A DNA stretch of 32,000 nucleotides from Sinorhizobium meliloti (GTDB lineage: Bacteria > Pseudomonadota > Alphaproteobacteria > Rhizobiales > Rhizobiaceae): the NCBI RefSeq assembly GCF_017876815.1, contig NZ_JAGIOS010000002.1, positions 120,001 through 152,000 of the forward strand. The letters are read 5' to 3'. The notes beneath the pieces were generated by a model that was given only the letters and a program-made list of their open reading frames with translations, did no database searches and had not been told where the DNA came from. Shown piece by piece: positions 1 to 32,000 of this stretch. Position 1 is the first letter of the stretch. Each line of letters starts with the position of its first letter. Position numbers and translations under genes: made by a program.

Positions 1-564
1 CGTGCCGCTGCAACCGGTGCTGCCGTTGCCGCACCGCCGGAAACCCCGACGCCCACGCTGCCGGTGCTGCTCAACATCAATTCCAATAACATCGCCGTGG
101 AACTGGATCCGCGGACCACGCTGCTCGACACCTTGCGCAACCATCTCGTTCTCACCGGTTCGAAAAAGGGTTGCGACCATGGTCAATGCGGAGCCTGCAC
201 CGTTCTGGTGAACGGACGCCGGATCAATGCCTGTCTGACGCTCGCCGCGATGCATGAAGGGGATGAGATCACCACGATCGAGGGGCTTGCAGGTGAGGAC
301 GAACTTCACCCGATGCAAGCGGCATTTATCGAACACGACGGCTTTCAGTGCGGCTATTGCACACCCGGACAGATTTGCTCCGCAGTCGGAATGCTGCGGG
401 AGGTCAGGGAAGGTTGGCCAAGCCACGCAAGCGCGGATGTTGCGGCCGCTCCGACCAATCTCACCGAGGCCGAAATCCGCGAGCGCATGAGCGGCAATAT
501 CTGCCGTTGCGCCGCTTACCCCAACATCGTAGCCGCCATTCGCGATGCGGCAGAGAGGTCATGA
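1..564 (+). CDS. paoA: Aldehyde oxidoreductase [2Fe-2S] small subunit (PaoA/YagT-like), 5' end outside the window
   Basis: Frame 1 is open from nt 1 (RAAATGAAVAAPPETPTPTLPV...). This resembles the linker after the Tat leader of E. coli PaoA, so the GTG at 64 in the ORF track is probably internal. Two Fe-S motifs are present: CDHGQCGACTV...C and CGYC...C / NICRC. The stop is at 562-564, 3 nt before the next subunit. Confidence 0.85.
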   Translation, partial: RAAATGAAVAAPPETPTPTLPVLLNINSNNIAVELDPRTTLLDTLRNHLVLTGSKKGCDHGQCGACTVLVNGRRINACLTLAAMHEGDEITTIEGLAGEDELHPMQAAFIEHDGFQCGYCTPGQICSAVGMLREVREGWPSHASADVAAAPTNLTEAEIRERMSGNICRCAAYPNIVAAIRDAAERS

Positions 565-567
565 AGC

Positions 568-1554
568 ATGCAACCCTTCTCCTATCAGCGGGCAGACACA
601 GTGGAAACGGCCGTTGCGGCTGTGGCGGGCAGGCCGGCGGCACGTTTCATCGCAGGAGGCACCAATCTCCTGGACCTGATGAAGCTGGGCATCGAGCGGC
701 CGGAGCATCTCGTCGACATCGGCCGTTTGGGACTTGACCGCATCGAGCCGACCGAGGAGGGCGGATTGCATATCGGCGCTCAGGTCCGCAATAGCGATCT
801 CGCCGCCGATCCGATAGTCAGGTCCCGCTACCCGGCTCTGTCTCAGGCGCTGCTGGCGGGCGCCTCCGGCCAGATACGAAACAAGGCTTCGACAGGCGGC
901 AACCTTCTCCAACGCACGCGATGCCCCTACTTCTACAACCGCAACATGCCTTGCAACAAGCGAGAACCGGGCGCCGGTTGCGCCGCGCTCAGGGGCTTCA
1001 ACCGGATGCATGCGGTCATCGGAACGAGCCAGGCGTGCATTGCCGTGCATCCCTCAGACATGGCGGTCGCGATGGCGGTGCTCGACGCGAACGTCGAGAC
1101 GGTCTCTCCGGGAGGTGAAACGCGTTCGATCCCGATCGGAGATCTCTACCGGCTGCCCGGCACGACGCCCCACCAGGAGACCGTGCTTGCCCACGGGGAA
1201 ATGATCACCGGCGTTACTCTGCCGCCACCACCCGCGGGCCGGCAGGCATATCGCAAGGTGCGCGACCGTGCCTCCTACGCGTTCGCCCTCGTTTCCGTTG
1301 CAGCAATCATCGAGGTTTCCGGCAATCGGGTGCGAACCGCTCGTGTCGCCTTGGGCGGCGTCGCGCCGAAACCCTGGCGGGCACTGGAAACCGAGAGCAG
1401 GCTCGCGGGCGCGGCACTATCGGACAATGTGCTGACGGACGCGGCGGAGGCCGCCCTGGCGGGAGCCGTCGGACATGGCGGCAACGACTTCAAGATTCCC
1501 TTGGGCAAGCGGACGGTGCGTTACACGCTCTCTTCCGCGGCCGAACAAGCGTGA
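568..1554 (+). CDS. paoB: Aldehyde oxidoreductase FAD-binding subunit (PaoB/YagS-like; xanthine dehydrogenase family subunit M)
   Basis: 328-aa ORF. It has FAD-binding motifs ([11 protein letters not shown]) and the Cys-rich CPYFY...PCNKR...GC block typical of PaoB. It sits tightly between the small and large subunits. Confidence 0.85.
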
Positions 1555-1576
1555 CCCGAGCAGACTGGTGGAAACA

Positions 1577-3859
1577 ATGACAGATAAGGCGCAGCGACAT
1601 ACCACAAGCGGCGGCAGCCTCATAGGCAGACCCGTCGACCGCGTCGATGGACCGGTCAAGGTTACCGGTACCGCTACCTATGCCTACGAAGTCGCGGAGG
1701 GCCCGCCTTCGGCTTTCGGTTTTGTGCTGGGTGCGGGCATCGCCAAAGGCCGCATTCTGGAAATCGAAACCGGCCTGGCCGAACGAACGCCGGGCGTCCT
1801 TCACGTGATGACGCATCTGAATGCACCGCCCCAACCGGAATTCGGTCCGGCCGTTACGCCGGCCGTGCGCGAGGTTTTCACCCGTGCGCGGCCCGTGCTT
1901 CGCGACGGCCGCATTCGCCACTATGACGAGCCGATCGCACTTGTGGTCGGCGAGACCTTCGAGGCCGCACGCGCCGCTGCGGCCCTCATCCAGGTTCGCT
2001 ACGAAGAAGCAGCCGGCGACTTCGGCCTCGAAGAGCGCCGCGGAGCGGCCTACGCACCGCAGCGGACCAATGCAGGCTTCGATACGGATAGCGCAGTGGG
2101 CGATTTCGATGCGGCCTTTGCCGAGGCGGCGGTACGGATCGACATGACCTACCGTACGCCCTACCAGCACCACAATCCGATGGAGCCCCATGCGACATTG
2201 GCGATCTGGCAGGGTGACGACGTGACCATCCATACTTCGGCGCAGACCCTCTCGAACTTTCGAGCCGGCCTCGCTGCTACGCTCGGCATTCCGCTCGAGC
2301 GCGTGCGCGTGATCAGCCGTTACATCGGTGGTGGTTTCGGCTCCAAACTCATCGTGCATGCCGATTCGGTGCTCGCAGCTCTGGCCGCGCGCATTCTGGG
2401 AAGACCCGTCAAGGTCGCCCTAACGCGCCAGCAAATGTTCGCCAATGCCGGGCACCGTGCGGAAATGCTCCAGAACGTTCGATTGGGCGCGAGCGCCGAC
2501 GGAAAACTGCTGGCTCTCGGACACGATGTCTGGTCGGCAACCTCTCGAGTTGAGGAATTCTGCGAGCAGACGGCGGTCTTCGCCCGTTCGCTCTATGCCG
2601 CACCCAGTCGCCTGACCCGCCACCGGCTCGTTCCAGTCGACCTCAACAGAGGCGAGTGGATGCGGTCTCCGGGCGAGGCGCCGGGCATGCTCGCGCTGGA
2701 ATGCGCCATGGACGAGTTGGCCGAGCGGCTGGGTCTTGACCCGATCGAGCTCAGGATCCGCAACGAGCCCGATCTCGATCCCGAGCGCGGGGTGCCGTTT
2801 TCGACGCGTAACCTCGTGACATGCATGCAGGAGGGGGCGCGGCGCTTCAGTTGGGAGCGGCGCAGGTCGGAACCGGGCAGCCTGCGCGAAGGCCGTAAGC
2901 TGGTTGGCTTCGGCATGGCCGCTGCGATCCGGCCAAACTACATCGGAGCGGCGGCGGCCTCGGTTCGGATCGACGCGGAGGGACGAGTGACCGCTCGCCT
3001 CGACATGACCGATATCGGTACGGGGACCTACACCATCCTGACGCAGATTGCCGCCGATGCCCTGGGCGTTCCGCTTGCGGCAATCACGATCGAGCTTGGG
3101 GATAGCCGCTATCCCTTGACGGCAGGCTCCGGCGGTTCCTGGGGAGCGGCAAGTGCCGGGACGGCCCTCTTGCGTGCGTGCGAAGCGCTGAAACGGAAGA
3201 TCGTGAACGCGGTGCGCACGCAACCGGGTACACCGGCCCAGAATTCCGGGACTGACGACGTCACGATAGCCGCTGGAGCGGTCCGCTTCGGCGAACGGAC
3301 GGAAGCGTTGGCGGAATTTATGCGGCGTGTCGCACCCCAAGGGCTCGACGCCACGGGTTCGGTCGAGGCCGGTGCGAGCACCGAGAGCTACCGCGCATTC
3401 TCGCAGCATTCCTATGGCGCGCATTTCGCCGAGGTCAGCGTCGACTGCGACACGGGAGAGATCCGTGCGAGGCGCTTGCTCGCCGTGATCGGCGCAGGCC
3501 GTATTCTCAATGCGAAAACGGCGCGTTCACAGATTCTCGGAGGTATGACCTGGGGTCTCGGCGCAGCATTGATGGAGGAATCCGTCCTTGACCGCCGCTA
3601 CGGATGTTTCGTCAATCATGACCTTGCCGAGTACCACGTTCCAGTCAATAGCGACGTTCCAGACCTCGATGTGGTGTTCATCGAGGAGAACGATGACAAG
3701 GCCAACCCTTTCGGCGCGAAGGGTCTCGGAGAGCTCGGCGTTTGCGGTGCCGGCGCGGCGATCGCCAACGCGGTCTATAACGCCACCGGGGTAAGGGTTC
3801 GCGAGTTCCCGCTGACCCTGGACAAAGTCCTGCCGGGCTTGGCGACGGTTGCGCTTTGA
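1577..3859 (+). CDS. paoC: Aldehyde oxidoreductase molybdopterin-binding large subunit (PaoC/YagR-like)
   Basis: The ORF track gives 1475..3859. I trimmed it to ATG 1577 (MTDKAQ...) because the longer form overlaps paoB. Similarity to E. coli PaoC is visible by eye along the whole length (GRPVDRVDGPVKVTGTATYAYE, YIGGGFG, GEAPG, DIGTGTYT, GSGGSWG, AGRILNAKTARSQ, GELG). Confidence 0.9.
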   Translation: MTDKAQRHTTSGGSLIGRPVDRVDGPVKVTGTATYAYEVAEGPPSAFGFVLGAGIAKGRILEIETGLAERTPGVLHVMTHLNAPPQPEFGPAVTPAVREVFTRARPVLRDGRIRHYDEPIALVVGETFEAARAAAALIQVRYEEAAGDFGLEERRGAAYAPQRTNAGFDTDSAVGDFDAAFAEAAVRIDMTYRTPYQHHNPMEPHATLAIWQGDDVTIHTSAQTLSNFRAGLAATLGIPLERVRVISRYIGGGFGSKLIVHADSVLAALAARILGRPVKVALTRQQMFANAGHRAEMLQNVRLGASADGKLLALGHDVWSATSRVEEFCEQTAVFARSLYAAPSRLTRHRLVPVDLNRGEWMRSPGEAPGMLALECAMDELAERLGLDPIELRIRNEPDLDPERGVPFSTRNLVTCMQEGARRFSWERRRSEPGSLREGRKLVGFGMAAAIRPNYIGAAAASVRIDAEGRVTARLDMTDIGTGTYTILTQIAADALGVPLAAITIELGDSRYPLTAGSGGSWGAASAGTALLRACEALKRKIVNAVRTQPGTPAQNSGTDDVTIAAGAVRFGERTEALAEFMRRVAPQGLDATGSVEAGASTESYRAFSQHSYGAHFAEVSVDCDTGEIRARRLLAVIGAGRILNAKTARSQILGGMTWGLGAALMEESVLDRRYGCFVNHDLAEYHVPVNSDVPDLDVVFIEENDDKANPFGAKGLGELGVCGAGAAIANAVYNATGVRVREFPLTLDKVLPGLATVAL

Positions 3860-3888
3860 ATTCCGGCGAAAGCGGGCTGCGGACCCTT

Positions 3889-4737
3889 TCAGGTCGGTGT
3901 CGAGCCCATCACCAGACCTTCGATATCGTGTTTCTGCGTGACGGGGATCAGCTCATCGACAACCCTGCAGACGAGGTGCTGCTTCACCAGAACGGGCAGG
4001 GCATCAAAGTAATCCTGAGTCACCATCATGTCGTGCAGTTCGGCGTGGCCCGCGCCGGGCGCGTCGACGCCGAGGACCATGACCGGGCGGGCGATCGGCG
4101 ACGCATGTTCCGTACCCCGGTGGATCGTGAGCGCCGAGCGGCATGAAACATCGCCCAGCTTCGGATACTTGCGCGTCGCGAGCTCCTGAAACGCGGGCCA
4201 CCTCTCCTTGGGCGGGAACATTTCATGCTTCCACTCCCTGCCGTCGAGCCACTGGGTGCCGGGCGCGATCTCGAACGGCCCCATATCCTCCGTCACGTCC
4301 ACGCCGGTGAGGTTAAAGGCAAGCGAGGTGATGCGGCGCTCGACGTAGGTTTCGGGCGGCGAGGGGAAGTCGCGATGCCAGGGCTGGTACTTCGCCCCCT
4401 GAAACGGCACGTCGAAGCCGATCTCGACGATCTGGTAGTCGGGACCGAGCACCGCCTCGCACATGCCGGCCACCCACGGATGGGTGACGAGGTCGACGAA
4501 GCCGGAAAAATCCTGCGGATGGATCTCGACGTACCAGCGGCGCGGCCCACGGCCGACGGCGCCACCCGGCCGCTGAATCGCCGACCAGAAAGCCGTCATC
4601 ATGTCCTCACGCATCGTTTCTGCCCATTCGCGCGAGAAGGCGCTCTTCAGTCCGGTGATGCCCTCCCGTTGCAAGGCTTCGACGGACGCGCTGAAATCGT
4701 AGCCCGACCGGGCTTCCTGTGTTGCTGTCGTAGTCAT
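3889..4737 (-). CDS. PhyH-family Fe(II)/2-oxoglutarate dioxygenase-like protein
   Basis: The ORF track gives 3889..4905. I trimmed it to ATG 4737 (MTTTATQ...), which is preceded by GAGAGGAGATGTG. The longer form would overlap the upstream permease. It carries an HxD motif (WHRDF) and a distal His (IHRGTEH), consistent with a facial triad. Confidence 0.7.
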   Translation of the reverse strand: MTTTATQEARSGYDFSASVEALQREGITGLKSAFSREWAETMREDMMTAFWSAIQRPGGAVGRGPRRWYVEIHPQDFSGFVDLVTHPWVAGMCEAVLGPDYQIVEIGFDVPFQGAKYQPWHRDFPSPPETYVERRITSLAFNLTGVDVTEDMGPFEIAPGTQWLDGREWKHEMFPPKERWPAFQELATRKYPKLGDVSCRSALTIHRGTEHASPIARPVMVLGVDAPGAGHAELHDMMVTQDYFDALPVLVKQHLVCRVVDELIPVTQKHDIEGLVMGSTPT

Positions 4738-4790
4738 CACATCTCCTCTCGCTTTCGAATTGTCGCGGGCTTCACCAACCTGGCCGCATC

Positions 4791-5789
4791 TCAGACGTGT
4801 TCCTCGCCTGTTCGGCGTGACATCAATCGCGCCTGAAGAACGACGACGATCAGCAGGAAGCCGCCGCGGATGACGGACTGCCAGTAGGCCGAAAGGGAAA
4901 TCCACCCGAGGCCGTTCTCGAAATTAAGGATGTTGAACACCATCGCGAGCAGAAGGGCGCCCGCAAGCGTCGCCCCCACCGAGCCCGAACCGCCTGTCAG
5001 AAGCGTACCCCCGACGACTACGGAGGCGATCGCGAAGAGTTCCCAGCCGACCCCTTCGGTGGGTTGGCCGGCTCCGAATTGCGAGGCGAGGATGACGCCT
5101 GCGAGCCCCGCCAGCGCGCCGGAACCGACATAGACGGCGGCGAGCGTCCGCCTCACCTTCAGGCCCATCAATGCGGCTGTAGCTTCGCCGTCGCCGATCG
5201 CCAGCACATGGCGGCCGACGGGCAGACGTTCGAGCACCAGCCAGCCTGCGACATAGACGAGAAGGGCGACCCAGGCGGGAATCGGAAAGCCAAGGAAGTC
5301 GTCCTGGCCGATCGAAGTGAAGCCGCTGTCATAGGAAACGGAGACCGACTGGTTTCCCGCAAGCAGCAAGCCGGTGCCATAGGCCGCAAGCATGGACGCG
5401 AGGGTCGCGATAAACGGCTGGATGCGCATGACAGTAACGGTGAAACCGTTCAATGCTCCGACGGCAAAACCCGCCGCAATGCCGCCGAAGAGACCTGCGG
5501 CCCAATGATAGGGCGACAGAAGCGCGGCGACGACGCTCGCCATGGCCGCGGTACCGCCGACGGAGAGATCGATTCCCCCGGTTATGATGACGAAGGCCAT
5601 GCCCAGCGCGATCAGCGCGAACATGGAGTTGTAACGCAGGAAGCTCAGGATGTTGTATTGCGACAGGAAGTTCTCGTAACGCAGCGCTCCGAACAGGATG
5701 AGGCCGAAGAGCGCCAGAATGACGCCGAGGCGGGCCATATCGCCGGGGGACTTGAGGGCAAGAGCCTTGAGGACTGAATTCATCGGCAT
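4791..5789 (-). CDS. yjfF: Sugar ABC transporter permease (YjfF-like by position)
   Basis: 332-aa polytopic membrane ORF of the RbsC/AraH type, with a GGIDLSVGG motif. It is the fourth gene of an SBP-ATPase-permease-permease operon in the same order as E. coli ytfQRT-yjfF. Confidence 0.8.
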   Translation of the reverse strand: MPMNSVLKALALKSPGDMARLGVILALFGLILFGALRYENFLSQYNILSFLRYNSMFALIALGMAFVIITGGIDLSVGGTAAMASVVAALLSPYHWAAGLFGGIAAGFAVGALNGFTVTVMRIQPFIATLASMLAAYGTGLLLAGNQSVSVSYDSGFTSIGQDDFLGFPIPAWVALLVYVAGWLVLERLPVGRHVLAIGDGEATAALMGLKVRRTLAAVYVGSGALAGLAGVILASQFGAGQPTEGVGWELFAIASVVVGGTLLTGGSGSVGATLAGALLLAMVFNILNFENGLGWISLSAYWQSVIRGGFLLIVVVLQARLMSRRTGEEHV

Positions 5790-5795
5790 TCTCCC

Positions 5796-6800
5796 TCACG
5801 ACTTTCCGGCGCGCTGCTGGATGAACACCGCAAGTAAGATCAGTGCAGCCTTGACGATCAAGGCAGCCGCGTCCGGCACGCCATTGGCGAGCAGGGTGTA
5901 GCGCACCAGCTGGATGACAAGGGCGCCGATCACGGTGCCGACGATGTTTGCCCGTCCGCCGGTCAGAAGCGTGCCGCCGACCGCGACTGCGGCGATCGCG
6001 TCGAGCTCCATGCCGAGGCCTACGAGGTTCGCGTCGCTTGCGGAATTGCGCGCGACGACGATGAGGCCCGCCACCCCGGCAAGCGCGCCGCTGATCATGT
6101 AGACGAGCAGTTTGACGCGGTGGACGGGTATCCCGGTCAGACGGGCCGCCTTCTCGTTGCCTCCGACCGCTATGACCTGCCGCCCGAACACCGTGTAGCG
6201 GATTGCCGCCCAGGCGATCGCGGCGATCGCAATCATTAGGATCACCTGGGCGGGAATGCCGGCGACACGCCCCAGGGCGATGAACTGGAACCCTTCGTTC
6301 CGGAAGACCTGCAGGTTGCCGTTGGTCATCACCTGGGCGATGCCGCGGCCTGCGATGAACAGCACGAGGGTCGCGATGATCGGCTGGATGGCGAAACGGG
6401 TCACGAGCAGACCGTTGAAAAGACCGAGCAGCCCCGTGGCGACGACCGGCAGAACGAAGGCCAGCGCCACGGCGACGGGCATGGAGGAGACCGGAAACAG
6501 CGTCCCCATGAAGATCATCGGCGCAAGCGCGCCGCCGATCGCCATCAGTGAGCCGACCGAAAGATCGATGCCGCCGGTGGCGATCACGAGCGTCATTCCG
6601 ATGGCAACGATCACGATCGTGGCGACCTGGGTGAGATTGACGTTGAGCGTCTGCAGCGACAGGAAGTTCGGAGTGAAGACGACGTTGAACAGGATCAGGG
6701 CCAGGAAGGCGGCGACTGTGCCGTAACGTCCGGCGAGCGTGAAGAAACGTTTGCCGGAGGGGACGGTGCCTGCGGTCGCCTGTGTCTCGATCGTCGTCAT
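5796..6800 (-). CDS. ytfT: Sugar ABC transporter permease (YtfT-like by position)
   Basis: The ORF track gives 5796..6830. I trimmed it to ATG 6800 (MTTIETQ...), which lies 1 nt after the ATPase stop codon (6802-6804). It has a GGIDLSVGS motif and a polytopic profile. Confidence 0.8.
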   Translation of the reverse strand: MTTIETQATAGTVPSGKRFFTLAGRYGTVAAFLALILFNVVFTPNFLSLQTLNVNLTQVATIVIVAIGMTLVIATGGIDLSVGSLMAIGGALAPMIFMGTLFPVSSMPVAVALAFVLPVVATGLLGLFNGLLVTRFAIQPIIATLVLFIAGRGIAQVMTNGNLQVFRNEGFQFIALGRVAGIPAQVILMIAIAAIAWAAIRYTVFGRQVIAVGGNEKAARLTGIPVHRVKLLVYMISGALAGVAGLIVVARNSASDANLVGLGMELDAIAAVAVGGTLLTGGRANIVGTVIGALVIQLVRYTLLANGVPDAAALIVKAALILLAVFIQQRAGKS

Positions 6801-6801
6801 G

Positions 6802-8295
6802 CTATTCCACCTGATGTGCCATGGCGGCAAAGAGGGCGGCCTCGCTCAATTCCTTGCGCGGCAGCACGGCGACCGAGGTTCCGTCGCTGAGCACGGTCAC
6901 CCGGTCGGCCGCCGCCAGCAATTCCTCCAGTTCGGACGAAATCATCAGCACGCCGAGGCCTTCGTCTGCGAGCCGGCGCAGGAGGCGCAGGATTTCGGAT
7001 TTGGCGCCGATATCGATACCGCGGGTCGGCTCGTCGACAATCAGAAGCTTGGGATCGGTACAGAGCCAACGCCCGAGCAGGACTTTCTGCTGATTGCCGC
7101 CGGAAAGTTCCTTGATAGGCTGGTCGGGCGAGGTGCATTTGATGGCGAGCGCCGTGATGTAGCGCTCGACGATTTCATCCTGGCGGGCGCGATCGACGAT
7201 GCCGGCGCGGGCGAGCTTCGGCAGAAGCGCGAGCGTCATGTTTTCGCGGATGCTCATATCGGGAATGATACCGTCGACCTTCCGGTCCTCGGCGACGAGC
7301 CCGATACCGTCGGCAATGGCGTCCGCGGGCTGGCGATAGGCGCGGGCTTCGCCATTGTAGCGAATTTCGCCGCGCTGCAGCCGGTCCGCGCCAAAAATCA
7401 GGTTGGCCGTTTCGGTTCGCCCGGAGCCGAGCAGGCCGGCAAGCCCGGAGATCTCGCCTTCGCGCACCGTAAGGCTCACATCCCGCACGCGAACGCCAGC
7501 GCCCGCATTCCGGACCGATAGCCGGACCGGTCGCTGCGCGCCCTCGTCCGCGTCCTTGGCGATCGCTTCGAAGGCCGCGAGTTCTTTGCCCAGCATATGG
7601 CGCACCAATGCGAGCTTCGGCATGTCCGCCATTGCGGCGGTCGCCACGGTCTTGCCGTCACGCATGATGGTGACCCTGTCGCAAATCCGGTAGAGCTCCT
7701 CGAGACGATGGCCGATGAAGACGACGGAAACGCCGCCGCGCTTGAGCGTCCTTATGGTGTCGAAAAGAATGCCGACTTCCCGCTCGTCGAGGGAAGAGGT
7801 CGGTTCGTCCATGATGACGAGGCGTGCCTTCTGCGTCACGGCGCGCGCGATAGCGACCATCTGCCGGGTAGCGGCGCTGAAGCCGGCGACAGGTTGATCG
7901 ACGTCGATTTCCAGATTGAAGGCCCGCAGGACGGCGGCGGCGCCATCGCGCATCGCGCGCCGGTCGATCAAGCCGAAGCGGCGGGGTTCGCGCGACAGAT
8001 AGATGTTCTCGGCGACGGAGCGCTGGGGGGCGAGGTTGATCTCCTGGTAGATCGTCGCGATGCCGCGGGCCTGGCTCTCCGCCGGCATGCTGAAGGATAC
8101 GCCCTCTCCCGCAAAGACGACCGCACCCTCGTCGCGCCGGTACGCGCCGGTCAATATCTTGATGAGGGTCGACTTGCCCGCGCCGTTCTGACCGACGAGT
8201 GCCATCACCTCGGCTTCCCCGACTTCGAGAGAAGCCGCACGAAGCGCCGGAATGCCGTTGAACGATTTGCAGATGCCCTGCATGGACAGAAGCAT
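6802..8295 (-). CDS. ytfR: Sugar ABC transporter ATP-binding protein with two nucleotide-binding domains (YtfR-like)
   Basis: 497 aa. Walker A motif GQNGAGKST, a second P-loop GLLGSGRTE, and the signature LSGGNQQKV. SD GGGAGGA lies upstream of ATG 8295. Confidence 0.9.
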   Translation of the reverse strand: MLLSMQGICKSFNGIPALRAASLEVGEAEVMALVGQNGAGKSTLIKILTGAYRRDEGAVVFAGEGVSFSMPAESQARGIATIYQEINLAPQRSVAENIYLSREPRRFGLIDRRAMRDGAAAVLRAFNLEIDVDQPVAGFSAATRQMVAIARAVTQKARLVIMDEPTSSLDEREVGILFDTIRTLKRGGVSVVFIGHRLEELYRICDRVTIMRDGKTVATAAMADMPKLALVRHMLGKELAAFEAIAKDADEGAQRPVRLSVRNAGAGVRVRDVSLTVREGEISGLAGLLGSGRTETANLIFGADRLQRGEIRYNGEARAYRQPADAIADGIGLVAEDRKVDGIIPDMSIRENMTLALLPKLARAGIVDRARQDEIVERYITALAIKCTSPDQPIKELSGGNQQKVLLGRWLCTDPKLLIVDEPTRGIDIGAKSEILRLLRRLADEGLGVLMISSELEELLAAADRVTVLSDGTSVAVLPRKELSEAALFAAMAHQVE

Positions 8296-8351
8296 AAGTC
8301 CTCCCGATGCCGATCTGTCTTTATCGCGGCCGATTTCGCAGCGATTGCGGA

Positions 8352-8390
8352 CTTCGCCAACCGACCGAACGATCCCGCCGGTTGGCGAAG
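8352..8390 (-). promoter_or_regulatory. Intercistronic stem-loop immediately 3' of the binding-protein gene
   Basis: Perfect 12-bp arms, CTTCGCCAACCG (8352-8363) and CGGTTGGCGAAG (8379-8390), with a 15-nt loop. It starts 4 nt after the SBP stop codon. No U-tract follows on the minus strand. Confidence 0.5.
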
Positions 8391-8394
8391 AATG

Positions 8395-9378
8395 TCAGTA
8401 GGCGTTGGCGAGTTCGGCAGCCGCGTTTGACGAGTCGTAGAACTTGTCCTCGTTTATGACCATGGGATCGATCTTCTCGCCCTTGGCGTAACGCAGCATC
8501 GTCTCGAAGGCCTTGGGTCCGAAGCGTGGGTTGCACTCGACCACCGCAGCGATCTTTCCGTCGATGACCGCCTGAACCGCCTCCTTGCCGCCGTCGATCG
8601 ACAAGACCAGCACATCCTTGCCCGGGACCTTGCCCGCCGCCTCTATTGCCGCAATGGCACCGATCGCCATCTCATCATTGTGGGCATAGACGATGTCGGC
8701 ATCCGGGTGCGCCTGCAACAGGGCCTCGGCGACCTGCCGGCCCTTGTCGCGTGCGAAATCGCCCGACTGAGAAGCGACGATCTCGAAGCCGCCTGCCGCC
8801 TTGATCGTCTCGTCGAAACCTTTCTTGCGGTCGTTGGCCGGCGACGAGCCGGTCGTTCCCTCGAGCTCGATGATCTTCGATTTGCCGTTGGCATTCTTGA
8901 CCAGCCACTCGGCGATGCGCTTGCCCTCTTCTATGAAATCCGAGCCGATGAAGGTCACGTAGTCCTCGCCAGCCTTGGCAAGCGACGGATCGACGCTGCG
9001 GTCGAGCAGGATGACGGGAATGCCGGCCTTCTTGGCGGCCATGACGGCGGGGATCAACGGCTTTTCTTCGCGCGGCGCCAGGAAGATCAGGTCCACGCCC
9101 TGGGCGATCATGGAGTTGACGTCGGCCACCTGCTTGGCCGCGGACCCGGCGGCGTCCGTATAGACGAGTTGATGGCCGAGCTTCTCAGCCTCGGCTTTCA
9201 TGCTGTTTGTCTGGGCGATGCGCCAGGGATTGTTGGATTCCGTTTGCGCGAAACCGACCTTATAGGTCTCCTTCTGCGCCAGTTTTGGCAGTTCCGCGAA
9301 AGCGACGGTGCCGGCGATGGCGATTGCGCCGGCCGCCGTGGCCGCAAGCATGAACGCGCGACGTGAAATCCTGTTCAT
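8395..9378 (-). CDS. ytfQ: Periplasmic sugar-binding protein (YtfQ/galactofuranose-binding-protein-like)
   Basis: The ORF track gives 8395..9723. I trimmed it to ATG 9378 (MNRISRRAFMLAATAAGAIAIAGTVAFA, a signal peptide), which is preceded by GGGAGGAGAG. The mature part resembles E. coli YtfQ by eye (VGF.Q..S..PWR, LLDRS.D, ELEGT.GSS...DRKKGF, QSGDF.R.KG, YAHNDEMAIGAI.AI). Confidence 0.85.
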   Translation of the reverse strand: MNRISRRAFMLAATAAGAIAIAGTVAFAELPKLAQKETYKVGFAQTESNNPWRIAQTNSMKAEAEKLGHQLVYTDAAGSAAKQVADVNSMIAQGVDLIFLAPREEKPLIPAVMAAKKAGIPVILLDRSVDPSLAKAGEDYVTFIGSDFIEEGKRIAEWLVKNANGKSKIIELEGTTGSSPANDRKKGFDETIKAAGGFEIVASQSGDFARDKGRQVAEALLQAHPDADIVYAHNDEMAIGAIAAIEAAGKVPGKDVLVLSIDGGKEAVQAVIDGKIAAVVECNPRFGPKAFETMLRYAKGEKIDPMVINEDKFYDSSNAAAELANAY

Positions 9379-9456
9379 CGTGTTCTCTCCTCCCGGTTTG
9401 CCGGTACTCCTCCACCGGCTGCGAGCAACTTTATGCTTCACACGGGAAAACCTTGC

Positions 9457-9493
9457 GCTAATATTATTAGCAGTCAAGGCTAAAGTTATTAGC
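9457..9493. promoter_or_regulatory. Two tandem AT-rich palindromic operator-like sites in the ytfQ / lacI-family divergent intergenic region
   Basis: GCTAATATTATTAGC (9457-9471) is a perfect 7+1+7 palindrome. GCTAAAGTTATTAGC (9479-9493) is an imperfect copy with GCTAA/TTAGC arms. Their centres are 22 bp apart. A TTGACT hexamer on the minus strand abuts site 1. Confidence 0.5.
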
Positions 9494-9541
9494 ACATGCA
9501 CAAATTGAATGCGGCGTTGCAGCGCCGGACAGGGGAACGAA

Positions 9542-10654
9542 ATGGCAAAGGGCAATGGGGGCGATGCGTCGCCTAAGGAAGCGGGCGGCGGCCGGCCGAC
9601 CATGACCGACGTGGCGCGCATCGCCGGTGTCTCGCAATCGAGCGTTTCCCTCGTGCTCAATGAAATGTCCGGAGCCCGCATTTCGGCCGAAACAAGGGCG
9701 CGCGTGCGCGAAGCGGCGCGCAAGATCGGGTACAGGCTGCCGAATACCCGTCAGGATCTCGCCCGCGCTCCGGCGATCGAAAAGGATACGATAGCCTTCA
9801 TCGTAGACGAGATATCGACCAGTCCGCACCCGGTGGTCAGCCTCGACGGAATTCGCGACTACGCCTTCGAACAGGGCCTGCTCGTTTCCGCTCACGCGAC
9901 CCGTTCCAACCCCGACCTGGAGAGCGCCGTGCTGCGCGCCGTATTGCGCGATCCGACAATCGCTGGAGTGATTTATGCGACGATCTTCACACGAAAGGTG
10001 AGCGTGCCGCGCGAACTGGCAAGCGTCCCCACCATCCTGCTGAACTGCTATGCCGAGCCGCGCCAGCACATGGCGATCGTACCCGGAGAGGTCGCCGGAG
10101 GCTTCGCGGCGACGGCGCATCTGACTTCCCTCGGACACCGGCGCATCGGCTTCATCAACGGCGAACCTTGGATGGATGCGGCAATCGATCGGCTCAAAGG
10201 CTACAAGCAGGCGCTGGCCACCGCCGATATCGCCTATGACGAATCGCTGGTGCGCAATGGCGACTGGCTTCCCTTGCGCGGCTACGAGGCTGCGCTCGAG
10301 CTGCTTGCCATCGACAATCCGCCGACCGCCATCTTCTGCGGCAACGACCTGATGGCGATCGGGGCGCTCGAAGCAGCTTCGGAGCGCGGGCTTCGCGTGC
10401 CGCATGACCTTTCGGTAATGGGTTACGACGACCAGGAACTCGCCCGCTACACGCATCCGCCGCTTTCGACGCTGGTGCTGCCGAACTACGAAATGGGCCA
10501 GAAGGCGGCGGAAATGCTGATCGACATGGCGATACACGGAAAGAACCCGCGCCCGATGACGATCAAGGTGGATGGCCCTCTGGTAGAACGGGGAACGACG
10601 GCAGCCATCCCCGAGAGGATGGCTGGACGTGCTCTTGCGTTGCGCGAGGGGTGA
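9542..10654 (+). CDS. LacI-family transcriptional regulator
   Basis: HTH MTDVARIAGVSQSSVSLVLN followed by a periplasmic-binding-protein-like effector domain. The start is uncertain: ATG 9542 has a weak GGGGA SD, and ATG 9602 would begin directly at the HTH. Confidence 0.85.
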   Translation: MAKGNGGDASPKEAGGGRPTMTDVARIAGVSQSSVSLVLNEMSGARISAETRARVREAARKIGYRLPNTRQDLARAPAIEKDTIAFIVDEISTSPHPVVSLDGIRDYAFEQGLLVSAHATRSNPDLESAVLRAVLRDPTIAGVIYATIFTRKVSVPRELASVPTILLNCYAEPRQHMAIVPGEVAGGFAATAHLTSLGHRRIGFINGEPWMDAAIDRLKGYKQALATADIAYDESLVRNGDWLPLRGYEAALELLAIDNPPTAIFCGNDLMAIGALEAASERGLRVPHDLSVMGYDDQELARYTHPPLSTLVLPNYEMGQKAAEMLIDMAIHGKNPRPMTIKVDGPLVERGTTAAIPERMAGRALALREG

Positions 10655-10671
10655 GGCGGCGTCGAAGTGGG

Positions 10672-10718
10672 TTGAGGCTACGCACTTTCGGACGGAAAGC
10701 CGCTAAACGCTTTTCCTG
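10672..10718 (-). repeat. Copy A of a ~46-nt interspersed intergenic repeat (minus orientation)
   Basis: The reverse complement, CAGGAAAAGCGTTTAGCGGCTTTCCGTCCGAAAGTGCGTAGCCTCAA, aligns with 12715-12760. By eye, about four fifths of positions match, with one 1-nt indel. Confidence 0.65.
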
Positions 10719-10726
10719 GAAGTGGT

Positions 10727-11065
10727 CTATTTCAGGAAATCGGCGCGGTGCGGCGTGAAGCTGTCGATCAGCCGGCCGGCCTCCAGCGCCTTTACGCCAT
10801 GGACCACGCCCGATGGAGCAATGAAACTGTCGCCGGTGGAAAGAACCTGCGTGCGCTCGCCGACGGTGACTTCGAACTTGCCCTCTGCGATATAGCTCCC
10901 CTGCACATGAGGGTGTGAGTGGAGTGCGCCGATTCCGCCTTTCTCGAAGGCGAATTCGACCAGCATCAACTCGTCGGTATGCAGGATCACCCGACGCCGA
11001 TTGCCCTGTCCAAGGTCTACCCATTCGCCTTCATCGCCACGGGCAAAAAGTTTCGTATCCATCAT
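10727..11065 (-). CDS. kdgF: Cupin-domain protein KdgF (unsaturated uronate linearisation)
   Basis: 112 aa. Cupin motifs GALHSHPH and GDSF..P.GV.HG, and a C-terminal FTP.R.DFL as in enterobacterial KdgF. It lies 9 nt downstream of kduD. Confidence 0.8.
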   Translation of the reverse strand: MMDTKLFARGDEGEWVDLGQGNRRRVILHTDELMLVEFAFEKGGIGALHSHPHVQGSYIAEGKFEVTVGERTQVLSTGDSFIAPSGVVHGVKALEAGRLIDSFTPHRADFLK

Positions 11066-11074
11066 CTTCTTCTC

Positions 11075-11839
11075 CTATCTGGCGAGCCAGCCGCCGTCGA
11101 CCGGAACGACGGCGCCATGCATGTAGTCGGAGGCCGGTGCGAGCAGGAAGACCGCCGCATCGCCGATGTCGTCCGGCGTGCCCCAGCGCCCGGCGGGGAT
11201 ACGTTCCAGAATGGAGGCGCTGCGTTTTTCGTCGGCGCGCAGTGCTTCCGTGTTGTTGGTGACGACGTAGCCGGGGGCCACAGCATTCACATTGATGCCC
11301 TTGGCAGCCCATTCGCATGCCAGCAATCGGGTGATGCCGAGAGCTCCGTGTTTGGATGCGGTATAGGAAGCGACGCGGATGCCGCCCTGAAATGACAGCA
11401 GCGAAGCGATGTTGACGATCTTGCCGCGGCTTTCCTCGGCAATGATCCGGCGCCCGAAAGCCTGACTGAGGAAGAACAGCGAACGCAGATTGACGTCGAG
11501 GACATCATCCCAGTCGGCTTCGGTGAAATCCACCGCGTCGGCGCGACGGATGATTCCCGCATTGTTGACCAGGCCCTGCAGCGGGCCATGCGCGTTCCAC
11601 AACCCGTCGATGAGGGAACGTGTGGCTTCGCGATCGGCAAGATCGGCATGGGCCGGGATGAAAGTTCCGCCGGCGTCGGTGACCTTCTTTTCGGTCTCGT
11701 CCATGGCGGAACGGCCTACACCGATGACCGTGCCGCCCGCCCTGGCGATCGACACCGCGATACCCTGTCCGATCCCTGTATTGGCACCGGTGACGACGAC
11801 ACGGCGGCCCGCAAGGCTGAAGCGCGACGGTACGCTCAT
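11075..11839 (-). CDS. kduD: 2-dehydro-3-deoxy-D-gluconate 5-dehydrogenase (short-chain dehydrogenase/reductase)
   Basis: TGANTGIGQG cofactor motif and YTASKHG (YxxxK). Its start overlaps the kduI stop by 4 nt (11836-11839). Confidence 0.8.
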   Translation of the reverse strand: MSVPSRFSLAGRRVVVTGANTGIGQGIAVSIARAGGTVIGVGRSAMDETEKKVTDAGGTFIPAHADLADREATRSLIDGLWNAHGPLQGLVNNAGIIRRADAVDFTEADWDDVLDVNLRSLFFLSQAFGRRIIAEESRGKIVNIASLLSFQGGIRVASYTASKHGALGITRLLACEWAAKGINVNAVAPGYVVTNNTEALRADEKRSASILERIPAGRWGTPDDIGDAAVFLLAPASDYMHGAVVPVDGGWLAR

Positions 11840-12684
11840 CGCAGCGTCTCCATCGGCACCATCTCCACATCGGTATAGTCGATATTGTCGCCGGCCATCG
11901 CCCAGATGAAAGCGTAGTTTGCGGTTCCGCAGCCCGAATGGATCGACCAGGGCGGAGAAAGCACGGCCTCCTCCCTGGCCATTACGATGTGCCGGGTTTC
12001 GCTCGGTTCGCCCATGAGGTGCAGGACGCGGGCGCTGTCATCGAGGTCGAAATAGAGATAGGCCTCCATTCGCCGGTCGTGCACGTGGCACGGCATGGTG
12101 TTCCAAACCGACCCCGGGGCAAGCTGAGTCATGCCGACGACCAACTGGCAGGTCTTCACGCCTTCGGGGTGGATGAACTGGAAGATCGAACGTTCGTTCG
12201 ATGTGGCCGCACTGCCGAGGTCGAGCCGTTTGGCGTCCCCGATGCGGATATGGCGCCTTGGCAGCGCCTGGTGAGCAGGCGCACTGAGCAGGTAGAATTT
12301 GGCGGGCACGGCCGGGTCCTCGGACGAGAAGGTGACGTCCTCGCCCATGCCGGCATAGGCCATGTCGCGCGGCTCGAGGCGGAAGCTTTCGCCATTCATC
12401 TCGATACGGCCGGGGCCGCCGATGTTGACGGCGATGAGCTCGCGCCGCTCGAGAAAGCGCGCCGTACCCGTCGGACGGATGGTCTCGAGAGCCAAGGGCT
12501 TGTCGACCGGCATCGCACCGCCGACGATCATGCGGTCGTAGTGGCTATAGGTGAGCGAGATCCGCCCCTGCCGGAACAGATCGCCAATGTGAAAATTCGC
12601 ACGCAAGGCATCGGTGTCCATGCGGGCTGCTGCTGCCGGGTCGACGGCGAAACGAATGGTGTAGTCGATATGGCTTGCGGTCAT
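11836..12684 (-). CDS. kduI: 5-dehydro-4-deoxy-D-glucuronate isomerase
   Basis: 282 aa. Resembles E. coli KduI along its length by eye (YSHYDRMIVGG, FLERREL..INIGG, WNTMPCH.H.RRME.Y.YF, ETRHIVM...AV.SP.WSIHSG.GT..Y.FIW.M.G). Confidence 0.9.
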   Translation of the reverse strand: MTASHIDYTIRFAVDPAAAARMDTDALRANFHIGDLFRQGRISLTYSHYDRMIVGGAMPVDKPLALETIRPTGTARFLERRELIAVNIGGPGRIEMNGESFRLEPRDMAYAGMGEDVTFSSEDPAVPAKFYLLSAPAHQALPRRHIRIGDAKRLDLGSAATSNERSIFQFIHPEGVKTCQLVVGMTQLAPGSVWNTMPCHVHDRRMEAYLYFDLDDSARVLHLMGEPSETRHIVMAREEAVLSPPWSIHSGCGTANYAFIWAMAGDNIDYTDVEMVPMETLR

Positions 12685-12714
12685 CGGCTCACGGTCCTTG
12701 GATTAGGGCACTTA

Positions 12715-12760
12715 CAGGAAAAGTGTGTAACGGTTTCCGTCCAGGAGTGCGTAGTTTCAA
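12715..12760 (+). repeat. Copy B of the ~46-nt interspersed intergenic repeat (plus orientation)
   Basis: CAGGAAAAGTGTGTAACGGTTTCCGTCCAGGAGTGCGTAGTTTCAA. It is inverted relative to copy A. The GGAAAAGTGTG..CGGTTT(T)CCG core recurs at 22588-22613. Confidence 0.65.
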
Positions 12761-12766
12761 GTGTTG

Positions 12767-12776
12767 GAACGTTCCG
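12767..12776. promoter_or_regulatory. CG-centred palindrome GGAACGTTCC upstream of kduI (candidate LacI-type operator)
   Basis: Perfect 10-bp palindrome within TTGGAACGTTCCG, about 85 nt upstream of the kduI ATG. The CG centre is typical of LacI-family operators. Confidence 0.3.
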
Positions 12777-12816
12777 CTGCTTCGATAGGCAGCGAAAACG
12801 CTCTAGGGGTGGGCAA

Positions 12817-13566
12817 TCAGACGCTGCGCTTGGCGGCGCCCCAGGCAGCCTGCTGTCCGCTCAGCCGGACACGGTAGCGTTCCTGGCTCGCGGCCAGATG
12901 GGCGCGCATGGCGGCGCGCGCCGCTTCCGGATCGCTTTCGGAAATCGCCTTCAGGATCGCCAGATGCTCGCGCTGGAGGCTTTCCTGATATTCCCGAGAA
13001 AGCACGCTTTCGGTGCCCCAGGGTGAGGCCACGTCGCAAGGGATAGCCCGCAGGCCCAGTGCATCGAGAACCTCGACGTAATAGGGATTGTTGGTCGCAG
13101 CCGCGATCGCCCGGTGGAAGGCAAAGTCGCTCTTTCCGGTTGCCTCGCCGCGCTCGAGCAGGCGATCGAATTCGAAGAAGGCCTCCTGGATCTGGGCCTC
13201 CTGGGCGCTATTGCGCCGAAGCGCAGCAAGACCCGCGCTCTCGATCTCGAGCCCCATGCGCACCTCGATGACGTTGAGCGCATGGGAGATCTTGTTGCCG
13301 ACGTCGAGGCTGATCGAGCCGAAGGCAAGCGTCGGGTGGTCCATGACGAAGACGCCGGCACCCTGCCGCGGCTCCACGAGGCCGTCCGCGGCAAGGGTTG
13401 CAATCGCCTCGCGCACCACGGTGCGGCTGACGCCGAAGAACTCGCTCATCCGGCTCTCCGTCGGCAGCTTCTGGCCGGGTTGTATTTCGCCCTTCAGAAC
13501 CTGCTCCCTGATTGCGTTCGCGACGCGCTCGGAAAGCTTCGGTTTGCGTTCGGTCAGAAGATCCAT
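12817..13566 (-). CDS. GntR/FadR-family transcriptional regulator (FCD domain)
   Basis: The ORF track gives 12817..13668. I trimmed it to ATG 13566 (MDLLTERKPKLSERVANAIRE...). Winged HTH ESRMSEFFGVSRTVVREAI plus an all-helical C-terminal domain. It starts 8 nt after the dctM stop. Confidence 0.85.
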   Translation of the reverse strand: MDLLTERKPKLSERVANAIREQVLKGEIQPGQKLPTESRMSEFFGVSRTVVREAIATLAADGLVEPRQGAGVFVMDHPTLAFGSISLDVGNKISHALNVIEVRMGLEIESAGLAALRRNSAQEAQIQEAFFEFDRLLERGEATGKSDFAFHRAIAAATNNPYYVEVLDALGLRAIPCDVASPWGTESVLSREYQESLQREHLAILKAISESDPEAARAAMRAHLAASQERYRVRLSGQQAAWGAAKRSV

Positions 13567-13574
13567 GCGGTGTG

Positions 13575-14858
13575 TCACCCTTTGAAGACGGCCGGCAGCC
13601 ATAGAGAAAGGGCCGGAACATAGGTGACGAGCCCGAGGACGATCAACCCGGCCAGGTAGAACGGCCATATGCTGCGCATCGCCTCCCAGACGGAGATCTT
13701 CCCGACTGCACAGGCGACGAACTGCACGGCGCCCACAGGCGGCGTGTTGAGTCCGATGCCGAAGTTTAGGATCATGATGACGCCGAAATGGACCGGGTCG
13801 ACGCCGTAGGCCATGGCGACCGGCAGGAAGATCGGGGTGCAGATGATGATGGTCGGGCCCATGTCCATGAAGGTGCCGAGGAACAACATCAGAACGTTGA
13901 GCAATAGGAGTATGATGATCGGATTTTCCGAGATCGTGTTCATCCAGTCGATCAGCGCTGCGGGCACTCTCAGGAACGCCATCAACCAGGAGAAGGCGGC
14001 CGCCATGCCGATGATGAGCAGGACCATGGCCGTCGTGCGCACGGCCGCGAAGGTTGCCTGGACGAAGTCCTGCCAGGTCATCTGCCGATAGACGAAGACG
14101 GTCACCGCAAGCGCATAGAGAACGGCGATGCAGGAACTCTCGGTCGCGGTGAACACACCCGAACGTACGCCCCCGAAGATGATTCCGATGAGCAGGAGGC
14201 CGGGCGTCGAAATCAGCAGGTAGCGCCCGACCCTGGCGAACCCGGGGAAGACCTCGGTCGGATAGCCGCGCCGGCGCGCAACGAAATAGGCGGTGGCCAT
14301 CAGTGCGGCAGCGTAAAGGAGGCCGGGAAGGATGCCGGCGGTGAAGAGATCTGCGATCGAGATCTTTCCGCCTGCCGAGATCGAGTAGATGATCATGTTG
14401 TGCGAAGGCGGCAGCATCAGCGCGATCAAGGCCGCCATCGAGGTAACGTTGACGGCGTAGTCCGCGCCGTAACCGCGCTGTTTCATCTGCGGGATCATGA
14501 GCCCGCCTACAGCGGCCGCTTCCGCCACGGCCGAGCCGGAAATGCCGCCGAACAGCGTTGCGGTGACGATGTTGACCTGACCGAGCCCGCCCCGGATGTG
14601 CCCGACCAGTGAAGCCGCGAAGGCGACGATCTTCTGGGCGATCCCGCCACGCACCATCAGATCGCCGGCATAGATGAAGAAGGGAATGGCAAGCAGCGAA
14701 AACACGCTCATGCCGGAATTGAGCCGCTGAAAGATCACCAGCGGCGGCAGCCCCAGATAAAGAACCGTCGCGAAGGACGCGACGCCGAGGCAGAAGGCGA
14801 TCGGCGTGCCGATCAACATCAGCAGCGTGAACACGCCGAAGAGGATCATCATGTCCAT
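13575..14858 (-). CDS. dctM: TRAP transporter large permease subunit
   Basis: 427-aa polytopic ORF of the DctM type. It starts 4 nt after the dctQ stop. Confidence 0.9.
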   Translation of the reverse strand: MDMMILFGVFTLLMLIGTPIAFCLGVASFATVLYLGLPPLVIFQRLNSGMSVFSLLAIPFFIYAGDLMVRGGIAQKIVAFAASLVGHIRGGLGQVNIVTATLFGGISGSAVAEAAAVGGLMIPQMKQRGYGADYAVNVTSMAALIALMLPPSHNMIIYSISAGGKISIADLFTAGILPGLLYAAALMATAYFVARRRGYPTEVFPGFARVGRYLLISTPGLLLIGIIFGGVRSGVFTATESSCIAVLYALAVTVFVYRQMTWQDFVQATFAAVRTTAMVLLIIGMAAAFSWLMAFLRVPAALIDWMNTISENPIIILLLLNVLMLFLGTFMDMGPTIIICTPIFLPVAMAYGVDPVHFGVIMILNFGIGLNTPPVGAVQFVACAVGKISVWEAMRSIWPFYLAGLIVLGLVTYVPALSLWLPAVFKG

Positions 14859-14862
14859 CGCG

Positions 14863-15423
14863 TCAGGCCCTTATTTCAGCAGTTTCGAGTTCGGCAGCAA
14901 CCTCCGCCGGCGGCATTTCGTCGAGAAGGTCGTCGATCGGTTCCCCGGCAAGGCGGAGGACGATGCGCTCCAGCGCGAACAGGCAAATGAGGACGCCGCC
15001 CGCGACGAGCGGCACGTAGCTCCAGCCGCCGGAAATCTGCAGCGAAGGCAGGATGGTGTTCCAGGTTAGAGCGACGAGCTGCCCGCCATACCAGATCATG
15101 CCGATGCCGAAGGCGAGCGCGACGATATCGGAGATCATGCGCAGCCAGATCTTGCCGCCCTTCGGCACCACATAGAGCAGCACGTCGAAGCCGAGATGAT
15201 AGTTTTCGCGCACGCCGACGGCGGCACCGAGAAAGATGAACCAGCTCATCAGCATGACGGCGCCGGGTTCGGTCCAGCTCGGCGAGTCGTTCAACACGTA
15301 GCGGCAGAACACCTGCCACGCTACGATGAGCGTCATCGCGACGAGGCCCACACCCGCCATCCAGAGCGAGAGAGTTCCCAGCCAGGAGAGGCCCCGGCCC
15401 AATTTTGCCAATCCGTTAGACAA
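14863..15423 (-). CDS. dctQ: TRAP transporter small permease subunit
   Basis: 186 aa with four predicted TM helices, positioned between dctP and dctM. Confidence 0.8.
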   Translation of the reverse strand: MSNGLAKLGRGLSWLGTLSLWMAGVGLVAMTLIVAWQVFCRYVLNDSPSWTEPGAVMLMSWFIFLGAAVGVRENYHLGFDVLLYVVPKGGKIWLRMISDIVALAFGIGMIWYGGQLVALTWNTILPSLQISGGWSYVPLVAGGVLICLFALERIVLRLAGEPIDDLLDEMPPAEVAAELETAEIRA

Positions 15424-15444
15424 GGTTTCATTCCTATCGAAAGG

Positions 15445-15507
15445 GACGGGCAGGCTGCTGCAGCGGCCTGTGCGCTAAGGCGCATGGCCACAGCGGGCCT
15501 GCCCGTC
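15445..15507 (-). promoter_or_regulatory. Long intercistronic hairpin 3' of dctP
   Basis: 11-bp perfect outer arms, GACGGGCAGGC (15445-15455) and GCCTGCCCGTC (15497-15507). There is inner pairing (TGCGC-TAAG-GCGCA). It lies between the dctP stop (15515) and the dctQ start (15423). Confidence 0.5.
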
Positions 15508-15514
15508 TGACTCG

Positions 15515-16492
15515 TCACTGTACTGCGCGTACGTCCTCGACCATCTTCTTCAGGACCTCATCGGTGACGTGCTTCTCGTAGACCGGCTTCATCGCATCGA
15601 TGAAACCCTGCTTTTCGGGCGTGGTGATCTTCGCGCCGGCCGCTTCGACCTTCGCACGCGACTCCTTCACCTTGGCGGCCCAGAGCTCACGCTGCTTGGC
15701 AACACTGTCCTTCGCAGCCTGTTTGAAGATCTCCTGGTCTTCCGGCGTGAGCTTGTCGAAGGCGGCCTTGTTCATGACGAATACCTCCGGAAGGATGGTG
15801 TGTTCGTCGAGCGAATAGTTCTTGGCTACTTCGAAATGCTTGGCGGTGTCGTAGCTTGGAAAATTGTTTTCCGCGCCGTCGATGACGCCCGTTTCGATTC
15901 CCGAATAGACTTCGCCGTAGGGCATCGGGGTAGCGTTCGCCCCGAGTGCTGCCACCATGTCGACGAAGATGTCCGACTGGATGACGCGGAACTTCAGGCC
16001 CTTCATGTCCTCAACCGTATTGATCGGCTTCTGCTTGTTGTAGAAGGAACGCGCGCCCGCGTCATAGAAGGCAAGCACCACCACTCCGGCGCCTTCGAAG
16101 GCCTTCTTGATCTGGTCGCCAATCGCGCCGTCCATCACCTTGTGCATGTGCTCTTCCGAACGGAAGAGGTAGGGCAACGCCGGAACGATCGATTCCTTCA
16201 CCGTTCCGTTGAAGGGCGCCATCGATACGCGGTTCAGTTCGATAACACCGGAGCGCACCTGCTCGATCGTGTCCTTTTCCTCTCCGAGCTGCGCGGAGTG
16301 ATAGACCTCGACGGAGTAGCGGCCGGCCGTGCGCTCCTTGACCAGTTCGCCGAAATACTTGACCCCTTCGACCGTCGGATAGCCGTCCGGATGCGTGTCG
16401 GACGAGCGCAGCACCGTCTGAGCATTGGCTGCATTGCCCATGAATGACGCGGCGACCAATAGACCCGCCGCCAGTTTGACCAGGATTTTCAT
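15515..16492 (-). CDS. dctP: TRAP transporter solute-binding protein (probable uronate-binding DctP family)
   Basis: 325 aa with signal peptide MKILVKLAAGLLVAASFMGNAANA and a DctP-family profile. SD GGGAGGAAAAGC. It lies 30 nt downstream of uxaC. The substrate is inferred only from context. Confidence 0.85.
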   Translation of the reverse strand: MKILVKLAAGLLVAASFMGNAANAQTVLRSSDTHPDGYPTVEGVKYFGELVKERTAGRYSVEVYHSAQLGEEKDTIEQVRSGVIELNRVSMAPFNGTVKESIVPALPYLFRSEEHMHKVMDGAIGDQIKKAFEGAGVVVLAFYDAGARSFYNKQKPINTVEDMKGLKFRVIQSDIFVDMVAALGANATPMPYGEVYSGIETGVIDGAENNFPSYDTAKHFEVAKNYSLDEHTILPEVFVMNKAAFDKLTPEDQEIFKQAAKDSVAKQRELWAAKVKESRAKVEAAGAKITTPEKQGFIDAMKPVYEKHVTDEVLKKMVEDVRAVQ

Positions 16493-16522
16493 GCTTTTCC
16501 TCCCGTTGCATGATGTGAATTC

Positions 16523-17932
16523 TCAGAGCCGGTACGCCTCCTTCGCGAGACCATAGGCAAGGTCCCGCGCAAGCTCGTACGCCTCATCCTCCCGCAGGCG
16601 ATGTTCCGCGACCAGACGCGCGAGAAATGCGCAGTCGACCCGGCGCGCGATGTCGTGGCGCGCGGGAATGGACGGAAACGCCCTTGTGTCGTCGTTGAAA
16701 CCGACGGTGTTGTAGAAGCCCGCCGTCTCGGTGGTCATCTCACGGAAGCGTCGCATACCCTCCGCACTGTCGTGGAACCACCATGCGGGTCCGAGCTTCA
16801 GCGCCGGATAGACCCCGGCAAGCGGCGCAAGCTCGCGCGCATAGCTCGTCTCGTCCAGCGTGAAGAGAATGACAGTCAGATCGCGCTCGAGCCCGACCGC
16901 GTCGAGCAACGGTTTGAGCGCGGTCACATAGTCCGTGCGGGTCGGAATATCGAAGCCCTTGTCGCGGCCGAACTTTGCCAGAATCGCGGGCGAGTGGTTG
17001 CGGAACGAGCCCGGATGAATCTGCATTACGAGCCCATCGTCCAGACTCATCTTCGCCATCTCGGTCAGCATCTGCGCCCGGAACAGGCGCCGCTCGTCGG
17101 CATTCGCCTTGCCCAGCCGCACCTTGTCGAAGAGTGCCGCGGCCTCGGCTTGCGGAAGGTTGGCCGTGTCTGCGGTCGCATGGCCGTGATCCGTCGAGGT
17201 CGCGCCGAAATCCTTGAAATAGGCGCGGCGTGTGCGGTGGGCGTCCAGATAGCCCGACCACGTTCCGGTGTCGGCGCCGGTGATATCGCCGAGCTTATCG
17301 AGATTGGTCGGGAAACCCTGGAAATCCGGATCGACCACCGCGTCGGGACGGTAGGCGGGGACGACCCGTCCTTTCCAGCCGCTTTCCAGGATCTTCGCGT
17401 GCCATCCCAGATCGTCCAGGGCGCTGTCGGTCGTGGAGATCACCTCGATATTGAACCGCTCGTAGAGCGCGCGCGGGCGATAATCCGGGCGCGTCAGGCA
17501 TTCGGCGACGTGGTCGTAAAGTCGGTCCGAACTGGCTGCGGAGGGCAGTTCGTCGATGCCGAACAGCTCGGACAGCGTATAGTCGAACCAAAGCCGCGTC
17601 GGCGTGCCGCGAAAGAGATGGTAGTTCTCGCAGAAACGCCGCCAGATCGCGCGGCCATCCGTCTCGACCGGCGAACCGTCGAGCGCCGGAACGCCGAGCT
17701 CTTCCAGCCTGATGCCCTGGCTGAACAGCATGCGGAACACATAATGGTCGGGCACGATGAGAAGTTGGGCGGGGTCTGGGAAAGCTTCGTCCAGCGCATA
17801 CCAGCGCGGCTCCGTATGCCCATGCGGGCTGACGATCGGCAGACCGCTTACTTCGGCATATAGCCTCCGCGCCAGCGCACGCGTGCGCTCTTCGGCCGGA
17901 AACAACAGATCTGGATCGATCAGTCCCCTCAT
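16523..17932 (-). CDS. uxaC: Glucuronate (uronate) isomerase
   Basis: 469 aa. N-terminal block LP.VSPHGHT, PDHY..RML, and full-length UxaC-like organisation. Confidence 0.9.
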   Translation of the reverse strand: MRGLIDPDLLFPAEERTRALARRLYAEVSGLPIVSPHGHTEPRWYALDEAFPDPAQLLIVPDHYVFRMLFSQGIRLEELGVPALDGSPVETDGRAIWRRFCENYHLFRGTPTRLWFDYTLSELFGIDELPSAASSDRLYDHVAECLTRPDYRPRALYERFNIEVISTTDSALDDLGWHAKILESGWKGRVVPAYRPDAVVDPDFQGFPTNLDKLGDITGADTGTWSGYLDAHRTRRAYFKDFGATSTDHGHATADTANLPQAEAAALFDKVRLGKANADERRLFRAQMLTEMAKMSLDDGLVMQIHPGSFRNHSPAILAKFGRDKGFDIPTRTDYVTALKPLLDAVGLERDLTVILFTLDETSYARELAPLAGVYPALKLGPAWWFHDSAEGMRRFREMTTETAGFYNTVGFNDDTRAFPSIPARHDIARRVDCAFLARLVAEHRLREDEAYELARDLAYGLAKEAYRL

Positions 17933-17984
17933 TACTCTCCCGCTCCTCCAACAGGTACTCTATGGCTACGGCTTGTAAAATATA

Positions 17985-18016
17985 TTGTCAACATACAAAC
18001 TTCATGAAGTTGTATG
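17985..18016. promoter_or_regulatory. Candidate GntR/FadR-type operator cluster in the uxaC / oxidoreductase divergent region
   Basis: TTGTCAACATACAA (17985-17998) fits a T.GT-N6-AC.A pattern. It overlaps CATACAAaCTTCATGAAGTTGTATG (17992-18016), a 12-bp inverted repeat with one bulged A. It sits in an AT-rich pocket. A further palindrome, GCATCGATGC, lies at 18033-18042. Confidence 0.45.
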
Positions 18017-18090
18017 ATGACTTTCTTGCCGCGCATCGATGCAGGGTGTAGATCGAGATCCGGGGGAACTTTGGCTGAGGGGGTGATGGA

Positions 18091-19110
18091 ATGAAAAAGA
18101 CGCGCATCGGCGTGATCGGGCTCGGCATGGCGGCTGCGCCGCATGCCAAAAGCCTGCTGGACCTCAACGAGAGAGTTGAGGTCGCTGCCGCCTTCAGTCC
18201 CACGGCCGCGAGGCGGAATGCCTTTTCCGATTCCTATGGTTTCACGACTTGCGACTCCGCCGAGACGATCTTCCATGATCCGTCGATCACGGCCGTCATG
18301 ATATTGACGCCGCCGAGCACCCATCTCGATCTGGTGCGGCAGGCTGCCGAAGCGGGCAAGCATGTGCTTCTCGAAAAGCCGCTGGAGATCACGCCGGAGC
18401 GATCGGAAGCCCTGGTGACGGTGGCAGAGCGCGCCGGGATAAAACTCGGCATCGTGCTTCAGCATCGCTTTCGCACGGTCAGCCAGGAACTTGCGAGGCT
18501 CATCGATGAAGGCCGCCTCGGCCAAATCGTCAGTGCTTCGGCCCGGCTGCACAACTGGCGGCCGCAAAGCTATTACGATCAACCGGGCCGGGGTACACGG
18601 GCTCGCGACGGCGGCGGCGTGCTTCTCACCCAGGCCATACACACGCTCGACCTTCTCGTTTGGCTCGCTGGCCTGCCGGAAGAGGCCAGGGCCTATGCGG
18701 CGACGAGCGGGATCCACCGCATGGAAACCGAAGACCTCGCGATGGCAGCGATCCGCTTCTCCGGCGGCGCGATCGGGACCGTGAGCGCGACCACCTGCGC
18801 TTATCCCGGCTATCCGGACGAGATAGACATAATCGGAACACGCGGCATGGCGCGTCTGGGCGGCCGGCTTCTTGCCGTTTCCTTCCACAACGGAACGGAA
18901 CTCTCAGTCGAGGACGAGGCCGCGGGTGGTGCCGGCGCCGATCCGATGGCATTCCCGCATCACCATCACCGTGCGGTCCTTGCCGACTTTCTCGGTGCCG
19001 TCGAAAGTAACGGCGAACCGCGCGTCAACGGGCGCGAGGCACTGAAGGTCCACCGGCTCATTGATGCGATTCTCGGCGCTTCGGAAAGCGGGCAGGCGCA
19101 CCGCGTCTGA
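18091..19110 (+). CDS. Gfo/Idh/MocA-family NAD(P)-dependent oxidoreductase
   Basis: 339 aa. N-terminal Rossmann motif IGVIGLGMAA and an EKP motif (LLEKPL). Divergent from uxaC. Confidence 0.85.
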   Translation: MKKTRIGVIGLGMAAAPHAKSLLDLNERVEVAAAFSPTAARRNAFSDSYGFTTCDSAETIFHDPSITAVMILTPPSTHLDLVRQAAEAGKHVLLEKPLEITPERSEALVTVAERAGIKLGIVLQHRFRTVSQELARLIDEGRLGQIVSASARLHNWRPQSYYDQPGRGTRARDGGGVLLTQAIHTLDLLVWLAGLPEEARAYAATSGIHRMETEDLAMAAIRFSGGAIGTVSATTCAYPGYPDEIDIIGTRGMARLGGRLLAVSFHNGTELSVEDEAAGGAGADPMAFPHHHHRAVLADFLGAVESNGEPRVNGREALKVHRLIDAILGASESGQAHRV

Positions 19111-19123
19111 GCCGTCGCGTCCC

Positions 19124-19148
19124 GGAACAAGCTATTTTCCGCGGCGTT
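19124..19148 (+). promoter_or_regulatory. EcfG/RpoE2-type (general stress sigma factor) promoter motif upstream of yihY paralogue 1
   Basis: GGAAC (19124-19128), N16, CGTT (19145-19148). This is an exact match to the GGAAC-N16/17-CGTT consensus, 57 nt upstream of ATG 19205. Confidence 0.55.
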
Positions 19149-19204
19149 GGATATGCATGCAGCGAGGCGGAGGCCGGGTTCCGTCACCGGGCGGGCGTTG
19201 ATTC

Positions 19205-20197
19205 ATGGGTGCGAACGAAATCGAACTTGCCGAGAAGCTGGAGGCCGCGGAGCCGGGCAGGGGGCGTGCAGCCGATACGCCCGCTGATATCCCCGCCAAG
19301 GGGATGCGGGACGTCTTCTGGCGGGTGTTTTCCGAAATAGGCGAAGAGCGGGTCATGCTGATAGCCGCGGGTGTAAGCTTCTATCTTCTGCTGTCGCTCT
19401 TTCCTGCGCTGGGTGCCCTCGTCTCGATCTACGGGCTCGTCGCGGACCCATCCGAAATCGGCACCCATGTCGGTATCCTGCAGGCGCTTCTGCCGGCAGA
19501 CTCCTACGGGCTGATCATGGACCAGTTGGAGACCCTGACGACGCAGAAGCCGTCCACTCTCGGCATCGGTTTCTTCGTGAGCCTGTCGATCTCCCTGTGG
19601 TTGGCAGCCAACGGCATCGCCGCCCTCTTCGATGCGATGAACGTGGCCTATGGAGAAAGAGAAAAGAGAGGCTTTCTGTCGAGAACCCTCCTGTGCCTCG
19701 CGTTCACCTTCGCGGCACTCCTCTTCGCGGTCGCGCTGATCGCGGCGATCGGCGTCGTGCCAGCCGTACTGGCCTATGTGTGGGTCGACCGTTGGGTCGA
19801 GCTCGTGACCCGAGCGGCGAGATGGCCCGCGGTACTGCTCCTCGTCACCTTCGGCACCATCCTCATCTATCGTTTCGGGCCGAGCCGCGAGCGGGCGAAA
19901 CTGCGGTGGCTGAACTGGGGCGCGGTGTTCAGCACCTTGTTTTGGTTGGCCGCCTCATGGCTCTTTTCTTATTACCTGGAACATTTCGCCAACTACAACG
20001 CGACATACGGCGCTCTCGGCGCGCTCGCCGGTCTCATGACATGGGTGTGGATCTCGGTGATGATTCTCATCATCGGCGCACTCATCAATGCCGAACTCGA
20101 ACACCAGACGGCGGTCGATTCGACGACGGGCAAGCCGCTCCCGTTGGGCGAGCGCGGTGCTCACGTCGCCGACACCATCGGCAAGGCGGCCGACTGA
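19205..20197 (+). CDS. YihY/BrkB-family integral membrane protein (paralogue 1)
   Basis: 330 aa. Polytopic, with conserved blocks FP.L..LVSIYGL, YGPSRE..KLRW and FANYNATYGALGA. The N-terminal GRGRAAD.P..IPA.G block is shared with paralogue 2, which supports this start. Confidence 0.85.
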   Translation: MGANEIELAEKLEAAEPGRGRAADTPADIPAKGMRDVFWRVFSEIGEERVMLIAAGVSFYLLLSLFPALGALVSIYGLVADPSEIGTHVGILQALLPADSYGLIMDQLETLTTQKPSTLGIGFFVSLSISLWLAANGIAALFDAMNVAYGEREKRGFLSRTLLCLAFTFAALLFAVALIAAIGVVPAVLAYVWVDRWVELVTRAARWPAVLLLVTFGTILIYRFGPSRERAKLRWLNWGAVFSTLFWLAASWLFSYYLEHFANYNATYGALGALAGLMTWVWISVMILIIGALINAELEHQTAVDSTTGKPLPLGERGAHVADTIGKAAD

Positions 20198-20294
20198 TCA
20201 GCCGCAGCATGCGCCGGTTCGCATCGCAAGGAACAATCGCCGCTTCTTACGCATTTCAGGAAGACCGGGACTTGCGGTACTGGAGGATTATGCC

Positions 20295-20813
20295 ATGGCA
20301 GATCGTGACCTCTTGGGTCTGGCGGCCAGCGCGAAGATCGGCGGGCATCCGATCCATCCGATGCTCGTTCCCTTTCCGATCGCGCTTCTTGTCGCAACGT
20401 TCATATGTGACATCGTTTATCTTGCGAACGGAAATTCATTCTGGGCAGACGTGTCTATGTGGTCGCTGGGTGCAGCCATCGTGATGGCAGCCCTCGCTGC
20501 TCTCGCCGGACTGACGGATTTCCTCGGGAATGCCCGTATTCGAGCGATCAACGATGCCTGGAAGCACATGATCGGAAACATTGTCGTCGTACTCTTCGCG
20601 ATCGCCGGTTTTTGGCTGCGTTATGAGAACGGTTCCGTTGAGGCCGTCTGGCCCTGGGGCTTTCTACTGTCTCTCGTCACCGTCCTGCTGCTTCTCTACA
20701 CCGGCTGGAAAGGCGGGGAGCTCGTCTATCATCATCGGGTCGGCATGGACCCCGAGGCTGAGGACGGCGCTGCCACGCCGTCCATGACAAGGCACAGGAC
20801 GAAGCACATCTAA
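20295..20813 (+). CDS. DUF2231-family membrane protein (paralogue 1)
   Basis: The ORF track gives 20088..20813. I trimmed it to ATG 20295 (MADRDLLG...), which is preceded by TGGAGGA. It has the GGHPIHPMLVPFPIALL motif and four predicted TM helices. Confidence 0.75.
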   Translation: MADRDLLGLAASAKIGGHPIHPMLVPFPIALLVATFICDIVYLANGNSFWADVSMWSLGAAIVMAALAALAGLTDFLGNARIRAINDAWKHMIGNIVVVLFAIAGFWLRYENGSVEAVWPWGFLLSLVTVLLLLYTGWKGGELVYHHRVGMDPEAEDGAATPSMTRHRTKHI

Positions 20814-20830
20814 GAGGCCCTGTCGAGCCA

Positions 20831-20861
20831 GGCGGCAACCAGCCGATTTGCGGTTGCCGCC
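20831..20861. terminator. Hairpin between convergent genes (possible bidirectional terminator)
   Basis: Perfect 10-bp arms, GGCGGCAACC (20831-20840) and GGTTGCCGCC (20852-20861), with an 11-nt loop. It lies between the DUF2231 stop and the 3' end of the isochorismatase-like remnant. The T-tract is weak. Confidence 0.5.
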
Positions 20862-20870
20862 CGTATCATT

Positions 20871-21496
20871 CTATTCGCTGCGGTCGTAGAAGAACTGGAT
20901 CCCAGGCGTGCCGTCCGTTTCGATGAACAGGCTCATGAAAGCGGGGACGGTTTCACTGCGCTTCCATTCCCTCTGCAGCCCGCAAAAGAGCTGGACGGCG
21001 CCGGCCTGCTCGACGCGACGCAACGCGGCGTCGTGCGCGGCAACCGACGTGCCGCCGACCGCATCCACCCGCACATAAACTTCATAGCCTTCCGCCAACG
21101 GATTGAATGCCGGGAAGGTCAGGCAAGCCTCGGTCCAGAGCGCCGTCATGATCAGCTTCTTGCGGCCGGGGTCGTCGACCGCCTTGCGGAATTCGACATC
21201 CTCCCAGCTGTTGATGCTGGTGCGGTGGTAAATCGGGTAGCCGTCCAGCGCTTTCGGAATATGCGGAACGGGCGGCTTGTTGAGCCCGGTCTGCACGTTG
21301 ACCGTGGAATGAACGACCGGCAAACCGTTTTGCGGTCGCCCGGTCCGGTGCGGAAGTTCCACTCTCCGCCAGGTAGAGACGGTGCGGGCGCGTCAGCCGT
21401 CCCAGCTCCGAAAAAGCCCATGTCCGTGGGATTGAAGGTGTCACCGCAAACATTGCCCGCAAAAGCTTTGCGATCTCCAACGTAGCGTCCTAACAA
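20871..21496 (-). pseudogene. Isochorismatase-family (YcaC-like) hydrolase remnant, frameshifted at the N terminus
   Basis: The C-terminal ~150 codons are intact in one frame (INSWEDVEFRKAV, KKLIMTALWTEACLTFPA, EVYV.VDAVGG). N-terminal pieces (TFNPTD, FRTGPG) are found only in other frames (ORFs 21152..21496 and 21082..21480). The DHQ catalytic-Asp block is not recognisable. The total span equals one YcaC-length gene. Confidence 0.5.
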
Positions 21497-21503
21497 TAGA
21501 ACG

Positions 21504-22011
21504 ATGAAAGACTTGAACGACCTCTATTACTTCGTCCAGGTGGTCGACCACGGCGGCTACGCCGCTGCCGTGCGCGCCAATGACATTCAGAAGTCGGAGC
21601 TCAGCCGGCGCATCCAGCAATTGGAAGAACGGCTGGGTGTGCGACTGCTAAACCGGTCTTCCCGTCGCTTTTCCGTGACCGAGATCGGACGCGAATATTA
21701 TGATCGCTGTGTCGCCATGCTGGTCGAGGCCGAGGCGGCCGACGAGATGATCGCGCAAGTCCGCTCCGAGCCGCGCGGCATCGTCCGCGTGAGTTGCCCG
21801 GTGGCGCTGATCAACTTCGCTGCCGACGATGATGGTTTGGCGCCAGGTCGAATCGGGCCAACTCGTTCACGTCCTGCCGGACTGGCGCCCACCCGCCGGC
21901 ATCGTCCATGCCGTTTTCCCTTCGCGCCTCGGACTACTGCCTTCAGTGCGGCCACTGCTTGATTTCCTGGCGGCGGAATGCGCCGAGGCGAGGAAGCGGG
22001 CTGTCGTCTAG
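21504..22011 (+). pseudogene. LysR-family regulator remnant with an internal deletion and frame change
   Basis: The HTH and linker are intact in ORF 21504..21962 up to GIVRVSCPVALINFA. The LysR C terminus (GQLVHVLPDW....AVFPSR..L.P.VRPLLDFL) appears in another frame (21829..22011). The span is only ~169 codons against ~300 for the family. Confidence 0.6.
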
Positions 22012-22077
22012 GGTGGTTCCACGGAACATTTCCGCCCGTTCAGCCATTCTACAAAGCTCAAGGGCGAGGTCTAAGCT

Positions 22078-22578
22078 TTGGATCAACCACCAGTTCGACC
22101 GGACGGATTGCAGATCGAAGAGCATCGCGCTTTTCAGGAGTCTTTCTGGAAAGTAGAGCGCGTCGCATGGATTGTTTTTGGCCTGACGTTGCTTGCCGCC
22201 GTCCTGGGCGTTACGGGCTCGCGGGGCTGGCTTCAGAGACAAGCCGTGACGTTCGCCGGCGGCTCTGTCGATGTGCCGCGTTTCAGCCGCTGGGAGGCGT
22301 CCGACACGCTGAACGCGTCATTGGCCGGCGGCGGGAACGAACGTCGCCTGATCTTGTCGCCTGAATTCTTCAGGAGCTTTCAGGTGGAGGACATGGATCC
22401 GCCACCGATCGCCGCCGAAGCAGGCAATGAAGGGCTGGTATACCGCTTCCGGTCCGCTTCGCGACAGCCCCTTGTGCTGACTCTGCACCTTCGCGCCCAA
22501 AGTCCGGGTGTCGTTTCCTATCGAATAGGCATGGATGACGAGCCAGCGCAGGCAGTGCGAACGATCGTCTGGCCCTAG
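22078..22578 (+). CDS. Hypothetical single-pass membrane protein
   Basis: 166-aa ORF with a TTG start and GAGGT about 10 nt upstream. One TM helix (VAWIVFGLTLLAAVLGV). No family recognised. GC3 is lower than in neighbouring genes. It is followed by a terminator-like hairpin. Confidence 0.45.
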   Translation: MDQPPVRPDGLQIEEHRAFQESFWKVERVAWIVFGLTLLAAVLGVTGSRGWLQRQAVTFAGGSVDVPRFSRWEASDTLNASLAGGGNERRLILSPEFFRSFQVEDMDPPPIAAEAGNEGLVYRFRSASRQPLVLTLHLRAQSPGVVSYRIGMDDEPAQAVRTIVWP

Positions 22579-22634
22579 AGCGGGATGAGGAAAAGTGTGC
22601 GCGGTTTTCCGCCCGCATCCCGCTCTAACTTTTT
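22576..22634 (+). terminator. Terminator-like hairpin carrying the GGAAAAGTGTG...CGGTTTTCCG repeat core
   Basis: 12-bp perfect arms, TAGAGCGGGATG (22576-22587) and CATCCCGCTCTA (22616-22627). Inner pairing GGAAAA/TTTTCC. A T5 run follows at 22630-22634. The stop codon of the upstream ORF lies in the left arm. Confidence 0.5.
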
Positions 22635-22650
22635 GGAATCGGTCACGTTA

Positions 22651-22681
22651 ATGCTTTTAGGTCGACCCGACCTAAAAGCAT
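22651..22681. repeat. 14-bp perfect inverted repeat; second palindrome of a composite intergenic element
   Basis: ATGCTTTTAGGTCG (22651-22664), ACC, CGACCTAAAAGCAT (22668-22681). It ends 9 nt before the GGAG SD of the DUF421 gene. Confidence 0.6.
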
Positions 22682-22701
22682 CGTGATCTAGGAGATACGT
22701 C

Positions 22702-23142
22702 ATGGACTCCGTCGTTCGCGGTATTACGATCTATTTTATACTCCTTGCCGCGCTCCGGCTTTCCGGCCGGCGCACGGTTGCTCAGATGACGACCTTCGAC
22801 TTCGTGCTGCTGCTCATCATCGCGGAGACGACCCAGCAGGCCTTGCTTGGCGACGACTTCTCCATTGTCAACGCAACATTGCTCATCCTGACGCTCTTCG
22901 GCGTCGATATCGTTCTCTCCTACCTCAAGCAATGGTCGCCGAAGATCGCTCTGTTCCTCGACGGAACGGCGACGGTGCTCATCGCAGACGGCAAGGTCGA
23001 CGAACGTGCCTTGAAAAGAGCCCGGGTCAACATCGAGGACATACTTGTCGCCGCCCGGGAGCAGCAGGGCCTGGCTCGCCTCGACCAGATCAAATTCGCG
23101 GTTCTCGAGGCCGACGGGGGCATAAGCATCATACCGAGATGA
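22702..23142 (+). CDS. DUF421 (YetF-like) membrane protein
   Basis: 146 aa. N-terminal TM helices, G.R...Q.T.FD.V..L.I... motifs, and a C-terminal soluble domain (VLIADGKVDERALKRARVNIEDIL...R). SD GGAG. Confidence 0.75.
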   Translation: MDSVVRGITIYFILLAALRLSGRRTVAQMTTFDFVLLLIIAETTQQALLGDDFSIVNATLLILTLFGVDIVLSYLKQWSPKIALFLDGTATVLIADGKVDERALKRARVNIEDILVAAREQQGLARLDQIKFAVLEADGGISIIPR

Positions 23143-23183
23143 CGCGGGGCTCGGTTCCGGAAGAGGGCGAAATGACATCCTTA

Positions 23184-23453
23184 CTATTTCGATCTCACCG
23201 TGCAACGGTACTCCCCCTTGACACAAGCGATCTTGGGTGAGGAGCACTCGGCCACTCCGCCGGTCAACGAACAAACAGAGCATTGGTCATTAAACTCGAG
23301 GCAATCGGGATTGGCATCAACGAAATTCTTCATGCCAAGGCTTTGCCTTCGATCTTCTCTCTTTTCGTGCTGCATATTCCCAGCGCTTGCCGGAAGATAC
23401 GGAATAGCCGCAAACAAAAATATGCCGGTTATTCGCAGCGTCGCAGGTTTCAT
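23184..23453 (-). CDS. Small secreted Cys-rich hypothetical protein
   Basis: 89 aa. Signal peptide MKPATLRITGIFLFAAIPYLPASA. The mature ~65 aa contain 6 Cys (DC..F.DQC.VC.......C.....C......C). It lies in an AT-richer pocket. The SD is weak (GAAGAG). No family recognised. Confidence 0.4.
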   Translation of the reverse strand: MKPATLRITGIFLFAAIPYLPASAGNMQHEKREDRRQSLGMKNFVDANPDCLEFNDQCSVCSLTGGVAECSSPKIACVKGEYRCTVRSK

Positions 23454-23573
23454 GATCCAGCTCTTCTAAATCCGAAAACGCACGACGAGAGCATGGAGCA
23501 CTTCTTATGAGAAAATAAGCTGCGCCGTGAAATAAGGGTTTCACATCGCGATGCCGAATAGCGGAGAATGCAA

Positions 23574-23598
23574 GGAACAAGCCAACGCTTAGCGTGTT
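23574..23598 (+). promoter_or_regulatory. EcfG/RpoE2-like promoter motif upstream of yihY paralogue 2
   Basis: GGAAC (23574-23578), N16, TGTT (23595-23598). It shares the extended -35 sequence GGAACAAGC with the motif at 19124. It lies 78 nt upstream of ATG 23676. Confidence 0.45.
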
Positions 23599-23675
23599 CG
23601 AATGCCATCCGCGATCGCCCGCCGGTAAGGCCGATCAGGGGCACGGCGAACTTTCGAACGCGCGAGGACAATCAG

Positions 23676-24662
23676 ATGAAATCCGGTGACGCAAAGAGGG
23701 GAACCGACGAACAGGCACAAGAAGCGGGCAGGGGACGCGCGGCCGACAGCCCGGGCGAAATTCCCGCGAGGGGCCTGCGTGACGTCTTCTGGCGCGTGGT
23801 TTCGCAGATCAGCGAGGACAGGATTTCGCTCATTGCGGCCGGCGTCACCTTTTATGTGCTCCTCTCCGTATTTCCAGCGTTGGCCTCGCTCGTTTCCATC
23901 TACGGTCTCGTTTCCGATCCGGCCACGATCGCAGAGCAGGCTACGTTGCTCGCGGCCGTCCTTCCGGCCCAGTCGCTTCAAATGATGACCGATCAATTGG
24001 AAACCCTGTCGTCCCAGAAAACCTCCAGCCTGAGCTTCGGCTTCATAGCCGGACTGCTCTTCGCGCTCTGGAGCGCACGCAACGGCGTGGGGGCGCTCTT
24101 CGAGGCGATGAATATCGCTTACGACGAGACCGAAAAGCGCAGCTTCATCCGGCTGACTCTATTGAGCATCGGCTTCACGCTGGCCGGTTTGATCCTGACC
24201 GCCGTCCTCATCGCGGCCATCGCGGTATTGCCGGCAGTGCTGGCCTTTCTCCACCTGGAACTGGAAGGTCTTCTCAGATTCGTACGCTGGCCCGTGATGC
24301 TGTTGCTCATAGCGGCGGGCATCACCCTGATCTATCGCTACGGTCCGAGCCGGGAGCCAGCCAAACTCAGGTGGCTTACCTGGGGTGCGGCCCTGAGCAC
24401 GATCTGCTGGCTCGTCGCATCCCTGGCGTTCTCGTATTACATCGACAATTTTGCGAACTACAATGCCACGTATGGCGCTCTCGGTGCGCTGATCGGCTTC
24501 ATGCTCTGGATCTGGATATCAACCATGATCGTCATCATCGGTGCTGAACTCAATGCCGAGCTGGAACATCAGACGGCGAGGGATTCAACGACAGGGCGGC
24601 CCAAGGAGCTCGGGAAGCGCGATGCCTATGTCGCCGACACGGTCGGCGACACCGAGGATTAG
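23676..24662 (+). CDS. YihY/BrkB-family integral membrane protein (paralogue 2)
   Basis: The ORF track gives 23568..24662. I trimmed it to ATG 23676 (MKSGDAKRG...), which is preceded by GAGGA. It is collinear with paralogue 1 over the whole length. Confidence 0.85.
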   Translation: MKSGDAKRGTDEQAQEAGRGRAADSPGEIPARGLRDVFWRVVSQISEDRISLIAAGVTFYVLLSVFPALASLVSIYGLVSDPATIAEQATLLAAVLPAQSLQMMTDQLETLSSQKTSSLSFGFIAGLLFALWSARNGVGALFEAMNIAYDETEKRSFIRLTLLSIGFTLAGLILTAVLIAAIAVLPAVLAFLHLELEGLLRFVRWPVMLLLIAAGITLIYRYGPSREPAKLRWLTWGAALSTICWLVASLAFSYYIDNFANYNATYGALGALIGFMLWIWISTMIVIIGAELNAELEHQTARDSTTGRPKELGKRDAYVADTVGDTED

Positions 24663-24670
24663 ATCGCGGA

Positions 24671-26224
24671 TTATTGCTGTTGCTCCGGTGATCCCTGTTC
24701 CGTAGCCCTCGGCAGAGTAGCGGGCGCGACATCGGTCTGCGGCGGCTCCGGAGGCGTGGTACCAGCTGCGGGAGGAGCGGCCCCTCCGGCTGTTCCTCCT
24801 GTCTCACCCGCCGGTGGGCTGGCTTCGCTGGTGACCGGGCTATCCCTCTGACCGTCCGTACCGACAGGGCCCGGCGTCACCCTGCCGTCGGCTCCGGCGA
24901 CGCGCCAGACGGTGTTGCCGGCGTCGTCGGCAACGAGCAGCGCCCCGGTCCCGTCGATCGCTACGCCGACCGGACGACCGCGTGCCTGATCGCCTTCGAT
25001 GAAGCCGGTCACGATGTCCTGAGCCTTTCCGGCCGGCCGGCCGTTTTCGAAGGGGACATAGACGACCTTGTAACCGTTGAAGCTGCTGCGGTTCCAGCTC
25101 CCGTGCTCGCCTATGAAGGCGCCGTTGGCGAAGGGCTCCGGCAAGGCGGAGCCGTTGGAGAAGACCAGACCCAGGGCGGCGACGTGGCTGGAAAGGGCGT
25201 AGTCCGGCGGGATCGCTTTCTCGACCATGTCCGGCCGCGGCGGATGGACCCGCTCGTCCACATGGGCGCCGAAATAGCTCCATGGCCAGCCGTAGAAGGC
25301 GCCTTCCTGCACCGAAGTCATGTAGTCCGGCACGAGATTCGGCCCCAGTTCGTCACGCTCGTTGACGACCGTCCAGAGCACGCCGGTCTCGGGATGGAAG
25401 ATCAGCCCGTTCGGATTGCGCAGGCCGGACGCGAAGACGCGGGCCGCACCCGTTTCCCGATCTACCTGCCAGATTGCAGCACGGCCTTTCTCGGCCTCGA
25501 GCCCGCGCTCGGCTACGTTCGAGTTGGAGCCGACGGAGGCATAGAGGTAGCGCCCGTCGGGGCTGAGGGCCAGGTCCTTGGTCCAGTGATGGTTGATCGG
25601 GCCACCCGGAAGCGGCGTAAGAACCCGCGGCTCGCCGGTGATCTCCGCCTGCCCGAGCTGGTAGGGGTAGGCAAGGATTGCATCGGCTGCCGCCACGTAA
25701 AGCGTTCCGTCGTGCCACGCAACTCCGAAAGGAGAATGGAGCCCTGTCAGCAGGTCGTGGCGTTCGTCCACCGTTCCGTCGCGATCGGTGTCGCGGAGCA
25801 GCGTGATCAGGTTGCTTTCCTTTTCGGGTCCGGCACCACCGCCATGGGCCATGGACATGACCCAACCTCGGATCATGTCCTTCGGACGCTCTATCGGCTT
25901 GCCCGAGGGTTCGCGCGATTGAACGACGAGAACGTCGCCGTTCGGCAGCGTATGGACGGTCCTCGGATTGGCAAGGTCCTTCGCGTAGGCGGCAATGACG
26001 AGATTGTCGGGAACGCTCGGTGTCTTGCCGTCCTGCCAGCCGACGACCTCGGCGACTTTCATGTCCGGCAGGAGCTCCGATGTCGGTTCCGGCAGGACCG
26101 GATCGGGGCCGATCTGCTGCGAGACATCGAAATCCGCGCCGTCATCGCTGCAGCCTGCGAGCGCCAGGAGGAGAAGGCCGGTTCCGATGAAGAATCTTGC
26201 ACCCAAGAAGGCAGAGCTATTCAT
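24671..26224 (-). CDS. PQQ-dependent sugar (sorbosone/glucose) dehydrogenase family lipoprotein with a Pro/Thr/Gly-rich C-terminal tail
   Basis: 517 aa with lipobox LLALAG|C. Beta-propeller family blocks are present (HSPFG.AW.DG.LYVA, INHHWTKDLA, GSNSNV, GLRNPNGL.FHP.TG.LW..VNERDELG...VPDY, GAFYGWPW). Its start overlaps the upstream DUF2231 stop by 8 nt. Confidence 0.8.
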   Translation of the reverse strand: MNSSAFLGARFFIGTGLLLLALAGCSDDGADFDVSQQIGPDPVLPEPTSELLPDMKVAEVVGWQDGKTPSVPDNLVIAAYAKDLANPRTVHTLPNGDVLVVQSREPSGKPIERPKDMIRGWVMSMAHGGGAGPEKESNLITLLRDTDRDGTVDERHDLLTGLHSPFGVAWHDGTLYVAAADAILAYPYQLGQAEITGEPRVLTPLPGGPINHHWTKDLALSPDGRYLYASVGSNSNVAERGLEAEKGRAAIWQVDRETGAARVFASGLRNPNGLIFHPETGVLWTVVNERDELGPNLVPDYMTSVQEGAFYGWPWSYFGAHVDERVHPPRPDMVEKAIPPDYALSSHVAALGLVFSNGSALPEPFANGAFIGEHGSWNRSSFNGYKVVYVPFENGRPAGKAQDIVTGFIEGDQARGRPVGVAIDGTGALLVADDAGNTVWRVAGADGRVTPGPVGTDGQRDSPVTSEASPPAGETGGTAGGAAPPAAGTTPPEPPQTDVAPATLPRATEQGSPEQQQ

Positions 26225-26669
26225 AACCGCTCACTCCGGATTGCCTGCGATAGAGGGTGGCGCGGCCAAGCAAAGCGAAGAGGATCGTCAGAAGCACCGT
26301 CGCCGCGGAGAGGATCAACCCGTAGGGCACCACAGCCGTCCAGCCATCGGCGGCATGGACGAGGTTGTTGACGAAGGCGAGGCCGAAGACGAGGATGTAG
26401 CCGACGACATGGAGCCAAACCGCCCCTTGCCTGCGTCGCTCCCTTCGAAACAGGAACTCCAACACACTGGCTAGACCGGCGATCACGCCGGCGATGATAC
26501 CGGCAAAGAGCAGCCAGGCGGAGAAGTTCTGCCACATGAGATGTCCCGTCTGCCAGAAGGCGATATCAGTCAGAAGGGCGAGCGTAAAACAGACGACTGG
26601 AAACGGCACGAGCAACGAATGGACCGGGGTGGTGACGGTCGCGGCAGTCGATGCGGAATTCAGGCTCAT
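26217..26669 (-). CDS. DUF2231-family membrane protein (paralogue 2)
   Basis: 150 aa with the VHSLLVPFPVVCF motif and four predicted TM helices. SD AGGAGG lies 5 nt from ATG 26669. Confidence 0.75.
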   Translation of the reverse strand: MSLNSASTAATVTTPVHSLLVPFPVVCFTLALLTDIAFWQTGHLMWQNFSAWLLFAGIIAGVIAGLASVLEFLFRRERRRQGAVWLHVVGYILVFGLAFVNNLVHAADGWTAVVPYGLILSAATVLLTILFALLGRATLYRRQSGVSGYE

Positions 26670-26697
26670 CGGTGCCTCCTGTTCGGTCGACGGTTGA

Positions 26698-26722
26698 AAC
26701 CTCGGGCCTGCCTATTTGTTCC
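26698..26722 (-). promoter_or_regulatory. EcfG/RpoE2-like promoter motif upstream of the DUF2231-dehydrogenase operon
   Basis: The minus strand reads GGAAC (26722-26718), N16, GGTT (26701-26698). The GTT is at canonical spacing. It lies about 28 nt upstream of ATG 26669. Confidence 0.4.
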
Positions 26723-26779
26723 GTGAGCGGTCCGCGTCGGGTGGTTCGGCCGGCTTCGCAACCACAGGAGGTGCGGATT

Positions 26780-26806
26780 GGAACCATGAAGCACCCCAAA
26801 CAGTTT
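26780..26806 (+). promoter_or_regulatory. Weak EcfG-like motif upstream of the oxidase operon
   Basis: GGAAC (26780-26784), N17, AGTT (26802-26805). One position off consensus in the -10 element and at the longer spacing. It lies 113 nt upstream of ATG 26919. Confidence 0.25.
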
Positions 26807-26918
26807 CGCCTTGCGACACGGTCTTTCGATGCCGTGTTTCGACCGGCCGCCTGCGCCGGCGACCTTTCTGAAACCTGACCGTCGCGGTCTTGGTCAGCCG
26901 CTCGGAGGAGGGGGAGTG

Positions 26919-27500
26919 ATGGGGCCGTTGGCGACGCATATGGCAGTGCATATCCTGCTGATGAACCTCGCCGCGCCCCTGGCTGCATTCGCCGTGACGC
27001 GGGTTCGGCTGCAGCGGCGGGAAATCGCCGGGTGGGCCCTGGCGCTTGCGACATTTGCGCAGATCGCCGCCCTCTGGGCCTGGCATGCGCCGCCTTCTCT
27101 CAACCGGGCACTGGAATTTCCCACGGTTCATTTGCTGATGAATGCCAGCCTGTTCCTGACCGCATTCCTATTCTGGCGGGTGGTCCTGCGTCTTCATGGT
27201 CAACGCTCCTGGCAACCGATCGTCGCCCTTCTGATAACCAGCAAGCTCTATTGTCTTCTCGCCGTGCTCTTCGTCTTCGCGCCGAGAGCGCTCTACCCCG
27301 CTTTCGCTGCATCCCACGCGGCGCATGCGACCGGAGCCGTGAACGCCACTTTGGCCGATCAGCAGCTCGCGGGGCTTATCATGCTGGTCGCCTGTCCGGT
27401 GACCTATGTTCTCGCAGGGATCGTGATTGCTGCGCGCTGGCTTCTGACGATGGAGAAAGACGAGGCCGGATCCAGAACAGGTGCAGCGGCGTGGACCTGA
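26919..27500 (+). CDS. Cytochrome c oxidase assembly factor, caa3-type CtaG-like membrane protein
   Basis: The ORF track gives 26811..27500. I trimmed it to ATG 26919, which is preceded by GGAGGAGGGGGA. N-terminal HMAVHILLMNLAAPL motif and a polytopic profile. It is shorter than Bacillus CtaG, so the assignment is tentative. Confidence 0.55.
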   Translation: MGPLATHMAVHILLMNLAAPLAAFAVTRVRLQRREIAGWALALATFAQIAALWAWHAPPSLNRALEFPTVHLLMNASLFLTAFLFWRVVLRLHGQRSWQPIVALLITSKLYCLLAVLFVFAPRALYPAFAASHAAHATGAVNATLADQQLAGLIMLVACPVTYVLAGIVIAARWLLTMEKDEAGSRTGAAAWT

Positions 27501-28615
27501 GAAACCTGCACTGGACGGCCGTTGCGAAAATCGTCGGGCTCGGCGCCGTGCTGCTCGTGGCCGCGGGCGTCGTGTTCGTCTGGTCCGGGGTCTACAACGT
27601 CGCGGCCTCCAAGGACCATCTGCGGATTACGACCTGGATCCTGACGTTGATCCGCGAACGATCGATCGCCAACCGAAGCTTTACGATCGAGGTTCCGCCG
27701 CTCGATGACGACGGCATGATCCGACTTGGGGCATCCCATTTCGAAGGTGCGTGCGTAGCGTGCCACAACCGCCCCGGCGAAGAGATAAACCCGATCGTCA
27801 GCGGCATGCTGCCCCCGCCTCCGGATCTGATGGACATCGGCAAGCGCCGCCCGCCGGAGGAGATCTTCTGGATCGTCAAGCACGGCCTCAAATATACCGG
27901 CATGCCCGCATGGCCGAATACGCGGCGCGACGACGAGGTCTGGGCCGTCACGGCATTCCTCGCGAGCCTGCCCGCAACGGCAGGCAATTATCGCGAACTG
28001 GCAGGCCTCACGCGCAGCCAGGCCAGTAGCGATGAGCGATCCGTGGGCGGCAGCGCATTGACCGCCTGCGGGCGCTGCCATGAACGCGAAGGCACAGGCA
28101 CGAACGGCGACCGTATCCCGCGGCTCGCGGGGTTACCGGAAGCCTATCTCCTGCGCAGCCTCCAGGAATATGCGAAGGGGACCCGCCCGAGCGGTGCCAT
28201 GGAGCCGGTCGCCGACCTTCTGTCGGAGGACGCCATGCGGGAGCTGGCAGCGTATTATTCCGCGCTTCGGCCAACCGCCGGAAATCAATCGGCGCCTCCT
28301 GATCCCGAGCAACTCAGGCGTGGCGAAGCCATTGCCAATCGCGGCATCGCGCATCAGGGCGTACCGGCCTGCCTGAGCTGCCATTCCGGACGTCAATCGC
28401 AGCAGTTTCCGGTGCTCGCCGGCCAGCATGCCGAGTACATACAGGAGCAGATACGGCTCTGGCGGCGCGGAGGGCGGATCGGGACCCCTTATGGGAGGAT
28501 CATGACGGCGGTTGCCGGCGCACTGGACGAGGCGCAGATCGAAGACGTCGCCGCCTATCTGGGTTCACTGCCTCCGGGAAGCGCCACGGCTCCGATGACG
28601 GAGGTGAACCGATGA
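27491..28615 (+). CDS. Membrane-anchored trihaem c-type cytochrome (N-terminal monohaem domain plus c4-like dihaem module)
   Basis: The ORF track gives 27032..28615. I trimmed it to GTG 27491 (MDLRNLHW...), with AGGTG 8 nt upstream, overlapping ctaG by 10 nt. One TM helix, then three CxxCH motifs (CVACH, CGRCH, CLSCH). The c4-type motif PVLAGQHAEYI is present. Confidence 0.8.
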   Translation: MDLRNLHWTAVAKIVGLGAVLLVAAGVVFVWSGVYNVAASKDHLRITTWILTLIRERSIANRSFTIEVPPLDDDGMIRLGASHFEGACVACHNRPGEEINPIVSGMLPPPPDLMDIGKRRPPEEIFWIVKHGLKYTGMPAWPNTRRDDEVWAVTAFLASLPATAGNYRELAGLTRSQASSDERSVGGSALTACGRCHEREGTGTNGDRIPRLAGLPEAYLLRSLQEYAKGTRPSGAMEPVADLLSEDAMRELAAYYSALRPTAGNQSAPPDPEQLRRGEAIANRGIAHQGVPACLSCHSGRQSQQFPVLAGQHAEYIQEQIRLWRRGGRIGTPYGRIMTAVAGALDEAQIEDVAAYLGSLPPGSATAPMTEVNR

Positions 28616-29595
28616 GGCTCGCCCGATATTTCGCGGCGGCGAGCGCTCTCGCGCTGCAGGGCTGCGCCGGACTGCAGTCCGCCCTCGATCCTTCCGGCGC
28701 GGAAGCCGAGCGCATCGGCACGCTCAGTTGGCTGCTGGTCCTCTTCTCGACCGCCATTCTCGTCGCGGTCTGCCTGATCACGGCGGTCGCGCTTTTCGGC
28801 GGTGAGCGCTGGCGTGCCCGCATCGCGGGCGAAAGGATAGTCATCGGGGGCGGGCTCGTTTTCCCGATCCTGGCTCTCAGCGTCCTGCTGATTTACGGCT
28901 TCTACCTTATGTCACCTGGCACCACCGAGGCCCGCTCGCAGGGCGCATTGCGCATCGAGGTCGTGGGCGAGCGCTGGTGGTGGCGGGTGACCTATGTGGA
29001 CGAGGCCGGACGCCGCATCGAGAGCGCCAACGAAATCCGGCTGCCTGTCGGGCGGCCGGTGGAATTGGAACTGACATCGGCAGACGTTATTCACAGCTTC
29101 TGGGTGCCGCGGCTCGCCGGAAAGCTCGACATGATTCCCGGCCATACCAACACGCTGACGCTTCAAGCGACGAAGGCCGGTATCAGTCGCGGCCAATGTG
29201 CGGAGTATTGCGGCGGCCCGCATGCCTTCATGTCCTTTTACGTGATCGCCATGCCGGAAGACCAGTTTTCGTCCTGGCTCGCAGGCGAAGCCGGCGACGC
29301 CTCGGCTGCGAAGCCGGATCAGGCCGCAGGGCAGGCGCTTTTCCTCTCCTCCGGCTGCGCCGCATGCCACCGGGTCCGCGGCACGGATGCCCGGGGTACG
29401 ATCGGCCCCGACCTCACGCATGTGGGCAGCCGGCACTCGCTTGCCGCCGCGACGCTCGAAAACGACGTCGCCGCCTTCGTCCGCTGGATCCGCGACGGCC
29501 AGCACGTGAAGCCGGAAAATCTGATGCCGCCATTCGAAATCTTCACCGACGACGAATTGCGGCAGCTCGCCGCCTATCTGGACCAGTTGAGGTGA
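28612..29595 (+). CDS. coxB: Cytochrome c oxidase subunit II with a fused C-terminal cytochrome c domain (caa3-like)
   Basis: CuA ligands HSFWVP and CAEYCGGPHAFM. C-terminal CAACH haem c motif. ATGA start/stop overlap with the upstream cytochrome gene. Confidence 0.9.
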   Translation: MRLARYFAAASALALQGCAGLQSALDPSGAEAERIGTLSWLLVLFSTAILVAVCLITAVALFGGERWRARIAGERIVIGGGLVFPILALSVLLIYGFYLMSPGTTEARSQGALRIEVVGERWWWRVTYVDEAGRRIESANEIRLPVGRPVELELTSADVIHSFWVPRLAGKLDMIPGHTNTLTLQATKAGISRGQCAEYCGGPHAFMSFYVIAMPEDQFSSWLAGEAGDASAAKPDQAAGQALFLSSGCAACHRVRGTDARGTIGPDLTHVGSRHSLAAATLENDVAAFVRWIRDGQHVKPENLMPPFEIFTDDELRQLAAYLDQLR

Positions 29596-29598
29596 CCT

Positions 29599-30672
29599 AT
29601 GCTTGACTTCGCCGGCCTTGGACTTTGGCTGAATCTCGCGATTTTCGCGGGGGCGGCCGTGGCAGTCTGGATGGCAGGAGTCAAAATCACTGGTTATGCC
29701 AATGCGATCAGCGAGAAGACGGGAGTAGGCCAAGCCTTCATTGGCGTCGTGCTTCTCGGCGGCATCACTTCCCTGCCGGAGCTGGCGGTAGGCGTGACCT
29801 CGTCGCTCAGCGGTGACGCCAGTCTCGCGGTCAACAGCATCCTCGGCGGCATCGCCATGCAGGTGGCGATCCTCGCCCTTGCCGACATGCTGATCGGCCG
29901 CCGGGCACTGACCTCGGTCATTCCCGACCCGGTCGTCATGCTGCAGGGCGGATTCAAAATCCTTCTCCTGTCGATCGTCGCCGCCTCGATCGTGGTGGGC
30001 GACGTGCCGGTGCTTTTCTCGGGCCTGTGGATGTGGCTGCTTGCAGCGGTCACGGGCTTCGGCATGTGGGTCTTGTCACGGACGCAGCGCGACAGGCCCT
30101 GGATAGCGAATGACGAGGAGGTCACGCCGGAGAAGGAGGAAGAGAGGGCGCGGAAGGAGGCCGAGGACAGCAAGAAGAAATCGCTGCGTGAGGTGGGCTG
30201 GGCGACTGCGGGCTGCGGCGCCGTCATCATCGTCGCAGGCTATCTGCTGTCGCGTTCGGGAGACGCGATCGCCGAAGCGACCGGACTCGGCCAGAGCTTC
30301 ATCGGTGCGGTCCTCGTGGCGATTGCCACGTCGCTGCCGGAAGTCAGCACGGTGTTCAGCGCCACGCGTGCCGGCCTCTATACCATGGCCATGTCGGACA
30401 TCTTCGGCACGAACCTCATAGATCTGTCCCTTCTTTTCATCATCGATGTCACCGGAGGTGCCGACGCGGTGATGAACGGCGCCGGGCGCTTCGAGGCGTT
30501 TGCAGCGCTGATCGCGATCACGGTCACGGCGATCTTCTTCATCGGACTGGTCGAACGGCGGGACCGGACAATCCTCAGGATGGGTTACGACTCCTTTGCG
30601 GTCCTCAGCGTTTACCTGGCGGGGCTGGTCGTCCTCTATTTCCTGCGCGACACTGGCGGTGGAGGCGGATGA
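29599..30672 (+). CDS. CaCA-superfamily (Na+/Ca2+ exchanger / YrbG-like) cation antiporter
   Basis: 357 aa with a 5+5 TM layout. Two alpha-repeat signatures, GGITSLPEL and IATSLPEV, are separated by a charged loop (EEVTPEKEEERARKEAEDSKKK). It starts 3 nt after the coxB stop, with GAGG as SD. Its stop overlaps the ctaD start (ATGATG). Confidence 0.8.
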   Translation: MLDFAGLGLWLNLAIFAGAAVAVWMAGVKITGYANAISEKTGVGQAFIGVVLLGGITSLPELAVGVTSSLSGDASLAVNSILGGIAMQVAILALADMLIGRRALTSVIPDPVVMLQGGFKILLLSIVAASIVVGDVPVLFSGLWMWLLAAVTGFGMWVLSRTQRDRPWIANDEEVTPEKEEERARKEAEDSKKKSLREVGWATAGCGAVIIVAGYLLSRSGDAIAEATGLGQSFIGAVLVAIATSLPEVSTVFSATRAGLYTMAMSDIFGTNLIDLSLLFIIDVTGGADAVMNGAGRFEAFAALIAITVTAIFFIGLVERRDRTILRMGYDSFAVLSVYLAGLVVLYFLRDTGGGGG

Positions 30673-32000
30673 TGGAACTGCCAAATCCCGATCCCCGGCC
30701 CGAAGGCGAGGTCCGCGAACTGGAGCGCATCTGGGCGACGCCGCGCGGTTGGCGGCTGGTGACGGCTGTCAACAATACGGTGATCGGTCTTCTCTATCTC
30801 GGCGTCGCGTTTCTCTTCTTCCTGATGGCCGGTCTGCTGGCCGTCGTGATGCGCACGCAGCTCGCCCTCGGCGACAATCGCCTCGTCGACCAGGACCTCT
30901 ACAATCAGATGTTCACGGTCCATGGCACGACGATGATGTTCCTCTTTGCGGTGCCGGCGGTCGAGGCGCTCGGCGTCATGCTGCTGCCGCAGATGCTGGC
31001 GGCGCGCGACTTGCCCTTTCCGCGCCTCAGCGCCTTCGCCATCTGGGCCTACGTGGTCGGCGGGCTGGTCTTCTTCTCGACCATCTTCTACGACCTCGCG
31101 CCGAAAGGCGGCTGGTTCATGTATCCGCCGCTGACGCTCATGGAGTATTCGCCGGGTGACAACGCCGATTTCTGGCTGCTCGGCATCGGCTTCATCGAGA
31201 TTTCGGCGATCGCCGGGGCAGTGGAGATCGTCGTTGGCGCGCTGAGGACGCGGCCGCCGGGCATGTCGCTCGCCAAGATGCCGATCTTCGCCTGGACGAT
31301 GCTGATCTTCGCCAGCATGATCATGTTCGCCTTCCCGGCGGTGATCCTGGCGACGATGATGCTGGAGATCGAGCGGGCGTTCGGATGGCCCTTCTTCACA
31401 GCCGCACTCGGGGGAGATCCGCTGCTCTGGCAGCATCTCTTCTGGTTCTTCGGGCACCCGGAAGTCTACATCATCTTCCTTCCGGCCGCGGGCCTCGTCT
31501 CGATGATGGTACCGACGATGGCCCGCACGCCGCTCGTCGGCTATCACCTGATCGTCGTCGCCCTGATCGGCACCGGGTTTTTCAGCTTCGGGCTCTGGGT
31601 GCACCACATGTTCACGACAGGCATTCCGGCGCTGAGCCTCGCCTTCTTCTCCGCCGCCAGCATGGCGGTCGCCGTTCCCTCGGGCATCCAGGTCTTTTCC
31701 TGGATCGCGACCATCGCCGCGGGACGGGAGCGCTTCCGGATCACGACCGCATCGCTGTTCATTCTCGGCTTCCTGTTCATTTTCACCCTTGGAGGGCTTA
31801 CCGGCGTCATGGTGGCCATGGTGCCCTTCGACCATCAGGTACACGACACCTATTTCGTCGTTGCACATTTCCACTACGTGCTGATCGGCGGTTTCGTATT
31901 TCCGCTGTTTGCGGCGATCTATTACTGGATGCCGCTCTTCAGCCGCCGGATGCTCTCGGAACGGCTGGGCCGGTGGGTGTTCTGGCTGATCTTCATCGGC
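30669..32000 (+). CDS. ctaD: Cytochrome c oxidase subunit I (A-type haem-copper oxidase), 3' end outside the window
   Basis: It is absent from the ORF track because the frame has no stop before nt 32000. My manual translation reads MMELPNPDP... and contains TVHGTTMMF (haem a His), WFFGHPEVYIIFLP (CuB His and cross-linked Tyr), WVHHMF and VAHFHYV. Confidence 0.9.
   Translation, partial: MMELPNPDPRPEGEVRELERIWATPRGWRLVTAVNNTVIGLLYLGVAFLFFLMAGLLAVVMRTQLALGDNRLVDQDLYNQMFTVHGTTMMFLFAVPAVEALGVMLLPQMLAARDLPFPRLSAFAIWAYVVGGLVFFSTIFYDLAPKGGWFMYPPLTLMEYSPGDNADFWLLGIGFIEISAIAGAVEIVVGALRTRPPGMSLAKMPIFAWTMLIFASMIMFAFPAVILATMMLEIERAFGWPFFTAALGGDPLLWQHLFWFFGHPEVYIIFLPAAGLVSMMVPTMARTPLVGYHLIVVALIGTGFFSFGLWVHHMFTTGIPALSLAFFSAASMAVAVPSGIQVFSWIATIAAGRERFRITTASLFILGFLFIFTLGGLTGVMVAMVPFDHQVHDTYFVVAHFHYVLIGGFVFPLFAAIYYWMPLFSRRMLSERLGRWVFWLIFIG

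Follow-up and report, generated by a model that had tools for sequence, protein, structure and literature searches.

Two quinoprotein chains, from the methanol dehydrogenase MxaFI to cytochrome cL and from the ethanol dehydrogenase ExaA to cytochrome c550, lead to cytochrome c oxidase and bypass the bc1 complex. Their logic, in which a periplasmic PQQ/Ca2+ dehydrogenase is followed by a dedicated cytochrome and an oxidase, is the one that we propose here for a locus of Sinorhizobium meliloti. The PQQ propellers of MxaFI and ExaA (PF01011) are, however, eight-bladed, and their partner cytochromes are soluble and come from their own operon, whereas the present locus encodes a predicted six-bladed lipoprotein of the GSDH/AA12 type and a DUF2231 protein, with a putative electron transfer.

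On the oxidase side, subunit II of the Thermus caa3 enzyme is also fused to cytochrome c; to our knowledge, this enzyme has neither a tri-haem partner nor a CaCA protein. The caa3 oxidase of Thermus thermophilus (PDB 2YEV) is, like the one considered here, of A-type. It has a fusion of subunits I and III; the alignment to it is confined to the CoxI part (residues 21-589), and the tail here is only marginally COX3-like. The “COX operon type a” was defined by a COX1-COX3 fusion together with tri-haem c cytochromes (Degli Esposti et al. 2014, PMC4013037). The part of that account considered here names S. meliloti 1021 among the carriers, mentions COX2-cytochrome c fusions and associates the related subtype a-II with PQQ dehydrogenases; the PQQ association refers there to MxaF-like eight-bladed enzymes and to the a-II subtype, and a DUF2231-GSDH pair, an embedded CaCA gene and RpoE2/EcfG control are not described in this part of the paper.

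The window, i.e. the whole stretch of 32,000 nucleotides that was analysed, belongs to the S. meliloti megaplasmid pSymB and includes the genes SMb21364 to approximately SMb21370. A sequence-only reading had proposed in it a self-contained module of two divergent units, the DUF2231 and dehydrogenase genes (a) and the oxidase operon (b). All seven genes were recovered by analysis of open reading frames, Pfam and NCBIfam at the coordinates below, which are matched by the PGAP annotation of the identical pSymB record, and the gene content of both units therefore stands as read:

24671-26224, minus strand: SMb21364, putative dehydrogenase of the GSDH / sorbosone-dehydrogenase family, with lipobox LLLALAG-C25
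26217-26669, minus strand: SMb21365, DUF2231 protein (Pfam DUF2231, 102.7 bits)
26698-26722, minus strand: RpoE2/EcfG-type motif on the DUF2231 side, GGAAC-N17-GTT
26780-26805, plus strand: RpoE2/EcfG-type motif on the oxidase side, GGAAC-N18-GTT
26919-27500, plus strand: SMb21366, Caa3_CtaG (Pfam PF09678, 66.8 bits)
27491-28615, plus strand: SMb21367 (cycA), cytochrome c with one N-terminal TM helix and three CXXCH
28612-29595, plus strand: CoxII-cytochrome c fusion (SMb21368, going by the numbering), COX2 and Cytochrom_C, one CXXCH
29599-30672, plus strand: SMb21369, CaCA (Na_Ca_ex, two repeats, two TSLPE motifs)
30669 or 30672 to the window end (32000), plus strand: CoxI, N-terminal 443 aa (COX1, 435 bits; GHPEVY)

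The tight junctions described for unit (b) were likewise borne out (a 10-nt overlap, an ATGA overlap and a 3-nt gap), with an overlap between CoxI and the CaCA stop of 4 nt if CoxI starts at 30669 and of 1 nt with the start chosen by PGAP, 30672. The DUF2231 gene and the start of the dehydrogenase gene overlap by 8 nt.

The oxidase operon and its tri-haem cytochrome

Unit (b), whose core is kept across 70 loci of Alpha-, Beta- and Gammaproteobacteria, is the already catalogued “COX operon type a” (PMC4013037), hence it is no new oxidase unit, and the novelty suggested for the combination does not extend to it. In the CtaG-first layout the operon is opened by SMb21366, a membrane protein of 193 aa and a predicted oxidase assembly factor of the Caa3_CtaG type. 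The CoxI translation contains the GHPEVY and HHMF motifs and matches PF00115 (435 bits truncated, 482 bits in full) and TIGR02891, CtaD_CoxA (584 bits truncated); judged by these features it is an A-type haem-copper oxidase subunit I, and its GHPEV motif presumably places it within the A1-type of the oxidase classification, which would set it apart from the Thermus enzyme. In strain 1021 the full protein has 841 aa, and such an open reading frame is also present in about 70 related loci. Its C-terminal 286 aa, a candidate CoxIII part situated outside the window, matched COX3 with E=0.011 and 16 bits, i.e. below the Pfam cut-off; five TM helices are predicted in this tail, for which no PDB match was found. 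A conserved 123-aa membrane ORF lies 3' of CoxI, beyond the window.

CoxII matched PF00116 and scored 147.5 bits for TIGR02866 against a cut-off of 147.7. Its translation holds the CuA motif H...CAEYCGGPHAFM, with the pattern H...C-x-E-x-C-x3-H-x2-M, and the presence of a CuA centre argues for a cytochrome c oxidase and not a quinol oxidase; the fused cytochrome c domain (PF00034, one CXXCH) spans residues 238-326. The CaCA protein SMb21369 (357 aa) matched PF01699 in two stretches, all its NCBIfam equivalog scores being below cut-off, and its gene occupies the same operon position in 21 of the 70 oxidase loci, from many genera.

SMb21367 combines a TM helix and a conserved juxtamembrane motif with two haem domains, one of them mono-haem and the other di-haem and c4-like. 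Its three CXXCH motifs are invariant, and its homologues number more than 1,300. Residues 184-360 match structures of the di-haem cytochrome c4 (E ~1e-22), and weak CcoP matches were returned by NCBIfam. As CcoP/FixP of cbb3, the protein is membrane-anchored, multi-haem and encoded alongside its oxidase; it differs from both cytochrome c4 and CcoP/FixP in having three haems and its own juxtamembrane motif, and from CcoP/FixP also in its oxidase partner, which is A-type instead of C-type. Cytochrome c4 is known to carry electrons from bc1 to oxidases, and the c4-like domain of SMb21367 is compatible with an ordinary carrier of this kind, which counts against the suggested bypass of bc1. The gene adjoins CoxII/CoxI in most of 80 oxidase loci. 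It was absent from four clusters in which oxidase and dehydrogenase are linked, so that the tri-haem cytochrome is no obligate link between them, contrary to the path first suggested, which led through it.

The DUF2231-dehydrogenase pair

SMb21364 codes for 517 aa, of which the C-terminal tail is of low complexity and rich in Pro and Ala. The protein is predicted to be a periplasm-facing bacterial lipoprotein, with the lipobox Cys C25 invariant in 14 orthologues, and to form a six-bladed propeller of the GSDH/AA12 family that would probably use PQQ. Pfam GSDH (PF07995) was matched with 53 bits (cut-off 25), homologues carry a precomputed PF22807 (TrAA12) assignment, and the family profile matches TrAA12, CcPDH and YliI. 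The best Foldseek matches were PQQ AA12 and sGDH propellers (E ~1e-12, with a model pLDDT of only 51), and in sequence the solved PQQ enzymes resemble it weakly (E 4e-5 to 1e-6). Pfam family and fold are shared with A. calcoaceticus sGDH, E. coli YliI/Asd, the fungal AA12 pyranose dehydrogenases and the membrane-bound L-sorbosone dehydrogenase, which gives the family its name; identity to GSDH-family enzymes is below 20% in the Foldseek alignments and, unlike those compared, SMb21364 is a predicted lipoprotein to whose gene that of DUF2231 is strictly coupled. Fungal members of the family carry a fused cytochrome domain, and this fusion marks a cytochrome as a natural acceptor.

Orthologues of SMb21364 are 70-85% identical across orders, and this conservation points to a specific role of the dehydrogenase. 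The propeller also scored 48 bits, against a cut-off of 122, for the N-terminal model of PVC-type haem-binding CxxCH proteins; in such proteins a single chain would bear a propeller together with a c-type haem motif. As for the supply of PQQ, for which both synthesis and scavenging had been considered, synthesis genes sit on the same replicon, pSymB, namely SMb20204 (pqqA) and SMb20207 (PMC8343143).

The DUF2231 protein SMb21365 has 150 aa and four TM helices, modelled by AF2 as a four-helix bundle (pLDDT 79.6). H17 and H87 are invariant and M45, H105 and D108 nearly so, the pair H17/H87 being on the predicted cytoplasmic side and M45/H105 on the periplasmic side. Its gene stands directly 5' of the dehydrogenase gene in 67 of 67 loci; the sequence-only reading had correctly counted it to unit (a), but gave this invariant partner of the dehydrogenase no role.

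Promoters and linkage of the two units

The intergenic region between the units (26670-26918, 249 nt) contains two divergent motifs GGAAC-N17/18-GTT, arranged back-to-back. Set against the GGAAC-N16-17-CGTT form of mapped RpoE2 promoters, GGAAC and GTT are perfect and the base preceding GTT is G or A, not C. Both motifs are conserved islands of the intergenic alignment among the Sinorhizobium/Ensifer relatives compared, the conserved block of the oxidase side reading TGGAACCAT...CAGTT, and the control region which the units had been proposed to share is supported by these two RpoE2/EcfG-type motifs. In the part of the published supplementary tables that was covered, no mapped transcription start was found at the coordinates expected from them. 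Across the wider set, 30 of 66 loci had the motif ahead of CtaG and 14 of 61 had it ahead of DUF2231, at a background of 0.018 expected per region.

Genes of both units rise on rpoE2 overexpression in published arrays, with logFC values of 0.99 for SMb21364, 2.83 for SMb21365, 1.73 for SMb21366, 0.94 for SMb21367 and 0.83 for SMb21369 (PMC6180224), which agrees with the co-expression that had been suggested and speaks against expression of the units under different conditions; SMb21365 and SMb21366 are also in Table S18 (PMC3616915). SMb21368 and the CoxI gene are not among the rpoE2-induced genes listed in the parts of the published array tables considered here. From the predicted promoters and the published induction, both units probably belong to the RpoE2/EcfG general stress regulon.

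Viewed from the oxidase, the DUF2231-dehydrogenase pair is present at 6 of 80 loci, four of these six coming from one clade; the oxidase is therefore independent of the pair. The reverse census, taken from the dehydrogenase, comprised metagenome contigs of unknown taxonomy; there, of 43 dehydrogenase loci left after dereplication, about 13 adjoin a fused-type oxidase, against about 2% expected by chance, an approximately 15-fold excess (binomial P ~2e-12 at the 2% expectation), so that the two units do occur together elsewhere. About 70% of the dehydrogenase pairs lack an oxidase within reach, those of R. leguminosarum, Sulfitobacter, Paracoccus, Inquilinus and Pseudorhizobium being examples. 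At least seven different linked layouts were observed, divergent, co-directional and convergent, and with both operon gene orders. Further linked examples were seen: in locus L032 the pair lies directly downstream of the oxidase; in L123 tri-haem cytochrome, DUF2231 and dehydrogenase follow in that order in one direction; and in L097 a mono-haem relative of the cytochrome lies near the pair. The linkage in other genomes, for which the sequence-only reading had asked, is thus confirmed, in many layouts. With so few oxidase loci bearing the pair and most pairs lacking a nearby oxidase, the module cannot be called self-contained. Recurrent linkage and RpoE2 co-induction together lead us to conclude that the two units are functionally associated, the linkage being asymmetric, with the oxidase usually found without the pair.

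Candidate electron routes

The reading that we tentatively prefer is an RpoE2-controlled respiratory island in which the dehydrogenase feeds the c-type cytochrome branch of the type-a oxidase. RpoE2 would fire the two back-to-back promoters of the shared intergenic region, so that both units would appear together under starvation or stress. The dehydrogenase would oxidise an aldose-like substrate in the periplasm and most likely pass the electrons to the c-type cytochrome branch, where they could enter via the tri-haem cytochrome, the cytochrome c domain fused to CoxII, or both; the tri-haem cytochrome may act as a dedicated, CcoP-like entry subunit of the oxidase and DUF2231 as the membrane partner of the dehydrogenase. 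A shared electron path from dehydrogenase to oxidase is plausible, and such a path would bypass bc1, the oxidase probably being able to accept bc1 electrons as well, independently of the dehydrogenase. The use of PQQ, the substrate, the electron route and the roles of DUF2231 and CaCA are what we infer, rather than observe, in this scheme; the observed part comprises what the genes are, how the operon is built, the promoter motifs, the induction by rpoE2 and the recurring linkage. Against the proposed path, the invariant partner DUF2231 could send electrons to quinone instead.

With such quinone wiring the units would still be linked and co-regulated, but bc1 would not be bypassed nor the tri-haem cytochrome contacted directly. 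DUF2231 would be a membrane cytochrome b or quinone-reducing anchor that receives the electrons of the lipoprotein dehydrogenase and hands them to ubiquinone; electrons would go from ubiquinone to bc1 and on to this or any other oxidase, or to a quinol oxidase. We consider this wiring rather unlikely. It agrees with the constant position of DUF2231 before the dehydrogenase, in whose neighbourhood cytochromes and oxidase are optional, with the invariant H17 and H87 and near-invariant M45 and H105 of the four-helix protein, and with Ensifer sp. LCM 4579, where COX1, COX3 and COX4_pro genes and another PQQ dehydrogenase, rather than the type-a operon, are located some 6 kb away from the pair. Cytochrome b561, Dcytb and FdnI are among the Foldseek neighbours of DUF2231, but these are non-significant (best E = 0.6), a haem or quinone motif is not established in the protein, and quinone wiring alone leaves unexplained the excess of caa3-type oxidase and tri-haem cytochrome homologues beside the pair. 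Less likely still is that the units are neighbours in a regulon and exchange no electrons, the region of ~19-32 kb being an RpoE2-controlled island in which a starvation or stress oxidase is fed by bc1 and the pair acts independently in periplasmic protection or scavenging. Two YihY genes preceded by further RpoE2-type motifs (at 19124 and 23574) and the induction of SMb21361, SMb21362 and SMb21378 by rpoE2 in the published array tables fit such an island, as does the fact that oxidase loci are mostly without the pair and pairs mostly without oxidase. In Sulfitobacter and Paracoccus the pair is found amid PRC-barrel, DUF2934 and ECF sigma-factor genes, which are typical company of stress regulons. 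Members of a regulon are, however, normally dispersed over the genome, whereas here the adjacency exceeds expectation as given above, outlasts rearrangement, being seen with both gene orders of the operon, and in L123 takes a form that resembles a single operon.

Very improbable, finally, is a propeller that is not a PQQ dehydrogenase, but perhaps a lactonase or a binding protein with this fold, which would remove the electron input altogether. The weak similarity to solved PQQ enzymes would suit it, as would a sub-threshold Pfam match to SGL/gluconolactonase and the paraoxonase and strictosidine-synthase folds among the Foldseek matches; yet Pfam GSDH is above cut-off, TrAA12 matches the family, the top Foldseek matches are all PQQ enzymes, and the SMb21364 family is recurrently linked to cytochromes and oxidase.

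Gene content of the locus and the oxidase unit

The stretch at 24671-32000 recurred with 100% identity on pSymB of many Sinorhizobium meliloti strains, and its counterpart in strain 1021 (NC_003078.1, 1027640-1034969) was 99.9% identical. All genes named in the sequence-only reading for the two units, the DUF2231-dehydrogenase pair and the oxidase unit, were confirmed by ORF listing, Pfam and NCBIfam; an identical record carries the same coordinates in its PGAP annotation, and the junctions within the oxidase unit agreed with those read before. Locus tags SMb21364, SMb21365, SMb21366, SMb21367 (cycA) and SMb21369 were taken from excerpts of published array supplementary tables. Neither SMb21364-21370 nor Bradyrhizobium bll4479-4481 turned up in the main texts of papers, data being found in supplementary tables only, and an Rfam search of 18.5-32 kb gave no match.

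Genes of the pair (minus strand) and of the oxidase unit (plus strand)
24671-26224, minus: GSDH/sorbosone-dehydrogenase family protein, SMb21364; lipobox LLLALAG-C
26217-26669, minus: DUF2231 membrane protein, SMb21365; 8-nt overlap with the dehydrogenase gene
26919-27500, plus: CtaG-like Caa3_CtaG protein, SMb21366 (ORF, Pfam, NCBIfam)
27491-28615, plus: tri-haem cytochrome c, SMb21367 cycA; one N-terminal TM helix, three CXXCH
28612-29595, plus: CoxII with fused mono-haem cytochrome c (CoxII-c); CuA motif present
29599-30672, plus: CaCA exchanger, SMb21369 (ORF, Pfam, NCBIfam)
30669 or 30672 to window end, plus: CoxI (ORF, Pfam, NCBIfam)

The dehydrogenase scored above the Pfam GSDH threshold and also had TrAA12 matches, and its lipobox cysteine was invariant among orthologues. 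Sequence matches to solved PQQ enzymes were weak and the AlphaFold model was poor (pLDDT 51); the best Foldseek matches of this poor model were all PQQ propellers of the AA12/sGDH type. Judged from its family, the enzyme would use PQQ. As to the supply of this cofactor, which the sequence-only reading had left to be checked, the synthesis genes are located on the same replicon, pSymB (PMC8343143). DUF2231 was predicted to form a four-helix bundle (pLDDT 79.6), in which H17 and H87 were invariant and placed near the predicted cytoplasmic face, and M45, H105 and D108 were nearly invariant near the periplasmic face. The fold search returned no significant structural neighbour, and for that reason the resemblance to haem-b bundles is taken as a lead only, as is a redox role of DUF2231, through haem b or otherwise. 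No literature was found on the DUF2231-dehydrogenase pair, and the sole paper mentioning DUF2231 seems irrelevant by its title and abstract.

CoxI is truncated by the window end and reaches 841 aa in strain 1021. Its N-terminal 590 residues could be aligned to CoxI structures of the A type, among them the Thermus caa3 I+III fusion (2YEV); the last 286 residues carry five predicted TM helices and a weak similarity to COX3 (E=0.011, below the Pfam cut-off). Directly after this CoxI/III gene, just past the window end (17532-17903 of fetched locus L002), comes a membrane ORF of 123 aa that matched no Pfam family. At least 27 related loci have it in this place; its cysteines are conserved, and it may encode a CoxIV-like subunit. 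In strain ml59 (L001, 16917-18131) the CoxI/III gene is split near residue 624 by a transposase of the IS701-family element ISRm31, and the oxidase is therefore naturally inactivated and dispensable in at least this strain.

For a census from the oxidase side (forward census), homologues of the tri-haem cytochrome were aligned and 80 loci were fetched from species-representative genomes; these were the best 80 of at least 573 confirmed, chosen for closeness to the cytochrome of S. meliloti. The core set of CtaG, tri-haem cytochrome, CoxII-c and CoxI/III was conserved across three classes: Alphaproteobacteria, Betaproteobacteria (Nitrosospira, Nitrosovibrio) and Gammaproteobacteria (Woeseiaceae). 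Chelativorans, Stutzerimonas and others had a second gene order, CoxII-c, CoxI/III, CtaG, tri-haem cytochrome; such operons are under-sampled, because the selection favoured loci close to the S. meliloti cytochrome. In 21 of 70 loci the CaCA gene stood between CoxII-c and CoxI/III, with Sinorhizobium, Mesorhizobium, Devosia, Stella and Nitrosospira among the many genera represented; in eight more it lay nearby. It is a genuine yet optional member of the operon; one idea is that the exchanger supplies Ca2+ to periplasmic enzymes.

The oxidase unit is an already catalogued operon type: in Degli Esposti et al. (PMC4013037) S. meliloti 1021 is listed with "COX operon type a", characterised by a COX1-COX3 fusion and a tri-haem cytochrome c. 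No biochemical study of the type-a oxidase in rhizobia was found in the literature. The tri-haem cytochrome consists of a mono-haem domain and a di-haem domain resembling cytochrome c4 (E ~1e-22), with weak similarity to CcoP; it is best viewed as a putative dedicated, membrane-anchored entry subunit. Five Methylocystis loci (L042, L048, L056, L063, L067) carried a tri-haem homologue and a CoxII-c-like gene, with a GMC-family oxidoreductase upstream and no CoxI within 10 kb; these may represent a different use of the cytochrome pair.

The shared control region and the stress regulon

In the 249-nt intergenic region between the units the RpoE2/EcfG consensus is matched at two divergent sites, the comparison set being mapped RpoE2 promoters. 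Alignment with five related loci revealed both as conserved islands in an otherwise divergent spacer.

RpoE2/EcfG-type motifs matching the consensus
26698-26722, minus: GGAACAAATAGGCAGGCCCGAGGTT
26780-26805, plus: GGAACCATGAAGCACCCCAAACAGTT

Co-expression of the two units, which the sequence-only reading proposed to test, is seen in published arrays, where in the table excerpts both were induced by rpoE2 overexpression (PMC6180224), with logFC of 0.99 for SMb21364, 2.83 for SMb21365, 1.73 for SMb21366, 0.94 for SMb21367 and 0.83 for SMb21369; SMb21365 and SMb21366 are also rpoE2-dependent in the listed part of an independent table (PMC3616915, Table S18). Among related loci, 30 of 66 had an RpoE2-type motif in the 250 nt preceding CtaG and 14 of 61 had one ahead of DUF2231, against a background of 0.018 per comparable stretch. 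Among the rows listed in published supplementary tables there was no mapped transcription start at either motif, and a scan of the region for sigma-70 promoters and terminators gave nothing useful. In the literature we found no discussion of RpoE2/EcfG control of these units and nothing relevant on EcfG with cytochrome c oxidase; these genes go unmentioned in the papers found on the stress regulons of B. diazoefficiens, R. etli and E. aridi, and the S. meliloti transcriptome papers found discuss only cta, cyo and fix genes.

The region from about 19 kb to 32 kb of the window looks like an RpoE2-controlled island. A further motif at 19124-19148 (plus strand) is followed by paralogues of YihY/BrkB (19205-20197) and of DUF2231 (20295-20813), the latter sharing 31% identity with SMb21365 and keeping H17 and H87 but not H105; DUF2231 therefore pairs with YihY too. 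Another motif, at 23574-23598, precedes a YihY/BrkB gene whose annotated start (23676) is about 78 nt farther on; this gene runs to 24662, convergent with the dehydrogenase gene, and ends 8 nt from the dehydrogenase stop. YihY genes also occur near the pair in L086, L110 and L162. Within 22078-23142 lie SMb21361 (166 aa, no Pfam match) and SMb21362 (DUF421/YetF), both rpoE2-induced in the excerpted tables (logFC 1.91 and 1.03, respectively; PMC6180224). Between the two DUF2231 modules there are also an isochorismatase-family gene (20871-21362, minus strand) and a 152-aa ORF (21504-21962), which matches only a LysR HTH domain and is possibly a truncated regulator.

Linkage of the pair and the oxidase in other genomes

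Both censuses covered flanks of up to 10 kb, with detection by tblastn using S. meliloti queries. Among the best 80 of at least 573 loci of the forward census, the pair lay within 10 kb of the oxidase only in L003-L006, all of the Sinorhizobium/Ensifer clade and of the same divergent layout, and in L032, an uncultured alphaproteobacterium with the pair downstream of CoxI/III and co-directional. Linkage seen from the oxidase side is rare. The census from the dehydrogenase (reverse census) covered 83 loci whose orthologue had 67% identity or more, including the best 80 of 469 matches in metagenome contigs of unassigned taxonomy. The dehydrogenase was very abundant, with 70-85% identity across genera, and DUF2231 stood directly upstream of it in all 67 loci with room (best 80 of 469). 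Oxidase-unit genes flanked the dehydrogenase in 20 of the 51 loci offering 3 kb or more on one side. When the loci were dereplicated at 90% dehydrogenase identity, some oxidase-unit match was present in 19 of 43 clusters, and CoxII-c together with the CoxI/III fusion in about 13 (P ~2e-12 against a generous 2% chance expectation). A restriction of the pairing to S. meliloti and close relatives, considered after the forward census, was rejected on these counts. The divergent layout of S. meliloti recurred in L003-L006; elsewhere layouts differed widely.

Layouts of the pair and the oxidase operon (reverse census)
L117, L130, L160: pair divergent from an operon beginning with CoxII-c
L104, L111, L119, L122, L148, L162: pair upstream of a CoxII-c-first operon, co-directional
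L150, L158: pair convergent with the oxidase operon
L128: pair divergent, with a gap, from a CtaG-first operon
L107, L143, L153: mixed layouts

In L123 a 354-aa tri-haem homologue, DUF2231 and the dehydrogenase follow each other in one direction, and in L097 a mono-haem relative of the tri-haem cytochrome lies 1.4 kb downstream of the dehydrogenase. The tri-haem cytochrome was absent from four linked clusters, which rules it out as an obligate link. No oxidase accompanied the pair in Inquilinus, Pseudorhizobium, R. leguminosarum, Sulfitobacter and Paracoccus.

Possible electron routes

That the two units belong together is supported by their co-regulation and by a linkage which recurs despite rearrangement. 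The stronger proposal, a self-contained periplasmic chain bypassing bc1, is unsupported as stated, since the oxidase usually occurs without the pair; nor can the tri-haem cytochrome serve as its fixed link, being sometimes absent where the units are linked. Ordinary supply from bc1 would fit a c4-like cytochrome. We propose that the oxidase unit would form a stress-induced alternative oxidase branch, to which the co-regulated periplasmic dehydrogenase would be an optional electron input. Among the routes considered, direct entry of its electrons at the level of c-type cytochromes is tentatively preferred as the most likely. Passage through quinone seems somewhat unlikely; DUF2231, the only invariant partner, might in that case hand the electrons over. 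That the units share merely the same regulon is unlikely. Likewise doubtful is a stress-induced, bc1-independent, stand-alone chain, made up of the pair, the tri-haem cytochrome and the type-a oxidase, that would give starving alphaproteobacteria energy from periplasmic sugars; in it DUF2231 would be a membrane redox partner of a new class, perhaps binding haem b through its invariant His pair, and CaCA would be a source of periplasmic Ca2+ for the PQQ enzyme.

The general-stress link, based on S. meliloti arrays and on a motif enriched in about 45% of alphaproteobacterial loci, would place the oxidase physiologically, in energy conservation of non-growing cells in soil or plant. The pair itself occurs very widely and is conserved to an unusual degree (70-85% identity across orders), and its linkage to cytochrome c oxidase and tri-haem cytochromes provides a testable hypothesis for DUF2231. 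Should the coupling be direct, the route from quinoprotein through cytochrome c to oxidase would reach the six-bladed sugar-dehydrogenase family, beyond the eight-bladed alcohol dehydrogenases.

Two further loci carry dehydrogenase genes in other surroundings. In Ensifer sp. LCM 4579 (L083) the pair and the type-a operon are on different contigs; the pair adjoins an 883-aa eight-bladed PQQ dehydrogenase and lies about 6 kb from COX1, COX3 and COX4_pro genes. On pSymA of S. meliloti (L169) there is a second GSDH-family paralogue (49% identity), which has no DUF2231 annotated next to it.

Follow-up and report, generated by a model that had tools for sequence, protein, structure and literature searches.

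A CaCA-superfamily cation exchanger gene lies between the subunit II and subunit I genes of a caa3-type oxidase operon in three proteobacterial classes

The DNA analysed, hereafter called the window, was a stretch of 32,000 nucleotides from Sinorhizobium meliloti. Its segment from position 28,000 to 32,000 matched many S. meliloti pSymB records at 100% identity, and strain 1021 almost perfectly; the exchanger gene described here is thus located on the pSymB megaplasmid. It is the fourth of six genes which lie on the same (plus) strand and overlap or nearly touch one another, in the order ctaG, tri-haem cytochrome c, coxB fused to cytochrome c, CaCA exchanger, ctaD (subunits I+III), and small subunit. 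The first gene (26,919–27,500; start as annotated in GenBank for an identical strain) encodes a ctaG-like copper-insertion factor (Caa3_CtaG, Pfam PF09678, 65.9 bits). The second (27,491–28,615), annotated as a c-type cytochrome, encodes a membrane-anchored tri-haem cytochrome c with three Cytochrome_CBB3 stretches and the motifs CVACH, CGRCH, and CLSCH in its translation. The third, coxB (28,612–29,595), corresponds to subunit II with a C-terminal cytochrome c domain (Pfam COX2 and Cytochrom_C, the CuA motif CAEYCGGPHAFM, and CAACH); its score of 147.5 against the CoxB model TIGR02866 was just under the cut-off of 147.7. The exchanger gene (29,599–30,672) starts with ATG and encodes 357 amino acids with 10 transmembrane helices. 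It is followed by the 5′ part of ctaD (30,672–32,000), encoding subunit I (Pfam COX1, 435 bits; GHPEVY and the His ligands present), which continues past the end of the window. In the almost identical sequence of strain 1021, ctaD is an open reading frame of 841 amino acids in which subunits I and III are fused, the fusion part lying beyond the window end. The sixth gene encodes a 123-amino-acid membrane protein without a Pfam match. This is a caa3-type oxidase operon which matches the “COX operon type a”. The initial annotation had placed the exchanger gene between the genes for subunits II and I, and the nature of its two flanks, COX2 with cytochrome c on one side and COX1 on the other, confirmed this position.

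The G+C content of the exchanger gene (0.63–0.65) was that of its neighbours, and a recent insertion was discarded as the composition profile gave no sign of one. A scan of the whole window against Rfam returned no matches. Upstream of the operon in the window, a GSDH-family gene and a DUF2231 gene were found in divergent orientation. A link to a PQQ/Ca2+-dependent dehydrogenase was considered and rejected, since this pair was present at Sinorhizobium/Ensifer loci only (8 and 7 loci) and falls outside the conserved module.

The junctions on both sides of the exchanger gene were very tight. The coxB stop codon TGA (29,593–29,595) is followed by three nucleotides (cct) and then by the exchanger ATG at position 29,599. 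At the other end, the exchanger stop codon TGA (30,670–30,672) lies within GGATGATGG, where in-frame ATG codons for ctaD are found at positions 30,669 and 30,672; the start given in the GenBank annotation of an identical strain is the equivalent of 30,672. These coordinates agree with the initial reading of a start 3 nt after the coxB stop and an end inside the ctaD start. A Shine-Dalgarno-like GAGG (29,589–29,592, plus strand) was read from the sequence 6 nt before the exchanger ATG, within the 3′ end of coxB, and a GGAGG (30,661–30,665, plus strand) 6 nt before the ctaD ATG at 30,672, encoded by the Gly-rich tail of the exchanger. The putative ribosome binding sites of the exchanger gene and of ctaD are thus buried in the preceding coding sequences. 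No promoter-like site of the sigma-70 type was detected inside the operon, and terminator-like sites did not exceed the expectation from shuffled sequences. A general-stress promoter of the EcfG/RpoE2 type (GGAAC-N15-18-CGTT) was also sought and set aside, since the region upstream of the operon contained none, and the window as a whole had three matches, no more than expected by chance. The tight and overlapping junctions uphold the earlier inference that the exchanger gene is co-transcribed with its neighbours and probably translationally coupled to them.

The exchanger protein, annotated in genomes as a “sodium:calcium antiporter”, matched Pfam Na_Ca_ex (PF01699) over two stretches of a single chain, with 69.2 bits for a cut-off of 24.9. 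The repeat motifs are GGITSLPEL (residues 54–62) and IATSLPEV (residues 242–249). The core of the alpha-1 repeat, G54-G-I-T57-S58-L-P-E61, is encoded at 29,758–29,781 (plus strand), and that of the alpha-2 repeat, A241-I-A-T244-S245-L-P-E248, at 30,319–30,342 (plus strand); T57, S58, L59, P60, and E61, as well as T244, S245, L246, P247, and E248, were invariant in 20 relatives. The best NCBIfam match was the YrbG type (TIGR00367/PRK10734, residues 34–340), with scores missing the equivalog cut-offs (73.1 for 179.65 and 53.4 for 432, respectively). The CAX models TIGR00378 and TIGR00846 gave 22.6 and 23.5 bits for cut-offs of 211 and 317, and the repeats carry TSLPE, not GNAxE. With scores so far under the cut-offs, the protein is a member of the CaCA superfamily belonging to none of the named equivalogs, in a separate subfamily. 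Among solved structures, a profile built from the 20 relatives matched NCX_Mj (E about 1e-7). An AlphaFold2 model (mean pLDDT 76.7, pTM 0.77) displayed ten long helices, of which helices 2 and 7 are interrupted at the repeats, and a Foldseek comparison of this model with the PDB returned NCX_Mj as the best match (TM 0.77–0.79, target-normalised), followed by CAX_Af, VCX1, NCLX, and YfkE.

The HMMER alignment allowed us to place the twelve ion ligands of NCX_Mj on the window protein. In the alpha-1 half, A47 corresponds to G54, T50 to T57, S51 to S58, E54 to E61, S77 to G84, and N81 to Q88; in the alpha-2 half, A206 corresponds to A241, T209 to T244, S210 to S245, E213 to E248, S236 to T271, and D240 to D275. 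Nine of the twelve are matched, counting the replacement of S236 by Thr. Among 58 oxidase-linked proteins (see below), T57, S58, E61, T244, S245, E248, T271, N79, and D267 were 97–100% conserved and Q88 98% conserved. Position 84, a Gly in Sinorhizobium, was a Ser in 59% of them, and position 275 an Asn in 66%. The conserved ligands suggest that the Ca2+-binding core is intact, while the residues shaping the Na+ sites differ, so that ion specificity is not readable from the sequence. The initial description of a 10-helix CaCA gene with both alpha-repeats and their Glu residues preserved was borne out by Pfam, by the alignment to NCX_Mj, and by the model; as judged from these predictions, the gene product was rightly assigned to the CaCA exchangers, and its ion-coordinating Glu residues are intact.

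The distribution of the arrangement was established by a scan with the family profile in which each GTDB species was represented by one genome. Relatives were present at 235 loci, and the best 80, taken with 6-kb flanks, were searched with the five operon proteins of the window; a plasmid collection was examined in addition. At 56 of the 80 loci, the exchanger gene was immediately preceded by coxB and immediately followed by ctaD, all on the same strand. Three further coxB-CaCA-ctaD loci were incomplete owing to a contig end or a damaged coxB, among them that of Methylocaldum, where ctaD is directly downstream and the coxB match is partial and displaced. Seven loci had oxidase genes within 6 kb in another arrangement, and 14 had none nearby. 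In the Alphaproteobacteria, linked loci were found in Sinorhizobium/Ensifer, Mesorhizobium, Devosia, Pelagibacterium, Aquibium, and Nitratireductor, and also in Chelatococcus, Stella, Reyranella, Inquilinus, and Hyphococcus. The Betaproteobacteria were represented by three Nitrosospira, Paucimonas, Noviherbaspirillum, and several Burkholderiales MAGs, and the Gammaproteobacteria by Methylobacter marinus and one MAG. The identical order was carried by plasmids of Rhizobium sp. Q54, Aquibium oceanicum, and S. meliloti LMB1, in the latter as a second copy. The arrangement therefore recurs in nearly 60 species belonging to three proteobacterial classes, and is clearly not unique to one strain, the outcome which had been named beforehand as refuting the significance of the observation.

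Junction statistics were computed on 57 linked loci, namely the 56 complete ones and the Rhizobium sp. Q54 plasmid locus. The distance from the coxB stop to the exchanger start had a median of 3 nt (range −8 to +36), and that from the exchanger stop to the ctaD start a median of 4 nt (range −4 to +43). Stop and start codons overlapped in 25 of the 57. In most linked loci, ctaG was found upstream. All-against-all clustering of the flanking open reading frames revealed no further conserved neighbour, the largest extra groups being an SDR gene (9 loci) and a GH15-like gene (7 loci), and the conserved unit thus consists of the six operon genes. Two loci showed the exchanger gene elsewhere in the operon. 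In a Woeseiaceae MAG (L082) the order is ctaD, small subunit, CaCA; in Virgifigura deserti (L064) it is ctaD, small subunit, ZIP-like gene, CaCA, ctaG, with the exchanger gene at the 3′ end of the operon and overlapping ctaG by 4 nt.

The neighbour-joining tree of the exchangers gathered the linked proteins into one large group. In a basal unlinked clade, the genes are mostly found right after a gene encoding an Epimerase-SPW-VKOR fusion of about 840 amino acids. A few unlinked sequences (L037, L052/L068, L072, and L076/L084) nest within the linked group, and are best read as copies which may have left the operon. Pairwise distances were correlated between the exchanger and ctaD (r = 0.69) and between the exchanger and coxB (r = 0.77), compared with 0.81 between coxB and ctaD. 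Such a correlation is expected of co-inherited genes and is uninformative on function. Nitrosospira fell within Devosia-like clades, and Methylobacter with Hyphococcus, in both the exchanger and the CtaD trees. These matching misplacements imply that the operon moved between classes as a unit, including the exchanger gene. Sister type-a operons of Azospirillum and Sphingobium, with CtaD proteins about 70% identical, are devoid of the exchanger gene, and in them coxB overlaps ctaD directly. The term “inserted” used in the initial annotation is thus appropriate relative to the sister operons but not within the gene's own clade, in which the exchanger gene is an old, co-inherited member of the operon.

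A natural loss was observed in S. sojae CCBAU 05684, where the exchanger gene is reduced to an in-frame remnant of 67 codons and the other five operon genes are intact. What remains comprises the first 51 residues and the Gly-rich tail, together with the ribosome binding site and the TGATG overlap. Together with the sister operons, it indicates that the exchanger gene is not required by the design of the oxidase, whereas the junction with ctaD evidently is. One could imagine from this that the exchanger gene is a passenger which landed once between coxB and ctaD, shares only its regulation with respiration, and is kept since its removal would disturb the translation of ctaD. The preservation in S. 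sojae of exactly the start region and the elements in front of ctaD would agree with such a history, as would the evident separability of the exchanger function from the oxidase. However, dN/dS values among Sinorhizobium/Ensifer orthologues were 0.06–0.14 for the exchanger, 0.11–0.23 for coxB, 0.14–0.25 for the cytochrome c, and 0.02–0.06 for ctaD. They indicate that the exchanger gene is under purifying selection, tighter than coxB, and this strong selection bears on the whole protein, including all ion ligands. A passenger would also hardly be expected to persist across Alpha-, Beta-, and Gammaproteobacteria, to stay in the operon after having moved, as in L064 and L082, or to be so rarely lost when a clean in-frame loss is possible. 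We consider this explanation improbable.

The host oxidase itself was unusual. The six His ligands, the Glu of GHPEVY, and the cross-link Tyr were present in 68 of the 69 CtaD clade members, including that of the window. Positions of the D-channel were mapped through an alignment with the M. smegmatis enzyme, using the R. sphaeroides residue numbering. D132, E286, and Y288 are kept in the clade, and N121, N139, and N207 are replaced by V/I, S/T, and E, respectively, in 69 of 69 CtaD proteins, with or without an exchanger gene in the operon; the window protein has N121V, N139S, and N207E. The host enzyme has the features of an A1-type haem-copper oxygen reductase of the caa3 kind except for the canonical D-channel asparagines. 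In the Rhodobacter enzyme, N139D and N207D act as decoupling mutations, and in the light of the replacements seen here the proton pumping of the present oxidase may be atypical. The substitutions were rejected as a correlate of the exchanger gene, as the sister operons lacking it carry the same ones.

It is possible, if unlikely, that the CaCA protein is a stoichiometric subunit or a fixed partner of this oxidase, O2 reduction being coupled to Ca2+/Na+ translocation directly or through a local proton circuit. An atypical own pumping would leave room for such a role, but the operons which share the D-channel pattern and lack the gene, and the in-frame loss in S. sojae, go against it. The location of the gene between those for subunits II and I+III at 57 loci, with coupled translation inferred from the junctions, has weight here because operon gene order tends to mirror assembly order. 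The exchanger also travels with the operon in horizontal transfers, and its pace of evolution is close to that of coxB (mean distance 0.45 versus 0.47). On the other hand, copies which escaped from the operon survive without oxidase genes nearby, and linked exchangers bear no sequence signature of their own: no residues separated them from the unlinked ones, 46 of 60 highly conserved positions being common to both, and no specificity positions emerged. Among the best 150 of 13,234 representatives, none was fused to an oxidase domain, and the five longer proteins bore no extra Pfam domain. In its more specific form, where the exchanger would be a physical partner of an atypical caa3 oxidase and the two together would drive Ca2+/Na+ movement, directly or via a shared proton path, we regard the proposal as quite improbable. 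If true, the partnership of a haem-copper oxidase with a CaCA protein would represent a bacterial equivalent of a cation pump driven by redox chemistry.

A role in biogenesis was also envisaged: alongside CtaG, the CaCA protein would carry a divalent metal (Ca2+, Mg2+/Mn2+, or another) out to the periplasmic side, for incorporation into the oxidase or the cytochromes. A-type oxidases have Mg/Mn sites, and often Ca sites, at their outer face. The first gene of the operon is that of the copper-insertion factor, and in Virgifigura the exchanger gene lies between the ZIP-like gene and ctaG. This order is a single case, however, and the ZIP-like match is weak (29 bits, below the Pfam cut-off). Moreover, Ca2+ and Mg2+ are normally not limiting in the periplasm, and the sister operons assemble an oxidase without the exchanger gene. 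Next to the possible roles of gradient conversion and accessory subunit, the initial annotation had evoked a link with the Ca2+/Na+ site near haem a, which in the Paracoccus and Rhodobacter enzymes is located in the loop between helices I and II. This link was not sustained. When the window CtaD was aligned locally with the enzymes of P. denitrificans and R. sphaeroides, the matches started only past this loop, which is therefore not alignable; the closest solved relatives are actinobacterial and Bacillus enzymes, and the loop is short, as in those. A metal-supply function seems to us an improbable explanation.

We infer that the exchanger acts autonomously as a transporter and is no catalytic component of the oxidase. 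Autonomy is preferred to a fixed subunit because of the persistence of the escaped copies, the lack of residues specific to linked proteins, the sister operons and the S. sojae operon devoid of the gene, and the absence of fusions. We propose that it is a secondary cation exchanger similar to NCX_Mj and YrbG, probably moving Ca2+ against Na+ or H+, which would be co-expressed with this oxidase and energised by it. It would be made from the mRNA shared with subunits II and I+III, the ribosomes passing from coxB to the exchanger gene and on to ctaD. Through this linkage, the exchanger would be available in proportion whenever the alternative oxidase is switched on. Ca2+ export or Na+/H+ exchange would then draw on the membrane potential or pH gradient which the oxidase generates. 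The operon would be an energy-plus-ion-homeostasis module, possibly for stress or stationary phase. From the comparative evidence, we give this proposal an even chance of being correct. A slot between the genes of catalytic subunits, with overlapping codons, is more typical of a subunit of a complex than of a merely co-regulated transporter, and we know of no demonstrated Ca2+ transport phenotype for E. coli YrbG, the classical bacterial relative.

Few bioenergetic gene clusters have been studied as thoroughly as haem-copper oxidase operons, and bacterial Ca2+ homeostasis, like the function of the bacterial YrbG-like CaCA proteins, is poorly understood. A search of openly available full texts found no published description of this operon as containing an exchanger or antiporter. 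The two gene families are each known; their linkage is conserved and apparently undescribed and unstudied. A CaCA clade tied to one oxidase by apparent translational coupling offers a concrete physiological context in the tractable S. meliloti, and the natural in-frame deletion of S. sojae is usable as a control. An interaction between the exchanger and the oxidase would be a new mode of linking ion transport to respiration; without one, the operon would still be a clean energy-plus-ion-homeostasis module spreading by horizontal transfer.

Among known systems, the closest at the level of the operon is the “COX operon type a” (Degli Esposti et al. 2014, PMC4013037), described as caa3-like, with a COX1-COX3 fusion and tri-haem c cytochromes; S. 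meliloti 1021 appears in its supplementary table of COX operon types. The window operon shares with type a Caa3_CtaG, the tri-haem cytochrome c, the COX2-cytochrome c fusion, and the COX1-3 fusion of about 841 amino acids. The words “exchanger” and “antiporter” are absent from the text and supplement of PMC4013037. The caa3 oxidase of Thermus thermophilus (PDB 2YEV) is a solved enzyme with a I+III fusion and a subunit II fused to cytochrome c, and was matched by subunit I with E = 3.9e-92. It has no CaCA partner, and the window enzyme differs from it in keeping GHPEVY. The Thermus thermophilus enzyme is of the A2 type, without an equivalent of E286. On the side of the exchanger, the YrbG-type CaCA proteins have the same superfamily membership and repeat signature, and the window protein scores far below their family cut-offs; no link to respiratory genes is known for yrbG of E. 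coli. The Methanocaldococcus jannaschii Na+/Ca2+ exchanger NCX_Mj (PDB 3V5U, 5HXC, and others) shares the 10-helix inverted-repeat fold and the TSLPE motif in both alpha-repeats. Overall identity with it is about 15%, and the window protein has a near-invariant Gln at N81, Gly at S77 and at A47, a longer and highly charged loop between TM5 and TM6, and a gene located in an oxidase operon. The mitochondrial NCLX, which ranked 18 among the structural matches to the model, is eukaryotic, much larger, and without genetic linkage to oxidase genes. The likeness is one of concept only: NCLX is a CaCA exchanger of a respiratory membrane and runs on the gradients which the respiratory chain makes.

The CaCA gene of the oxidase operon was naturally deleted in frame in S. 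sojae CCBAU 05684. On plasmid pSJ05684b, a remnant of 67 codons (positions 6798–7001 of locus L089) still had its start and Gly-rich tail, and both the ribosome-binding site and the TGATG shared with ctaD were preserved. The remaining genes of the oxidase operon were intact. A second natural alteration, located just past the end of the window, was present in ctaD on pSymB of S. meliloti ml59 (positions 12,588–13,802 of locus L001). The annotated ctaD product was 631 aa long in ml59 versus 841 aa in strain 1021. The transposase gene of ISRm31, an IS701-like element, lay 20 nt 3' of the shortened gene, and the cut-off 3' portion of ctaD and the small subunit gene were found beyond the element. 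The oxidase operon is therefore dispensable for ml59.

The small gene directly following ctaD encodes a hydrophobic protein of 123 aa (positions 8172–8543 of locus L002 in strain 1021, also past the window end). It occupied the same place in 44 of the searched loci. No Pfam match was obtained for this protein, which probably represents subunit IV, the small subunit, of the caa3-type oxidase.

A different gene order was observed in Virgifigura deserti (L064, positions 5040–8057), where the rearranged operon read ctaD, small subunit, ZIP-like transporter, CaCA and ctaG, with a 4-nt overlap between the CaCA gene and ctaG. The match supporting the ZIP-like transporter, at 29 bits, was below the Pfam cut-off. 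Two full copies of the CaCA-bearing operon per genome were found in S. meliloti LMB1, in Devosia pacifica (L025 and L042) and in one MAG (L015 and L018). The second copy of LMB1 (L090) was carried by the conjugative accessory plasmid pC, and its CaCA protein was 79% identical. Exchangers of a basal clade showed no linkage to an oxidase (L005, L067, L070 and L071, from Sulfitobacter, a Rhizobiaceae MAG and Hyphobacterium). Their gene was directly 3' of a gene for a protein of about 820–846 aa, in which Pfam recognized, at L067, an NAD-dependent epimerase domain, SPW repeats and a VKOR domain.

On the minus strand of the window (24,671–26,669), a gene of the GSDH family (sorbosone/glucose dehydrogenase-like) shared 8 nt with one for a DUF2231 membrane protein, and both were transcribed divergently from the oxidase operon. 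This pair was kept beside the operon only in Sinorhizobium/Ensifer; SDR and GH15/trehalase-like genes adjoined some CaCA-linked operons of other genomes. The region from about 19,200 to 26,700 (L001 1–6670) contained two YihY/BrkB-family and two DUF2231 genes within approximately 7 kb, along with isochorismatase and DUF421 genes. This neighbourhood resembles a stress-gene island, but it is not conserved.

The D-channel of CtaD was compared between the window (30,672–32,000) and loci L003–L088. In R. sphaeroides numbering, D132, E286 and Y288 were retained in the 69 sequences of the oxidase clade, and in every one of them the Asn residues N121, N139 and N207 were replaced by V/I, S/T and E, respectively. 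The window-type oxidase may have atypical proton pumping. The same substitutions were common to the sister type-a oxidase operons of Azospirillum and Sphingobium, which are devoid of a CaCA gene.
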